A DNA stretch of 64,000 bases from an uncultured Acidobacteriota bacterium (GCA_963777605.1 CAVZRV010000013.1:1-64000); one strand, 5' to 3'; counted from the first letter of the stretch, positions 1 to 64,000 are shown. Program-made: numbers and translations. Notes: generated from the sequence alone by a model not told the origin.

Positions 1-81
1 ACGTTTTGCCGGGGGAAACCGAAGTGGGGCACGGCGCCGGCAAGGGGATGAAAAGGATTGCCGGGAGAGGGCCTTTAGGGG

Positions 82-117
82 TAGACAAAAGCCGAGAGCT
101 CTGCTATGCTCTCGGCT
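82..117 (+). promoter_or_regulatory. Putative sigma70-like promoter (leaderless) overlapped by a 10-bp inverted repeat
   Basis: TAGACA (82-87), 17-nt spacer, TATGCT (105-110), then ATG at 118. The inverted repeat AGCCGAGAGC/GCTCTCGGCT spans 90-117. Confidence 0.5.
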
Positions 118-477
118 ATGACAAACCCGTCCTCCACCACGCTGCGCCAACAGATCGAGCAGATCGGGACCGAGCTGGCGGCGCTGGGGCCGATCCACCC
201 CGGGAGCCTCTCCGAACAGTACAACGTCTGCGGGACGCCGGGCTGCCGCTGCAAGGATCCCGACGACCCCCAAAAGCACGGGCCCTACTACCAGTTGAGC
301 TTCACCTGGCGGGGCAAGAGCAGCTCGCGGTTCGTCAAACAGGATCGGCTCGAGGCGACCCGCCACAAGGTGGCCAACTACAAACGGCTGCGCGACCTGG
401 TCAACCGGTGGGTGGACCTGGCCGTCGAATTGGAGCGGGCCGAACGCGAGGAAGCCAAAGCGCGTCATGGAGCTTGA
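118..477 (+). CDS. DUF6788-like protein (transposon-associated, Cys/His motif)
   Basis: Motif GSL...CGxxxCRC...HGPYY.LSFTWRGK; it overlaps the start of tnpC. The start at 118 was chosen from promoter geometry. Confidence 0.7.
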   Translation: MTNPSSTTLRQQIEQIGTELAALGPIHPGSLSEQYNVCGTPGCRCKDPDDPQKHGPYYQLSFTWRGKSSSRFVKQDRLEATRHKVANYKRLRDLVNRWVDLAVELERAEREEAKARHGA

Positions 478-1997
478 TCCCACCCGGCTGCCGGCCGATC
501 CGGGGCGCTGCGGGCCATCATCCTGGGACTGGTCGAAGATCTGGAGACGAGCCGGCGTCGACTGCGCCAGGCCCAACACCTGTTGGAACAGCTGCTGCGT
601 CACCGCTACGGGGCACGGCGGGAGCGGGTGGACGAGAACCAGCTGTTCTTGTTTGCCGCCGGGATCGTCGAAAGCGGCAAGGATCGGACACCCCCGGCCA
701 GAGAAGAGACCCCCGCGCCGAAACCGCAAAGGAGAGGCCATGGTCGCCGGCCGCTGCCGGCCTCGCTCGAGCGCCGCCGGGTGGTCTACGACCTCGGGGA
801 GGACGAACGGCATTGCCCCGATGCGGGGATCCCCTGCAGCACATCGGAGAGGACACGAGCGAACGGCTCGAGTACGTCCCGGCCTCCTTTCAGGTGATCG
901 AGGAATCGTGTCAAAAGTACGCCTGCCGGAAGGGATGCACGGTGGTGACGGCCGACAAACCGCGGGCGCCGATCGACAAGGGAAGGCCGGGGCCGGGACT
1001 GCTGGCCCAGGTGGCGGTCTCGAAGTACGCCGACCATTTGCCGCTGTATCGTCAGGAAGGCATCTATCGGCGGCAGGGCGTGGAGTTGTCGCGCCAGACC
1101 CTGTGCGGGTGGATGCGGCAATGCGCCGAACTCGTCGATCCTTTGTATGAACGGATGAAGCGTGAGGTCCTGAGCTCGAAGGTGGTCGGAACCGACGATA
1201 CGCCGGTCAACGTCCTCGACCGGAGCCGATCGCGGACCCGGGTGGGTCGGATCTGGACCTACGTGGGGGACGACCGGCATCCTTACACGGTCTACGACTA
1301 CACGCCCAATCGCAGCCGGGCCGGACCGCAAGCGTTCCTGGACGACTTCACCGGATATCTGCAGGCGGACGCCTACGCCGGTTACGATCAGCTCTATCAG
1401 GATCCGAAGCGCCCGGTCGTGGAGGTGGCCTGCTGGGCGCACGCCCGGCGCAAGTTCTTCGAGGCCCAGTCGTCGGACGTGATGCGCTCGACCATCTTAC
1501 TGGCGTACATCCGGCTGTTGTACGACGTCGAACGGGAGGCCCGAGAGACCAGGCTGACGGCAAGGCAACGTCATCGGTTACGGAGCCGGCGCTCGGGGCC
1601 GATCCTCGAAGACATTCGAGCTTACCTGGAGAAGGAGCGGGAACAGGTCTTGCCGAAGTCTCCGATCGGGGTCGCCATCGGCTATGCACTCTCGAACTGG
1701 CGGGCGTTGGTCCGCTACCTGGAGGACGGGGATCTCGAGATCGACAACAACCCGGCCGAGCGCAGCCTGCGCGGCATCGCCATCGGACGCAAGAACTGGA
1801 TGTTCTACGGTAGCGACAACGGCGGACGGACCGGAGCGGTCCTGACCAGCCTCATCACCACGTGCCGCAGGCACGGTATCGACCCCTTCGACTATCTGCG
1901 CGACATCTTCGAGCGCATCGGCGAGCATCCGCACACCCGGCTCGACGAACTCCTGCCCGATCGCTGGCAGCCTGCCCGGACGACCGCAACCTCCTGA
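467..1997 (+). CDS. tnpC: IS66 transposase TnpC (frameshifted near ~505 and ~825)
   Basis: Motifs RYGARRER, IGEDTSERLEYVPASF, KYADHLPLYRQE, DDTPV, LQADAYAGY, CWAHARRKF, IDNNPAERSLR and LLP.RW. The N-terminal parts lie in other frames. Confidence 0.9.
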
Positions 1998-2510
1998 GTT
2001 CGCCGCAGCCATTCCACGCGCCGGCACCCCAAATCAAGATGGGTTCACCGGACGCTTACCAGAGAAGCCGTACATTCGAGGACGTTGTGAAGCCTTGGCC
2101 GTACTTGCGCGATCCCCGATACAGCATTCCGCAAAGGCACTACGACCAGCACAGAAATAGTCGACCATGAGCAACGACTCGGGCGGCACAAAAACACCCA
2201 ATCGGTGCCCTCATACATCCATCGAAAACAGCCCACGGTGGCTTCACTCTCGGGTCATCGACACCAGAGATAGCTTCCACTCCTGGATGCCTTCCGAGTC
2301 GTTCGAACAGCCATCTCGTGGGGATGGATCTCGCCGTCCTTCCTACTGAATTACAGTAAGTCGGAGCCTGAGGGACTTCCCAAGAATTTGCTCATTCCAG
2401 TTTGTCCCCAGGAGAGGGAAGCCCCTCTCACAGAAACAGCCTTTTCTCCACTTGAGGCCGAGGCAGGCTGCACTCATACGGGAGCACCACACCCAAGCAT
2501 CGATGCAAAG

Positions 2511-3842
2511 CTAATCTATTCCGTAGCCGCTCGGCTGCTTGTGAACGGGGAGGCTCGCCGATACGATGCCTCGAACAGTTCGCAGAATGGTGGCCACGAT
2601 GGGCTTGTCGCCTGCAATCTCCACCGTGCCTTCAGCATCCCGACCCGCCAACTCCTCCGCCAGTTCCTCAACAAACCAGGCTCCCTGTTCTCCCGGGCCG
2701 AGTACGACCCCCGTCTCGATCGTTGTACTGGGCTCCATCAGAAATACGATACTCGCGGACGTTTCCTCGTCGGAGACATTGGCCAAGGCCAGAGCGGTGC
2801 CCGTCTCCTCTGCCCGTTCCTTCTGAAAGACTCCAACAAACCGATGTCCGCTCTGGACGCTATCGATGCCCGCCTCCGCAAGAACACCGCCCTGAAAGTC
2901 AAGCATTCGATAGACGGCCGCCATCTCAAAGGGGTATCGAGAAGTAGCACAAGCGTACCCCTGATATAATATTGAGATTGAATCGGCAGTCTGGAGGATC
3001 CGCGATTTGAGATAATCATCCCGGGCTCCAATATGCAAATCAAAGTTGCTGTTCACCTCCCCGTCAAGATTAACATCCAAAGGAGTCCCCGCCGGACTTA
3101 GAAACTTCAAAGAGAGGTCTATGACCAGAGGTTCTGGGATTCGGAAATCTGTGTCGAGACTGGATGGCGTCAAAGTCAGAAGCGTCTGAAGCGTTTGATC
3201 TCCGAGAAGGCTTCGGCCATGGGCCACCTGGGGAATACACCGTTGGAACGAAGGCGGATCGACAAAGTCGGCAACGATGAGAATGAGCGCCTCGGGGACA
3301 GTCGGATCCTCATATTCCACCTCCACACGAGCGATCCCAGCGCCCTCGGCGTCCTCCAGGGCAAACTCTTCAGGGTAGATCCCGGTCAACGTCCGTGTCA
3401 CTTCACCCAGTAGCGATCCACCCCTGCCAAAAAACCGCGCAACTGCATCCGTTTGAGATTCCGCACCCATATTCAGAGACACCCGCCGCAAAGGTGAATC
3501 GAATTCAACCGCCATGCCTCCGGCACTGGATTCCGATTCGGAGCCATTGAGAATCACTTCCGCGATTACCGGAGTTACGACACTCACGTGTGGAACCACA
3601 GACAGCGTGCCTACCCGAGGGCCCTGTACCGATTCAGCGGAAATCGTCACACCCCACTCGTCGAAAACGTGTTTTGCACTCAGTCCGGAAGGGAGAGGGG
3701 GAGGCACGAGGGCGACCCATTGCTCGCTGAAGTCAAAAGGTCCCCAGCCGAGCGGCTCGGCTGCGGCAGTTGCATCCATGAGTCCAAAGTGTATGGACCC
3801 TATCAGGACAAGCATCGGAAGTACTACAACCTTCTTCTTCAT
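2511..3842 (-). CDS. Secreted protein with a C-terminal domain shared with other ORFs in this window
   Basis: Signal peptide MKKKVVVLPMLVLIG and a GGAGG RBS. The C-terminal part (PQVAHG...TALALAN...WFVEEL...GTVEI...ASLPV) resembles those of 26168-27385 and 40171-40899. Confidence 0.7.
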   Translation of the reverse strand: MKKKVVVLPMLVLIGSIHFGLMDATAAAEPLGWGPFDFSEQWVALVPPPLPSGLSAKHVFDEWGVTISAESVQGPRVGTLSVVPHVSVVTPVIAEVILNGSESESSAGGMAVEFDSPLRRVSLNMGAESQTDAVARFFGRGGSLLGEVTRTLTGIYPEEFALEDAEGAGIARVEVEYEDPTVPEALILIVADFVDPPSFQRCIPQVAHGRSLLGDQTLQTLLTLTPSSLDTDFRIPEPLVIDLSLKFLSPAGTPLDVNLDGEVNSNFDLHIGARDDYLKSRILQTADSISILYQGYACATSRYPFEMAAVYRMLDFQGGVLAEAGIDSVQSGHRFVGVFQKERAEETGTALALANVSDEETSASIVFLMEPSTTIETGVVLGPGEQGAWFVEELAEELAGRDAEGTVEIAGDKPIVATILRTVRGIVSASLPVHKQPSGYGID

Positions 3843-4032
3843 CTCTAACCTCCAGTAGCCGAAACCCGGAGATCCGGGTCGCCAGCATGCTCCCCCGAGC
3901 TGTTAATAACACTCCTTCCGCCCGAGAGGCGTCAGGAAACCCCGCAGTCCTTCACCATACTCATCAAGCCAGACGTTCGGAGCTGACTCAAATACGACAA
4001 ACTTCCGCGACGTCGATTGTATCGAACGTCTC

Positions 4033-5394
4033 CTACGGCAAATCCTCCCAGAGATCGGCGTACTCGGAGACGAGTCCTTCAAGAACCTGGACCGCGTCGG
4101 CATAGTAGCCGTTGTTGTGATCCACTCGTCCGGTGGGCGTGATCCCGTACATCGGGACCGTGAAGTCCGGATCGGAGAAGTACAGCAGGCGAGCGCACGC
4201 CGTATCGGTCACACATCCCATCACAGATGCGCGTGAACCGTAAGCGGTCGAGAAAATATGCCCCTGAGGGTCCGGATAGCTGAGAAGTGGTTTCGTGGGA
4301 GAACTCAGGGGATCGGTGTCATGCCGGAGCGAGAAGTTGTGTCCCAGTTCGTGTGCGAACGTGAGATCGTTCAGGCCGCAGCCGATGAGTTGAACCGAAA
4401 ACGCCCTGCTGCTCCACGACAGATGGGCAGTTTGAGTAATCACTTCTTCATCATAGTTTTGGTCGTGGTAAAAACGAATATTCGCAATACCGCAATTATC
4501 GTCGTTCCACTGTGGCACATAAAGAACGACCATGTCGGCCTCCGCAGCGTCGCGCTCGTCATCGACTTCTCCGGAGTTCATCCACTTCAACCAGTCATGG
4601 TCGTTGTACATGTCGATATAGTTCCACTCAGTACCCCACTCCGGCACATCGTCCGAATCAACGATTGTAACATTGTATGAAGCGTCGATTCCACTCAGGT
4701 AGAAGGCGTCGTTGGCGATGTCCACCGAGGCGTCAATGAAATCGTCGAATGGTGTGTCGTGCTCATCAGTGGGAACGATCACCAGGACCTCGATCTCAGC
4801 TTCATCGAGCAACGTCGCCATCTTGATCCCGGAGGTGACGGTACTTTTCGCACGGGGCTGCCGCTGAGGCACCGAGACGACCTCGTCCGTGTTCATGCCG
4901 CAAGGCGGAGTTCGGTGATGCTTGACCTTGATTAATCGATGCTCACCTTTTGAGTTGCCGCGAATCTGAAAATCGTCCTGCGTTGCGTAGATGTTGAGGA
5001 TGCCACTGACGTGGTCGCCATGGTTCACCAGAAGAATGTAGCCGGCCGGCGCATCCTTCCCCAGAAGGTCGGGGAAGTAGAGGTGTCCACTCCAGGACGT
5101 CCTGTCCTCGTACACCCGGGTTTTGAACCGGCGGGCTTCCAATCGAACGTCCTTGTAGAGGTCGAGTGAAAAACCTTCGGGGGCCTCGGCCACAGCGAGC
5201 GGATTGAGGTCGATGAGAAACTCTGCTTCAGCATCCCTCACCGACAACCCGAGTTCCAACGGTACTTCTGTTCGATTGACTTCCAGTGACAGCAACGGCG
5301 GAGACTCGCCGGCGACATCCTGGCCGAGGGCAGAGGAGATGGCGAATGAGCAAGACAGAAGAACCAGACTGAAACACAATGAAAATTTCGTCAT
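4033..5394 (-). CDS. Secreted reprolysin-like (M12) zinc metalloprotease
   Basis: HELGHNFSLRHD zinc motif, ADMVVL and CGIA motifs, SVM Met-turn, FSDP. Signal peptide MTKFSLCFSLVLL after an AGGA RBS. Confidence 0.85.
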   Translation of the reverse strand: MTKFSLCFSLVLLSCSFAISSALGQDVAGESPPLLSLEVNRTEVPLELGLSVRDAEAEFLIDLNPLAVAEAPEGFSLDLYKDVRLEARRFKTRVYEDRTSWSGHLYFPDLLGKDAPAGYILLVNHGDHVSGILNIYATQDDFQIRGNSKGEHRLIKVKHHRTPPCGMNTDEVVSVPQRQPRAKSTVTSGIKMATLLDEAEIEVLVIVPTDEHDTPFDDFIDASVDIANDAFYLSGIDASYNVTIVDSDDVPEWGTEWNYIDMYNDHDWLKWMNSGEVDDERDAAEADMVVLYVPQWNDDNCGIANIRFYHDQNYDEEVITQTAHLSWSSRAFSVQLIGCGLNDLTFAHELGHNFSLRHDTDPLSSPTKPLLSYPDPQGHIFSTAYGSRASVMGCVTDTACARLLYFSDPDFTVPMYGITPTGRVDHNNGYYADAVQVLEGLVSEYADLWEDLP

Positions 5395-5745
5395 CGATTT
5401 GTTCCTTTCTCTGGACACATTTAGGATTTTCCGATGCCAAAGCAACCATCTCGGAAGGAAAGAGCGGAATGAAGGTCTTTGGAGTAAGGCGAATAAGTCC
5501 TCAGGTAGACACTGGCGCCCTGGCGCCATGGCGGAATCGACCGTGGATCGGAGAAGTTCTGCTGTACGGCAAATCCAGTTTAACCGAGACGTTCCATCGA
5601 CGGCCTGAGCCAATTCGCGTTGGAGGAGGAAGCAGCGTGCGCGTTGATTCTCCATAGAAGATCCTCCAGAGCAAACGTTTCCGATGGTAGAAACTTGCTC
5701 ACTAAGGCGGACTGTAACCCAGAGTGCTCCTTACCCGGATGACAA

Positions 5746-5793
5746 TTCGGTATAGCCGAACACTTCAAGCCGGAAGTGTTCGGAATATCCGAA
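5746..5793. promoter_or_regulatory. Tandem palindromes TTCGG-N5-CCGAA (putative operator pair)
   Basis: TTCGG-TATAG-CCGAA at 5746-5760 and TTCGG-AATAT-CCGAA at 5779-5793, 33 bp apart. Confidence 0.6.
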
Positions 5794-5946
5794 CGTTTTC
5801 GCATATTCGGCAATTCACAATTGCCAGTTAACCTGGAACTCGGATGAAACTTGTCGAGTCTATTGATGAAGGAACTCCCGAACCTTGACTACCTCGGAAC
5901 TTGACGCTAACGTTGCTCTCATAATGAGTGAAAGGAGCCGAAGACC

Positions 5947-6522
5947 ATGAGCACTGTCCAATCGGTGAACGACTTCATCCGGCAACGGCTTCGTCGACTG
6001 CGTCTTTCCAAGAATGTGGGATTGAGGGAACTTGCCGACCGAGCCGGAATCCCCTCGAGTTCTTATGCCTCGATGGAGGCCGGAGCGTATCGTCTGAACC
6101 TGGAGTCCTTGTTTCGAGTGCTCGGTGCGCTCGAGGCCGACATCACGGCGGTCTGGCCGTCGGAAGCCGCCGGAAGCCGCGCCGAGGACAGCGAACTCCT
6201 CTACCAAAGGAAACTCCAGGAATTTCGCCTCGGAGAAGTGATCCGACTGAGCCAAGCCGAGGGAGGCGCTTTGTTTGAAGTGCGCGGCCGGACGTGCCGG
6301 ATCGTGATGGATCAGAACCTGAGCGACTTCCTGCTCGATCGCTGTCTGGTCCGTCTTGAAAGCGCCGATCCTCCCACCCAGGGCCTGTGGTGGCGAAAGA
6401 CATATCTTGACCGCACGTATCATTTCTTCCTCAAAGCGGAAGGGTGCCCGAGCTTCGTGGAGAAGCTCGCCCAGCATTATCTGGTCAACTGGTGTGCGTT
6501 GTTCGCGGAATCCGACGACTAA
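5947..6522 (+). CDS. XRE-family helix-turn-helix transcriptional regulator
   Basis: N-terminal RLRRLRLSKNVGLRELADRAGIPSSSYASMEAG...L..V..AL; RBS AAGGAG. Confidence 0.85.
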   Translation: MSTVQSVNDFIRQRLRRLRLSKNVGLRELADRAGIPSSSYASMEAGAYRLNLESLFRVLGALEADITAVWPSEAAGSRAEDSELLYQRKLQEFRLGEVIRLSQAEGGALFEVRGRTCRIVMDQNLSDFLLDRCLVRLESADPPTQGLWWRKTYLDRTYHFFLKAEGCPSFVEKLAQHYLVNWCALFAESDD

Positions 6523-7005
6523 CAACGGAGCTCTCCGGAATCCTCCCGCCCAAACCAATCGAAAGTCTTCCAGACTGTTTGATCTGGTGTTCCTCCAGTC
6601 CATCGTTTAAGAGGTCTCAGACGAGGCGGTCGCTGGCCCGTAAGACCCCAGCGCTGGCCCTGTGTCGGGAAGACGGCTGCCTGGAGCGACGATTCAAACC
6701 GAGGAATATGCGGTCCCAAGCCAGTCTCGATGCCACAAGATGCCCTCATTTACCCGACAGGATCACGACTCGAGTATCGAGGTATCTCGTGATCCTACTC
6801 GAGCCCTCAGAACGGTCACCCAACTCCCGGTAGCCGAGCCAAATCGGCCGATCGGGTCGCGTTGTCGAGCCATGATCGGCGCTCTCCGCGTCGTTCCCGA
6901 AGCTCGCGTTGCGCTGCACCTGGGGAAGAAGTCTTGACTCGGGAAGGTGGAATTTCCGGGTAAATTTTTAACTATAGCCCAAAGCGTTTGTCGCGCCCAA
7001 GACTG

Positions 7006-7053
7006 TTCGGGATTTCCGAACAGTCCGCCCCACCCGTGTTCGGACGTACCGAA
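7006..7053. promoter_or_regulatory. Second pair of TTCGG-N5-CCGAA palindromes, upstream of the RHS operon
   Basis: TTCGG-GATTT-CCGAA at 7006-7020 and TTCGG-ACGTA-CCGAA at 7039-7053, 33 bp apart. Confidence 0.6.
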
Positions 7054-7132
7054 TTATCGTGACTTCGAACGAACCCCAGTCCTAGGCTTCCAGAATGGAA
7101 ATTCAAGCGAAGGATTCTTGGGAGGCTCAGTC

Positions 7133-7900
7133 ATGAAAAGAGGTCTGGTGCTCACTTTGTCCTTGATGGCGATTGTTGCTTCGCAGTGGCTTCAGGCAAA
7201 CGACTCGGATGCCGTGGTGATCCTGCAGGATGCGGCCGAGGCTCATGGCGGAATCCAGAATATCGCCAAGATCCGCGACGCCCGATTCTCCGGCGTCGCC
7301 ACGACGCGACGGGGCGACCGCGTGGCCGAATATCCGTTCATTACCCTCACGCGCGGTTTCAACCAGGTTCGGACCGAAGTCACCGCACCCGGTTTCGAGC
7401 AGACGTCGGTCAACGACGGGGAATACGGCTGGATCGTCCGAAACGGAGAGAAACAACCGCTTTTCACCCATCAGACGGCCAACCGGTTGATCGAAGTCAA
7501 TCCGGTCCTGGGTTTGCTCGGCGCGTTCGCCGGATCGCGTCTCGAGTTGTCGTACGACGGACTGGTCGACAACGCTTCGGGACCCGCGCACCAGCTGACT
7601 GCGATCCTCCGGGATAAGCGAGCGGAGCGTCTCAGTGCCGGAGACCCGTTCGACAGCCGGTTCGAGATCTCGATCGACGCCAAGACGATGCTGATCACCG
7701 GCCTGCGGTATGCCCGCGTCAAGCCGGATCCGAATTCCGAGGATGTGGTCGACGAATATGTCTACTCGGATTATCGTGTCGCCGAAGGCCTGCGAATCCC
7801 CTTCCACGTCGAACACTGGCGCGCGGGCCGCCTCATCAAGGAGCTGCAGTTGAAGGATTTCTATTTGATGCAGCACGGTGCGATTTTCGTCGAGCCCTGA
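7133..7900 (+). CDS. Secreted beta-rich protein, possibly LolA/lipoprotein-sorting-like fold
   Basis: Signal peptide MKRGLVLTLSLMA and GGAGG RBS. Motifs AHGG, DGEYGW and YSDYRVAEGLRIPFHVE. Lies 20 bp upstream of the RHS gene. Confidence 0.6.
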   Translation: MKRGLVLTLSLMAIVASQWLQANDSDAVVILQDAAEAHGGIQNIAKIRDARFSGVATTRRGDRVAEYPFITLTRGFNQVRTEVTAPGFEQTSVNDGEYGWIVRNGEKQPLFTHQTANRLIEVNPVLGLLGAFAGSRLELSYDGLVDNASGPAHQLTAILRDKRAERLSAGDPFDSRFEISIDAKTMLITGLRYARVKPDPNSEDVVDEYVYSDYRVAEGLRIPFHVEHWRAGRLIKELQLKDFYLMQHGAIFVEP

Positions 7901-7920
7901 CCCGGACGGAGGACAATCCC

Positions 7921-10900
7921 ATGAAACAGCTCAGCCTTTTGTCGATCGCTTTGTTGGTCTTGATGGCGTCGGTTGCGGCCGAAACCCGCTATGTCGATTC
8001 CAAGAACTCGACCGGAACGACACCTTTCGGCTCCTACGAAGGAACGATGGAAAACATCGACCTCCGCAATCAGAACCTGAATATCGTGATTCCGCTCTTC
8101 ACGCAGAAGGGGCGGAACGGGCTCGATTACTCGGTTGTGACCTATTACAACTCGAACTATCGAGTCTGGCAGCCGATTCCGGACGATTACACGCCGCCCA
8201 CCTATGAACTGGTCTGGGTGGGCGATCCAGACGCCTATTTTCAACTGAAGCCGAGCGCTACCCTCAGCTACCGGGACGAGATCTATCTGGATGGCGGCAC
8301 CGAACTGCACACGAACCGGTACATTCTGACCGATATTGACGGCACCCGGCATGAGTTCGGAGTGCAGCCGTCGGCGGGCGATGTCTACGGAGGGACCTGC
8401 AACAATCTCGAGACCTTCCGCACGACCGACTCGAGTCACATGAAGCTTCAGGAGATTGTCGACAAGATGCACGTCGTGATCTATCAGAAGGACGGCACCG
8501 AGTTGGACTTCTCCACGACGACGCTCGGCTGGAACTACAAGCTGAACTGGATCCGGGACACCAACGGCAACAAAATCACGTTTCAGTATAGCGTCCCGCG
8601 AGACACCTACACGTGCGGATTCCTGGTGACCGACACGCTCGGCCGGGAGGTTTGCTTCCGGTACTCCTCAGGAGATCCGGAGATCCTGGTCGAAGAGTAC
8701 AGCGGAAGCGAAAGCGTGTATCGGCTCAAGGATCGCATGTCGTCAACGAGTGAAATCGAGTTGCCTCCGGGTGATGTGAATCGCAACGATGCCATGCGGT
8801 ACGAAGTCCAGTACCAAACCACCAGTCAGCTGTGTGATCCTGACAACTACTGCACCAGCGCCTACGGTCCCGAAATCAAGCTTGACGTCCTCACGTATCC
8901 GACCGGTGGAACTACGAACTATAACTGGGAGTTGGGAAAGCTCATCGGCGAAAGCCCGCAACGCCTTTCCCAGAAAGTGGTCGATGCCGACGACGGCCAG
9001 GGCACGGGGACCTGGGACTACGACCGAATCGCAGGCAGTACGCAGGTCACTCGCCCGGACCAGACCTATCACAAACACTACTTCTCCGTCCTGCCCGGCT
9101 TCACCACCTTCGAGAAGGAAGACAAGGTCGAATACTACGAGTCGGTCGGAACCAAGAAGCGCACGATCGAGAAGACCTGGGATCAACGCTTCGGAGACCC
9201 ACGGGTGACCGAGACCAAGATCACGCTCGACAACAACTACCAGTCGAAGACGGTTCAGGTCTACGACCAGCAAGGCTACTCATCGGCACTTGGGAACCTG
9301 ACCAACGGCAACGTGATCGAGACACGGGAGTACGCCTGGGGCTCTGGGGCTCCGGGGTCCCTGGTCCGGAAGACGACCCGGTCCCATCTGAATACGACCA
9401 GCTACAACGTATCGAATCTGCACATTTTGGACCGGATCACCGACGAAAGCGTCTACGACTCCGCCTCGGTGAAGAAGGCCCAGACCACCTACTTCTACGA
9501 CAACTACTATTCTCCCCGGACGCTCCTGTCCGCCTCGGGCGTCGTCCAACACGACACGGCCTCGTTCGGAACCGGCTACACGACGCGTGGAAACCTGTAT
9601 CGAATCGGCCGCTGGCTGAACTCTCCCTCTTCGACGCTCTATACCTACTTCCGGTACGACATCTGCGGCAACGTGCGGGAAGAGACCGACCCGCGCGGAT
9701 ACACCTCGAAGATCAACTACAACAGCACGTATCAGTATGCCTACCCATACTGGCTGGAGGATGCGGCCGGATTCGACACTTACCGGGAATACTTCTTCGA
9801 CAACACGAACCAACGCGGGTTCGGCTACCTGAAGCGGGAGACCGACATCAACAGCAACCAGACCGATTACACGTATGACGTCTTGGGTCGGATCAAGACG
9901 GTCACCTACCCGGACGGAGGGCTGGTCACGAATTACTACTCGGACCGGGACCTGGAGGACACGCATGCAACCGTCGACGTCTTCACCGACCAGACGTCGG
10001 TCTTTCCACCGCGCATGAAGACCTACACGCTGATTGACGCCACGCCCAATCCCGACTTGAAGCGCGTTCAGATTCACACGTTCGACCTTCTGGGCCGGGT
10101 GAACCTGGAAGGCATCATGAACGGGACGAACGTCGATTGGACCTGCACCCGTTTCGACGCAACCGGGCGGATCCAGAAAGTGAGTAACCCCAGAACGCTC
10201 TCCTACACCACGGAGGAACCCGGCTATGCGAACTTCAACAAGTGGACGACAAATGAGTACGACAGCCTGGACCGGATCACCGAGATTGAGACCCAGGACA
10301 ACCAGGTGGTCACCATCAACTACTCCGGGTATCAGAAGACGGTCAGCGACCAGGCCTCGATGCAACGGCGGGTTAACTACGACGCCCTCGGGCGGATCTC
10401 GAGCGCCGTCGAACCGAATCTCAATAACAACACGTTTGACGCGGGAGCGGTCACAACCAGCTATGCCTATGATGTTCTGGATAACCTGACAGGGGTTACT
10501 CAGGGCACGCAGACGCGCAGTTTCGTCTACGATAGCCTGAGCCGGCTGACCTCGGAGACAAACCCGGAATCGGGCACGACCACGTACACGTACGACTCGA
10601 ACTCGAACTTGACCCGCAAGACGGATGCCCGAAGCGTGCAGACGAACTACAATAGCTATGACGTGCTCAATCGTCCGGCATCGATCAGCTACTCCGACAG
10701 TACCCCAACCAGCAGCTTCACCTATGACTCCACGCTTGTAACGAACGGAAAAGGGCGCAGAACCGGCATGAGCGACGGAGTCGGTAGTTCAACGTTCCAC
10801 TACGATTCCATGGGACGAACCACCAAAATCGTCCGAGCCATGACCGGCGGACCGAGTATGACTGGGGATTTCGTCTACAACAAGCTGGGCGGGCTGACCG

Positions 10901-12669
10901 AATCGAAGTGGCCTGGTATCTACGACTACGGAGCCAACCCACTGGGGCTCTACTGGAGTTACGACAACGCCGGCCGCCAGCAGACCGCCAAATGGAGCAA
11001 CAACGGCGGAAGCCCGGGAGGGACGGCCTACCAGGAACTGGTCGACAATTACACCTTCACCTACGCTTCGACCAACCCGTATGCCACCGAAACCATCACC
11101 TATGATGGATCGACCAACGGCACCATCGAGACGGTTACTTACAGCGACCGCCTCCAGCCCACGGGACGCACGGTCAAATACGGCAACCAGTCACTGTTCG
11201 ACCAGATCGTCCACTTCAACCCGAGTGGTCAGAACAAGAACAACGGCAACGTCTGGTACGTCGACGATCAGGTCGATTCGACACACGGGGACATGTCGTA
11301 CGACTACGACTACTGGAACCGGATCTCATCGTTCAAGATCGCCGGGATTACGAATCAGACCTATGCCCGGGATCGGTGGGGCAACAGCACGGCGTACGGC
11401 TTGTCATTCAACAGTGCGACCAACCGGATCACGACGACCGGCTACAACAGCTACGATTCGGCGGGCAACCAGCTCGGTCTTCCGAGCTTCACTTTGCAGT
11501 ACGACGGAGCAAGCCGGATCAAAACGGTCAACAGCGGCACGACCGCAACCTACTCGTATGATGGCGACGGGCGACGGGTGAAGAAAGTCTCCGGGGGAAC
11601 GACGCGTTACTACTTCTACGATCCCGAAGGACACGCGATCTGGGAGTACCAGGTCGGCGTGGGTTGGGAGACCTTCAACCTCTTCTTCAACGGCCGGCAC
11701 GCGGCGGTCAATAACACAACCGAAGGGCTTCGCTGGCGCCATCTGGATCATCTCGGCAACCTGAGGCTGAAGACCGACAACACCGGCCAGGCGAGATGCT
11801 ATTACTACTACAAGCCGTACGGTGAGATCAGCTACAAGAGCTGCACCGAAGCCGACGACTACTGGTTTACCGGAAAGGAACGGGACGCTGAAACCGGGCT
11901 CGACTACTTCGGCGCCCGCTACCACGGCAGCGCCATCGGTCGGTTTACTTCGGTGGATCCGATCGGAGGCTTCACGGAGGTTCCGCAGAGTCTGAACAAG
12001 TATGCCTACGGGCTCAATAACCCTCTGCGATATGCGGATGCGGACGGACAGTTTGCTGTGCCGGTCATCCCTCTCGGTGGAATCTTGATTGGAGGTGTTT
12101 GGGGTGGAATCGATGCCTATATAAACCAAACCGGATACGGAAAAGGCATTTTCTCCGGAGCAATGGGAGGACTGGCCGCGTCGATGACTTATCCTTGGAA
12201 TCCCATATATGCAGGCGCCATCACAGGTGGTGTGACGAATATCAGCGGTCAGCTATACGATACAGCCTTCACAGAGAAGACCTGGAGGGACATCGATCTC
12301 GTCTCCTTGGGTATTGATACCACGATGGGCGCACTCATTGGTCGAGTCCTTGGACCCGTAACCACTAGCATTCAGCGGTGGAAGTGGCAGGGACTGATTC
12401 CTCCACGGCCAGGACCTGGATTGGTACCCGCGCGATTTACCACATACTATGGCCCGAAGGCCAAGGATCTTCACAGGGCGTTCGGGCTATCTGGTTTCTT
12501 TGGCAGTTCCTATCACATGGCGACTCACGAGATTGGATCGACCTATACTCCAGCGGATCTTTCTAGCTATCGGCTGCGATTGTTGGAGGGAATCGCAAGA
12601 GGGAGTCAGTTGCGACCGGACGTGCGTATCGGTGAGATCACGTATGGTCCTCTGCCATACGATGAATAG
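7921..12669 (+). CDS. RHS/YD-repeat protein with Sec-type signal peptide and a Gly-rich hydrophobic C-terminal (putative toxin) domain
   Basis: Many YD repeats, core FTGKERDAETGLDYFGARY and cleavage motif NPLRYADADG (tip starts ~12049). N-terminus MKQLSLLSIALLVLMASVAA. Confidence 0.93.
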   Translation: MKQLSLLSIALLVLMASVAAETRYVDSKNSTGTTPFGSYEGTMENIDLRNQNLNIVIPLFTQKGRNGLDYSVVTYYNSNYRVWQPIPDDYTPPTYELVWVGDPDAYFQLKPSATLSYRDEIYLDGGTELHTNRYILTDIDGTRHEFGVQPSAGDVYGGTCNNLETFRTTDSSHMKLQEIVDKMHVVIYQKDGTELDFSTTTLGWNYKLNWIRDTNGNKITFQYSVPRDTYTCGFLVTDTLGREVCFRYSSGDPEILVEEYSGSESVYRLKDRMSSTSEIELPPGDVNRNDAMRYEVQYQTTSQLCDPDNYCTSAYGPEIKLDVLTYPTGGTTNYNWELGKLIGESPQRLSQKVVDADDGQGTGTWDYDRIAGSTQVTRPDQTYHKHYFSVLPGFTTFEKEDKVEYYESVGTKKRTIEKTWDQRFGDPRVTETKITLDNNYQSKTVQVYDQQGYSSALGNLTNGNVIETREYAWGSGAPGSLVRKTTRSHLNTTSYNVSNLHILDRITDESVYDSASVKKAQTTYFYDNYYSPRTLLSASGVVQHDTASFGTGYTTRGNLYRIGRWLNSPSSTLYTYFRYDICGNVREETDPRGYTSKINYNSTYQYAYPYWLEDAAGFDTYREYFFDNTNQRGFGYLKRETDINSNQTDYTYDVLGRIKTVTYPDGGLVTNYYSDRDLEDTHATVDVFTDQTSVFPPRMKTYTLIDATPNPDLKRVQIHTFDLLGRVNLEGIMNGTNVDWTCTRFDATGRIQKVSNPRTLSYTTEEPGYANFNKWTTNEYDSLDRITEIETQDNQVVTINYSGYQKTVSDQASMQRRVNYDALGRISSAVEPNLNNNTFDAGAVTTSYAYDVLDNLTGVTQGTQTRSFVYDSLSRLTSETNPESGTTTYTYDSNSNLTRKTDARSVQTNYNSYDVLNRPASISYSDSTPTSSFTYDSTLVTNGKGRRTGMSDGVGSSTFHYDSMGRTTKIVRAMTGGPSMTGDFVYNKLGGLTESKWPGIYDYGANPLGLYWSYDNAGRQQTAKWSNNGGSPGGTAYQELVDNYTFTYASTNPYATETITYDGSTNGTIETVTYSDRLQPTGRTVKYGNQSLFDQIVHFNPSGQNKNNGNVWYVDDQVDSTHGDMSYDYDYWNRISSFKIAGITNQTYARDRWGNSTAYGLSFNSATNRITTTGYNSYDSAGNQLGLPSFTLQYDGASRIKTVNSGTTATYSYDGDGRRVKKVSGGTTRYYFYDPEGHAIWEYQVGVGWETFNLFFNGRHAAVNNTTEGLRWRHLDHLGNLRLKTDNTGQARCYYYYKPYGEISYKSCTEADDYWFTGKERDAETGLDYFGARYHGSAIGRFTSVDPIGGFTEVPQSLNKYAYGLNNPLRYADADGQFAVPVIPLGGILIGGVWGGIDAYINQTGYGKGIFSGAMGGLAASMTYPWNPIYAGAITGGVTNISGQLYDTAFTEKTWRDIDLVSLGIDTTMGALIGRVLGPVTTSIQRWKWQGLIPPRPGPGLVPARFTTYYGPKAKDLHRAFGLSGFFGSSYHMATHEIGSTYTPADLSSYRLRLLEGIARGSQLRPDVRIGEITYGPLPYDE

Positions 12670-12678
12670 GAGCCTGAG

Positions 12679-13536
12679 TTGACCCACAGGAACCGTCCAG
12701 AGAGAGAGCCGCCTGCGATCGGAGCAAATGGGTCGTTGTTTGTGATCTTGCTCGTTGACGCATTCTTCCTTTGGATGCCTTGGGTTGGAGGGCAGGCGAT
12801 CCGTGACGTGGCTTGGACAATAGCAGGAGCGCTCACTGGTTCCTCGTTGGCAGTGGCATACTTTATGTGGAAGCCACTGAATCTATTCTCAAACAACGCG
12901 TATGCTCCCAAACCTCTTTCTTCGCTCACGTCAGGAGAGTTGAAGGCGTTAGCCTTTCTCAATAGCTCGGCAGGAAGGTTGGCCGTCCTAAAGTACATCG
13001 CACAAGTCCCGGTTGCCGCCGTTTTCGGAGCAATGTTATCCACAATGGGATATGTCCTCATTGTTGAAGATCCGCCGACTCCCGTTGAGCTTAACCGGAA
13101 TCTGTTTGCATATGTGTTGCCGATGGTTTTGGTAAGTTTTCTCACGAGTTCTGTGATGTACTTTGCAGCGGTTGCAAGGGCTGTAAGGACCCACTGGGAT
13201 TGGATCCTCGAGCACCAACCGCTTCCGAGCGCCAAGGTGTTGGCCAAGTATGCTGGTAGAAACGAAGAAGTGGGTCACTGGGATCATCTTTACGGGACAG
13301 AATTCTCCGAGGAGCTGAACCGGGCGCTCGAAGGCCGGCCGGGGAGGGGATTCTGGCGGGTGATGCTGCAACTGCTGGGGGGAGGGGCGGCCGCCCTGGT
13401 CCTCTTCCGTCTCATCTCGGGAGGCGTACCGGAGGACCGGCGTGTAGGTGCATTGATAATACTCGCCGTGGGCCTGCTCATCTACTGGTTGGCGGGTATA
13501 TATCTCGGAGCCGAAGACTCCGACGAGGACCGATGA
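12679..13536 (+). CDS. Multi-pass membrane protein, putative immunity protein
   Basis: Starts 9 bp after the RHS stop, has several hydrophobic segments and visibly lower GC. The function is inferred from position. Confidence 0.6.
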   Translation: MTHRNRPEREPPAIGANGSLFVILLVDAFFLWMPWVGGQAIRDVAWTIAGALTGSSLAVAYFMWKPLNLFSNNAYAPKPLSSLTSGELKALAFLNSSAGRLAVLKYIAQVPVAAVFGAMLSTMGYVLIVEDPPTPVELNRNLFAYVLPMVLVSFLTSSVMYFAAVARAVRTHWDWILEHQPLPSAKVLAKYAGRNEEVGHWDHLYGTEFSEELNRALEGRPGRGFWRVMLQLLGGGAAALVLFRLISGGVPEDRRVGALIILAVGLLIYWLAGIYLGAEDSDEDR

Positions 13537-13994
13537 TGGAATGGCCGGGCCCGGAATCCTTTGTTCCATACTACGATCCCGAAGGGAACGCGGCCTGGGA
13601 ATACAAGGTCGGCACCGGTTGGGAGACCTTCAACCTCTTCTTCAGCGGGAAGCACGCGGCCGTCAACAACACGACCGAGGGCCTCCGCTGGCGGCATCTC
13701 GATCATTTGGGCAACCTGGTCCTGAAGACGAACAACGTGGGCAGTGATGTCTGCCGCTACTACTACAAGCCGTACGGCGAGCTGAACTCCCGCACCTGCA
13801 CGGAAGCCGACGACTACAGGTTCACCGGAAAGGAGCGGGACGCCGAAACCGGCCTGGATTACTTCGGAGCCCGCTACCACGGCAGCGCCATCGGCCGGTT
13901 CACCTCGGTCGATCCCTTCCGTGAGAGCGCGGATCCTGCCAACCCTCAGAGTTGGAATCGGTACGCGTACACGCTGAATAATCGGTCGCGGTAG
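13533..13994 (+). pseudogene. Orphan RHS core fragment closely resembling ~11615-12020, truncated before the cleavage site
   Basis: YDPEG..WEY.VG.GWETFNLFF...FTGKERDAETGLDYFGARY...YAYTLNN, then abuts the group II intron 3' end. Confidence 0.85.
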
Positions 13995-14242
13995 GGACGG
14001 CCATTGCTGACCGCCCCCCGCACAGATCCGTACGTGCGGAGCTACCGCATACGGCTCCTGCCTAAGGTCGTGACGCGAAGAAACGCTCCTCCGGATAGGG
14101 ATGCAGAACCCGGCATGGCGGGACGTACTTGCGGGTGAGGCGATTGAAACGGGTCCAGTTGAGTCGGTGCCGTTGACTTCGGCGCAGCAGGGCATGCGGC
14201 CACGCGCGGCCGACCTCGCTTCAAGAGAACTTCCAACCGCAC
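13985..14242 (-). mobile_element. Internally deleted group II intron remnant
   Basis: The minus strand has domain V GAGCCGTATGCGGTAGCTCCGCACGTACGGATCTG and a domain VI/3' end ...TCCCTACCGCGAC. These follow a maturase C-terminus (RRSQRHRLNWTRFNRL...HPYPEERF*). A GTGCG 5'-like motif sits at 14242. Confidence 0.85.
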
Positions 14243-14498
14243 TTTCGCTGTCTGTCGTCCGCAACTCCCTTAATCGTGCGCGTGCAGCTCAATTGCGCGG
14301 CTCTCCGCATGAGAGGTCAGGCGAAGGGACTCGAGAGGCCGTAACACGGAGCCTCGACAAATCGATGAGCTTCGCTGCCGATTGGGAAGCTTCTCCGACG
14401 ACACCTTGTATCCCCCGTTCCTGTTCCCTCATCCATAAACGTGCCCCATCCATAAACGTGCCCCTCCAGCCGAGAGAGCTTGTTGCCGCTGACCAAAA

Positions 14499-16080
14499 GA
14501 CCGTATCTCGTCACCCCTCTCATTTACGATAGCTTTCGCCGGGAAGGTTGTGTCTGGTTATCGAGTTTTTGCCGCCAACGGCACCCGCCGCTTCGGGACG
14601 AAACGGAGCGGGCTTTCCGAACCGGGACGGTTCGGCGTTGGAAAACGTCAACGGTTCCGATTGTTCGGAGGTTCGCTTCCATGGGAAACACGTTTAATGC
14701 CTTTGATCCCCTGTTTTACGCACAAGAGGCCCTGATTCTGCTCGAAAAAGCCCTTGGCCTGGCCGGTCGCGTCCACCGCGGCTACAGCAAGGACCCGCAG
14801 CAGAAGGGCTCCACGATCGAGATCCGCAAGCCGTCCACGTTCACGGCGCAGGATGCCCCGTCCAACGCCCAGGATATCGACGCGCCGAAGCTCTCCATCG
14901 TCCTCAACAAGTGGAAAGAAGTGAAGTTCACCCTCACCGACAAGGAGATCAACGCCACCGGTGAAGACATCATCGAGGAGCATATCCGGCCCGCAGCCTA
15001 CGCGATCGCCAACCAGATCGACATGGAGCTGGCAGACCTCTACCGGATGGTTCCGTGGTATGTCGATGCCCAGGCCAATGTCGATCTCAAGGACGTGACC
15101 TTGCCGCGCCAGATCCTGTTCGATAACGGCGTGCCGATGGACCCGACGATGCTTCATTTCATGATCGACGGGGCACTCGAGGCCGGGTTTTTGACCCTGA
15201 CAGCGTTCTCGCAATTCCAGGGCGCGGGCCTTGAAGGCGTCGCCGCACAGCAGACGGGTTCGCTTGGGCGGAAGTTCGGAATCAATATCTTTGCGAATCA
15301 GAACACTCCGTCTCACGTGAAGGGAACCTGCGACGACCCGGCCCTTAAGATTACCGACAATCCGGCGGCAAGGGTGCAACGGCTGTCAACCTTGCGGCAG
15401 TGGATGGGACGATCTACGACCGCTACGGCAACCGGCTGAGCCAGTCGGGATCGGGAGGCGTTCCGACCGAGACTCTCACGATCAGTACAACCACAAACCG
15501 CGTGAGCGGCTGGACGTACGATGCGGCCGGCAACGTCACCAACGACGGCACGCACACCTATGCCTACGATGCCGAAAACCGCTTGATCAGCGTCGATGCG
15601 GGAGTCACCGCCACCTACGCCTACGGCCCCAACGGCGAACGGGTCTGGAAGGTTGCCGGAGGCGTGACGACCTACTACTACTGGGGGATCGGCGAGAAGG
15701 TCTCGGGCTCCTGGACGAAGTTCTTCGTCTCGGGGCTCGGTGGTAAGCTGGTCGAGTACAGCAGTTCGACGACGAAGTTTTTTCGTCACCAATCATCTCG
15801 GCAGTGTGGCGGCGCGCATGGATGTCAGCGGAACCCTCAGCGAAACCTATCGCTATCTCCCGTTTGGAGAACTGTTTGCGGGGACTGCGACGCCCCACGA
15901 GTTTACCGGCAAGGAGAGGGACCAGGAGTCCGGCCTCGACTACATCGGGGCACGCTATCTGGCGTCCAATCACGGTCGATGGATGAGCGTGGATCCGGTC
16001 ACGGGAAGTTCGAGCAACCCGCAGCGGTTCAATCGATATTCGTACGTGGGTAATATTCCAACCATGCTCGTTGATCCGAC
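14499..16080 (+). repeat. Copy 1 of a ~1.6-kb duplicated unit (leader + capsid segment + RHS core); copy 2 is ~20880-22465
   Basis: Near-identical sequence from GACCGTATCTCGTCACCCC through the capsid segment and RHS repeats, diverging toward the DPxG site. Confidence 0.9.
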
Positions 16081-16720
16081 CGGTCGGGAGTGGGAACTTG
16101 TATATGTCATCAAGACTTATTACAGAGAGTTGCTCGAGATGTACGTGACAGAGGTGACTCATTTCTTGAAGTGGGTCCCCCCAAGAACCAAGCAGACTTT
16201 TGAACCGTGGGAACAGGAACATCATGTCGGGGGCAAATCTAAACCTCCGGAATCTGAAACGCCGACTAACTGTGCCAATCAATTCCAGGAGTTCCTGGGA
16301 TTTCTCGGCCATAACCCGAATGATCTCACTCAAGACGGTAAAGACTTCATCTCGGCACTTACTTGGGCGATCACTCATTCGGATGAGATCCAGGTGATCT
16401 CTTCGAAGTATTTTATCGATAACTATGGTGAGAAGGATACTCTATCGGATGGAAAGACTTACAACACTGGATCCTTCTTCCAGTATGGGATTATTTGGTA
16501 CTGGGAAGATTACGTTCGCACGTATCTTGGTGCCATTGGAATTGACGAGGAACGCCAGATGTCAGCGATGTTCCTGCATGAATTGACTCATGCAGGAATG
16601 CGTGGAACAAAACTAGACAAAGTATACGATGACGCGGCTAATGAGGCTTTCGCCAAGGAAGCTGTGATACAATACGAGCTGTTTCTTGACCTAACCAATA
16701 AGGTACCTTGCAAGCCATGA
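14681..16720 (+). CDS. P22-like major capsid (N-terminal ~245 aa)::RHS core::HExxH toxin fusion, copy 1 (1-bp indels at ~15369 and ~15780)
   Basis: Capsid-like motifs as in copy 2, joined at GACGATC|TACGACCGC to RHS YDRYGNR. Core TGKERDQESGLDY, VDPTG, and a tip containing FLHELTH. Confidence 0.8.
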
Positions 16721-17289
16721 AACGCGTAATTTTAGCCTTCGTAGTTATTCTGTCTTGGTACACGAGCCTCGCCTATGTGATTGGGGCCCCATCATCAGAG
16801 TGGAAAGAAGCGTGGCAAGTCGAGGGTATCAGGGCTATCCGACGTCATTCATTTCGAATTCTTCGCCTCAGTTGTTCGCCTGCAAAGTGCGAGGAGACAT
16901 CCGTGGGCATTCGAATTCCTGACCTCTCAGCTGAAATGGTACTGAATGTAACCTGGAATTCTTGGCCGCTGGATGAAGAGTATCCTACAAAGTACACCCT
17001 TTCTCCTTTTGCAGTCACAGTTGCCGCCGTGTATATGCCTGAGACAATGACCTTACGAATCGTACACGCCTGGCCACCTTCAGGATCAACGATCGAGGTG
17101 GTGGGAATTATTAACAGTGCATTCCTTACCTCAACAAAGAGAGTGTTTACAACTGGGCTCGATGCACTGACGGTCCAAATGGAAATCGCCAACTCTAATG
17201 GGGAGACCGAGACGGTTGAATTCCTGATTGTCCCACGGGATGACAATGGACGTCTCTTAGGCCGTTGGCGCCCGAAAAGCGCTGATTAG
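16717..17289 (+). CDS. Exported putative immunity protein
   Basis: ATGA overlap with the toxin stop, signal peptide MKRVILAFVVILSW, lower GC. Confidence 0.65.
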   Translation: MKRVILAFVVILSWYTSLAYVIGAPSSEWKEAWQVEGIRAIRRHSFRILRLSCSPAKCEETSVGIRIPDLSAEMVLNVTWNSWPLDEEYPTKYTLSPFAVTVAAVYMPETMTLRIVHAWPPSGSTIEVVGIINSAFLTSTKRVFTTGLDALTVQMEIANSNGETETVEFLIVPRDDNGRLLGRWRPKSAD

Positions 17290-17534
17290 CTCAACCAAGC
17301 CTGCAAATTGCACGGACGGTGCGGTGCCCAGTCCGAAAGCGTGTCAGGCCAAAGGAATTCAATAGTCGGCGCGACACTCCAGGTAGGCGACACTGGTTTC
17401 GACCATTCAAAGAGGTGGCCGCCCGTTTGCCTCCCATTTTGGTGGTGAAGGTTTGGTAAAGTTTCGTATCGGTCGGCCCGTCGCTGCTCCGCGTAACGGG
17501 CTGATATTGTTAGTGTTTGGTCTTGTTTGGTAGG

Positions 17535-17593
17535 GGCGGCGTGGCTTTCTGCAAAACCTTTATTCAGCGGTTCGAATCCGCTCGCCGCCTCCA
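17535..17593 (+). pseudogene. tRNA-Cys(GCA) remnant / att-like site lacking the D-arm
   Basis: GGCGGCG pairs with CGCCGCC-T-CCA, anticodon loop CTGCAAA, T-arm AGCGG-TTCGAAT-CCGCT. Only 59 nt long. Confidence 0.75.
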
Positions 17594-17631
17594 ACCGACC
17601 ACTGGACCAGCTCGTCCTGTGGGAGTTCAAC

Positions 17632-18337
17632 CTACTCCGGCATCTCGTCCCAGGTCCTTCCTTCGAGTACGCGGCCGGCCTTCTTCTTGTCGACGCCACC
17701 CCATTGCTTGAAGAAGAAAGCCACGTCGGAGGCGACGCATTGATCGCGGATCTCGGTGACCCATTCCGGATCCATCCGTCGGGCGCCGGGGCCGGATTCT
17801 CCCCCGACGATGACCCAGTCGATGCCTTCGAGGTTCAGGCTGGGGAGTGGCCCAAGGAGGGGTTCAAGGGAGAGGAACTTGATCGCTGCATGGGTCCCGC
17901 GCGAGATCGTCGATTCGATGGGTGTATCGGGACGTCTCGACACTCACTCCCATCCAGATGTTCTCACTCCAGGACAGTTCTTCGTCCAGTGCGCTCAGCC
18001 GTACGGATCGCTTCGTCAGAACCTGAAAGCGATGCCAGTCGGCCGCCCGCATGACCGCGAAAACGCGTTGAATGTACTCGACCGGGACGTCCCGGTGAAA
18101 AAGGTCGCTCATTGAGTTCACGAAGACCGTCTGGGATCGCTTCCAGGTGAGGGGCAGCGTCAGGGCATGAGGATGAAGCGTGACTTCGAAGCCGTTGGCA
18201 TAGTTGGGTTGCCCCATCGCCCGAAGCCGTTTGGCCATGCGCTCGGCATAGCAGTGCTTGCAACCCGGGCTGATCTTGTCGCAGCCGGTCAACGGGTTCC
18301 AAGTGGACTCGGTCCATTCGATTTTCGATTGTGCCAT
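17632..18337 (-). CDS. DUF5131 (phage Gp37/Gp68-like) protein, frameshifted near ~17900
   Basis: [61 protein letters not shown] and FFFKQWGG. Confidence 0.9.
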
Positions 18338-18421
18338 GGTTCTAGTCTCGAAGAATGTACTGTGCAATCTTCACGGCCGTCTTTGCGCCTCTCTCATTCG
18401 CAGCGGCGAAGCACAAGAGAT

Positions 18422-19828
18422 ACAGCGGAAACCAGTGCCTGGAGCCTCTCCTGGGTCTATGACCGCTACGGCAACCGACTGAGCCAGTCGGGATCGGGCG
18501 GCGTGCCGACCGAGAGCCTCACGATCAGTACGACGACGAACCGCGTGAGCGGCTGGACGTACGACGTGGCCGGCAACGTCACCAACGATGGCACCCATAC
18601 CTATGCCTACGATGCCGAAAACCGCTTGATCAGTGTCGATGCGGGAGTCACCGCCACCTACGCCTACGGCCCCAACGGCGAACGGGTCTGGAAGGTTGCC
18701 GGAGGGGTCACGACCTACTACTACTGGGGGATCGGCGAGAAGGTCTCTGGCTCCTGGACGAAGTTCTTCGTCTCGGGGCTCGGTGGTAAGCTGGTCGAGT
18801 ACAGCAGTTCGACGACGAAGTTTTTCGTCACCAATCATCTCGGCAGTGTGGCGGCGCGCATGGATGTCAGCGGAACCCTCAGCGAAACCTATCGCTATCT
18901 CCCCTTCGGCGAGCGCTACGCCGGGACGCACACCACGCATCAGTTCACGGGCAAGGAGCGGGACGCCGAATCAGGGCTCGACTACTTCGGGGCACGGTAT
19001 CTGGCGTCAACCCATGGCCGCTGGATGAGCGTGGATCCGGAAATGGGAGACCCCCAGAATCCGCAAAGGTTAAACAGATACGCGTATGTACTGAATGATC
19101 CCATCAAGTATGTTGATGCCGATGGACGTACGGAATGTTTTCCTTTGCCCGACGGCACTGTTGTTTGCGACGATTTAGGACGAATAACAGTCTTTGGAAG
19201 CCTCAGCGGTATATTGGGCGGAGTCGCCAATAGTTCCGTAGCGCCCCTAAGACCGCGTCGGCCGCCGGAGGCACTCAAGGAAAATAGCACATCAGGGTTG
19301 CTGACTTGGCTAACAATGGATCGCGTATCAACTACTTTTGACAGTCCATTCATGGGACCATGCCTGATAAGTGAAATCTATGATCCGACGGGTTCCACAA
19401 TCGGTCGCAACCATCCCGCAGTCGACATAAGCGCGAACGACGCCTTTGACAACATTATCGGAGGAGGTCCTCTACGTGGATTTGGTACACCTGTGGGCGC
19501 AATCGGGGGAGGAAGTGTCACGGAGATCGGGACGCAACCAGGAACAAACGTGAATTACATCAAGATTTACGATAAGGCTAACGACATCGAATTGTCGTAC
19601 ACCCATGTTACTGCCTCCCAAGGATTGCATATAGGTCAACAGGTCCACACCGGCCAGCATCTTGGAGTGATCGACGACAGCGGCGGCGTAGACCTCGCCC
19701 ACCTTCACTTGGTATTTCGGTTCGGTGACAACCCTTCACCTGGACCCGGTTTCCCAAGTGTTGGTGACAAGTTTGACCCGGAGCCGTACCTGCCATGCGA
19801 GCGAAAGCCCGGCTTGAGTAGTCCATAG
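18422..19828 (+). CDS. Orphan RHS core + M23/LytM-like peptidase toxin tip (5'-truncated, no evident start)
   Basis: Same RHS segment as in the capsid fusions, VDADG cleavage site at ~19126, and a tip with HPAVD (HxxxD), YTH and HLH (HxH). Confidence 0.85.
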   Translation, partial: TAETSAWSLSWVYDRYGNRLSQSGSGGVPTESLTISTTTNRVSGWTYDVAGNVTNDGTHTYAYDAENRLISVDAGVTATYAYGPNGERVWKVAGGVTTYYYWGIGEKVSGSWTKFFVSGLGGKLVEYSSSTTKFFVTNHLGSVAARMDVSGTLSETYRYLPFGERYAGTHTTHQFTGKERDAESGLDYFGARYLASTHGRWMSVDPEMGDPQNPQRLNRYAYVLNDPIKYVDADGRTECFPLPDGTVVCDDLGRITVFGSLSGILGGVANSSVAPLRPRRPPEALKENSTSGLLTWLTMDRVSTTFDSPFMGPCLISEIYDPTGSTIGRNHPAVDISANDAFDNIIGGGPLRGFGTPVGAIGGGSVTEIGTQPGTNVNYIKIYDKANDIELSYTHVTASQGLHIGQQVHTGQHLGVIDDSGGVDLAHLHLVFRFGDNPSPGPGFPSVGDKFDPEPYLPCERKPGLSSP

Positions 19829-19858
19829 GTTCGCCAACAAAGACAGTTGGAGTAGAGT

Positions 19859-20374
19859 ATGAATCTCTTCGTCTCCACCGCGTTGACAGGGTTCTTGAGT
19901 TTAGTTTGCTTCGGTCAGCCTATGCCAGGTCAAGATCAGCAACTGGAAAGTCTACGGGAAACCGCCGTTCAGTTGGAGGGGATCCTGAGACACAGGAATT
20001 TTGATGAGTTCCTCAAGAATGTTAGTCCTCGACCGTTACGAGTTGGATTTGATTACTATGTCTCAAGGCTGGATCTAGAAGATGATTTTAGAGAAAAGGA
20101 TGGTATTGTTTTTAACATCCTGTTTGGCGACCAGACATCGCTCTATGATGTGATAACCAAGAGAACCGACGTTAAGTTCGTAGCGAGTCTTCAGCGAAAG
20201 GCGAGTAACGACACCACGACAGGCAGAATTATCCCGGGAGATTACTTGCTCAATTCCGGCACAATCTTGATCAGATGGGATGACTCTCCAACTGCCGAGG
20301 GCTTTACAGAGTTTCCGAGTTTCTCGATGGTCTTTCTTAACCACCGTTGGCTGATTGGCGCTGTGGATTTCTGA
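19859..20374 (+). CDS. Exported putative immunity protein
   Basis: Directly follows the M23 tip; signal-like N-terminus MNLFVSTALTGFLSLVCFG; low GC. Confidence 0.6.
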   Translation: MNLFVSTALTGFLSLVCFGQPMPGQDQQLESLRETAVQLEGILRHRNFDEFLKNVSPRPLRVGFDYYVSRLDLEDDFREKDGIVFNILFGDQTSLYDVITKRTDVKFVASLQRKASNDTTTGRIIPGDYLLNSGTILIRWDDSPTAEGFTEFPSFSMVFLNHRWLIGAVDF

Positions 20375-21062
20375 GTACTTTTTGCCGCTCGGAATAGACT
20401 GATGCAGCGTTGTTCGGATTTTCCAAGGTGCCAAACGTATTGACAGCGAAAGTGAACATTCCAGGAGTTGTCGAACAATCGGCAGTATCTCGTCTTGTCT
20501 ACTCCTTCTCGTCCAAGATCACCTTTGCTGGGAAGTTTGTGTTTGAACTCTACACTTTGATCGGCAGTCTGTTCACGATTGCAGTTTCGCCTCTGATCGG
20601 GGGAGATCCTCTTTGGGTGGTTGTGCTGTTATCCGTTGTCTGGATGAATATCCGGTCCTTCCTCTTCAACAGGATGAGGGAAAAGGAGTATGAAAGCGTA
20701 TGCCCGATCCACGAATCCAGATCGCGAGTAACGAAGTTGGACAAGGACCGGCCATTGGCCGTGCAGTCTGGCCCCCTGAGAAATCTGCCCCGAAATTCGG
20801 GGGCGTTGAGAAACGCCCCCGTCGCCTCACACTCAAGAGTGCCTCACCATCCGAGCGCGACAAGTAAACTCGACCAGTTGACCGTATCTCGTCACCCCTC
20901 GCATTTACGATAGCCTTCGCCGGGAAGGCTGTGTCTGGTTCCTGAGTTCTTTGCCGCCAACGGCACCCGCCGCTTCGGGACGAAACGGAGCGGGCTTTCC
21001 GAACCGGGACGGTTCGGCGTTGGAAAACGTCAACGGTTCCGATTGTTCGGAGGTTCGCTTCC

Positions 21063-23111
21063 ATGGGAAACACGTTTAACGCCTTTGATCCCCTGTTTTA
21101 CGCACAAGAGGCCCTGATTCTGCTCGAAAAGGCCCTTGGCCTGGCCGGCCGCGTCCACCGCGGCTACAGCAAGGACCCGCAGCAAAAAGGTTCCACGATC
21201 GAGATCCGCAAGCCGTCGACGTTCACGGCCCAGGATGCTCCGTCCAACGCGCAGGATATCGACGCGCCGAAGCTCTCCATCGTCCTCAACAAGTGGAAAG
21301 AAGTGAAGTTCACGCTCACCGACAAGGAGATCAACGCCACCGGTGAAGACATCATCGAGGAGCATATCCGGCCCGCCGCCTACGCGATCGCCAACCAGAT
21401 CGACATGGACCTGGCGGACCTCTACCGGATGGTCCCCTGGTACGTCGATGCCCAGGCCAATGCCGATCTCAAGGACGTGACCTTGCCGCGCCAGATCCTG
21501 TTCGATAACGGCGTGCCGATGGACCCGACAATGCTTCATTTCATGATCGACGGGGCACTCGAGGCCGGGTTCCTGACCCTGACGGCCTTCTCGCAATTCC
21601 AGGGCGCGGGCCTTGAAGGCGTCGCCGCACAGCAGACGGGTTCGCTTGGGCGGAAGTTCGGAATCAATATCTTTGCGAATCAGAACACACCGTCTCACGT
21701 GAAGGGAACCTGCGACGACCCGGCGCTTAAGATTACCGACAATCCGGCGGCCAAGGGTGCAACGGCTGTCAACCTTGCGGCAGTGGATGGGACGATCTAC
21801 GACCGCTACGGCAACCGGTTGAGCCAGTCGGGATCGGGAGGCGTACCGACCGAGTCCCTCATGATCAGTACCACCACAAATCGTGTGAGCGGCTGGACGT
21901 ACGATGCCGCCGGGAACGTCACCAATGATGGCACCCACACGTACACTTACGACGCCGAGAACCGCTTGCTCAGCGTCGATGCGGGAGTCACCGCGACGTA
22001 CGCCTACGGTCCCAACGGCGAGCGGGTCTGGAAGATTGCCGGAGGCGTGACGACCTATTACTACTGGGGAATCGGCGAGAAAGTCTCGGGCTCCTGGACC
22101 AAGTTCTTCGTCTCGGGCCTGGGTGGTAAGCTGGTCGAGTACAGCAGTTCGACGACGAAGTTTTTCGTCACCAATCATCTCGGCAGTGTGGCGGCGCGCA
22201 TGGATGTCAGCGGAACTCTCAGCGAAACCTACCGCTATCTTCCGTTTGGGGAACTCTATTCCGGGACCGCAACCACCCACGAGTTCACCGGCAAGGAGCG
22301 GGATCAAGAATCAGGACTCGATTACTTCGGGGCACGCTATCTGGCGTCCAGTCACGGGCGGTGGATGGGTGCAGACCCGGAATTGGGCAAGACCAGCAAC
22401 CCGCAGCGATTGAATCGGTATGCATACGTTCTCAATGATCCAGTCAACTATGTCGATCCGGATGGTCAAGATGAAATCGAGTTCATCGAACACACTCAAG
22501 CCGGTTGGAGAGATTTCTTCTCAATTAGGATTTTCGTCTACTCTACGGCGCGCAACCCGTGGGGTCGAGGAGGTGGGGATAGCCCTTTCGGCGGCGCGAC
22601 GGGTGAGGGTATCAAGGATTTTCTTAAGAACATGCTCCACCGCAAGTCCTTTGAGGACAAAGTGGATGACGCGCTCTCCGTTCTACAGAGGAGACTGGCC
22701 GAGGGTCTTCTAAAGCCTGATTGTCAGGATATCTTCACCACGTTGGGCGTTGATTCGCAGGCCTTTACGACCAAATTGGGAGAGATAGACTTCATAGACG
22801 GAACAAAGAGTCCCACCATGCTAACCGAGGAGTTCACGGCGGAGCAGATCTGGGACAATGGCTATTCGGCAGAGTGGACCTTTGCTGACCTCTTCAAGAA
22901 CGCCGGCCCATCGGTTGCCGCAATTTCCCCGCCTCTGGGTGACAATATTTACCTTCGCCCCGGACTGATCCGGCCGGGGCAGCTCGGACATGAGACCTTC
23001 CATAAGTTCGACAAGGTAGATCCAGACTTGTTACAGGAGAAGTGGGGTCTTGATCCGAATGGACCATCTGAGCAGTTCAGCAAGTATTTTTCGGAAAAAT
23101 GCCTGACATGA
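21063..23111 (+). CDS. In-frame fusion: P22-like major capsid N-terminal ~245 aa + short RHS segment/core + HExxH toxin tip (682 aa)
   Basis: Capsid-like QEALILLEK.L.LAGRVHR.Y, KGSTIEIRKP, IRPAAYAIANQID and GSLGRKFGINIFANQN. Then YDRYGNR..., FTGKERDQESGLDYFGARY, NDPVNYVDPDG and a tip with GHETFH. Confidence 0.85.
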   Translation: MGNTFNAFDPLFYAQEALILLEKALGLAGRVHRGYSKDPQQKGSTIEIRKPSTFTAQDAPSNAQDIDAPKLSIVLNKWKEVKFTLTDKEINATGEDIIEEHIRPAAYAIANQIDMDLADLYRMVPWYVDAQANADLKDVTLPRQILFDNGVPMDPTMLHFMIDGALEAGFLTLTAFSQFQGAGLEGVAAQQTGSLGRKFGINIFANQNTPSHVKGTCDDPALKITDNPAAKGATAVNLAAVDGTIYDRYGNRLSQSGSGGVPTESLMISTTTNRVSGWTYDAAGNVTNDGTHTYTYDAENRLLSVDAGVTATYAYGPNGERVWKIAGGVTTYYYWGIGEKVSGSWTKFFVSGLGGKLVEYSSSTTKFFVTNHLGSVAARMDVSGTLSETYRYLPFGELYSGTATTHEFTGKERDQESGLDYFGARYLASSHGRWMGADPELGKTSNPQRLNRYAYVLNDPVNYVDPDGQDEIEFIEHTQAGWRDFFSIRIFVYSTARNPWGRGGGDSPFGGATGEGIKDFLKNMLHRKSFEDKVDDALSVLQRRLAEGLLKPDCQDIFTTLGVDSQAFTTKLGEIDFIDGTKSPTMLTEEFTAEQIWDNGYSAEWTFADLFKNAGPSVAAISPPLGDNIYLRPGLIRPGQLGHETFHKFDKVDPDLLQEKWGLDPNGPSEQFSKYFSEKCLT

Positions 23112-23626
23112 GATCCGAGAGAGTCTTCTATCCTTTATTGTTACTCAGTGCCCTGGTGGTACCGGGAACGGTCGGATTGGCCGTCCAGAATGAGGACCCC
23201 TCGGTCGTTCCATATAGGATTGTCTTGGAGCGTCAGCCCGACTTGCAGAATTCCGTTTACCAGGGATACGCAGCAGACATCAGAGTCGAGGATTGGATGA
23301 GCCGGCAACAGATTGAGACGCTGGTTTGCCACGCACTCAGAGACCGGTTACCAAAGTTTTATGACGGAGTCACTGTCCATATTTGGTGGCGACGGGTGAT
23401 TTTCGATATTGCGGGTAATCGCAATCCCGAGGCTACGGAACACATTGTCGCTGCGTATCATTGGTCCGCCAAGATGCGACCTGGTCGGTTGGTCATATGG
23501 CATGACCAGGATGGAAACCGGATTAGGAATGACGGTGTCACTTTCGATCACCTGAAGGAATGCGGGATTCCTGCGCCGCCGGTTTCTCCACCGGCGAAGC
23601 CCGACCTAGATTCTGTAAACCGTTGA
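23108..23626 (+). CDS. Exported putative immunity protein
   Basis: ATGA overlap with the fusion stop and a hydrophobic signal (FYPLLLLSALVVPGTVGLA). Confidence 0.65.
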   Translation: MRSERVFYPLLLLSALVVPGTVGLAVQNEDPSVVPYRIVLERQPDLQNSVYQGYAADIRVEDWMSRQQIETLVCHALRDRLPKFYDGVTVHIWWRRVIFDIAGNRNPEATEHIVAAYHWSAKMRPGRLVIWHDQDGNRIRNDGVTFDHLKECGIPAPPVSPPAKPDLDSVNR

Positions 23627-23763
23627 TCATCAAAGGTTCAGGTTGGAATGCGGTCTGGGGGTCTTTTGCTCGGCGAGGTGAATGAAAACAAGGTGCAGTT
23701 CTTGAGCGGAGAGAACTTCAAGCCAGCCAGGTCGGCAATCTCTAGCCGAGGAGAAGAGGTGCT

Positions 23764-24576
23764 GTGTCAGAACGGAATCTAATACGACTATCGCTAGATC
23801 TAACATTCTTGCTCTTGGTTGTTACACCAGCATTTTTCGTCCAATTGGGGGCGGCTTCGGAGTGCCGTATCTTGGACAAGGCCGAGCTGGCAGAGCCTGG
23901 AATCCGAAATATGCTCGAAAGCTGGGCGCTCCCTTCGAATCGCTTGATGGCCCTCGAGACAGATCTGGACGGCGACGGTAGAGAAGACGTTGTCATCGCC
24001 GGATCTGGAAACCGAGAGGAACAACTCGGATTCATCGCGATATTGTGGTGGAATAGACGAAGCCCGATTAGGTCGATCAGCTGGTACACCAGAGTGGGTA
24101 GGGGTGGCGATTTACTCGGCGACGTCACCTGCCATAATCTCGACGGCGACGAGAACCCGGAAATCCTGGTCACATTTGGTGACCTGGGTAGCACGTATGC
24201 GGCTACAACTTCTTATATCCTATTCTCTTATGGTGTGCATCACGATTATCTCGCGCTAGACACTCCAGGAGGCCCGATACAGATCAAAGATCTGGATGGG
24301 GACGGGATCGAGGAAGTGATCGTTCAGCATTTCGCACGCGAGGGAATTACATCATCCTGCAAGCTTTTCTGGTGTGACGTCTTCCGCTGGACGGGGTTTG
24401 GCCTTGAAAAAGCGAACGAGGAGTTTCCGGACTTCTATTCTGACCAGATCAAGGACTATTATCAGAAGAACATTGAGAGCTATGACCAAGAGAAATATCA
24501 GCATTCATCCTGCATTGAGGCTAACCGCGAGCTAATTCGACGCGCGCAGGAGATCATAGATTCGAGGCACAAGTGA
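23764..24576 (+). CDS. Exported protein with DxDGDG (FG-GAP/VCBS-like) repeats, possible orphan immunity protein
   Basis: DLDGDGREDVV, NLDGDENPEIL and DLDGDGIEEVI; N-terminal hydrophobic signal. Confidence 0.65.
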   Translation: MSERNLIRLSLDLTFLLLVVTPAFFVQLGAASECRILDKAELAEPGIRNMLESWALPSNRLMALETDLDGDGREDVVIAGSGNREEQLGFIAILWWNRRSPIRSISWYTRVGRGGDLLGDVTCHNLDGDENPEILVTFGDLGSTYAATTSYILFSYGVHHDYLALDTPGGPIQIKDLDGDGIEEVIVQHFAREGITSSCKLFWCDVFRWTGFGLEKANEEFPDFYSDQIKDYYQKNIESYDQEKYQHSSCIEANRELIRRAQEIIDSRHK

Positions 24577-24719
24577 TTCACTGCCCTCGGCACTCCTGTC
24601 ATAGCTGTAGCTTTCGGATTGAGAGACCGGCACTGCCAAGTTAACGGGTATCGAGCTCCGCGGAAGAGTCTACGGACTTTGGCACGCCCCAAAACGGGAT
24701 GATCCAGGCGATTCAGGAC

Positions 24720-24858
24720 CAGGTCAATCCCAACTACTCGGAGACCTATCAGCTACGATGATCTCTACCGGCTCGCTTCAGCCGAGACCAGCGTCTGGAG
24801 CCTCTCCTGGGTCTATGATCGCTACGGCAACCGGTTGAGCCAGTCGGGATCGGGAGGC
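24720..24858 (+). pseudogene. RHS remnant (5' piece)
   Basis: Encodes SYDDLYRLASAETSVWSLSWVYDRYGNRLSQSGSGG, homologous to ~18422-18505. Confidence 0.8.
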
Positions 24859-24940
24859 CCGTTCGAAGTTCGAGGTTCCTCGTTCAACGTGGCACGATCG
24901 TTCAGTCGGCACAGCCCGTAAGACCTCCGCGAGATGATCT

Positions 24941-25228
24941 TCAGGCCACGGAGAGCTTCCGAACCTTGAGTTCGGAACGGCGCTGTTCGGCTCGCCAGAG
25001 GTCGTATTGAGCCTGCTGCCGGAGCCAGCTTTCGGCAGACGTCTCAAAGGCGATCGAAAGGCGGACCGCCATCTCGGGGCTGATGCCTGCTCGGCCGTTC
25101 ACGATGGCAGACAAGGTCTTGCGACTGACCCCGAGCGCCTCGGCGGCCTCGGTCACCGAGAGCCCCAGTGGCTCCAGACAAAGCTTCTTCAGAATCTCGC
25201 CCGGATGCGGTGGGTTATGCATCAGCAT
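24941..25228 (-). CDS. higA: HigA-family antitoxin
   Basis: [11 protein letters not shown]...[35 protein letters not shown]...W...Q..YDLW. Confidence 0.92.
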
Positions 25229-25241
25229 GCTGTCTTCACCT

Positions 25242-25520
25242 CTAATGGTAGTCTTCATAATCAACGGCCTCCGCGCCGTTTTCCGTGAAACGAAACGTCA
25301 CCCGCCAGTTGCCGCTGACCTTGACGGACCAGATCCCCTTTCGGTCACCGCTGAGCTCATGGAGAGACAGCCCAGGTAATCGCATGTCGCGAGGTGACGC
25401 TGACGCCTGCAGCCGGCCCAGGATCAACCGAAGCTTCGCGGCATGGTGCGCCTGTATGCTGGCTCCGCTGCCGGTCAGGAAGAACCGCTCCAAGCCCTTG
25501 TGGGAGAAGCTTCGAATCAC
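25242..25520 (-). CDS. higB: HigB (RelE/ParE-type) toxin
   Basis: [13 protein letters not shown]...[26 protein letters not shown]...VDYEDYH; toxin-first gene order. Confidence 0.92.
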
Positions 25521-25526
25521 GTACCT

Positions 25527-25555
25527 AGTGTAACCTGGTACGGGTCGGGTTACAA
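25527..25555 (-). promoter_or_regulatory. higBA promoter (leaderless) with palindromic operator
   Basis: Minus strand reads TTGTAA, 17 nt, TACACT, 6 nt, GTG. The inverted repeat TGTAACC...GGTTACA spans 25529-25554. Confidence 0.6.
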
Positions 25556-25597
25556 TCCCCTTGGAAAAGGCCACCCACCGAGTCGCTTTCATACCGA

Positions 25598-25740
25598 GGA
25601 TCGCCGGAGGGATCACCACGTACTACTACTGGGAAACGGCAAGGAGCGGGATGCCGAATCAGGCATCGACTACTTCGGAGCGCGGTACCTGGCGTCGAAT
25701 CACGGGAGCTGGATGAGCGTGGATCCCGCTTTGGGAAACA
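25598..25740 (+). pseudogene. RHS remnant (3' pieces fused by deletion)
   Basis: An IAGGITTYYYW segment is joined directly to GKERDAESGIDYFGARYLASNHGSWMSVDP. Confidence 0.8.
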
Positions 25741-26167
25741 TTGCGAAAACGCCCAAAAAGGTGACACGCACGTCGTTGACTCGTAAGCCTCTGTCAATAC
25801 AGAATTTCGATCCAGGTCTGGCACTTATTTCCCGGTATCGCTGGGATGGCTGGACTTGCCGCGTGACCCGCCGTGAGTTTCCTCGGAGTCCAGTCGCCCT
25901 TTCGAGACGGCGAACGGAGCGGCTGCGCGGTTTAGGGTCCCGAGTCCCCCGAAATCCTCGCTTTTGGTTCCAGACTGCCCATAGAATCTTTTGTTTGCAG
26001 GTACTTACGATCCAATTCGGTGCGTGTCACCGATTTTCGCGGTGAGTCCAGACAGACTTGAGCATCCTCACGTCTGGGGAGCTTTCGGCCCAATGCTGGA
26101 ATCCCGATGCCGCGAGTGGTACTTTCACTGCATTCCACTCAATTCCAAAGAAAACAGGGAGACCGGG

Positions 26168-27385
26168 ATGCTTAATAGAGGATTCGCTTTTGGCGGAGTG
26201 TGCCTTGTCGTTCTGGCATTGGCTGGCCAAGCCAGCGGCCAGGAAGCGGGAGGAGATACACAAACCTACTTTGCTCTGAGCGGGGACCAGGTAAGGCCAG
26301 AGCGCGTGAACACAGACGGTTTGGGTGTATGTCGGGTAACTATTCTTCCGGACAAACCCGATGCGGGACAAGCTTGGTCCCCTGACCTGGGGATGGACCT
26401 CAGCTGTGAGTACAGTCTGCCCGATGCTGACGGCGCCTACATCCGAGCAGGCCGGACAGGCGAGGTGGGGCCGATCGTTTTGTCGCTCGAAGCGTCCTCC
26501 TGGGGCGAGTGTGAAGCGGGTCCAGAAACGCCGAAAACGTGCGGTTCTTTCGGTTTCGCCAATATCAAGGATGCACTGGCAGCTCAGCCGAACTCGATCA
26601 GTCTCGAGGAATTCTGGTCGCTCCACAATCTCGGAAGCCTCTATGTCAGCGTGACGACTCCGACGAATCCAGAGGGTGAAATCCGCGGACAGTTTCCTCC
26701 GCCCTACGGCCGAGTCTTCGCGCAGTTCGGGAACGGCGGCGGATTGACGTCGGACATCGTCATGCTGAACATGGACACGACCGGTGATCCGGCAGTTGCT
26801 TCCGTCGTCCTGCTCGATCCAGAAGGCAGTCCTCTTGACGTGGGTTTTGACGGTACCGGCGGCAACACCTATGTCGACGGCGGTCTTTTTTCGGTCGAAC
26901 CGAATTCGGCGGCCACGCTCCGCACTGACGGTTTGGGTGATTTGGTGCAAGGAACGGCGGCCGTCTCGTCAGGTCATCCACTGGAAGGCGTGATTCGCTT
27001 CGCGATTCCCGGTTATGGAGTCGCCGGTGTTCCCGCCGGGCCGCCGGTGGCATCCGGTACCGCTGCAGTCCGGAATGAGGGTGCGATCCGCACCGCTTTG
27101 GCCATCCGAAATACAGCGGGATTCGACATCACGGTAGATTGTGAGGCCTCCATCGGCGGTCCGACGCTTTCGGCTTCGTTCCCGCTCGAGTTCGCCGGCA
27201 GTCGGGCGGCCTTCGTCGATGAGATCTTCCCGGAGCTGGCAGGGACGGAGTTCAGCGGCATTGTGACCTGTTCGACAGACACGTCAAGCCCGGGAACCGT
27301 CAACACCTATCCGCAAGCCGGATCCTTCGTCGCGATTGTGCTTGAGCAGGGAGAAGGAGTCTTCACCACTTTGCCATTCTTTTGA
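26168..27385 (+). CDS. Secreted CHRD-domain protein with the shared C-terminal domain
   Basis: ALSGDQVRP, GEVGPIV and LYVSVTTPTNPEGEIRGQ (CHRD), then FAQFGNGGG...TALAIRN...AFVDEIFPE. Confidence 0.75.
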   Translation: MLNRGFAFGGVCLVVLALAGQASGQEAGGDTQTYFALSGDQVRPERVNTDGLGVCRVTILPDKPDAGQAWSPDLGMDLSCEYSLPDADGAYIRAGRTGEVGPIVLSLEASSWGECEAGPETPKTCGSFGFANIKDALAAQPNSISLEEFWSLHNLGSLYVSVTTPTNPEGEIRGQFPPPYGRVFAQFGNGGGLTSDIVMLNMDTTGDPAVASVVLLDPEGSPLDVGFDGTGGNTYVDGGLFSVEPNSAATLRTDGLGDLVQGTAAVSSGHPLEGVIRFAIPGYGVAGVPAGPPVASGTAAVRNEGAIRTALAIRNTAGFDITVDCEASIGGPTLSASFPLEFAGSRAAFVDEIFPELAGTEFSGIVTCSTDTSSPGTVNTYPQAGSFVAIVLEQGEGVFTTLPFF

Positions 27386-27603
27386 TGGTTCCTGCCCGCA
27401 AGGATTCCGGCGCGGATTCATCCCGGGGAAGGTTGATCCTGATGGCCGGAAGATCGTAGTACGTTCCCGCGAGACTGGGGCGAGTGCTCGTTGACGGCTG
27501 GCGTTTCACGAAGGTCTCCGTTCGTCGGGACGGAGCGTGGCGTGAGGTGGCGTTCCATGCCTCCGAGGTCGGTTGAATCAAAGGCGAAAACAGGGGAGGT
27601 TGA

Positions 27604-28218
27604 ATGAAAGTGCCAAAAGCTGAACGTCTTCTCGCAGTGTATTCCGGGGTGATCACCTTGGCCTTCGCTGTGGCCGTCTCAAGCGGTATCTCAATCGTTA
27701 GCCAACCAGAGACGATCGACCAGATCACGGTCCACCGCATCAATATCGTTGAACCGGATGGAACCCTGCGCATGGTGATCTCAAACCACGACCAGTTACC
27801 CGGCATTATCCTGAAGGGCGCCGAGCAACCGTTTGCACGTCCTCAAGCAGGGATGCTTTTCTACAATGACGAAGGGTCTGAGAACGGCGGCTTGATTTTC
27901 AGTGGGCACCGCGACCCGACGGGCAAGGTCGTTGACTCCGGGGGAAGCCTGTCCTTCGACAAGTATGGGGAGAATCAGATCGTGCAACTGGCCGGCGTGG
28001 ACGACCAGTCCGACAAGTTCGCTGGTCTGATCATCTCAGACACCAACCGGCGCATTTGGGTGGGGCGCGAGGAAAGCGGCGATGCGGCGGTGGCGATCAT
28101 GGATGGCCAGGGGAAGAATAGGATTCTCTTGGAAGTGGAGGCTGACGGCACACCGAGCCTGTCATTCTTCGACGCTCAGGGCCAAGTGATCAGTCGGTTG
28201 CCAGCGCCCTCCAAGTAA
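27604..28218 (+). CDS. Hypothetical membrane-anchored beta-rich protein
   Basis: GGAGG RBS, N-terminal TM segment, ITVHRINIVEPDGTLRMVISN. Confidence 0.65.
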   Translation: MKVPKAERLLAVYSGVITLAFAVAVSSGISIVSQPETIDQITVHRINIVEPDGTLRMVISNHDQLPGIILKGAEQPFARPQAGMLFYNDEGSENGGLIFSGHRDPTGKVVDSGGSLSFDKYGENQIVQLAGVDDQSDKFAGLIISDTNRRIWVGREESGDAAVAIMDGQGKNRILLEVEADGTPSLSFFDAQGQVISRLPAPSK

Positions 28219-28261
28219 CGGGAACGATGAGCCGCGAAAGCGCGAGAATCTCGGGTCTGTG

Positions 28262-28715
28262 CGGTTCACACCGACGAAGAGATCGGTCATCCCGAGTGCC
28301 GCCGCCGCCGGCCGGACCGAACTCACCAGTATCTCGCTCATCCAGGCAATCAGTCCGGTGCTGACGGCCAGAAGAAGCAGGCTGTGCGTCCAGGGCCACG
28401 GCTCGGAGTTGCTTGCGGATCCCTTCGGCGGGTCTCCCTGACGATATGGAAGAGGCTCTCTCGCAAAGCCAGTAACCCGATGATGAGTTCGGCGGCATTT
28501 CCGAAGGTCGCATTCAACATGCCGCCGATGCCTTCACCTGTTCGCATTGCCAGCTGGCCTGTAGCTCTGCCCATCGAACCCGCCAAAGGCACGATCGCAA
28601 GACCGGCGGCAACGAAAGTCAGCACGTCGCGACCGGGTGCAAAGAAGCTGCTGAGGGCTGCAATGGGGAGAAAGACGAGAAGCCAGTTCAATGAGGGGCG
28701 AAGCCGTCGGCTCAT
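28262..28715 (-). pseudogene. Ca2+/H+ antiporter (CAX/ChaA) remnant, internally deleted and truncated
   Basis: GGMLNATFGNAAELII, plus a downstream out-of-frame segment LLAVSTGLIAWMSEILVSSV...LFVG. Confidence 0.8.
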
Positions 28716-29215
28716 ACCGGCGATCCTGCGGACTGGAAGAATCGGGGAAGATCAGAGGCAACTGTCCCATCGAGCCACCAGGTCAGTTCCCCATTCGTCG
28801 GTCGGACTCCTTCGGGTCCTGAGTCGATTTCCGCGAAGGGTTGTTTCAGGAGTCGGTCATAACGCTCAGCAGCAGCTTCCGGAGTTTCAGCCGTAGGGAT
28901 GGAGAGGACATTTCCCGGTGGGATCGGAAGTTTGTCGATCAGTGCTTCTCTCGCCATATGCTGGTTGCTCAACGGATCATCCGGCTGAACCCAGCGCTCG
29001 TCTCGCCAGTACAGTACGATTTGCTCCCAAGGAAGTCTGCGATGGTAGTCTCTGGCAAGCAGCTCATAGACCGGACGGGAAGTCGAGCCTCCGGCCAAAA
29101 AGAGTGTCGCGCGTACCCGGTTTCCCGGCGCGTGACCGAGGATCCGGGATACAGCCTGCGCGGCCTCCTGGTTCAAGTCGTTCTTGTGGGGCCTGATCAG
29201 AATGGAGAGTCTCAT
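28712..29215 (-). pseudogene. pgl: 6-phosphogluconolactonase remnant with internal deletion
   Basis: LAGGSTSRPVY, W..I.LYWRDERWV..DDPLSN and AAERY are present, then it jumps to the terminal LTWWLD. The GxDGH segment is missing. Confidence 0.8.
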
Positions 29216-29501
29216 TTCTGTCCGATTCTCAAGTCCTGAAGAAGAGAAGACTCGCTTTGATAAGTCCATCGTCCGATGCGGAGCCAGTCAAGTCAACCTG
29301 TCGCCGAACGGGTCGACGTCAACCGTTCGAGTCGGCTTCTGAGCGCTCTTGCTCACACATGTGCGCGCTCATGCATGTGAGCTGTTATTGATACCACGCG
29401 TGACTTGACGTAAGATCGCCAACAGATATTCCGCTTGTCGTGGGCATTTGGGTGGGGCTGACGGTGCAGTGTGCCCCTCAGGAATGGAGGTATACAAGAA
29501 G

Positions 29502-30104
29502 ATGTATCGACGTTTAGCGGGTTTAATACTCTTGACCGGTCTGACGCTCGGCTTGGCGGCGTGCTCTTCGGAGCCGACGGCCGAAATAAGCGCCGCCGAA
29601 CAGGCGAAGAATCAGGCTGCGGCCACTGATGCGGACAAGTATGTCCCCGATGAATTTCAGAAGGCCCAGTCAACACTGGATCAGGCGCAGACGGCCCTGC
29701 AGGCAGAGAATGACAAGTTCTCGATGTTTCGGGATTACGATCCCATCAGGACTCAGTTGAGCCAGGCGACGCAGGAATTTAACGATGCCGGCCAGGCTGC
29801 GCAAACCAAGAAAGAGGAAGTGCAGCAGCAGGATGAGCAGGATTTGGCCGATGCAGAGCAGGCTTTGGCTTCAGCCCAGTCCGCTCTCGAGAAGGCACCG
29901 AAGGGCAAGGGAACCCAGGCCGACCTCGAAGCGATGAGTGCCGATCTGGACGCTGCCGGCACGGCCTTGGATAATGCTCGTCAACAAATGCAGGCCGGCA
30001 ATTACCTCGAATCCCAGAGCCAGATCCAGACAGCGAAAAGAAAGGCTGATTCGGTCAGTTCTCAGGTGGAGGAAGCGATCAAAGCGAGGAGCGGAAGACG
30101 GTAG
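29502..30104 (+). CDS. Helical lipoprotein (DUF4398-like)
   Basis: Lipobox LAAC, ADKYVPDEF..A motif, Ala/Gln-rich helices. Confidence 0.75.
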   Translation: MYRRLAGLILLTGLTLGLAACSSEPTAEISAAEQAKNQAAATDADKYVPDEFQKAQSTLDQAQTALQAENDKFSMFRDYDPIRTQLSQATQEFNDAGQAAQTKKEEVQQQDEQDLADAEQALASAQSALEKAPKGKGTQADLEAMSADLDAAGTALDNARQQMQAGNYLESQSQIQTAKRKADSVSSQVEEAIKARSGRR

Positions 30105-30348
30105 CTGTCGGTGAAATGGTGGGCCTTGAAGGTTGCGCCATAAGCATTGGGTGAATCCTCCATCGGCTCAGCCGAGTCTCTCGATCTCTTTACGTTTTGT
30201 TCTTCACTGCATCCGCAAGATCACTTCGGGTTGCCGTTCGTCAGCGAGCGGTAGCCCGTCGAATGTCACGGCACATCTCGTCACGGGAATATGCACCGTT
30301 TCCAATCCGCCCATTCCAGAGCAAAATCATTTTGTAGAGAAATTAACA

Positions 30349-31416
30349 GTGCGTTGGCGTCACCTTTGCTGTCTTGCTCTTCTGATTGCGCTCTCCTCGT
30401 GTCGGTCTCTGCCCGAGGATGGATTGGCACGCCTCAAGGATGTCCGGCTCCGACTGCTGTCGGCGCAAGCTGACCGCCTCACCCCTTCCGAGTACAGGGA
30501 GTTTGAACGGCGCTTCCTGGACGTCCGTGAGAACTTCGTCTATCTGGCCAATCGATGGCCGCTCTTCCGTTCGAGCCGGCGACTCGCCGAATTGGACAAT
30601 GACATTCGAGCGCTGAGCAAGACCGGCGAGGCACTCATTGATGAGGCAGGAGGAGCCAAGCGAACGAAGCTCGAGAATCTTCGCCTGGAATTATCACTGC
30701 TGGAGAATCTGCTCTCCGACAGTGGCCCGAACTCCTTTCTTCCGGATTCACGCACAGGGATGCGCGCAATTCGGTTGCAACTTGCGCGCATGAAACTTCT
30801 CATAGAACAAGGGGACGATCGTTCCGCCGAGGCGGTTCTGAACGTGCTGAAGTCCTCCGGCCAGGATATGCGGAGTCAGCTCGAGAATCTCGAGAAGCGC
30901 TATTCCAATCCGCGACTGTTGAAGAACTGGGCGCGGCTCTGCCGCAGCGCGCTCGACTGCTCCCGTTCGAACCGTGAGCCCGTGCTTCTCATTGACAAGT
31001 CCCGGCGCCGCGCGCTGTTGCTGAGACAAGGTTCGGTCGTGCGCCGGTTCTCTGTGGACCTGGGATGGAATGGACTAGTCGACAAGCGCAGTCAGGGCGA
31101 CGGCGCGACTCCCGAGGGAGAGTATTCGGTTACGAAAAGGAAGGACGGTGAACACACCCAGTTTCACCGAGCGCTGTTGTTGAGTTATCCGAACGATGCG
31201 GACAAGGCCAGTTTCGAACTCGCCGTGCAGAAGGGAACTCTTCCCCGCGGCGCTCGCGTTGGAGATATGATCGAGATACATGGGGACGGAGGGCAAGGTC
31301 AGGACTGGACGGATGGGTGCATTGCACTATCCAATAGAGAAATGGAGCTTCTCTACCGGGTTGCCTACGTAGGGATGCCCGTGTTCATTGTAGGGAAATG
31401 TCAATCACTGAAATAG
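30349..31416 (+). CDS. L,D-transpeptidase family lipoprotein
   Basis: LSSC lipobox, GDGATPEGEY, LSYPN and IEIHG...WTDGCIAL. Confidence 0.88.
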   Translation: MRWRHLCCLALLIALSSCRSLPEDGLARLKDVRLRLLSAQADRLTPSEYREFERRFLDVRENFVYLANRWPLFRSSRRLAELDNDIRALSKTGEALIDEAGGAKRTKLENLRLELSLLENLLSDSGPNSFLPDSRTGMRAIRLQLARMKLLIEQGDDRSAEAVLNVLKSSGQDMRSQLENLEKRYSNPRLLKNWARLCRSALDCSRSNREPVLLIDKSRRRALLLRQGSVVRRFSVDLGWNGLVDKRSQGDGATPEGEYSVTKRKDGEHTQFHRALLLSYPNDADKASFELAVQKGTLPRGARVGDMIEIHGDGGQGQDWTDGCIALSNREMELLYRVAYVGMPVFIVGKCQSLK

Positions 31417-32033
31417 CCTCGGTTTCGGAGCACCGGCGGCGGTGGCCGACTTTCTTCTTGATCTGGTTCACTCTGATCGGACTCGTATTGCTCGGCGCGG
31501 TGACGATCCAGATCGTGCGCATCCCCTCTCCGGCCGTGGACGCAGACGCGCTCCCTCCGGTTGAGAAACTCGAGCATCAGATTTCCGCCGGACGGGCGCG
31601 GGGAATGTTCGTGCTCATTGACACTGCCAGTAACCGACTCTATCTCCGCCGGGGAGAGAAGGTTCTGCTGGAGGCGGTCTGTTCAACCGGGAGCGGCATT
31701 CAGCTCGTTGCCGGTGATAAACACTGGACTTTCCGCACTCCGAGCGGGGGGTTTCGGATCGTCAGCAAGACCCGAAATCCCTGGTGGCGTAAGCCGGACT
31801 GGGCCTATCTCGAGGAGGGAGAACCCGTTCCCAAGAGGGAGAGTGACCGCTTCGAACGAGGCGTCCTGGGAGCTTATGCACTGGGTATCGGGAACGGTTA
31901 CTTTATTCACGGCACACTGTACACGCGGCTGCTTGGAACGAACGTGACTCACGGATGCATACGGCTGGGTGCCAAAGAACTCGCTTATCTGGCCCGAACG
32001 GCTCCAATCGGGACGCCCGTCTTCATCTTCTGA
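31398..32033 (+). CDS. L,D-transpeptidase (YkuD family)
   Basis: CSTG, F.TP.G, KTRNPWW and IHGT...THGCIRL. Confidence 0.9.
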   Translation: MSITEIASVSEHRRRWPTFFLIWFTLIGLVLLGAVTIQIVRIPSPAVDADALPPVEKLEHQISAGRARGMFVLIDTASNRLYLRRGEKVLLEAVCSTGSGIQLVAGDKHWTFRTPSGGFRIVSKTRNPWWRKPDWAYLEEGEPVPKRESDRFERGVLGAYALGIGNGYFIHGTLYTRLLGTNVTHGCIRLGAKELAYLARTAPIGTPVFIF

Positions 32034-32046
32034 TCTGATAGGTGTA

Positions 32047-32640
32047 ATGCGATTTGCCATAGGCCTTCTGATGCTGGGTATCTTCTCCGCTGCGGCTGAG
32101 CAGGGTCCTGACGCGTCTCGACTGGCGGCCCGCCTCGAGCTTCTGCGCCGCGGCGGCGTGTATCTCGAAAGTACCGAGAACGCCCTCGAGGTCTATGCCG
32201 GCGGATGGAAGGTTCGGCGGTTTCCGGCTCGGATCCTCGAAGTCTCCCGGGGCAAGGCGACCGGCGTGTCGCAAGTCGAGGAGCTCATGCCTCTGGACCC
32301 CACTCCGACTGCGATCATCGACAGTGAAAAGATCGCATCGGAATCGGGCAACACCGATTCCGATGTTTCGACGCTCGACCAGATCATCGGTGTCGACAAG
32401 ATGCCGGAGACTTATTTGGCATACTTCGACGACGGGTCGATCTGGGTCGTCAATCCGGGCGAATGGATCGGACTCTCCCGGCTCTGGCGGAAGGGCGAGC
32501 TGCAATTCCGGATGGCCCGATATCTGTTTCGACGGGCCGTCGATCTGGAGGGCTTCAAGATCTCTTTTCTCTCGATGGATCCGGAATCCGCGCAGCATCT
32601 CTACTGGATCCTCGAGGAGCGGATACCGGTCGTCCAATGA
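32047..32640 (+). CDS. Hypothetical exported protein in the L,D-transpeptidase operon
   Basis: Signal peptide and operon position; no HxxxC catalytic motif seen. Confidence 0.55.
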   Translation: MRFAIGLLMLGIFSAAAEQGPDASRLAARLELLRRGGVYLESTENALEVYAGGWKVRRFPARILEVSRGKATGVSQVEELMPLDPTPTAIIDSEKIASESGNTDSDVSTLDQIIGVDKMPETYLAYFDDGSIWVVNPGEWIGLSRLWRKGELQFRMARYLFRRAVDLEGFKISFLSMDPESAQHLYWILEERIPVVQ

Positions 32641-32889
32641 GGCGGCAGCTGAACCGCGCAATCCCCAGCACAATCCTTAACAGCATGGTAGCGTGGAAGT
32701 CAGGGTTGGGTCATCCGAGTGCCCCTGTTCGAACGGCCCGCCCCCACTTCTGCCGTGATCAACAAACGTGCCACGAGTCGCCCGGACTTCTTGTCGGAAC
32801 GTCGTGTCATATTTCCGGGTGGGGCCTTTCGCTTAATCAGAAGGTGGATCAGCGCGGATCGGTCGCTTTGCAATCGTTGAAATCCAACT

Positions 32890-33306
32890 CTAAGAACGTT
32901 TCTTAATGAGTTCCAGGATCCCTTCCTCGTCGAGGATCGGGATTCCTCGCTCTTCCGCTTCGGCCCGCTTCGATCCGGCTCCGGCTCCGGCGACCAGGTA
33001 ATCGGTGTTGCCGCTCACGCTCTGAAACGGTCCGCTCTCCCCCACCTCATGGATCGCAGAGAGATCCTGATGCGTAGGACCCATCAGATCATCCAGGATC
33101 TCCTCGATTTTCTCAGCCATTCCTTTGCCGATATTGGGGAGATCAGTCAAATCCCGGCTGTCGGCGATCTCTTCGATCCTTTCTGAAGAGTCGCGCACCG
33201 TGCGTGCCGCGGAGCGATAGGAACGGATTCGAAACTCATTTCCGCCTTCCAAGTCGATCAAGTCGGCGATTTCATCGAAGATGTCGGCAATCTGTGTGTT
33301 CTCCAT
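32890..33306 (-). pseudogene. Chimera of a PolX N-terminal HhH domain and a LigA-type BRCT tail
   Basis: [16 protein letters not shown]...[13 protein letters not shown]...[12 protein letters not shown] (PolX) followed by [17 protein letters not shown]...A...GIPILDEE (BRCT). Confidence 0.8.
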
Positions 33307-33819
33307 CGGTGGGCACTTCCATTGTCGGGACGAGCCGAGCGAACGTAAGATTCAGGAAACCAGTCTATGATCAAAATATCACTGAGATCAAAATGAACAA
33401 CCTGATTCCAAATGACATGCGGACCTCCCTTCTTCGTTGTTTCTGTTTGTCCGCCTCGAGTGAATCAGCTGTAGCGTCGGCTCTAAACACAGGAATTTTC
33501 TCGTATTCCACCCAGCCGAGAGTTTTCAATTAGGATAGGTCAAAGGAGCGGTCTGATCCCAACTGAACTTCTGGCACAGAGATGTATCGAACCGCTCAGG
33601 AAAAGGAGTCCCATCGCCACCATCATGTTCCCTCGAATTGTTCGTTTTCTTGGGCTTCTATAGACTGTGTCTCACCCAGAATGGATCACGGGCTTGCCGC
33701 ATGAGATTCTCAACGCTGCTGAAACGATCCGGTGCTTTCTGGGGCGTTAGGAAGCCTGGCCAATGAAAAGAATGCCGCGGTCCACTGTCCTTCATTTTCG
33801 AAGATGAGGTAAAGAATCG

Positions 33820-34893
33820 ATGCCTGGATTCGTCCCATCAACCCCGCCTGGAGCAGAAACTGGATCTTCCTTCGGGGACCGATTTCGATATTTCTGGGGG
33901 CGGCACAGGACGCTTTTCTGGAACCTCCATTCAATTTGGGCTCTGTTCGGCGGAGGGGCAGTCATCTTCCTCGCAGATGAGCGATATGGTTTCGTTCCCT
34001 GGGTCATTCTTTTCCTAATATTGACCTGGGTCTCCACTCTCTTGTTCTGCAGAGCCATCCTGCCCGAAAAAGGTTCGTCCAATCAGGCGGAACCACCGGC
34101 GTTGCACGAGGAGGTAGCATCTTATCTGACACGGGTCATGTACCAGGGAACGCTCTTCTTCCTTCTGCCCTTCTATTGGTATTCGACCGTGATCGGGTCG
34201 CTCAATCTCTCTTTTTCTATTTTGCTGGCGGGATTGGCGATTGTCTCGTGTATCGACCTGATCTTTGACCGATGGCTTCGGACTTACCCCTGGTTCGGGC
34301 TTGTCTATTTCTCGACTGTCACGTTTGCCGCCATCAACTTGTTGCTTCCCCTCCTGTTTCCGATCGGCCCGGCTGTAGCCACTCCGCTTGCCGGCCTTGT
34401 CGCTGTGGCCAGCGCCATCCCTCTAGCCATTCGTGGCTCGCAGACCGGTCGTTCAAATAAGCTCTGGTTCGCGTTACTGGTTGGATGGTTCCTTCTCCTC
34501 GTGGTCGCCTTTCCCCGGTTGGTTCCTCCCGTACCCCTGAGGCTGGAGCGTGCGACCTTTACCTCGGACATCGACAGAGAGACGCTGGTCGCGGCCGACA
34601 GGTTGACGCTCAACGTGAAATCGGCAGAGCTGCGAGGTGCGATTTACGTCCTGGCCGAGGTCTTCGCGCCTTCGGCGCTCCCCGCGAGTGTCAGTTTGGA
34701 GTGGAATCGAGACGGAGAGGAGATTCGCACTTCTCGAGAAATCGAGATCACCGCGCACGCACTGGGGTTCCGGATCTGGGATGGCTACCATTCAGCAAGT
34801 GGCAAAATTCCCCCAGGCGAGTATGAAGTGACTTTTCGTACCGACGGACAGAGGTGTTTTGGCGTGGCTCAAATTCTGGTCAGCGCTGATTGA
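33820..34893 (+). CDS. Membrane protein with DUF2914-like C-terminal domain
   Basis: Multiple TM segments, LFFLLPFYW.S, VPPVPLRL and VFAP...W...GFRIW...PG.Y.V. Confidence 0.7.
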   Translation: MPGFVPSTPPGAETGSSFGDRFRYFWGRHRTLFWNLHSIWALFGGGAVIFLADERYGFVPWVILFLILTWVSTLLFCRAILPEKGSSNQAEPPALHEEVASYLTRVMYQGTLFFLLPFYWYSTVIGSLNLSFSILLAGLAIVSCIDLIFDRWLRTYPWFGLVYFSTVTFAAINLLLPLLFPIGPAVATPLAGLVAVASAIPLAIRGSQTGRSNKLWFALLVGWFLLLVVAFPRLVPPVPLRLERATFTSDIDRETLVAADRLTLNVKSAELRGAIYVLAEVFAPSALPASVSLEWNRDGEEIRTSREIEITAHALGFRIWDGYHSASGKIPPGEYEVTFRTDGQRCFGVAQILVSAD

Positions 34894-34979
34894 TAACGGG
34901 AGCCGCAGCCAAACCTTGAGGGCTGAGCTTTCTTGTCGGAGTATAGGTTTTCTTTTCCTGCATCCTCATCCAATCTTTA

Positions 34980-35678
34980 CTAAGCCATTCCATGTTTCCA
35001 TTTGATAGAAACTAACCACCAATTCATAGGATATGTAAATATTGTTCCAACGATTAATCCTAATGAACCGAAGCCCCAAAATGAAGCTTCAGAGGGAAGG
35101 GGGATATGACCAACGACACTCGGAGTAACAAATTTCATCACCAGTCTCATACCAAGCATAACTGTCATCATTGAAAAAACTTCCGCCCTTCCTCCTTTCC
35201 ATAAGGACATTAAAGGTGAATTTCCCATATCTCCCATAGCAATATATTGGAAGATAAACCACCCAAAGGAAAATCCTACAGCATATTCAAACCAGAATTC
35301 TGTCCAGAATTCAAGGCCAATAATTCTAGATATTACCATCGCGGTCATTATTCCAAGACCATCACCGCCGACACAATGCATAACGGAGCCGAAAACTTTT
35401 TTCCATTTTTTATTAACATAATTATGATGGACTTCTTTCTTGGCCTCATTTTGATAATTTCCAATATTTGGAGGACGACAGGTTACTTTGTACAGGAGCA
35501 GTCCTAAAATGGAAAAAAATATGATAATGATTATCCAGCCGAATTTTAATGCTGTGTTAACTTCAGTATTTATTTTGAGCACATCATAGGTCACCACTAA
35601 TGCCCCGAAAATTCCAATAGAATACCACGTTATTACAAACGCATTGGATGTTAAGAATTCTAAAAATGAAAAATCCAT
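34980..35678 (-). CDS. DUF4396-family membrane protein (AT-rich)
   Basis: HCVGGDGLG, FGWFIFQ, MMTVMLGM and YPMNWWLV...KHGM. Confidence 0.8.
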   Translation of the reverse strand: MDFSFLEFLTSNAFVITWYSIGIFGALVVTYDVLKINTEVNTALKFGWIIIIIFFSILGLLLYKVTCRPPNIGNYQNEAKKEVHHNYVNKKWKKVFGSVMHCVGGDGLGIMTAMVISRIIGLEFWTEFWFEYAVGFSFGWFIFQYIAMGDMGNSPLMSLWKGGRAEVFSMMTVMLGMRLVMKFVTPSVVGHIPLPSEASFWGFGSLGLIVGTIFTYPMNWWLVSIKWKHGMA

Positions 35679-35690
35679 AATATTATCTTC

Positions 35691-36059
35691 TTAACTCTTC
35701 CCCTTCAGAATCCCGGCCGAAGCGGGAACCCATCCGCCGTGGCAGATGAAGGCGACGATACCGCCTTGCTCGTTGACGTTTCGGACGAGTTCCACGAACG
35801 GCGGATGACGACGCATGTGGTCCGGAGAGTAGCCCCCCGGAATGATGACCGCATCGACCTTAGCCGGGTCCACGGAAGCCACGGAGACGTCCGCCGTAAC
35901 GGGATACCCGTGCTTGCTCTCGTAGACGTCCCCTTTACTTTTCCCGGCAACCACGACCGATGCGCCCGCCTCTTTCAAGCGGAGCAGGGGATACCAGAGT
36001 TCGAGGTCTTCATAGATTTTCTCTGCCAGAATGACCACGCGTTTATTGAGTTATTCCAT
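35691..36059 (-). pseudogene. PfpI/DJ-1 family protein, truncated
   Basis: YEDLELWYP, IPGGYSPD and ICHGGW. There is an in-frame TAA at codon 3, and the C-terminus is cut at the AT-rich segment. Confidence 0.85.
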
Positions 36060-36086
36060 TTTTCCAACTTCCTTTTCGGTTTGAGT

Positions 36087-37185
36087 TCACCTCTCGCTGC
36101 TCCTCCTGCTGGCCCAGTTCATCAGGCTTCCCTCGCGAATGATCTCGATCTGCCGAGAGGAGAGCTGGTGTCGGACCGGAAGGGTTACATCGCGTCCGAC
36201 AATCCGTAGACTGAGCATTTCCTTGCGATTCAGGTGATCGAGTCCGGCCAACTCGAGATGGTCGTCCGCCTCGATCTGGTCATAATCCTCGGGGTGTTCG
36301 AAGCTCAGGGGTAGAATGCCGAAGTTCACCAGGTTCTGCTCGTGAATCCGGGCAAAGCTCTTGGCGATGACCGCCCGAAGACCGAGGTAACGGGGCGCCA
36401 GGGCTGCATGCTCCCGGCTTGATCCCTGCCCATAGTTCCGGCCCGCAATAATGATGTGATCTCCCGTCACCCTCCCTGCGCTGCTGCTTCAGGTACCGTC
36501 GCACTTCTTCGTCCGAAGGGAAAACCGTGCTGGTTGCACCCAGTTCGGTCCCCATGTTGGCGATGACGTGGCGATCCATCGCGGAAAGCGCCTCGAGGCC
36601 CGGCCCATGGTATTCGATAACACACTGGACCGCACCCGCCACGCCGTGCCGCCGCAGCATCTCCAGAATCACGTCCTTGGCACTGACCCAGTCCGGCAAT
36701 CGACCCGTGAGGCGCACACCGAAGACGCGGGGCATCTTCAGGGAAAAGGGATGGCCGGCCATGGCCATCGCAACCTCCAGGCCGCCCGCCCCCATTGCGA
36801 GCATGCCCAGTGCTCCAGCCGCCGGAGTGTGACTGTCCGAGCCCAGCAGGGTCTTCCCGGGGGCTCCAAATCGCTGCTGGTGTACAGGGTGGCTGACTCC
36901 GTTGCCCGGTCCGCTGAACCAGAGCCCGTATTTTCGTGCCGCGCTCAGCAAAAAGCGGTGGTCATCAGGGTTTTTGTTGTCTTCCTGGAGGAGGTTGTGG
37001 TCCACGTACTGAACCGAACACTCGGTTTGGACACGTGTCACGCCCATGGCTTCGAGTTCGAGCATGACCAACGTGCCGGTTGCGTCCTGGGTGAGGGTCT
37101 GATCGATCTTCAGCGCGATCTCTTCTCCGGCCTCCTTCCGGCCTTCGACGAGGTGAGACGAAATGAGCTTCTCCGCTACGTTCAT
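36087..37185 (-). pseudogene. Aconitate hydratase with large internal deletion
   Basis: DQTLTQDATG, VDHN, GSDSHT and NMGTELGA, then the swivel domain NYGQGSSREHAA, SFARIH..NL.NFG in another frame. The central Cys-ligand region is absent. Confidence 0.85.
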
Positions 37186-37622
37186 GATGTCCTCACGTGT
37201 GGGTCAGGAGGATGTTGACCCGGTCTTCAGAGGAGCCGACTCCGCATGAGCGTCACACCAGGCAATCAATCTGGACGGCGCCGTCATGCCGGGGGGAGTT
37301 ACGGACAGCCTCGATATCTAAACCCTGCATTCACCATATGCCACGGGCAGGGTGCTTTCAAATCGCCTGGCATACTAATACCTCATGCAAAAACCCCGAG
37401 ATCCTGGAAACGGGCACCTGCAACCCAGGCGTTCCATTCAGGGCAATTGAAGCCTTCACTGACCACTTGCGCTGAGATACGCTCTCTCCCCAGTTAGCCG
37501 GTCTGAGAGATGACGGATCGATTTTGGAGTTCTCCTCCTCCGATGAAGATGTGATTGTCGCCCCAGAGAGATTCCTGGCCCGCGCGAAATCCCGCCCACG
37601 AGATCAGAAGAGAAAATGGTAG

Positions 37623-37961
37623 TCAATCGAGTGGGGGCGCGGCCTGGAGTTTGATCGTTACGCTGTCCTGCCGTTCTACGGCTTCGACGATGATCAGGGT
37701 AATCTCTTCAGCCGCGTTCTCTTCGATTCGAAGATCGGCAATCCCGCGGTCCTGCATTTCCGGGGTAAGAGGTGCATTGAACCGCTCGTACGTGCCGTGC
37801 TGCTGTTCTCCGCGGACGGCTTCCTTGGCCAGGAACTCTTCCTCGAATACGGATGTAGTCGATGTCCCGTCATTAAACTGCAGAGTGACCTCTGCGCCGT
37901 CCATGCAAATCTCGGTCAGGCCAAACTTGTTCTCTGGAATAACATCTGAAGTGCAGTGCAT
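37623..37961 (-). CDS. Hypothetical protein
   Basis: Open ORF after an AAGGA RBS, directly downstream of the ftsH fragment. Confidence 0.4.
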   Translation of the reverse strand: MHCTSDVIPENKFGLTEICMDGAEVTLQFNDGTSTTSVFEEEFLAKEAVRGEQQHGTYERFNAPLTPEMQDRGIADLRIEENAAEEITLIIVEAVERQDSVTIKLQAAPPLD

Positions 37962-37980
37962 AAGTTCCTTATCCGGTTGA

Positions 37981-38550
37981 TCAGGCCGATCGTCGGTTTT
38001 CTCGCTTCCCGTCGTGCCTTTTGTCGAGCAGAGAGATCACCCAATTGCCGCTGACCTCTTCGTCACGGAGCAGCTGGTCCGCGAGTTCATCCAGAGTTTT
38101 CTGGTTCTCCTGCAGAACCATGGTTGCTCGCTCGAAGGCATCGTTGAGTATTCTAAACACCACGCGGTCAATCTCCTTCGCGGTCTGTTCGCTGTATTTG
38201 CGCCGATGCGCAATCTCTTCGCCGAGAAAGACCTGCTGCTTTTCGTCGCCATATGAGACGTTCGGCAGTTCGTCGCTCATTCCCCAGTCGATCACCATTT
38301 TGCGGGCAAGTTGGGTGGCCTTCTTGAGGTCATCCTCCGCACCCGTTGAAATGGTCTCGAAATGGAGCTTTTCAGCAGCCCGCCCACCCAACAGGACGAC
38401 CAGCCTGTTGAGAAGCTCAGCCTTCTGGTAAACATACCTTTCGTTTTCGGGGTACTGGTCGCGCCCATCGCCCGTCCCCGGGGGATGATGCTGACCTTCT
38501 GAAGGACGTCCCCGTCAAGCAGCGCGCCGGCAGTAATAGCGTGTCCCCCG
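37981..38550 (-). pseudogene. ftsH: FtsH C-terminal (peptidase M41) fragment
   Basis: KVSIIPRGR, LGGRAAE, STGAEDDL.KAT.LAR.MV..WGMS and YSEQTAKEID. The AAA domain is absent. Confidence 0.88.
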
Positions 38551-38594
38551 CGTTCTAGATGGGTGGAGTCGCCAATTGTAAGGCTGTGAATTAA

Positions 38595-39326
38595 TCAGCG
38601 AACAGGCACGAGCGGGTCGAGCTTCCAGGACTCGAAACTCCGCAATCCCTCACGAAAGGGCGCTTTTCGGCCGGACTGGCGGTGGAACTCCAGTATCTGC
38701 CCCATGGCTTCAGGGTCGAACTGTGACTTATATTGGGATATCGCCCTGACTGACTGGGCCAACTCCCCGGCGGAAACTTCGATAACCGTATCAATGAACC
38801 GGTCGGCTACCCAGGCAAGCTGGCGCCCCGAGATGTCCAGGAGTTTCTGTGCCATTGTCCGCGTAAAAGCGAGGTAGAAAAGGCGAATCTTCTGCTCCGT
38901 TTCCCTCTGGAGCAACTCCGTGACGAGGCAACTGACCGCACGGTGATCCGGATGCCCAGTGATCCCATCGGGACCGAAAGTCAGAACCACATCCGGCCGT
39001 CGGTTTTGAAGAACGCCATGGAGTTGCTCCTTCAACTCGGCCTGCTGGGATCCAAGGAGTTCCTGGTCTACGAAATCAAGAATCGTTGGAGGCTCGATCT
39101 TCAGAATCTCACACGCCCGGTGAAGTTCCTGTTTTCGAATCCGCGCCAACTCAGAGGGATCGGAGACGCCTACATGAGATCGAAACCCTTTCTGCCCGGC
39201 GGTTGCACACACAAGGTGCACTTCGACGCCCCGCGCCGCATAGTGAGTGAGGACCGCACCCAATCCCATGTCGTCGTCGGGATGGGCCGTAATGGCCAGC
39301 ATCTTCTTTCCCTGCAGTGAAGTCAC
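38595..39326 (-). CDS. PIG-L family deacetylase
   Basis: AHPDD, TAG.KG, R..EL..A, TFGPDGITGHPDH and Y.SQF; GGAGG RBS. Confidence 0.88.
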   Translation of the reverse strand: MTSLQGKKMLAITAHPDDDMGLGAVLTHYAARGVEVHLVCATAGQKGFRSHVGVSDPSELARIRKQELHRACEILKIEPPTILDFVDQELLGSQQAELKEQLHGVLQNRRPDVVLTFGPDGITGHPDHRAVSCLVTELLQRETEQKIRLFYLAFTRTMAQKLLDISGRQLAWVADRFIDTVIEVSAGELAQSVRAISQYKSQFDPEAMGQILEFHRQSGRKAPFREGLRSFESWKLDPLVPVR

Positions 39327-39549
39327 CTGTATTACCTCCCTGAAATCACTATACCCAATCTCAGTGAGCCAAGGTCCCGGCGGGCAGCTTTCGGCCGCTG
39401 AGGACGAATCCCATCTCATTGAGATAGTGCTCCTTTCGCAACTCACCGAGCCGAGCTTGGAGGACCCTCCTTCCGCGTGCCCATTTTGCCTGCAACCTGG
39501 CATCATCCAGATCTTAGAGCGTGTCGATGCCGGCCTGTCTCAAGGCCTG

Positions 39550-39765
39550 ACCGTACAAGGGTAGAGATCAACAAGCCTCCGGTGACGACGGTCGCCAAGG
39601 GGCGTTGCACTTCGGCCCCGGCACTGGTGTGGCCAGTGCCATTGGAGCAAATCCCGGACTGGCGACGAGAGCGGTCATCAGGACCGGGCGCAACCGTACC
39701 GATGCCCCTCTATCGGGCGCCTCATCAATCGATGCTCCCTCGCTGCGAATCTGGTTGACCTTGAA
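39550..39765 (-). pseudogene. CusA/CzcA heavy-metal RND pump C-terminal fragment
   Basis: RLRPVLMTALVAS.GF.PMALAT and, in a shifted frame, EVQRPLATVVTGGL. Confidence 0.8.
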
Positions 39766-40170
39766 CGGGGGGCTGCCGCTCCATGATTGCCCGCGCGCAA
39801 TACGGCCGCGATCTGCACCAACTGCTGGGTGGCCAAGGTCTCGATCGAATGCCGAACGTAGCGTTCGTCCCGCTCGTCTCTCAGACACGAAGCAAAGCTG
39901 CGGCTCAGACCGTGACTCGTACGGCCGGACCCGGTTGTCCATTTTGACTGCAATAAAGTGGCTAAAACCTGCCAGGAAAGAATGGCGGCTTTGACTCCAG
40001 TCTGGTAGGATTCATTGCAATTTCACCCGCATTCTCTCCTGTCGCATTCGCGTCGATTGAAATATGAGTGGGAGGTTTGGGCGAGCAATTGCCCGTTCAT
40101 TACCCTTGATATACAGGTTTTCCGAGGTCAGCTGACAAGATGAATAGGAGCGCGAGATTAGGAGAATTAT

Positions 40171-40899
40171 ATGATCCAGCGCGGTTTGTTTGTTTTCGTT
40201 CTGGCATTCCTCAGTGCGAACGCCCCCATGTGGGCCGGAGTGCCTCAAATTGTGCACCGACTGGCCCAAGTCGGTGCCGGAGGAGGGATTCGGAGCGTTA
40301 TTCTTGTTCTCAATGACGGTGAACAACAGGCGAGCTTCCACCTCGAGTTCTTTGAAGGGGGAGGCACCCCTCTGGAGGTCACCATCGGTGAAAGCACGGC
40401 CTCGTCCTTCGACCTGACTGTGCCCCCAAGAGGGACGACACGGTTCGTCGTGACCAGTTCCTCTACGACTCCAGTCGCAGGCTGGGCCCAGCTGCTGTCT
40501 TCCTTTCCGATTGGAGTTCAGCTTCTTTTCGAGATCTCGGCCGATGGCAATCTGGTCACGCAGGCGGCTGTGGAACCGGCCGCGACAACCCACTTGGCCG
40601 AACTGTTTGTGGATACGAAGTCAGGGAATACCGGTGTGGCACTGGCCAACCCGTCCGGGCTTGGCGGCATCGTCGTAAGGATCATTCTCAAGAACGATGT
40701 GGGCGAGGTGCTTGGCACGTATCAGAGTGAGATCCCGGCGCTCGGCCACTTCGCCAAGTTCGTTTCTGAGATCTTCCCGGAGGCCGCTGAGACAACCGGG
40801 TCGCTCGAGGTTTCAGCTACTGGTCTATTCACAGTCATTACCCTGCAGCAGACCGGGCTCGTTCTCGGGACCTTGCCCGTGATCACGCCGAGTTCCTGA
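40171..40899 (+). CDS. Secreted protein consisting only of the shared domain
   Basis: Signal peptide, LAQVGAGGG, NTGVALANP, AKFVSEIFPE and GTLPV. Confidence 0.7.
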   Translation: MIQRGLFVFVLAFLSANAPMWAGVPQIVHRLAQVGAGGGIRSVILVLNDGEQQASFHLEFFEGGGTPLEVTIGESTASSFDLTVPPRGTTRFVVTSSSTTPVAGWAQLLSSFPIGVQLLFEISADGNLVTQAAVEPAATTHLAELFVDTKSGNTGVALANPSGLGGIVVRIILKNDVGEVLGTYQSEIPALGHFAKFVSEIFPEAAETTGSLEVSATGLFTVITLQQTGLVLGTLPVITPSS

Positions 40900-40918
40900 A
40901 ACCGGAAGGAAGTCACCA

Positions 40919-41911
40919 ATGAAAAGGAATCTAATATCGGCCATTCTTCTCCTTGCTTGCGTCACAACAACTTGTCTCGGGGATTTGACAGAGGACTATT
41001 CAGACGATCTCTCGGACCTGATCGCAACTCAAGGCCGCTGGCAAGATCTGGAGGTTGGCTCGGACCTCTCTCAGAGTACAAAGGATGCCGTTGGTGCTCA
41101 AATCGATTACCTCGTTCAATTGTTGAAACTGGGTGGGGAAGCTGGAAAACTGGAAGTCAGCGACGAATCCATAATGAACGGCGCGGCACAGCTTCTTGGC
41201 ACTGCATTTGGCATGTCGGCGAATTCATTGCTGACGAGCAGCAAGGCAATTGACGTCGAGCATGAGCTGGGTTCGGTGGTAAGGCGACTGTTCGACAGAG
41301 CCGAAACAGCCCATTTCCTCGCCCAACCGATCGATATTCCGAAAGGTCTGGTGTCTGCCCTCACTTGGCTTGTGGATTCCGGTGAGTGCACGGTCCGTTT
41401 GAGTGCGACTCGCTCGAATCCAGGCAGCGCGATCAGGTTTGCCGAGTTTGACATCCGAGCCCTGGCGTCTCCAGCTGGAGGGGTTTTTACGTGGGCTTGG
41501 GTGAGGTCGATCGACAGGGACGGAGACATCTTTACGCCGGCTGAAATCGAGAATGTCATCGTGTTCGGCACCTCTCCGACTGTGCCGCCGCCTGCAAAGA
41601 TCCTGAGCAACGCCTCTTTCGATGGCGAAGTACTCCCCATCCAGGAAACAGTGGCCTCGGGGGAACTGGGGCTGCTGAAGTTCAATCAGCAAATCGTGAA
41701 AGGCGCCGGCCTCTCCTCCCCCCTGTCGCCTCTTCCCGAAGGATTCAGAACCTTGGCGATTGCGGTTCGGTATGACGCCCCGAATGGAAGTTCCTGTCAG
41801 GATGACCTGTGGATTTCCCTATACGACTCTTTCGAAATCCATGATTCGCACTTCATGAGCGGCGATGTCCGGAATAGATTGTTGGAGGAAGAGGGCTGGA
41901 GACCTCAGTGA
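40919..41911 (+). CDS. Hypothetical secreted protein
   Basis: Signal peptide MKRNLISAILLLAC; 330-aa ORF after an AAGGA RBS. Confidence 0.6.
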   Translation: MKRNLISAILLLACVTTTCLGDLTEDYSDDLSDLIATQGRWQDLEVGSDLSQSTKDAVGAQIDYLVQLLKLGGEAGKLEVSDESIMNGAAQLLGTAFGMSANSLLTSSKAIDVEHELGSVVRRLFDRAETAHFLAQPIDIPKGLVSALTWLVDSGECTVRLSATRSNPGSAIRFAEFDIRALASPAGGVFTWAWVRSIDRDGDIFTPAEIENVIVFGTSPTVPPPAKILSNASFDGEVLPIQETVASGELGLLKFNQQIVKGAGLSSPLSPLPEGFRTLAIAVRYDAPNGSSCQDDLWISLYDSFEIHDSHFMSGDVRNRLLEEEGWRPQ

Positions 41912-42157
41912 CGGCCGGGCCAGTCAATCATCCGGTGCTGTCAAGTAGACAGGTGGCCGGCCCGAAGAACCAATCAATTTGAGGCGGTGGGGGTAGTGTT
42001 CTCGACTGGAGAAGAGGCTTCCTTGAGAGCACTGTGGCTCTGGACGAGTTGATTCGAAGGTGTTGGCACACCTGGGGCAGCCCGCACATGTCGCGCGGGG
42101 AGAACTGCCCCTGAGCGTACGTTTTAAAATTCTCTGTGAACCCTCAATTGATGAAGG

Positions 42158-42451
42158 CTAGACCTTCACCCGGTCCTTGAGACCCTTGCCCGGTTTGAAC
42201 GTGGGGACGGTACGTGCGGCGATCTCGATTGTCGCTCCGGTCTGAGGGTTGCGCCCCTGGCGAGCCTTGCGGTTCGACGTGTCGAAGGTGCCGAAACCCG
42301 GAATCGTGACGTTGCGTCCGGCGTCCAGTTCCACCGCGATGATCCCTTGTCCAGGCTCGGTGTCGAAGAGTGCGTTCACGACATCCGTAGCCTGAGATTT
42401 GGTCAATCCGGTTTTCTTCGCCAAATTTGTACAGAGTTCAGTTTTGTTCAT
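42158..42451 (-). CDS. hup: HU family DNA-binding protein
   Basis: MNKTEL...GFGTF...RKARQGRNPQTG..I.I.A..VP.FKPGK.LK. Confidence 0.95.
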   Translation of the reverse strand: MNKTELCTNLAKKTGLTKSQATDVVNALFDTEPGQGIIAVELDAGRNVTIPGFGTFDTSNRKARQGRNPQTGATIEIAARTVPTFKPGKGLKDRVKV

Positions 42452-42808
42452 GCTCTTTCCTCCTTAAATAGCCCCGATATAGCAGGAGCAGGCACACGTT
42501 TGGAAGTTTCAATATCCGAGACATTTACACAAATCCAGTTCGTGTGCAACTACCTATCTTCCGGGGAATTCCTTCAAAATGATGTGTTTGTAAACCGGGA
42601 GTCCGATGGCTCAAGCCACAACCAAACGATATTCTACCAAAAATCAATCACTTCGACAGAATTCGGGGCTTTACAGGATGCCCCGACCAGAGGGACAGGG
42701 AATTCGGCCTGGAAGGACAACTGGAAGTTCACTTACATTGTGCGCAGACAAGAGGCAGCAGGGAGTTGTCCTCAAATCGAGGAGGTTTTCGGGAGCCGAT
42801 TTTGAAGA

Positions 42809-42837
42809 AGGCCGGCTGCTTGAGGAGCAACCGGCCT
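42809..42837 (-). terminator. Putative intrinsic terminator after the spondin-domain gene
   Basis: The minus strand has a hairpin AGGCCGGTTGCT/AGCAGCCGGCCT followed by TCTTC, 8 nt after the stop codon. Confidence 0.5.
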
Positions 42838-42845
42838 CGCGGAAG

Positions 42846-43563
42846 CTAGAAGCCGTTGCGGGAGGCCCGAATGGTTATTTTGGCGACCGGATTTCTCCAG
42901 TCGGAGGTGGCTGCGGATAGTCCATCGGGAGGGGAACCGGCGATTCCATGGACTCCGGCGTGAACGTAGACGTACCCTTCCGCGCCGTCGGTGTCACGGT
43001 CATTGACTCCGTTGTTGCAGGGAGGGCCGGGCACGGTGTCGCAGGTCTCGCTGTTTACCTCGGTCCCGGAATCGTAGGCAGGTGCGTAGAAGACCAAGGT
43101 CCCGAGGTTGGGCAGAAATGGAAAGTACAGCGATGACACCGGCTGGCCGTTCAAGGCGAAAAATGCATCGTTGGTCGAGCCGAGCATCCCGGCGAGACTG
43201 AGGTATCGTGGCCCAAAACCTGTACCGCCGTTCAGGATCACGGTCACCGACTGTCCCGGAAGGAATGGTCCGTCGCTCACCTGGACGTCGATCACGTCTG
43301 GATCGGCACTCAGTTGGGGAGCCAAAACCGACGTGTCCCCGCCTTCAGCGATTCTCCAGATTCCTTCGCTCGGCCGGTTCCCCGAGTGTGAAAATCGGGG
43401 TCATGCGGGCGTTGTGAATGGCTACAACCGCCGGCGAGAAAGGCTGCCCTTTGGTCAGGTTCGTGATGGTTACTTCGTACTGCAGGGGGCCGGCCAGTGC
43501 CAGTCCGGAACCCAGCATCAACACGGACAAGATTAAAATGATACGGGCTAATTTGGTTTGCAT
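42846..43563 (-). CDS. Secreted Spondin_N-domain protein (frameshift ~43350)
   Basis: YEVTITNLTKGQPFSP...H, ML.STNDAF, YDSGTEVNSE and V.VH.G. Confidence 0.85.
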
Positions 43564-43965
43564 TAGTTACTCCTTGTTGAATTTCGTGTTATCGCCCTGT
43601 GAACCACCCCGTAGGGATGATTCACCCCACTCGCCGTCCCAACAGACCGCGGAATCCATCTGCCGGATTCTCCTTTCGGACCAGCTGTGGAAACCATCCC
43701 CGGGGAGTCGATCTGATCCAGTCCGGCGATCCGAAGGTATGCAAGTGAGCTGATTACTGAATACTTTGCTCGGGAAGCGGAAATGGTTACGGGACGGAGC
43801 AAATACCTGAATCAACACCCGAAATGAGGGACTCCGTGCCAGCAACGGATGACGATATCGAAGGTTGTGGGGCGTCTTGCCATTACCCTGGCGTATGTAT
43901 TTGTCCCCAGGCAACTTGGCGGGGGAAGACGAGATGACTTCGCAGGGAAGAGTCTGAAACCGTTC

Positions 43966-44505
43966 TCAGGAGGTTTCCCCGAAGACGGCGGAGAGTTCCT
44001 CCAGGCATCCGGCCTGGGCGTCCGCACCGAGTTCCAGGTAGACGCCCGGCGTGGATTTGAAGGCAGCTCCGCCGAGGGCGATCCGCGGCTGCGCAGGCAA
44101 GTCCGCACTGCGGATCGCTGCAATTAGCCTTCGAACAACAGGAGTAGCGGTCAACTGGTTGTTGATCGACATCAATTCGTGGTTGAGGGCCTGTTCCCGA
44201 TCAGCGGGAATTTCTCCAATCAGGGTAAAGCCATCCGGCAGCTTTTCGATCCAGCAACGGATCGTAATCGGATGCTGGAGGGAATCACAGAAATTCAGCT
44301 GCAGTTCCGCAGAGGGAGCCTCATGGTTCTGCAGAAATTCCTGAACCGTTCGGGCGTCGCGTTCCACGAGGAAATCCCAAGCGCTGAAGCCGCGGATCGT
44401 GTCGGCTTCGATCTTGAGAGTGCGCGCAAAACAGCGGTTCAATTCGAGAATGTGACCGTTGGAGCCCGCTCTCAGGTAGTGAACAGTCTCGACTTGATTC
44501 GACAA
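43966..44505 (-). pseudogene. PAS-like N-terminus fused to the tail of a cobalamin-binding/receiver-like domain
   Basis: A PAS-like segment (N..F...L) is followed by ...PRIALGGAAF...ELGAD. This looks like a deletion chimera. Confidence 0.5.
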
Positions 44506-44608
44506 CTTTGCCCCACAAGTTCAATGGACGAAACCCCCTTCGCGGTCGCAGACTGGGCGCCCAATAAGATATCACGGGCCGCGCTGCCCCGGGATGACCG
44601 ACGACTCC

Positions 44609-46450
44609 CTAGAAGGAGGGGATCCTGCACTCCAGGCCGGCCCGGATCCAGCGACCGGGCATGATAACCCCGCGGATCTCTTCGTACCGGCTATCGAGAA
44701 GGTTGGAAACCTCCAGAAAGCCATTGAAACGGCCCAGTTCCCGGGACCACTTCTGATTGAGAACCCAGTAGCGCCGACCGTCCGATCGAACTTTGAAGTG
44801 GAGGTCCTGACCAAGCCGGAACCGGCCGGGAAGTTGAACGGTCCCGAACGCGGAGAAGGCGTGCCGGGCAAAATCAAGCGCGTACTTGGAAAGGAGGTCA
44901 AGAGTTTCGGTAGTCGAATCCAGGTACGCATACTGGACCGAGACCAGGCCGACCCTTCCGCCAAGCGCTTTCTGAAGCCCGAGTTCCAGGCCCCGGGTAT
45001 CGAGTGCCCGGATGTTGGCTGTTCTCCACCTTTGATCGGCGGACTCTCGGACCCAGTCAACCAGGTTCTGATCCCAGCGGGAAAAGGCCGAGACCTGGAC
45101 CAGGAGAGACGGGTTGACGATCCAATCTGCCCCTGACTCCAATTCCCAGGCCTCTTCCGGGAGCAGGTTCGGAGACGCCAAATGATTCGGGTCGCTGTAA
45201 TAGAGTTCGGTGAAGGTCGGAACTCGGAAGGCATGACCCGCAGACGAACGAAGCTTGAGGCGGGGATGGACCCACCAGGCGGCGCTCAGCGAAGGGCTGA
45301 ATGCCGACCCGAAGGACGTATAGTGATCGAATCGGATTCCCGGGACAAGAGAGAACCGATCTCCCCACGCCTGCTGCAGTTCGGCATAGAGTCCCCATCG
45401 ATCGTAGGCATGGCGTCCGAGGTTGTTCGAGTCGATCCATTCATGGCCTGCCTCTCCACCCCAGGAGAACCGGGTGTCTTCCAGGATCTCGTGTTCGTTC
45501 CGGATTGAGGTCCCGATGGAATGGGTCCGGTGATGATTTTCGGCAAAGCCGGGTCTGCGAACATCCCAGAGGAAGTGATCTCCATGGGTGCGATAGAAGA
45601 TTCGGGTGTCGGTCTTCCTGGCACCGGACGAGAGGAACGGACTTTCCATCGCAATCATCGTCGCGTCAGTCCATTCCTTCGAGGGCGAGGGCCCGTAGAA
45701 ACCATTGGCTCCGAATTCTTTGTTGAGATGGCCGACCTGGAGGTACGCGCCTGAGCCGAATGCCGTCTCCGAGTTCACCCCGACGTTCGCAAAATCCCGG
45801 TCAAACATGAATCCGCTCGATCGAATGCCGAATAGGGATACGGTCTGGCGAACGGAACCGGCCTCGATGATCGCTCGACCGCCGGCTTCGGCGAGGCCGT
45901 GTGAGCCTGCTGCAAAGCGGGCCTGGCTCTCACCGGCATCACGAGTGATGATGTTTATGGCCGCGCCGAAAGCGTCGCCGCCGTAGACGGAAGAACCGGT
46001 GCCGTGCAGGACCTCCACCCGTTCGATGTCGGCCAGTGCCACAGGGAGATCGGTGTTGTGATGGCCGGTCTGGGAATCGTTCATGCGAATCCCGTTGACC
46101 AGGATCAGGGTTTGTCCGAAACCGGCGCCGCGGGCCGAAATGTCGCTCTGCACGCCGAATGGAGAACGGCTGCGCACGTCAACGCCTGTGACATAGCGAA
46201 GGAGATCCGGCACGGAGTGGACGGGCAGCTGCTCAATCTCCTCCCGGGAGATGATCGTGACCCCGCGGCCGAGGTCCTGAAAGGTTATGGGAGAAGCGTT
46301 CGCCGTCACTACGACCGATTCCTTGAGGTCGGCCTGGGCAAACAACACCCCGGTGGAGATTCCGGCCTGTGGAAGCAGAGTCAGCCACGCGATTCGCGCA
46401 ACAGTCTTGAGGCAGCGGGGATAGAGCACAGCTTTTCTCGGAGTCTCCAA
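44609..46450 (-). CDS. TonB-dependent receptor
   Basis: ESVVVTA, plug RG...QTLILVNG...DIERVEVLHG.GSSVYG..A.G.AINIIT, FRVPTF.ELY, NP.L.PE and NLLD..Y...PGR. Confidence 0.92.
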   Translation of the reverse strand: METPRKAVLYPRCLKTVARIAWLTLLPQAGISTGVLFAQADLKESVVVTANASPITFQDLGRGVTIISREEIEQLPVHSVPDLLRYVTGVDVRSRSPFGVQSDISARGAGFGQTLILVNGIRMNDSQTGHHNTDLPVALADIERVEVLHGTGSSVYGGDAFGAAINIITRDAGESQARFAAGSHGLAEAGGRAIIEAGSVRQTVSLFGIRSSGFMFDRDFANVGVNSETAFGSGAYLQVGHLNKEFGANGFYGPSPSKEWTDATMIAMESPFLSSGARKTDTRIFYRTHGDHFLWDVRRPGFAENHHRTHSIGTSIRNEHEILEDTRFSWGGEAGHEWIDSNNLGRHAYDRWGLYAELQQAWGDRFSLVPGIRFDHYTSFGSAFSPSLSAAWWVHPRLKLRSSAGHAFRVPTFTELYYSDPNHLASPNLLPEEAWELESGADWIVNPSLLVQVSAFSRWDQNLVDWVRESADQRWRTANIRALDTRGLELGLQKALGGRVGLVSVQYAYLDSTTETLDLLSKYALDFARHAFSAFGTVQLPGRFRLGQDLHFKVRSDGRRYWVLNQKWSRELGRFNGFLEVSNLLDSRYEEIRGVIMPGRWIRAGLECRIPSF

Positions 46451-46535
46451 TTCCGGTTGGCCGGGTGTCGATTTGTCAGAAAATCCTACACTGGTTCGAG
46501 AGTATACTCAATCGATCAGGATTGTCGATTGGAGG

Positions 46536-46862
46536 TCAGAAGCTAAAATGGGAGAGGATCGTTTCTTTGAGCGCCTCTGCATCCTTCAGGTCGGAGGTAG
46601 TAAAGAAATGCAGGGTTCCACTTGTTGAAAGTCCCGGGTCGCCAATGACCTGCCAGACCGAAGGGCCCCGGTTTGGACTGCCCAGATGAGAAATAGTTGC
46701 ACTCAGATTGGCCGAGGCGAAGGCACGCCGGCATCCGTTAGGGGATTCGACCAGGCAGACACCCGGCTTGTCAGGGGCTTTAGCGCAGTCGTCAGGGAAC
46801 TTCAGCCTTGAAACCATGGAAACGACACGCTCGTCTTCGTAAAAGACTTCTTCGATTCTCAA
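46536..46862 (-). CDS. Hypothetical protein
   Basis: ORF after a GGAG RBS. The APDKPGV segment is weakly GIY-YIG-like but lacks the tyrosines. Confidence 0.35.
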   Translation of the reverse strand: MRIEEVFYEDERVVSMVSRLKFPDDCAKAPDKPGVCLVESPNGCRRAFASANLSATISHLGSPNRGPSVWQVIGDPGLSTSGTLHFFTTSDLKDAEALKETILSHFSF

Positions 46863-47385
46863 TGCTCTCCCCCAAGAGACTGACCGATTAAGTGTTTTAC
46901 CACAACCGAATGAACGAATCCAATCAGAATTTTCCCTGGCCTTCGCGGGACTGCAAAGCGCAGGTGACCGATACGCCGAAGCCCTCCATCAGACCGGCGC
47001 ATCTCTTCGTTCTCCGGTTCCATATTGCAGGAAATGCCGGTGTCCCGGCCCGCCCATGAAGAGCCTGGCCGAGTAAAGAACAAGGGCATCCAGGGAGGGC
47101 ATCGTCGGTGTCCGGATTCCAGGCGTGAAGCAGATACCTGGCATCCTCTCGACCGCGATCGACCATGGGATACTCGCTTGCAGGACGACATCCATCTCGG
47201 CAGCACCGCGGGGAATCCGAGACGACTCTTCAGGAGGGGGAATTGAAACGCCGGGTCGCGAAGGAGAAGACCCGGTCCTGATCCCTGCTCGGATCGTATC
47301 GACTGGTTCGTCGGCCGGGAGTGGGGATTCGTTCGACGACAAATTCGTTGCTCTCCTCTTCGGTCTCTGGTTGACTGGGCACATC

Positions 47386-48822
47386 ATGTTGAGACGACAA
47401 TTCCTGAAGGCTGCAGGTGTCAGTTTGTGCCTTGAGACCGGGAGCCGATCGGAGAGCGTTGTGCTGGGAGCGGCCGGCCTCAATGAGAGTGCCGTTCCTG
47501 GCGAAACCCTTCGCCCGCGCCACCCTTACCACCAGACTCAGACGATCAAGATCTTCATGTGTTCGAAGACGGAGCCCCGGGCAGCCCTCAACGTCGATCA
47601 GGCACTGGAAGTCATCCGGAAACTTCACAATCTCACCCGGGGAATTCCCACCATCGCCTACCTGGTCGGTTGGCAGTACGAGGGTCACGACTCCAAGTAT
47701 CCCGCCTGGTTCGAAGTGAACCGAAAGATCGGGGGCATGGGATCGAAATCGGCACACAAGGATCTTTTGAAGTTGATGTCTGAGGCGCGCAGGTTCAACA
47801 CGACGGCGAGCGTGCACATCAACATGGACGACGCCTACGAGAACAGTCCCCTCTGGCGGGAGTACCGTGAAGCCGACGTCCTGATCCGGGAAGAGGACGG
47901 GAGCCTCCGCAAAGGGGGCGTCTGGGGTGATGAACAGTCCTACCTGGTCTGCAAGGCCCGCGAGTGGGAGAGCGGTCTCGCCCGACGCCGGATTGACCAG
48001 TTGCTCGAACTCCTGCCGATTGCCGGCGCGGGAACCGTCCACATCGACGTATTCCAGCCTCTGGCCAGTCCTTATCACGGCGTGACCGAGGAGGGCGACG
48101 TCGAGGCGATGAAGCAGATCATCCGCTACTGGCACTCTCGTGGCGTTGATGTGACAAAGGAGTGGTTCCACCACGAGTTCGCCGGGTTGATCCCGATGGT
48201 TTGGCACCTCAACCTGGACGAGGCATCGCGGCTCAAATATTCCCCGGACGTGCTTTGTGGAGGCGGATCCGGATGGAATTCGCGAGCGGGGCGGGGATCG
48301 CGAGGGACGCATGGCAGGCCGGAGGACGGTTGCCTGTTCGAGGACGCCTGGGGTCACGCGATGTATGGCGAGCCCGAGATCGGTGCCGACGCCGAGAACC
48401 TCAGCAATGTCCTCGACCACTTCTGCCTGACGACCCTGCCCTGGTATTTCCTCAACCGGCAGCGTGCCGTCCGGCATGTCCAGACGGCGACCCGGTACTC
48501 GGTCGAGTTCACCGGCGAGGTACGTACCGATGTAGATGTACGGAGCGGGAAGTTGAGGTTGACCGCCGGAGACCGTCTCCTGGTCGATGGGACCGATCTC
48601 TGTGTCCCCGCGCTTTGGAGACCGGAGGAGTGTATCGCCTACAGCCGGGAGGGAGGGCTCTCAAAGTGGCAGTTGCCGGAGGACTGGCGCTCGGTCGGCC
48701 GGGTCGATGTTGCCGAAATTGGGCCTGAAGGGCTCCGACCTTCGGGGCAGAGACCGGTGGTGAATGGCTGGGTAACTCTTGAGCCTGCCCCGGGACAGGG
48801 TCTCAGCTTGACTCCCGCTTAG
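47386..48822 (+). CDS. GH101-like (endo-alpha-N-acetylgalactosaminidase family) glycoside hydrolase with Tat signal
   Basis: MLRRQFLK Tat motif, LVGWQYEGHDSKYP, SVHINMDDAY and VHID. Confidence 0.7.
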   Translation: MLRRQFLKAAGVSLCLETGSRSESVVLGAAGLNESAVPGETLRPRHPYHQTQTIKIFMCSKTEPRAALNVDQALEVIRKLHNLTRGIPTIAYLVGWQYEGHDSKYPAWFEVNRKIGGMGSKSAHKDLLKLMSEARRFNTTASVHINMDDAYENSPLWREYREADVLIREEDGSLRKGGVWGDEQSYLVCKAREWESGLARRRIDQLLELLPIAGAGTVHIDVFQPLASPYHGVTEEGDVEAMKQIIRYWHSRGVDVTKEWFHHEFAGLIPMVWHLNLDEASRLKYSPDVLCGGGSGWNSRAGRGSRGTHGRPEDGCLFEDAWGHAMYGEPEIGADAENLSNVLDHFCLTTLPWYFLNRQRAVRHVQTATRYSVEFTGEVRTDVDVRSGKLRLTAGDRLLVDGTDLCVPALWRPEECIAYSREGGLSKWQLPEDWRSVGRVDVAEIGPEGLRPSGQRPVVNGWVTLEPAPGQGLSLTPA

Positions 48823-48832
48823 CGCGACCGGG

Positions 48833-49372
48833 TCAGCTCTCGGTTGTGGGATGCGTGATCTCCGGGACAGGCCTCGGACTCGAATCCGGTCTGCTCGTGC
48901 GGCCGGTGGAGCGGGACTTCCGGCGGGTCCAAAGGAAGCAGAGAATTGCGACCGGGACGGTGACTAGATCGACGAAGATCCAGTAGTGAAACGAGATCGT
49001 GCGGATACCGATTCTCCCTCCCAACGGATAGAGCGGGGCGGTACCCCCGGAAATCGTGTCAACCCCAAGATGCAGCAGGACCGCTAGCCAGGCTGCAACC
49101 GCCGCCGGTTTCCAACCGGGTCCCAGCAATTTCCGGCCGAACAGGATCAGGATCGGGACCAGCGCAGCGAGAAACCAGACCGTGTGACTCCAACTGGTCA
49201 GGCGGGCATGCAGTGAAAGGTGCGGCCAAACGATGTCGGGCAATACGCCCCCCACTGCAATTGCGCCGAGGTGACGGACCTGGAACAGGAGTCGTCCTTT
49301 GCGTTTCACGTAAACAGCATTGACTGCTGTGGCCGCAATTACCGGCAAGCTTGCATGGGTCCCAACGAACAT
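48833..49372 (-). CDS. Membrane-bound metal-dependent hydrolase (YdjM-like)
   Basis: TH, LPD, SH and LH..VD...G..P.YP motifs within TM segments. Confidence 0.7.
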   Translation of the reverse strand: MFVGTHASLPVIAATAVNAVYVKRKGRLLFQVRHLGAIAVGGVLPDIVWPHLSLHARLTSWSHTVWFLAALVPILILFGRKLLGPGWKPAAVAAWLAVLLHLGVDTISGGTAPLYPLGGRIGIRTISFHYWIFVDLVTVPVAILCFLWTRRKSRSTGRTSRPDSSPRPVPEITHPTTES

Positions 49373-49391
49373 TGATTTTCAATCGAGCAGG

Positions 49392-50909
49392 TTACTCTGA
49401 GCCGGGCGCCCGCAGCAGCAGGACGTTGTTCGTCGAGCGCGATTCGCCTACCGATGAAACCCGGATGCCCCGCTTGTCATTGACCGGACACTTGTTTTCA
49501 CAGAGTCCGCAGCCAATGCAGCGAGCCGGGTCGACTACGGGCCGCTGGAGCTTGACCCGCTCGCCGGCCGAATTGACCGCTTCGGCAGGTTCGATGTAGA
49601 TGGCCTTGGGAGAGACCGGGCACATTTCCTCGCAGACGATGCAGGGCTTGTTCATCGCCCACGCAAGACAGCGGGTGCGGTCCACGAAAGCGGTTCCCAG
49701 TTTGACCGGAGCTTTGTAAGGTTCCCGGCCCAGTTTCTCTTCCAGGGTGAGCGATCGAATCGCACCGGTCGGGCAGACTTCACCGCAAAGTGCGCAGTTG
49801 TACTCGCAGTAACCGAGGCGGTAGACCATGACGGGGGTCCAGATCCCCTCCAGCCCGGCCTGAATGAGCGTCGGCTGGATGGCGTTGGTTGGGCACACCT
49901 TCATGCAGGCGCCGCACTTCACACACTTGGCCAGAAAGTCTTTTTCGTCCGCCGAGCCGGGCGGGCGGATGACCACTGAGTCCGGCAGCCGGGCCGAGGT
50001 CGCAGAAGCGGCCAATAAGGGAACGCCTACTGCCGCGATGGCAGTCGTCTGAATCAGTCCTCGACGGGAGAGATCGGGAAGGGGATTGACGGTCGGGTTT
50101 TCCGGTGGAACCGTCCGGAACGAAATCGCGTTGGTGGGACAGTTCTCCCGGCACTCCATGCAGACAAAACACTCCGACTTGCGGAGTTTCATGTGGGGAT
50201 CCGCCGCACCGGGACAGTTTGTGACGCACTGCTCGCAGCCACTGCACTTGTCCTCGGACCGGTAGACGTGAAACAGCGAGAGCCGGGACGTGGCTCCAAG
50301 GAGGGCGCCCAGCGGACAAAGGGTCCGACAGAAGAATCTCGGCGATACGGTGTTCAGAAAGAGCAGCAGCAGGAGGATGCCCCCGAGCAGCCACCCGAGT
50401 TGAAAGGTCCGCGTCGGGAAAACGTACCCTTCGGTCATCACTCCGATCGCCGGATAAACGGACGTCGCCAAGCTTCTCGTGAGCAGGCTGATCGGGTCGA
50501 GCAAGCCGATCTGGGTGATGCCGAAGGCCGAGAGAATCAAGAATGCAACCAGAAGGTAGTACTTCACCCCGTAAAAGGAGCGGTACCGGTTCCTCTCGAC
50601 CACGTCCGCACGTTTCTTGGGGCGTGACAGCCAGTCCATGAAATGGTGCAGACTCCCGAACGGGCAGAGCCACCCGCAGAAGACCCGGCCCAGGAGAATC
50701 GTGACTACCAGAACGACGACGGCCAGAATCAGCCCGGAATAGAGCGTGTGACTGGCCAGGACGTTTGCGATCGCACTGAGCGGATCAAGTTGGAGAAAAA
50801 GGCTGACCGCGTAGTCTTCGATTCTGCTGAAGTCGCTTCGGAAGAGCAGCCAGAGAAACAGCGTAAGGAAGAAAACCTGCGTAATCGTGCGAGTTCTAGT
50901 CAGTCTCAT
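49392..50909 (-). CDS. Membrane polyferredoxin (NapH-like + MauM/NapG-like 4Fe-4S domains)
   Basis: GRVFCGWLCPFG, RFFCRTLCPLGA, IRPPGS and multiple CxxCxxCxxxCP motifs. Confidence 0.9.
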   Translation of the reverse strand: MRLTRTRTITQVFFLTLFLWLLFRSDFSRIEDYAVSLFLQLDPLSAIANVLASHTLYSGLILAVVVLVVTILLGRVFCGWLCPFGSLHHFMDWLSRPKKRADVVERNRYRSFYGVKYYLLVAFLILSAFGITQIGLLDPISLLTRSLATSVYPAIGVMTEGYVFPTRTFQLGWLLGGILLLLLFLNTVSPRFFCRTLCPLGALLGATSRLSLFHVYRSEDKCSGCEQCVTNCPGAADPHMKLRKSECFVCMECRENCPTNAISFRTVPPENPTVNPLPDLSRRGLIQTTAIAAVGVPLLAASATSARLPDSVVIRPPGSADEKDFLAKCVKCGACMKVCPTNAIQPTLIQAGLEGIWTPVMVYRLGYCEYNCALCGEVCPTGAIRSLTLEEKLGREPYKAPVKLGTAFVDRTRCLAWAMNKPCIVCEEMCPVSPKAIYIEPAEAVNSAGERVKLQRPVVDPARCIGCGLCENKCPVNDKRGIRVSSVGESRSTNNVLLLRAPGSE

Positions 50910-50923
50910 GGTGTCGCCAATTC

Positions 50924-51928
50924 TCAGATCTGGAGCAGCTCGAAGCCTGCGTCGTTGAGATCGGATGTGCCGTGTCCTCGGCGTTCCGCTTCACCAATGA
51001 ACGGAAGTCCAGCGGGGTCTGCGCCTACCAGCGTGGCGCCATAGCTGTCGAGGGCCACCGGGTCGGTCGCCACGGCGATGATGCCCTCGTGGCGAAGATC
51101 ACTGGGACTCCCCCCGGTCGGTCCATTGCGGAACATGACCCGGGTGGCATCGAGTACGATCAGTGTCGGACGCACAATCGAGGCGAGATCGGCGACACTG
51201 ATATTGATGTCCTGATGGAGTCGGTTCCTCCGCCCACCGAGTAACCCGTACCAGTTCTTCATCCCAAGGGTTACGCCGGCCAGGGCATGGTGCTTTGCGG
51301 TCGGCAGCCCGATGACCTTCGTGGCGGTCTCGAACGGGGCGTAAAAGAACGTCCAGCGTTTGAGGATCTCATTCGTCGGCGTTTCCACATCGCGAAAGGC
51401 CCCGGCGTGAGGATAGACCACGGTTGCTCCGTTTGCCTCGGCGGCGGCGGCCACACCGGAGATCACCATGCAGCGATTCGGGTCGTTGATCGGATTGTCG
51501 ACTACCCAGACTTCCGACGCTCCCTGGGCCCGACACAGCTTTGCCATGGCGCCCACGACTTCAGGGCTCGTGGTTGCCCCGAGCGCCGGGGGCGAGGCGA
51601 ACCCCACGTTCGGTTTCAGCACAACCCGGTCACCCGGGTTAATGAAACGGCCCAAGCCGCCCAGTCTTTCCAGGCAGAGCTGGATCATCTGCTGAGGATT
51701 TCCCCCCTTCGCGGCAACGATCCCCGGACGATCCGGGAGGTGCTCCACCCGGTAGTCGGGAAGTGTGACTGCCCCCTGTCCCGCATTGGGAACACGGTTG
51801 TGGAGGGCGAAGCCGAGGCCGCCGACACCGGCCACGGCCGCGCCGGCGGTGCCGACGCGCCACATGAACTCTCTGCGTGAGCAGTGGTGTTCCTGTGGCG
51901 GGAACTTATTGACCTCATTCTTCGCCAT
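50924..51928 (-). CDS. DUF362 domain protein
   Basis: Tat-like SRREF, PGDRVVLKPN, TTSPEVV, K.H...TLGMKNWYG and DPVALD. Confidence 0.85.
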   Translation of the reverse strand: MAKNEVNKFPPQEHHCSRREFMWRVGTAGAAVAGVGGLGFALHNRVPNAGQGAVTLPDYRVEHLPDRPGIVAAKGGNPQQMIQLCLERLGGLGRFINPGDRVVLKPNVGFASPPALGATTSPEVVGAMAKLCRAQGASEVWVVDNPINDPNRCMVISGVAAAAEANGATVVYPHAGAFRDVETPTNEILKRWTFFYAPFETATKVIGLPTAKHHALAGVTLGMKNWYGLLGGRRNRLHQDINISVADLASIVRPTLIVLDATRVMFRNGPTGGSPSDLRHEGIIAVATDPVALDSYGATLVGADPAGLPFIGEAERRGHGTSDLNDAGFELLQI

Positions 51929-52932
51929 CTTGTGGGGCCTCCCCAATCTCTTTCGGTACGGTCTGGATTGCGCGCTTGAGCAGGTCTTGAACAAGGGGTT
52001 CGTGCGGTCTTCAGATCAGCCAGTCCAGTGCTGCCGGCGACGAAGTTGTCCCTCGCAATAAACAAGGTTGGGCCCACGTACTTGTCCTTCCCCCAGACGC
52101 TCTTCACTTCGGACTGGTAGTCTTCGGACTCGAGGCCGTCGCTCGATTTCAGGAATTCAGCGTGGTCCTTCAGAATCTTCTCCGCCTCGGCGGGGTTGGC
52201 CAGGTCGCAGAAAAAGAGCCGGTAAGTCCCGGTGGGCGTCTCATAGCTGGCGTAGAACGTGTCGGTCAGGTAGGAAAGCCCGAAAGCCGCGGACTTGGAG
52301 TAGGCCAGGGTGTCCGGTATCAGCCCTTCCTTCGGGAACGCGTCGAACTCGACCAGGCTTGTCGAGCCGTCATCGATCTTGTCTGCCACCGCTTCGGCCG
52401 CTTTACTGACCTCGCTGCCCATGTCAGTCGAGGTCAGTCCGTTGACCTTGACGAACAGCGGGCCCTTCCAGAAGGAGGCTGTGTTGCCGGAGGCGTATCC
52501 CGAGTTGCCCAGGGAGATCAGTTCGTCCTCGGGCGGCACGCTACTCATGAAAAGGCCGTATGCATTCCGGCGGAGCACCATGTCATACAACTCGACCACC
52601 AGCGAGGGAATTGCCTCCGACTCGGATGAGTACTCGGCCACCAGCAGGGCACGGAATCCGAAACCAATGTAATGGGGGGCCTGCCCGTCAATGTACTCGT
52701 AGAGGTTCTCCGGAGTGTAGATCCTGGTTCCAGAAAGGCTCCGGTTGTCGATCTTCTCCGGAGCCAGATCCATCCCGGCGATCCAGGGCGAGTCTGCGAC
52801 CGTCACCAGGGAAACCCGGTCGGAGTGGCCGGTCAAGTAGACCACGAGGGCGATGCAGGCCAGACAAGTGAGTATGATCCCGCTCGCAACCCGGTCGGCG
52901 GGGCGCGTCTTCTTCGATTTACGTCGAGCCAC
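51915..52932 (-). CDS. DUF6599-like exported protein (frameshift near C-terminus, ~52000)
   Basis: YTPENLYEYIDGQA..Y..FGF, VELYDM...NAYGLF and FWKG..FVKV. Confidence 0.7.
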
Positions 52933-52942
52933 TGGTTCTTCC

Positions 52943-54061
52943 TCAGACGAGGTGCTGGTGCGTTCTGCTCAGGAGCGGCTGCAGGGAGGTCCCTCGAGTG
53001 CAGGGGACTACGCAGTCTTCGCAGTCAACGCAGGGAGCGGCGTTTCCGGCGAGCTGCCGGTAGTTCTCACGAGCCAGTGAGTTGTCCCGATACCCCTCCA
53101 TGTACATCGAGCACCGCCTGACTTCGGTGACCTCGACACCGTGCGGGCAGAGTCCGTTACAGGATCCGCATCCGCTGCAGTGCAGGTCTGCCGTCGCCTC
53201 GACATAGCGATCCAGTTCCCGCTCCTCCCACAAGGCGAGTTTCTGGCCCATGACGGTGAGGTTGGCGTCGAGCTGCTGAAAATCGCGGGTTCCGGGCACG
53301 GCGCAGGAGATGTTCTTGTTTTCCAGTACCCATTTCAGGGCGGCCTGGTGCGGGGTCAGTCCTCCTTGAGGATTCGGAAAATCGCCCAGTTGAGTCTTCA
53401 TCGCGGTGATGCCGATTCCGGCAGCCGCAGCTTTCTCGATGGCGGCCAGTAGACGCGGGTTTGAAGCGGAGTAGTTGAACTTAACCAAAACCGTGTCATA
53501 GACGCCGGCATCGAACACGCTCTCGAGGGTTTCGGCCATGTTGGAATGAGAGCTGACACCGATGAAGCGGGTCTTTCCCTCCTTCTTCGCCTTTTGCAGT
53601 GCCGCAATCGATTCCTCGTTAAAGACCTGGTCGCGGCTGCTCAGGCCGTGAGCAAAGAGGTTGTCCACGTAGTCGGTCTGGAGCCGCTTGAGGCTGATGT
53701 CCAGGTTGTCCAGCATCTCCTTCGTGGTGCCCTGATGGATCTTCGTTGAGATGTAGACCTTGTTGCGGCGCCCCTTCATGGCCCGACCGACCTCGGCTTC
53801 GTTCTTTCCGCCTTTGTACCCGTGGGCCGTATCGAACCAGTTGATGCCCATGTCACCCGCTTTGGCGATGACTTCTTCCGGAGCGACCATGCAACCGAGG
53901 GATACGGTTGTGATCTTCATGCCGGTCTTTCCAAGGGTGCGATAGGTGAGCTGGGGCTGTCCCCCCTGGCTCGCCCGAATAACGGGGGCTGCTACGCCGA
54001 GAGCAATCGCGGCCGGGCCCATTTTCAGGATTTGTCTTCGCGTATGGTTCTTGTTGAACAT
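52943..54061 (-). CDS. Aldo/keto reductase with C-terminal 4Fe-4S motifs and Tat-like leader
   Basis: YRTLGKTG, FDTAHGY, SLKRLQTDYVD, IGVSSH, CSGCGSCNGLCP and CVDCEDC. Confidence 0.9.
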   Translation of the reverse strand: MFNKNHTRRQILKMGPAAIALGVAAPVIRASQGGQPQLTYRTLGKTGMKITTVSLGCMVAPEEVIAKAGDMGINWFDTAHGYKGGKNEAEVGRAMKGRRNKVYISTKIHQGTTKEMLDNLDISLKRLQTDYVDNLFAHGLSSRDQVFNEESIAALQKAKKEGKTRFIGVSSHSNMAETLESVFDAGVYDTVLVKFNYSASNPRLLAAIEKAAAAGIGITAMKTQLGDFPNPQGGLTPHQAALKWVLENKNISCAVPGTRDFQQLDANLTVMGQKLALWEERELDRYVEATADLHCSGCGSCNGLCPHGVEVTEVRRCSMYMEGYRDNSLARENYRQLAGNAAPCVDCEDCVVPCTRGTSLQPLLSRTHQHLV

Positions 54062-54238
54062 CGTTCTTCCTTCCGGGGTCGGGCAGTGTTGTTCCCTGCT
54101 GATGGAAAACTCGGTGTAAATAAGAATGTCAAGGTTTACACGGTCTCTATGTTGTCAATGATTAATTCTAAACAGAGGATTCGGTCTGTGCAAGCAGATA
54201 ATATAGGTGGGAATCCCGGCGGTTGGCGGCCGGACGAG

Positions 54239-54970
54239 TCAACTCATGTACCAGCCGCCATTTACGTTGATCGTCTGGCCGGTAATGTAGCCATTGCGGG
54301 CCAGCATGACCACGACGTCAGCGACTTCTTCGACGGTACCGAAACGCCCGACGGGAATGATATCCGGGCGTATCCCGGGGAGCGCCCGGACCATGTCGGT
54401 TTCGACCAGCGCGGGCGCAATTGAATTGACCGCGATTCCTTCCTTGCAGAGGAGGTTGGCGTAGGAGCGGCTCAGGCCCAGGATGCCGGCCTTTGAAGCG
54501 GCGTAGTGTGGGCCGACAACGCCTCCCGTCTGGGCTGCCACTGAAGAAAGATTGATGATCCGTCCCCAGCGGGCCTTTCTCATGGACGGAAGAACGGCCT
54601 GGGTGACCAGAAACACCGATTTGAGGTTCACAGTCAGGACTTCGTCCCAATCTTGTTCGGTGACCTCGTCGAGCGGTTGCGGGCGGGTGATCCCGGCGTT
54701 GTTGACCAGCACTTCGATCGGGCCAATTTCCATCTCGACGACCCCGATCATCTGCGCCACTTCCCGGGAGCGGGAGACGTCAGCCTGGACGCAGATCGCC
54801 CGGCTTCCCGAAGCCTTGATCTGCCCCGCCACCTCTTCCGCATCTTCCCGGTGGCTGAGGTAGTTCACGGCAACACTCACTCCGGCCCGCCCCAGTGCCA
54901 GGGCCGACGCCCGTCCAATTCCCCGGCTCGCGCCGGTGACCAGTGCTACACGTCCCTGCAGTTCGTCCAT
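54239..54970 (-). CDS. SDR-family oxidoreductase (3-oxoacyl-ACP reductase-like)
   Basis: TGASRGIG, NNAG, YAASK and ITGQTINVNGG. Confidence 0.92.
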   Translation of the reverse strand: MDELQGRVALVTGASRGIGRASALALGRAGVSVAVNYLSHREDAEEVAGQIKASGSRAICVQADVSRSREVAQMIGVVEMEIGPIEVLVNNAGITRPQPLDEVTEQDWDEVLTVNLKSVFLVTQAVLPSMRKARWGRIINLSSVAAQTGGVVGPHYAASKAGILGLSRSYANLLCKEGIAVNSIAPALVETDMVRALPGIRPDIIPVGRFGTVEEVADVVVMLARNGYITGQTINVNGGWYMS

Positions 54971-55156
54971 ACTGAAATGCTAACAGGTGACACGCCCCAA
55001 ATTCGACCGTAAATGCCCGCCGAAAAACAGTTTTGGTCGAGGTCTGGCACTTTTTCCCCATCAACCAGCTCTCGACCCCGTTTGAAGACACCTGGGCTGT
55101 TGACTGGCCCCTAATTCGGTGCCAGACCTGGAAAAATAGTCTTTATGCGTAAATGG

Positions 55157-57724
55157 TTAGAAGTCAATTCGGTGCGTGTCACCGAATTTGAGGCGTTGGA
55201 GGGCGTTCCAGAGGAGCAGGAAGGCGAAACGGGGTAGAAAGAGGATGACTTTCGCCGGTGGGAGCAGGATTGCCCGCCAGAGAGGCAGATGAGAACCAAA
55301 TCGGCGGTTGCGGCGGAAGTTGGCCAGGTTTCCCCATCGTACGTAGAAGCAGTCCAGGTCTTCGTTGAAGGCGAGGCGACTGCGCGCAGGAATCATCCAG
55401 AACAGCAACTTGTGCTTGAGAAATATGCGTCGGCCGGAAAACAGGGCGGCAACTACGTCCGGTCTCCGACCCATGAATTTGCGGAGTTTGAACAGGTTGG
55501 CAAAGACCGCTCCTCCCCGGTACGTGACCACCGCGTCAACATCCGGTTGCCCGCGGTAGGAAGCTTCTCGTTCTTCAGCACAGAAGACCGTAATGCGGGC
55601 GTGAGGGACGACGTGAGGGCGGCGGACGATCTCGAGTGCCTCGAGCATTTCGGGTGTCCCTTCAGTCTCGAGCAAGAGCACATCGTGAGCGAAGGGTTTG
55701 GCAGCTTTGAACGCGAACGGTTCCATCCGGAAGAGTCGTGGCCAAGTGAATGAGTTGAGCCAATACCCGTCGAGGCTGGCGTTGAAGATGAGCTGACGTC
55801 GGAACGAGGAGAACAGGAACAGCAGCTTGGCCCAGCGGAAAACAGGGCGGCCGGAAAAGACGGCAGACGATACCTGCGGACGGAATTTCCGGATTTTCCT
55901 CCAGGTTCGAAAGCCCTCGCCGAACGAGAGCTTTTCTGGAAACGGAAGAATCTCGACATTGTCCTGCCGGGGGGCAATTGAATCGGCGTCCCGGGCGCGG
56001 CAAATGAGCATTATCTGCGCATCGGGATAGAGTTGGGGACCGTTGAGGCGTTGATAGACTTCTTTCAGTGCCGGCGCCACCTCGGTCTGGACGAGGAGCA
56101 CGCGGGTGCGATCGACGGGTGTGGCGATGCCGAACCGCAGCGGTTCCCGGTGGAAGAGCCTGGGCAGGGTGGTGGGGGTGAGCCAGTACCCGTCTAGACC
56201 GGCGTTGAACACCAACTTTCGGCGCAAGGTCGCCAGGTGAAAAAGGAGCTTGGCTCCCCGGAAAACCGGACGTCCGGTGAAAACGGCACTGGAAACCTGG
56301 GGCCGAAAACGGCGAATCCGGCGCCAGGTTCGAAAAAGAGTGACCGGGGAATTCCGTCTTGGAAAGGGAACGATCGCCTCGACTCCCTGGAGATCGTAGA
56401 AGTGCTGGCGGTCCTCGTCACGGCAGATCACGAGAAACTGGGCGCCCGGGTAGAGCCGGGGCCTGGTCAGCGCTGCGTGAGCGCCCGCCATGTACTCCGG
56501 GATTTCGGTCTGAACGAGGAGCACGCGGGTGCGGTCTTCGGTGTTGGAAACACCGAAGACTTGCGGTTCCCGTCGCAACGGACGGCGCCAGGTCCGCAAG
56601 GTCAGCCAGTAGTCGTTCAGGCTGGCGTTGAACACGAGTTTCCGGAGACTGCCGGTGAGGAGGAAGAGCGCTTTACTGGAACGGTAGACGGGTCGTCCGG
56701 TCAGGGGCGCCGCGTTAAAAGTGGGGTGGAATTCCTTGATGCGGCGGCGATACCGTTTGAAGTGCCGCCAGTTCAGAATACCGGGAATCACCAGCAATTC
56801 GTCCACCGCCGCCTGTTTCTCCAGGTACTTCGCGTCCTCCGGTCGGGCCACAACCAGAATGCGGCAGTCCGGAAACAATCGGTGTTTCCGGAGTCGCTCG
56901 GCACAGGCTGCGACGTACTCGCGGGAAGCGGTCTGGATGAGCAGAATCCGGGCGCCGAAGCTGCGGCGGGGTTCCCGATTGCGGATCCGGTTGAGCAGGA
57001 ATCGAGCAAGGCTGCGAGAGCTGGAGTAGAAGAACTCTCCGTTCTCGTTGATGATGAGGAGCCGGGGAACTCTCAGGATAAAAGGCAACAGTTTCAATTT
57101 GAGGAGGTGAGGCTCGCCGGTGAAATAGACAACGGCCCCGTCGAAGCTCTGCCGGCGCAGGGAGCGCCAAAGTGCGAATAGCTTTCCCTTCGAGACCCGG
57201 GTCAATTCAGCCTGCGCGGGAATCAGTTGCAGCAGGGTTTCACGGTTGGCCTCCAGGTGTCCGGGGTGGGCGGACTCTATCAGGAGCAGCTTCTCGCCCA
57301 GGGGGCGATGGGGAAAACGCTGCAGGTATTGCGCGAACGAAGGATCGGGTTCGGCCAGTGGAAGGGCCATCGATCGAAGGAGCGCTACGCGGGTCATCGG
57401 GCGCAAGGTGCCCCGGTAATCGACCCATTGATGATTCCCGCTAAGGGATCGAGCGGCCTGCTTGATTCTCCGGTAACCCCGGTTGAGGAGAGGGTAGACC
57501 ACCAGGCTGAAATCGTCCGTTGCCGGAAGTTCGCGCAGGTAGTGGATGTTCTCACCCTGGAGCAGTTGTTCGGCGTAAAAACGGACCTGCGGATGGTCGA
57601 GCGCCAGTCCTTCGATTTCCCAGTCGGGGTGGAGTTCCTGGAGATGTCGCCAAACGAAGACCCACTGGGGAATATTGCAGCACTGTACGAGCAACACCCG
57701 GCGACGGGATTTCGACTCAGCCAC
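55157..57724 (-). CDS. Protein of ~6 tandem ~140-aa Rossmann-like repeats (resembling the GT9 N-terminal half)
   Basis: Repeated (R/K)VLL(V/I)(Q/E)(T/S)...R..R...AVF(T/S)GRPVF..KLLF...R.LVFN..LD.YWL units; overlaps the upstream GT gene. Confidence 0.7.
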   Translation of the reverse strand: MAESKSRRRVLLVQCCNIPQWVFVWRHLQELHPDWEIEGLALDHPQVRFYAEQLLQGENIHYLRELPATDDFSLVVYPLLNRGYRRIKQAARSLSGNHQWVDYRGTLRPMTRVALLRSMALPLAEPDPSFAQYLQRFPHRPLGEKLLLIESAHPGHLEANRETLLQLIPAQAELTRVSKGKLFALWRSLRRQSFDGAVVYFTGEPHLLKLKLLPFILRVPRLLIINENGEFFYSSSRSLARFLLNRIRNREPRRSFGARILLIQTASREYVAACAERLRKHRLFPDCRILVVARPEDAKYLEKQAAVDELLVIPGILNWRHFKRYRRRIKEFHPTFNAAPLTGRPVYRSSKALFLLTGSLRKLVFNASLNDYWLTLRTWRRPLRREPQVFGVSNTEDRTRVLLVQTEIPEYMAGAHAALTRPRLYPGAQFLVICRDEDRQHFYDLQGVEAIVPFPRRNSPVTLFRTWRRIRRFRPQVSSAVFTGRPVFRGAKLLFHLATLRRKLVFNAGLDGYWLTPTTLPRLFHREPLRFGIATPVDRTRVLLVQTEVAPALKEVYQRLNGPQLYPDAQIMLICRARDADSIAPRQDNVEILPFPEKLSFGEGFRTWRKIRKFRPQVSSAVFSGRPVFRWAKLLFLFSSFRRQLIFNASLDGYWLNSFTWPRLFRMEPFAFKAAKPFAHDVLLLETEGTPEMLEALEIVRRPHVVPHARITVFCAEEREASYRGQPDVDAVVTYRGGAVFANLFKLRKFMGRRPDVVAALFSGRRIFLKHKLLFWMIPARSRLAFNEDLDCFYVRWGNLANFRRNRRFGSHLPLWRAILLPPAKVILFLPRFAFLLLWNALQRLKFGDTHRIDF

Positions 57725-60023
57725 GGTCCCTCCCCGTATTATTCTGCGCGGCTTTGCGATAGAGGTCGCTCATTTGCCGGCCCAGGATGTCCCAGTCGTA
57801 ACGATTCTCGGCTATCTGGCGACCCCGGTCCCCGAGGACGCGGCAGAATTCGGGATTGCGCAAGAGAGCAACTGTCCAGAGGGTGAACTCGTCGGGCCTG
57901 TCGGCAATCATGATGTTCTCGCCGTGAATGGCCTCGATCCCTTGGCAGGCCAGGCTGGTAGCGACCATGGCTTTGCCGACCGACCATCCCTCCAGAATCT
58001 TGCCACGGATTCCGACTCCGGTTCGGAGCGGAACGACGACCACAGCCGCGCGCTCGTAATACTGCTGGATGTCATCGACAAACCCGGTGACCGTGATATT
58101 GGGGTGCTTTTCGAGCCGCCGAATCTCCGGCGGCGGGGAGGATCCGACGATGTAGAGGTGGGCGTCGGGAATCTCGTCGAGGACCCCGGGAAGGATTTGG
58201 CGCGTGAAGAACTTCATGGCGTCGAGATTGGGAGCATGTCGGAAAGCCCCGACGAACACCAGAGAATTCGGTTCTTCCCGTGATGACGAGTAGGCAAAAG
58301 CCTGCGTGTCAACGCCGGTGTTGACCACTTCGAGTGGCGGCCTGACCAGGTAGGGTTCCAGGTATCCCCGGTCCTCTCCGGTCACACAGATCACGTGGTC
58401 CACCTGCCGGCACAGCTCAACTTCGCGGTAGAGCGTCTGCAGCGTGTTGTAGTACAGGCGGGGCTTCCTGAGCGGATTTTCCTCTACGCCGAGCAGGGTG
58501 CGGTGGGCGGCGTAGTTCACCTCGATTTCGGTCACCAGACGCGGAATGTCCCGAAAGAGGTCGGCGTAGAGCACCATCTGCGTCCACTCGAAGTGGACCA
58601 GGTCATAGTCTTCTTCGCAGAGGAGTTCCTTGATTTTCTGGCGCATCTCGGGGACGTTGAATTCCTCGAAGGGCTCGTAGGCGAACCAGGAAAGGGGCAG
58701 ATACCCGCGTCGCAAAACGGTCTCAACCCGCCGACAGACGGTTTCGGCCTGGTGCAGAAAGCGCAGGTCGCTGTCGTCCTCGACGAAGGTCAGCAGGGTC
58801 ACCTCGAAGTCCTGGGCCACGCGCTTGAGAAGTTGGAAAACTCTTCCCGCCCCTCCGTGAGTGCCGAGGTGGGGCAGGTACGCGCTGACGATGAGGAGGC
58901 GCAGCGGGGCTTCTCCGGCACGCCGAACCGGCGTGAGCCGGGGCTGAAAGCGATTGAAGTAAAGAAACGGGGCGCGACTCCAGGAGAAAATCTGCCGGTC
59001 TGTGAATGCCCGCGGCGGTTCCTGCGTCCGGAGCCACAGGACTTTCGGGAGTCGACCGAGGGCTCGGAGGTAGGCGGCCGGCCGGACCCACTTGGTCAGG
59101 TTGAGCGGAAACAGGAGCAGGTGGGGAACCAGGGTCCGGAGTTGGAAATTTCGCCAGATGTACCAGAGCCGCCTCTCTTCGACGACAATGGCCAGTTCCT
59201 TCTCAGTGAAACGCCGGGACGTGCTGCTGCGGTGCTTGTGCAGCACTCGACTCTCGGCGGCGAGGAACACCTTCCAGCCTCTGCGCCAGGCCCGGTAGCT
59301 GAGGTCGGTGTCTTCGAAGTAGCAGGGGGAAAAGAGGTCGGAGAACCCCCCGAGCTGGAGGTAGCAATCGCGACGGAATGCCGTGGAGCCCCCTCCGCCC
59401 CAGAGCACGGGGGTCCGCTTCCGGGTGTAATGGTAAGGGCGGATCTCGGCATGAGCCAGGTGAAGGAAGCCTTGCCGGAAGCGCCCCTCGGTCTGGCCGG
59501 TTTCCTCCCGCCGCTTGCCGGGGGGAAACTCGACCTGGGCTGAAACGGCAAAGACTCCAGGATCGGCGAAACCGTCGAGGAGTGGCTGCAGGAAGTCCTT
59601 CGACACGATCATGTCGTTATTGAGCAGGACCACGACCGGGTGAGTTGCCGCTTCGACGCCCCGATTGTTTCCTTCGGAGAATCCGAGGTTTTCCGGCAGT
59701 TGCAGCAGGTCAACACCAGGGTGGTGGTCGCGGAGCCATTCCACGCTGTCGTCCGTGCTCCCGTTGTCTACGACCAGGATCTGGTGACCTCCGCCGACAT
59801 GCCGGACCGCGCGTTCCAGGGCGGGGATGCACTCTTCGAGAAGATGCCGCCCGTTCCAGTTCAAGACCAGGAGCGTGGCCGACGGATTGGCGAGAGGCTC
59901 GAGGGGTTGCGCCTTGCGCTGCCACGGAGATGCCGCCAGGCGCACTACCTCGAAGATGGCGAAAACCGCCAGCAGGATGAGCTGGAGTGGGAGCAGGACG
60001 ACCCACAACAGGACGCGCTTCAT
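57717..60023 (-). CDS. Bifunctional glycosyltransferase (GT2 + GT4)
   Basis: GT2 motifs VLNWNG, VVDNGSTD, LLNND and EDTDLSYRAW. GT4 motifs GG..R, NTGVD, FVG.F.H.PN and G.RGKILE. Confidence 0.9.
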   Translation of the reverse strand: MKRVLLWVVLLPLQLILLAVFAIFEVVRLAASPWQRKAQPLEPLANPSATLLVLNWNGRHLLEECIPALERAVRHVGGGHQILVVDNGSTDDSVEWLRDHHPGVDLLQLPENLGFSEGNNRGVEAATHPVVVLLNNDMIVSKDFLQPLLDGFADPGVFAVSAQVEFPPGKRREETGQTEGRFRQGFLHLAHAEIRPYHYTRKRTPVLWGGGGSTAFRRDCYLQLGGFSDLFSPCYFEDTDLSYRAWRRGWKVFLAAESRVLHKHRSSTSRRFTEKELAIVVEERRLWYIWRNFQLRTLVPHLLLFPLNLTKWVRPAAYLRALGRLPKVLWLRTQEPPRAFTDRQIFSWSRAPFLYFNRFQPRLTPVRRAGEAPLRLLIVSAYLPHLGTHGGAGRVFQLLKRVAQDFEVTLLTFVEDDSDLRFLHQAETVCRRVETVLRRGYLPLSWFAYEPFEEFNVPEMRQKIKELLCEEDYDLVHFEWTQMVLYADLFRDIPRLVTEIEVNYAAHRTLLGVEENPLRKPRLYYNTLQTLYREVELCRQVDHVICVTGEDRGYLEPYLVRPPLEVVNTGVDTQAFAYSSSREEPNSLVFVGAFRHAPNLDAMKFFTRQILPGVLDEIPDAHLYIVGSSPPPEIRRLEKHPNITVTGFVDDIQQYYERAAVVVVPLRTGVGIRGKILEGWSVGKAMVATSLACQGIEAIHGENIMIADRPDEFTLWTVALLRNPEFCRVLGDRGRQIAENRYDWDILGRQMSDLYRKAAQNNTGRDRG

Positions 60024-61367
60024 TGCTGCAGTTCCATTCGAGAGATCATCACACCAAGCTGGCGCCGGTCGTTGGCGTTGTCCGGGACGAACGTCCGGTC
60101 GCACCGAATTTCAACCTCGAAGAGGCGGCGCTCCGAGTCGGAAAAGGGTATCAGGAAGGTCGCTTCGAAGGTCTGCCCGGCCTGAATCGGCTTTCTCCCG
60201 ACCCGGAGTCCCTTCAACCAGGATGTCGAGCGCATTTTCCCGCGGGGAGAAACCCTCCACGTGAAGATAGTGAACCGAGTCCCGGCTCTGCAGGTAGCAG
60301 ACGGCCCGCCCCCCAATCCAGCGAATGGGCCGTTCTTGCGATTCAGGCCAAAACCACCCCGGTCCCAACTGATGGTTGAAGGGAGGGTTCGAAAAGTCGA
60401 TGGCTGGAGCGAACTCTTCGATCGGCTCCGCGCTCGGTTGAGCACTCTCGTAGTACCAGTCCTTGCGGAGTTTTCGGCGCATTCTGGAACGGTCTTCAGT
60501 ACGGACCAGGATGGGCCAGAATTCGGCGTGCAGGAGCCATCCGAATCCGAGGTAGGCGAGCCAGCCGTAGAGCGGGTGCAGGTCCAGATAGTCCTTCCTG
60601 TCCAGGCCGCAGGGCAGTTCGTGCAGCGACGCCAGCCCGGCCCTGGCAAGGGCCTTTTTCAGGAAGCCCGGTCGCATCAGCGGGATATTCCGAAACGTAA
60701 TGTGCTCGCGCAGGAACTCCGGGTTCCGCCAGCCGATGTAGCGATCGGCCAAAGCCACAGGCAGAAACTGTGGTCCGTTGAGTTCGGAGTGAGCATCGTA
60801 GGGATACCAGAAATTCGGGGTCGTGAAAAAGACCATCCCCATCGGCCCGAGGACTCGCCTGATTTCGCTGAGAAACGCCTCCTGCCAGGGCTTTCCTCCG
60901 ACGAGATGCTCGATGACGTCGAAGGCGATGACAAGGTCGAAACTCGCGTCCGGGAAGGGGAGTTCGATCCCGCTGCAGCGAAGATAGGCACGCCCGTCCG
61001 CGGGGACGGAGAACTGGAGCACGTGGGTGTGGTAGTCGGCCCCGAAATACTCAGCCCCGCGGGCCGCGAGGATCTCGCCGAGGCCCCCCGTTCCGCAACC
61101 GATATCCAGAACCCGTCGTCCTTTCAGTTCGGTCAGGACGATCGACTCAAACTGAGCCAGCAACTCCGCGTTACGCTTTCGGCTGGCCTGCCAGTATTCG
61201 ACCCAGCGACGGAACGCTGCGCTGTTTCTCGACCCGTAGATGGCTTCAGCAACCGCCTCGATTGAGGCGAGGTCGGCCGACCGCCCGGAGATCCCCGGAG
61301 GAAGCTTCCGGCCAGCCGCCGAGTCGCCCGGATTTTCGGTTTTTGAATGTGACGACCGTCGCACCAT
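60020..61367 (-). CDS. Class I SAM-dependent methyltransferase with C-terminal beta domain (frameshift ~60210)
   Basis: VLDIGCGTG, LPFPDASFDLV, DVIEHL and TPN. The C-terminus continues in another frame (...DRRQLGV). Confidence 0.85.
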
Positions 61368-61484
61368 AGTCAACCAAAAAACGTTAAGATGCATCCATAT
61401 AAGACGATATAGCGCTATGGAGCAACACTGGCAGCGAGAGACTCGAGGATACTGGAGCCCATATCGTTTCGAAACGAGGATTCT

Positions 61485-62100
61485 ATGACAAGAGGTGCGA
61501 GGCTTGTAGCGACACTCGCGGCGTTGTGCTGCGTGCTGGGGACGACATCGTTCGGAATTTCGGTACGCACGGTCAACCTGGGTGAGATGGTCGGTGCGTC
61601 CGAACGGATCTTCTACGGCCGCTGCATCGGAGTGGCCGATCTGGGTGACGCTGGATATGGAGTCCCGGTGCGACTGTACCGGTTCCAGGTCCTGGACGGG
61701 CTGAAGAACGCGGCCACGGGAGACGTGGTGGAGTTTCGCCAGGTTCGGGGGCGGGGGCCCGGGGCTCGCATCCCAGGAGTCCCCGAATATCGAAAGGGGC
61801 AGGAACTGATGCTCTTTCTCTATCGCCGACTCGAGGCTGGGCCTCACCAGCCCGGTTGGGATGCAGCAGGGTGTATTCCGCACGGAACGCCTGCGGTCGG
61901 GTGAAGTCGGGTTCATCAACGGTTACGAGAACCGGAACCTGGCCCAGGGCATGACCCAGCAGGCGGCCGCCGGAGCCGGCCTGACCCCGGCTGAGTTGCA
62001 GGATCTGAGCAGCGGGGCGCCGGTCCCGCTTGACCGGTTTCGGAACCTGGTAGACAAGCTGGACCGCCACTCGGGGCTCTTTCAGGAGGCTGTGCAGTGA
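61485..62100 (+). CDS. Hypothetical secreted protein (frameshift ~61835)
   Basis: Signal peptide; G.P.Y.KGQE..LFLY continues as VGMQQGVF in the next frame. Confidence 0.65.
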
Positions 62101-64000
62101 TGCGCGACAGGACGCTTCGTTCTTCTCTTTCCCTGGCGACCCCGGCCGTCGTCATCCTGGCTGTCATGGGTGCGGCTTTTGCCGGTGGTCCCAACAACCT
62201 GGACTACCAGGGCGGTTTCCTGCGTTGGAACACGACAGTATCGGTTCCCTTTACGATTGACAACGGCCCGCTTCGAAGCGGAATCACGCGGGACACCGGG
62301 GCGGCGATTGTCCGTGAACAGATGGCCAAGTGGACCGATGTGCCCACGGCTTCGATCCTGCTCCACGACAACGGTTTCCTGAATATCGATGTCGATGCAA
62401 CCAACTACCGTTCCTTTTTCGGGTTCGACTCGCCTCAGGGGCCGTTTGTACGTGCCGAGAATCCAGTTATTTTCGACGCTGACGGGAAGATTACCGACGA
62501 CTTTCTGGGGTCTGGGTCGAGCAACCAGACGCTCGGCTTTGCCGGTATCCGCTCTGTCCAGGGCGACGAGTTCTTGTCCGGTTGGGCGGTCCTGAACGGC
62601 AGGCAGGCGTCCGCGACGAGTGTCACATTTCGCCAGACCGTGCTGCACGAGCTGGGGCATTTCATTGGTCTTGACCACTCACAGGGTCTGATCGAGAACT
62701 GGAATAACCCCGGTGCTGACCATCTCGGTGACGTCCCGGTGATGTTTCCCTACGGCTCCGAGCCGGACCTGCCTTCCAAGCCCATCACCGACGACATTGC
62801 CTGGCTTTCGTGGATGTACCCGGTGGCGGGCTGGGCGGAGAGTACCGGAACCATCAAGGGACAGGTGTTCCGCCTCCGCATGGACGGCCCTCCGCTGCAG
62901 GGTGCCAACGTCGCCGCGATTCCGGCTATTTCGGACGGGAAGGGCGGATTTCTTGAAGCCCGTTCCAACATTGTGACCTGCGTGTCCGATTTCCTGGCGG
63001 AGGGAACCGGCGAGTTCGAATTGCCGGGCCTCGCGCCCGGTTACTACTTCGTTCGCATCGACCGGATTTCCACTTCCTTTACAGGGGGAAGCGGGATCGG
63101 TCCCTTCGACGACCGGCCGGAGAGCTTTGCTCCGGACTACTACGACGACCAGGAATCGGCGACGGATGATAACAGCCGCAAGGTGGCGATCCATGTCGGC
63201 GCGGGTGAGACCGTGACCGGAATCAACATGGTTGCCAACGAACCCCTCGTCCTGTTCACCAAGTTGACGGTAGGGGCGCCGGCGATTCACCTTTCGGCGA
63301 TGGGTGATGACGATACCAAGATGGTGTTGTTTCCCGATTCCTTCGGGTTTCCCTTTTACGGTCGTATCTACCGCGAGGTCTACGTCAACAGCGACGGCAA
63401 TCTCACCTTCGGCGTCGGCGATGCGATCCCCGGGGCGCCTCGAACCGAGGACCGTTTCCTGAGCGGGCCGCCGCGAATCGCGCCGCTCTTCACCGATCTG
63501 GATCCTACCACCGCCTATGTATACGGCGGGAGCGTCGATGCGGATGCGGGCGTGGGCTACGTGCGTATTCGCTGGATCGCCGTGCCGGAGTACCTGGAAG
63601 TCGGAGTCGGCGATCCCAACACGTTCTCCGTCGTGCTCTATTCGACGGGCGAAATTTCCTTCGAATACGGCAACATCAGCGTGACTCCAGACCAGGACGA
63701 TGTTTACGGGACTCTTCAGGCGATCGCGGGAGTCTCTCCGGGGCACGTCTACATAGGCTCCTCGACAGACCTGTCAGGAGCCGTCCAGTACGACATGAGT
63801 GGAGCTCCGGTCTATCAGGTCTTTCCCGATACCGCCCCCACCAACGCTTTCGACCTGAGCGGACGTTCAATCCGTTTTCTGGCTGATCTGACAGACCTTT
63901 ACTTTCCATTTATTCAGGGAGACTCTCAGCTCTTCACCGGGATTGCGATCAGCAATTACGGCAGTACGACGGCCGCCGTCGCCGCCGAGTTCAGGGGCGC
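62100..64000 (+). CDS. Secreted matrixin/M10-like zinc metalloprotease with further beta domains (runs off the window)
   Basis: Open frame from ATG 62100. HELGHFIGLDH at ~62646, PVMFP Met-turn, G.I.G.V...LQGANV, and NIDO-like FPFYG..Y..VYVNSDGNLTF and RIAPLF.DLDP. Confidence 0.85.
   Translation, partial: MRDRTLRSSLSLATPAVVILAVMGAAFAGGPNNLDYQGGFLRWNTTVSVPFTIDNGPLRSGITRDTGAAIVREQMAKWTDVPTASILLHDNGFLNIDVDATNYRSFFGFDSPQGPFVRAENPVIFDADGKITDDFLGSGSSNQTLGFAGIRSVQGDEFLSGWAVLNGRQASATSVTFRQTVLHELGHFIGLDHSQGLIENWNNPGADHLGDVPVMFPYGSEPDLPSKPITDDIAWLSWMYPVAGWAESTGTIKGQVFRLRMDGPPLQGANVAAIPAISDGKGGFLEARSNIVTCVSDFLAEGTGEFELPGLAPGYYFVRIDRISTSFTGGSGIGPFDDRPESFAPDYYDDQESATDDNSRKVAIHVGAGETVTGINMVANEPLVLFTKLTVGAPAIHLSAMGDDDTKMVLFPDSFGFPFYGRIYREVYVNSDGNLTFGVGDAIPGAPRTEDRFLSGPPRIAPLFTDLDPTTAYVYGGSVDADAGVGYVRIRWIAVPEYLEVGVGDPNTFSVVLYSTGEISFEYGNISVTPDQDDVYGTLQAIAGVSPGHVYIGSSTDLSGAVQYDMSGAPVYQVFPDTAPTNAFDLSGRSIRFLADLTDLYFPFIQGDSQLFTGIAISNYGSTTAAVAAEFRG

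Follow-up and report, generated by a model that had tools for sequence, protein, structure and literature searches.

The window analysed here is a 64,000-nucleotide stretch of DNA from an uncultured Acidobacteriota bacterium, and it contains an array of rhs genes and rhs fragments (Table 1). An rhs gene of full length and an orphan core fragment of its own clade are followed by two cassettes, hereafter copies 1 and 2, in each of which the 5' half of a phage capsid gene runs into the end of an Rhs core, followed by a tip and a putative immunity open reading frame (ORF). The window's rhs is not of the same Rhs clade as the fused cassettes and shares only 42% amino acid identity with the Rhs part of copy 2; the fused core fragments are instead 88–91% identical in DNA to the rhs gene on contig C30. 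Between the two copies lies a third orphan, w18, abutted by a truncated DUF5131 gene in what is another junk joint within the array; an intact DUF5131 copy of 243 aa, 91% identical in DNA, is found on contig C6.

Table 1. Features of the rhs array in the window, with positions counted from its first nucleotide
Feature	Position	Strand	Remarks
Full-length rhs, 1582 aa	7921..12669	+	RHS repeats and Rhs-associated core domain
Orphan core fragment, clade of the window's own rhs	13533..13994	+	82–86% identical to 11616–11960
Copy 1, leader of phage capsid gene	14499..14680	+	homology begins later than in copy 2
Copy 1, capsid codons 1–245	14681..15414	+	PF11651 and alignments; lacks one base after 15368
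Copy 1, Rhs core 3' fragment to DPxG	15415..16084	+	VDPTG at 16070–16084; C30 rhs homology from 15413
Tip 1	16085..16720	+	no family match
Putative immunity ORF 1, 193 aa	16708..17289	+	overlaps tip 1 stop; no family match
Truncated DUF5131 gene	17864..18367	-	profile positions 1–151 of 243; abuts 5' end of w18
Orphan w18: Rhs core fragment and peptidase M23 tip	18425..19828	+	no capsid part
Copy 2, phage intergenic region and leader	20749..21062	+	longest stretch in common with C51
Copy 2, capsid codons 1–245	21063..21797	+	PF11651, alignment; in frame with Rhs part
Copy 2, Rhs core 3' fragment	21798..22466	+	full Rhs-associated core domain; VDPDG at 22452–22466
Tip 2	22467..23111	+	HExxH motif (GHETFH)
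Putative immunity ORF 2, 175 aa	23099..23626	+	overlaps tip 2 stop
Degenerate orphan w24	24644..25737	+	core homology at 24644–24858 and 25637–25737, interrupted between

Copies 1 (14499–16047) and 2 (20880–22429) align with 93.1% identity over 1554 columns. Alignment of the two joints bears out the identical capsid-to-RHS junction described in the earlier note: the fusion falls at the same base in both copies, is in frame, and reads GTGGATGGGACGATC up to the joint and TACGACCGC from it onwards. The sequence 5' of the joint matches Pfam PF11651 (P22 coat protein) at profile positions 11/12 to 223/225 of 423, with E-values of 3e-18 and 9.6e-18, and in family profile searches the N terminus is this capsid fragment, with no trafficking or secretion domain. 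The sequence 3' of the joint carries an RHS repeat together with the whole of an Rhs-associated core domain (TIGR03696 positions 1–76 of 76, residues 392–469 in copy 2). Homology to the 1904-codon C30 rhs does not set in until about 0.8 kb from the end of its core, so that the fused cassettes hold only the final ~215 codons of the core, and the complete YD-repeat shell of more than 1000 residues is absent. Copy 2 is a single 682-aa ORF (21063–23111) with the ribosome-binding site GGAGG nine nucleotides ahead of its ATG. Past the DPxG boundary the two tips are unrelated (BLASTP E = 23), as are the downstream ORFs (E = 6.2), again in agreement with the earlier note. The first ~130 nucleotides of tip 1 are shared with a cassette, C14a, on contig C14 (homology to 16213). 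Tip 2 has homologues in the tips of ordinary Rhs proteins elsewhere; two of these, P0007 and P0004, match query residues 246–681 and keep the HExxH motif, and no solved relative was found.

The genome contains one other copy of the capsid gene, which is unfused. It lies on contig C51 beside a tRNA-Met gene and a tail-tube gene, matches PHROG 283 (E = 1.9e-45), and was the one further capsid copy found by a genome search of the kind the earlier note had suggested. Its identity with each fused copy is 94% in DNA and 98% in protein, and residues 1–245 of the fused parts are 98–99% identical to the prophage coat. Its longest match, copy 2 20749–21794 against C51 65316–64267, has 94.3% identity, and homology to both fused copies stops exactly at the joint. 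The model of a 379-aa full-length homologue is that of an Sf6/P22-type coat (pLDDT 90; Foldseek E = 2.6e-19), and the family model superposes on the coats of Sf6, P22 and CUS-3. Residues 1–245 are homologous to P22/Sf6-type HK97-fold capsids (PF11651; PDB 5l35, 8i1v, 5uu5). In contrast to these capsids, the chimera holds only about 64% of the coat protein, has no phage structural module around it and continues into an Rhs fragment. It lacks everything past about residue 243, including 11 of the 21 strands of the homologue's model; since the joint precedes the modelled strands E252 to E378, the predicted coat fold is incomplete.

As assembled, copy 1 carries two frameshifts, both in short homopolymer runs. 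Compared with copy 2 and C51, the capsid part lacks one base after 15368, so the 1-bp indel of the earlier note is real in the assembly, and the Rhs part has one extra T in a run at about 15775–15780 that occurs in none of six other paralogues. Copy 1 is consequently split into three ORFs (14480–15439, 15400–16053 and 15740–16720). The best public sequencing run contained only 0.14 of the sampled words. Three housekeeping genes each show one open frame, namely rpoB (partial at a contig start, 1031 aa), rpoC (1394 aa) and dnaE (1210 aa), and therefore the assembly is not generally prone to frameshifts.

Across the 245 capsid codons, with 171 of 732 sites synonymous, Nei–Gojobori counting gave 23.0 synonymous and 2.0 non-synonymous differences between the copies (E/D at codon 116 and V/A at codon 134), exactly the tally reported before. 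The resulting values are dS 0.148, dN 0.0036 and omega 0.024. This pattern had been taken to indicate purifying selection on the fused protein, a claim for which we find no support. Frameshifted copy 1 still has 15 synonymous changes among its 16 private capsid changes (copy 2 has six, all synonymous). Omega is equally low (0.007–0.098) in all 21 pairs of the genome's Rhs core fragments, orphan or main, and therefore a low omega is the family background and not specific to the chimera. In addition, dS is threefold higher on the Rhs side of the joint (0.434) than on the capsid side (0.148). Low dN/dS was probably inherited from donors, in which case it is no evidence for selection on the chimera; imported differences would be nearly all synonymous because the donors are functional genes.

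Divergence along the cassettes is strongly mosaic, with 108 of 1551 aligned columns differing between copies 1 and 2. In zones whose boundaries were picked after the data had been inspected, the differences number 7/70 in the distal leader, 0/130 in 14568–14697 (the last 113 nucleotides of the leader and the first 17 of the coding sequence), 23/508 (4.5%) in the 5' part of the capsid sequence, 4/256 (1.6%) in an island around the joint and 74/587 (12.6%) in the Rhs part; the island stands out only weakly from the 5' part of the capsid sequence (p = 0.04). The 41 nucleotides ahead of the joint are identical in the two copies and differ from C51 at 12 of 41 positions, and because of this contrast we favour a single origin of the joint. 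Directly upstream of the ATG, 112 nucleotides of copy 1 differ from C51 only once. Divergence between copy 2 and C51 is U-shaped, at 13–17% at the 5' edge, 0.9–4% in the middle and 29% beside the joint. Identity to the C51 capsid gene thus drops toward both ends of the homology block, as expected if conversion tracts seldom extend to the ends of homology.

Private sites in the capsid part also change sides along the gene: through codon 134 there are 12 in copy 1 and 5 in C51, and from codon 159 there are 4 and 25, respectively. The maximum chi-square is 24.9, with a break near 21587–21590, and was equalled in none of 10,000 permutations; as this comparison consists of three sequences lacking a close outgroup, the break is not assignable to one recombining lineage, and a recombinant C51 would account for part of the site pattern. 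In the Rhs arm the two copies differ at 55 sites; both states occur in other paralogues at 31 of these, and the copy 1 state is found there at 49. Copy 1 is here a patchwork resembling C14a, w18 and a second C14 cassette, C14b, in turn, with 0–4 differences per 60 nucleotides. In the Rhs alignment 55% of the pairs among 35 informative sites fail the four-gamete test; a PHI-type test of the same alignment found this incompatibility to be independent of distance (p = 0.86), which counts against a recombination reading. Donors of the private synonymous variants (15 in copy 1, 6 in copy 2) were not found, C51 being the sole further capsid copy in the genome, and at the four listed sites private to copy 1 (15190, 15191, 15202 and 15205) the environmental contigs that could be aligned have a state other than that of copy 1.

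A new observation is that the ~200-nucleotide leader of the capsid gene also heads two further Rhs orphans, both on contig C14, through a second type of junction in which the leader is kept without the capsid coding part. Four Rhs orphan cassettes, formed by two junction types, thus carry it. Copies 1 and 2 and C51 have the same 83-nucleotide leader core, from which the C14 copies depart at 3 of 83 positions; the coding sequence beside it has a dS of 0.15–0.29. The capsid ATG of C14a does not share a reading frame with the Rhs part, and no sigma-70-like promoter was found in 20350–21150. Retention of the leader in four cassettes could reflect selection for the leader itself, and the immunity ORFs may remain useful, possibly transcribed from it.

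Searches beyond this genome did not turn up the architecture. The capsid query matched none of 60 relatives, among them one unpublished genome (G018) whose only match was to the Rhs part, and a search of a species-representative genome collection yielded no relative. In metagenome and viral contigs, none of the capsid relatives exceeds 53% identity. No protein hit among the best 120 of 1982 covered both halves, a degenerate junction pattern had no hit in species-representative genomes or in metagenome and viral contigs, none of the 27 environmental pieces listed bridged the joint, and an Rhs fragment was found at none of 14 distant capsid loci. The capsid–Rhs toxin family proposed in the earlier note thus gained no second genome or protein from any collection searched.

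Copies 1 and 2 are, in our view, likely to be orphan Rhs C-terminal toxin/immunity cassettes within an array that was rearranged, with a by-product chimera on their 5'-truncated core fragment. A single illegitimate, in-frame joint would have connected codon 245 of a P22-type prophage capsid gene to an Rhs core at a point about 0.8 kb short of its end, inside the orphan array, with the capsid gene supplying leader, ribosome-binding site and ATG. The joint would then have been copied into a second cassette, probably through homology on both sides, the leader and capsid sequence serving as left arm and the Rhs core as right arm, which would also explain why the tips differ. Homologous recombination or gene conversion may later have overwritten both arms repeatedly, with intact phage capsid alleles as donors for the capsid arm and Rhs paralogues as donors for the Rhs arm. 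This order of events, the direction of conversion and the chimeric protein's having no function of its own are what we infer from these patterns. Against this explanation stand the clean 682-codon ORF of copy 2 with its GGAGG, and a chance of only about one in three that such a joint would fall in frame, together with the missing donors of the private variants and the leader kept in four cassettes.

A phage module might instead have been co-opted, which we regard as unlikely. The leader, with or without the capsid arm, would supply promoter, leader and start codon under phage late-gene control, or 0.9 kb of capsid homology would let excised cassette circles enter related phages and travel. Such a reading draws on the leader's presence on four orphans by two different junctions, on its near-invariant core beside diverged coding sequence, on the exchange of capsid sequence that evidently took place between phage and chimera, and on the circular-intermediate model for Rhs tips set out in PMC2935791. 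Nevertheless, one prophage insertion in the orphan array followed by two independent deletions yields both junctions without selection, and the out-of-frame ATG of C14a, the failure to find a sigma-70-like promoter in 20350–21150, a joint-bridging contig among the 27 environmental pieces listed or an Rhs fragment at 14 distant capsid loci all speak against it. The alternative offered in the earlier note, that the segments were converted by or taken from prophage capsid alleles, fits as far as conversion or uptake goes (the C51 copy and the chi-square of 24.9 agree with it); as to its other part, none of our findings demonstrates a transfer of cassettes to a phage. We give still less credence to the specific proposal that the leader, with or without the capsid arm, is a portable head that puts toxin/immunity pairs under late-gene control while capsid homology spreads cassette circles via phages. 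If it were true, chimeric capsid-toxin and immunity protein would be made only upon induction of, or infection by, a related phage and could serve as an assembly poison or abortive-infection module, and excised circles could recombine into related phages and spread.

It is improbable that the chimera represents a functional polymorphic-toxin family, with the capsid half as a selected N-terminal domain on which tips are swapped. The omega of 0.024 over 245 codons, the in-frame joint, the intact copy 2 ORF with its ribosome-binding site and the differing tips and immunity ORFs are consistent with such a family. The two frameshifts in copy 1, the non-uniform dS along the gene, the same low omega in every Rhs fragment pair, the incomplete coat fold, the lack of most of the Rhs shell and of any delivery domain, the failure to find the architecture in further genomes and collections that were searched and the two C14 cassettes that retain the leader and not the capsid coding part argue against it. 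That an assembly artefact merged alleles of two strains or a collapsed or expanded repeat, with frameshifts as consensus errors, is very improbable: the draft genome consists of 53 contigs and has an estimated contamination of 5.68%, the end of the small contig C14 lies within sequence identical to the C30 rhs, and both frameshifts sit in homopolymers, yet the copies lie 6.4 kb apart on one 214-kb contig, have unique tips and immunity ORFs with a third orphan between them and differ at 108 of 1551 columns, and rpoB, rpoC and dnaE are free of frameshifts.

Read as orphan cassettes in a rearranged array, copies 1 and 2 resemble the orphan rhs-CT/immunity modules that, in Jackson et al. (2009, PMC2935791) and Poole et al. 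(2011, PMC3150448), arise by C-terminal displacement. These putative toxin/immunity pairs share with them a 5'-truncated core that keeps the Rhs-associated core domain, a DPxG boundary, a variable tip, a small downstream ORF and a place behind a full-length rhs. They likewise share the evolutionary decoupling of core and tip, in which recombination in the conserved core moves tips; the tip swapping claimed in the earlier note is supported. Unlike in those orphans, 245 phage capsid codons, preceded by their leader, run in frame into the 5' end of the core, which gives copy 2 a ribosome-binding site and an ATG of its own, whereas most orphan cdiA-CT genes are described without initiation signals by Poole et al. 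(2011, PMC3150448). The tips at a locus have core sequence of the same clade in the account of Jackson et al. (2009, PMC2935791); the fused cores match the C30 clade and not the adjacent rhs. Salmonella Rhs orphan toxins are expressed internally and resemble type II toxin–antitoxin modules, according to Starsta et al. (2020, PMC7043789), and by analogy a shell-less orphan could be made inside the cell and neutralised by its immunity protein. The Salmonella signals in that account are promoters and a CTG start inside rhs; the candidate signals here come from a phage capsid gene, and the recurrence of one leader on four orphan cassettes gives an inexpensive, testable clue to how orphans might come by expression signals.

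These cassettes extend the picture of C-terminal displacement beyond Enterobacteria; the source names of homologues point to Acidobacteriota. They carry a warning, in that a very low dN/dS between paralogues of recombining multi-copy families can be inherited from functional donors and be silent on selection acting on the copy, as a frameshifted chimera with an omega of 0.02 illustrates. The orphan array is seen capturing fragments of other mobile genes (the capsid and DUF5131 genes), and a chimeric joint would spread between cassettes as both its flanks are overwritten. The window also contains a group II intron remnant and an IS66 element.

The Rhs array in the window is headed by one full-length rhs gene plus a short orphan of the same clade, and then holds four 5'-truncated Rhs core fragments that belong to a different clade. 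The full-length representative of this second clade is a 1904-codon open frame on contig C30 of the same genome, to which the fragments are 88–91% identical in DNA; the four orphans, all located after position 14499, have only 42% amino acid identity to the clade of the neighboring full-length gene. Two of the four fragments are the capsid::Rhs cassettes, copy 1 and copy 2. In each, approximately 190–310 nt of non-coding DNA precede codons 1–245 of a P22-type coat gene (PF11651), which continue in frame into the last ~215 Rhs core codons, including a complete Rhs-associated core domain and DPxG. As the earlier note had described, the two units are alike (93.1% identity over 1554 aligned columns), the joint between capsid codon 245 and the Rhs core is identical when the sequence is read directly, and the tips 3' of DPxG and the small overlapping ORFs that follow them are unrelated.

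Coordinates of the array features and of related loci on other contigs of the same genome
Feature	Location	Strand	Remarks
IS66-family transposase	window 3-1997	+	at contig start
Full-length rhs	window 7921-12669	+	1582 aa; heads array (ORF; domain matches)
Short Rhs orphan	window 13533-13994		clade of the window's full-length rhs; next in array after it
Group II intron catalytic domain match	window 13985-14059	-	RF00029, 41.8 bits vs gathering score 40
Leader, copy 1	window 14568-14697
Capsid codons, copy 1	window 14681-15414
Truncated DUF5131 gene	window 17864-18367	-	profile 1-151 of 243; directly adjoins 5' end of w18
w18, Rhs orphan between copies 1 and 2	window 18167-19828 (span given)		peptidase M23 tip at its end
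Leader, copy 2	window 20950-21079
Capsid codons, copy 2	window 21063-21797
Tip 2	window 22467-23111
Leader, C51	~65110-64982
Unfused capsid gene, C51	~64998-63850	-	frameshift splits it between residues ~262 and 294
Rhs orphan cassettes headed by leader, C14	~6858-5097, 3874-2593	-	almost no capsid coding sequence
Leaders, C14	~3640-3560, ~6740-6660

Exactly one further copy of the capsid sequence exists in the genome, an unfused gene on contig C51 whose homology to both fused copies (94% DNA identity) ends at the joint. On its 3' side lie a tRNA-Met gene and genes matching phage tail tube or minor tail proteins; on its 5' side an IS6/IS240-type transposase fragment cuts the upstream region at ~65350. 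Since the C51 gene is itself split by a frameshift and truncated upstream in this way, the source prophage, too, looks defective. Full-length relatives elsewhere are 375–399 aa long; their sources label some of them P22-type major capsid proteins of Acidobacteriota. A PDB sequence search with a capsid homologue gave no match. A structure model of one relative (379 residues; pLDDT 90) can be superposed on the coat proteins of Sf6, P22 and CUS-3. The joint maps to approximately residue 243 of this model, so 11 of its 21 strands are absent from the chimera, which is not a complete fold.

The differences between copies 1 and 2 are unevenly spread. With zone limits that were set after inspection of the data, we counted 7/70 differences in the distal leader, 0/130 in the proximal leader and start of the coding sequence, 23/508 in the 5' part of the capsid segment, 4/256 in an island around the joint and 74/587 in the Rhs part. 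The island stands out only weakly from the capsid part (p = 0.04); the capsid and Rhs parts contrast strongly (p = 2e-6). Likewise, dS is 0.148 on the capsid side of the joint (where dN/dS, or omega, is 0.024) versus 0.434 on the Rhs side. Copies separated by nothing more than divergence since a duplication should instead differ evenly along their length.

Comparison with C51 reveals a switch in pattern within the capsid segment. Through codon 134, 12 sites are private to copy 1, five to copy 2 and five to C51, and codon 156 adds one more for copy 2; from codon 159 on the corresponding numbers are four, zero and 25. The maximum chi-square (24.9, with a break near 21587–21590) was reached by 0 of 10,000 permutations. 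Along the block that copy 2 shares with C51, their distance is also U-shaped: 13–17% at the 5' edge, 0.9–4% in the middle and 29% (12/41) in the last 41 nt before the joint, over which copies 1 and 2 are identical. Both the switch and the U-shape would be expected if intact alleles had repeatedly converted the fused capsid segment, overwriting its interior, and if its edges, lying beside non-homologous DNA, had retained the sequence of the original donor. As the comparison comprises three capsid sequences and has no close outgroup, any of the three could be the recombinant lineage, and C51 rather than the fused copies could be the mosaic sequence. Neither an outgroup nor donors of the copies' private variants were found in the species-representative, metagenome and viral collections, in which capsid relatives reach at most 53% identity, or among protein hits, of which those read as capsid-type reach at most 61%.

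The private changes are 15 synonymous and one replacement in copy 1, and six synonymous and no replacements in copy 2. As only 171 of the 732 capsid sites are synonymous, these changes did not arise by neutral decay in place. In copy 1 they are nearly all synonymous despite frameshifts, which the assembly places at 15369 and 15780; as assembled, copy 1 is broken into three ORFs and copy 2 is an intact frame of 682 aa. The extra T of copy 1 at ~15775–15780 is absent from all six other paralogues. Of the public sequencing runs searched for the stretch, the best match contained a share of 0.14. A generally error-prone assembly is unlikely, since rpoB (1031 codons, partial at a contig start), rpoC (1394) and dnaE (1210) are each single open frames; repeats are, however, harder to polish.

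The Rhs arm shows the overwriting process directly. Copies 1 and 2 differ here at 55 positions, and for 49 of these the copy 1 state is present in another paralogue. Along its length, the arm of copy 1 nearly matches first C14a (one of two Rhs orphan cassettes on the 7.7-kb contig C14), then w18 and then C14b, the second C14 cassette. Among 35 informative sites in the Rhs alignment, 55% of pairs fail the four-gamete test. No distance signal emerged when this alignment was put to a PHI-type permutation test (p = 0.86), and this counts against a simple tract model.

The C14 cassettes show a second junction type. The ~200-nt capsid leader occurs five times in the genome: at C51, at copies 1 and 2, and twice on C14. 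Compared with copies 1 and 2, the Rhs fragments joined to it on C14 begin ~170 nt further upstream in the core, and only ~55 nt separate the capsid ATG from the Rhs homology. The Rhs part of C14a is not in the frame of this ATG; that of C14b is in frame with a GTG at the leader's end. The first 298 nt of C14 are 100% identical to the interior of the C30 rhs gene, which makes C14 a repeat-bounded piece of another array. In the simplest history, a single prophage remnant inside an orphan array would have undergone two different deletions, yielding the two junction types. Copy 1 is closest to C14a in its distal leader (3/70 differences versus 7/71 to copy 2), and also in the Rhs part and where the tip begins, which fits transfer of a capsid-plus-joint segment into a C14a-like cassette through recombination in the leader and the Rhs core. 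Such a transfer, suggested by few sites, would explain how an identical joint came to stand before different tips.

When C51, copy 1 and copy 2 are compared, the ~130 nt of leader 5' of the capsid ATG differ by 0–1 positions, although adjoining synonymous sites differ by 15–29%; an 83-nt core is identical in these three and differs at 3/83 positions in each C14 copy. The leader folds modestly better than shuffled sequences (z = −2.45), but its five copies vary too little for covariation to be informative. Against Rfam it gave only sub-threshold Ms_IGR-7 matches (23–24 bits versus a gathering score of 45), a scan of 20350–21150 found no promoter-like sites, and upstream of 14 distant capsid loci the leader is not conserved. 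It may serve to regulate phage late genes. A bolder reading, of low probability, is that it has been co-opted as an expression or shuttle module for orphan cassettes.

The earlier note had counted about 23 synonymous changes, two replacements (E/D, V/A) and a 1-bp indel between the capsid segments, all of which we recovered (23 synonymous changes), and had read them as purifying selection on the protein sequence. Copy 2 does form an uninterrupted ORF and has a good ribosome-binding site, but selection on the chimera is not supported, given the uneven divergence, the frameshifts of copy 1 as assembled and an equally low omega (0.007–0.098) in all 21 pairwise comparisons of Rhs core fragments (copies 1 and 2, w18, both C14 cassettes, the C30 main gene and one C30 orphan), which makes low omega the background of the Rhs family.

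Nor did the fused architecture, proposed as a toxin family, reappear in any other genome or collection searched. The capsid part matched none of 60 relatives, including the unpublished G018 (long query, E <= 1e-10), nor any genome in the species-representative collection; among the best 120 of 1982 protein hits none covered both halves, a degenerate junction pattern had no hits, and 14 distant capsid loci carry no Rhs fragment. In four soil and mangrove runs (36 pieces, 27 listed), unfused Rhs sequence extends from the right as far as the joint, and capsid sequence like that of C51 continues past 15366; none of the 27 pieces listed bridges the joint, which is evidence neither for nor against. 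Among the papers listed by a full-text search, none describes a capsid-Rhs chimera in its title or abstract.

The locus is best regarded as a variant form of a known type of orphan array. Enterobacterial arrays (PMC2935791) show decoupled cores and tips, displaced tips and recombination in the conserved core, with a circular intermediate proposed, and the present locus behaves alike. Two further accounts describe orphans as a presumed reservoir of tips and expressed immunity genes (PMC3150448) and some as internally expressed, resembling toxin-antitoxin pairs (PMC7043789). Three features set this locus apart: an in-frame capsid head that brings its own start signals; orphans stored after a full-length gene from a different clade, contrary to the same-clade rule reported for enterobacterial arrays; and fragments captured from other genes, among them the truncated DUF5131 gene beside w18. 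An intact copy of the latter (91% DNA identity), on contig C6, has helicase, HTH and HerA/TraG-like genes around it.

PDB sequence searches with tips 1 and 2 gave no usable match. A conserved HExxH motif suggests that tip 2 is a metallopeptidase-like toxin; its relatives on ordinary Rhs proteins are 43–44% identical and align to residues 246–681 only. For w18, the M23 tip points to a toxin that hydrolyses the cell wall. The RF00029 match, which lies between the first orphan and copy 1, looks like a truncated intron remnant. The window's IS66 transposase is 96–97% identical to a copy just 3' of the C30 Rhs locus (397096–399125). Finally, a 45–53-nt repeat at 17548–17600, probably an insertion sequence end or a small mobile repeat, has 96–100% identical copies on contigs C8, C9, C11 and C35, several of them at or near contig ends.
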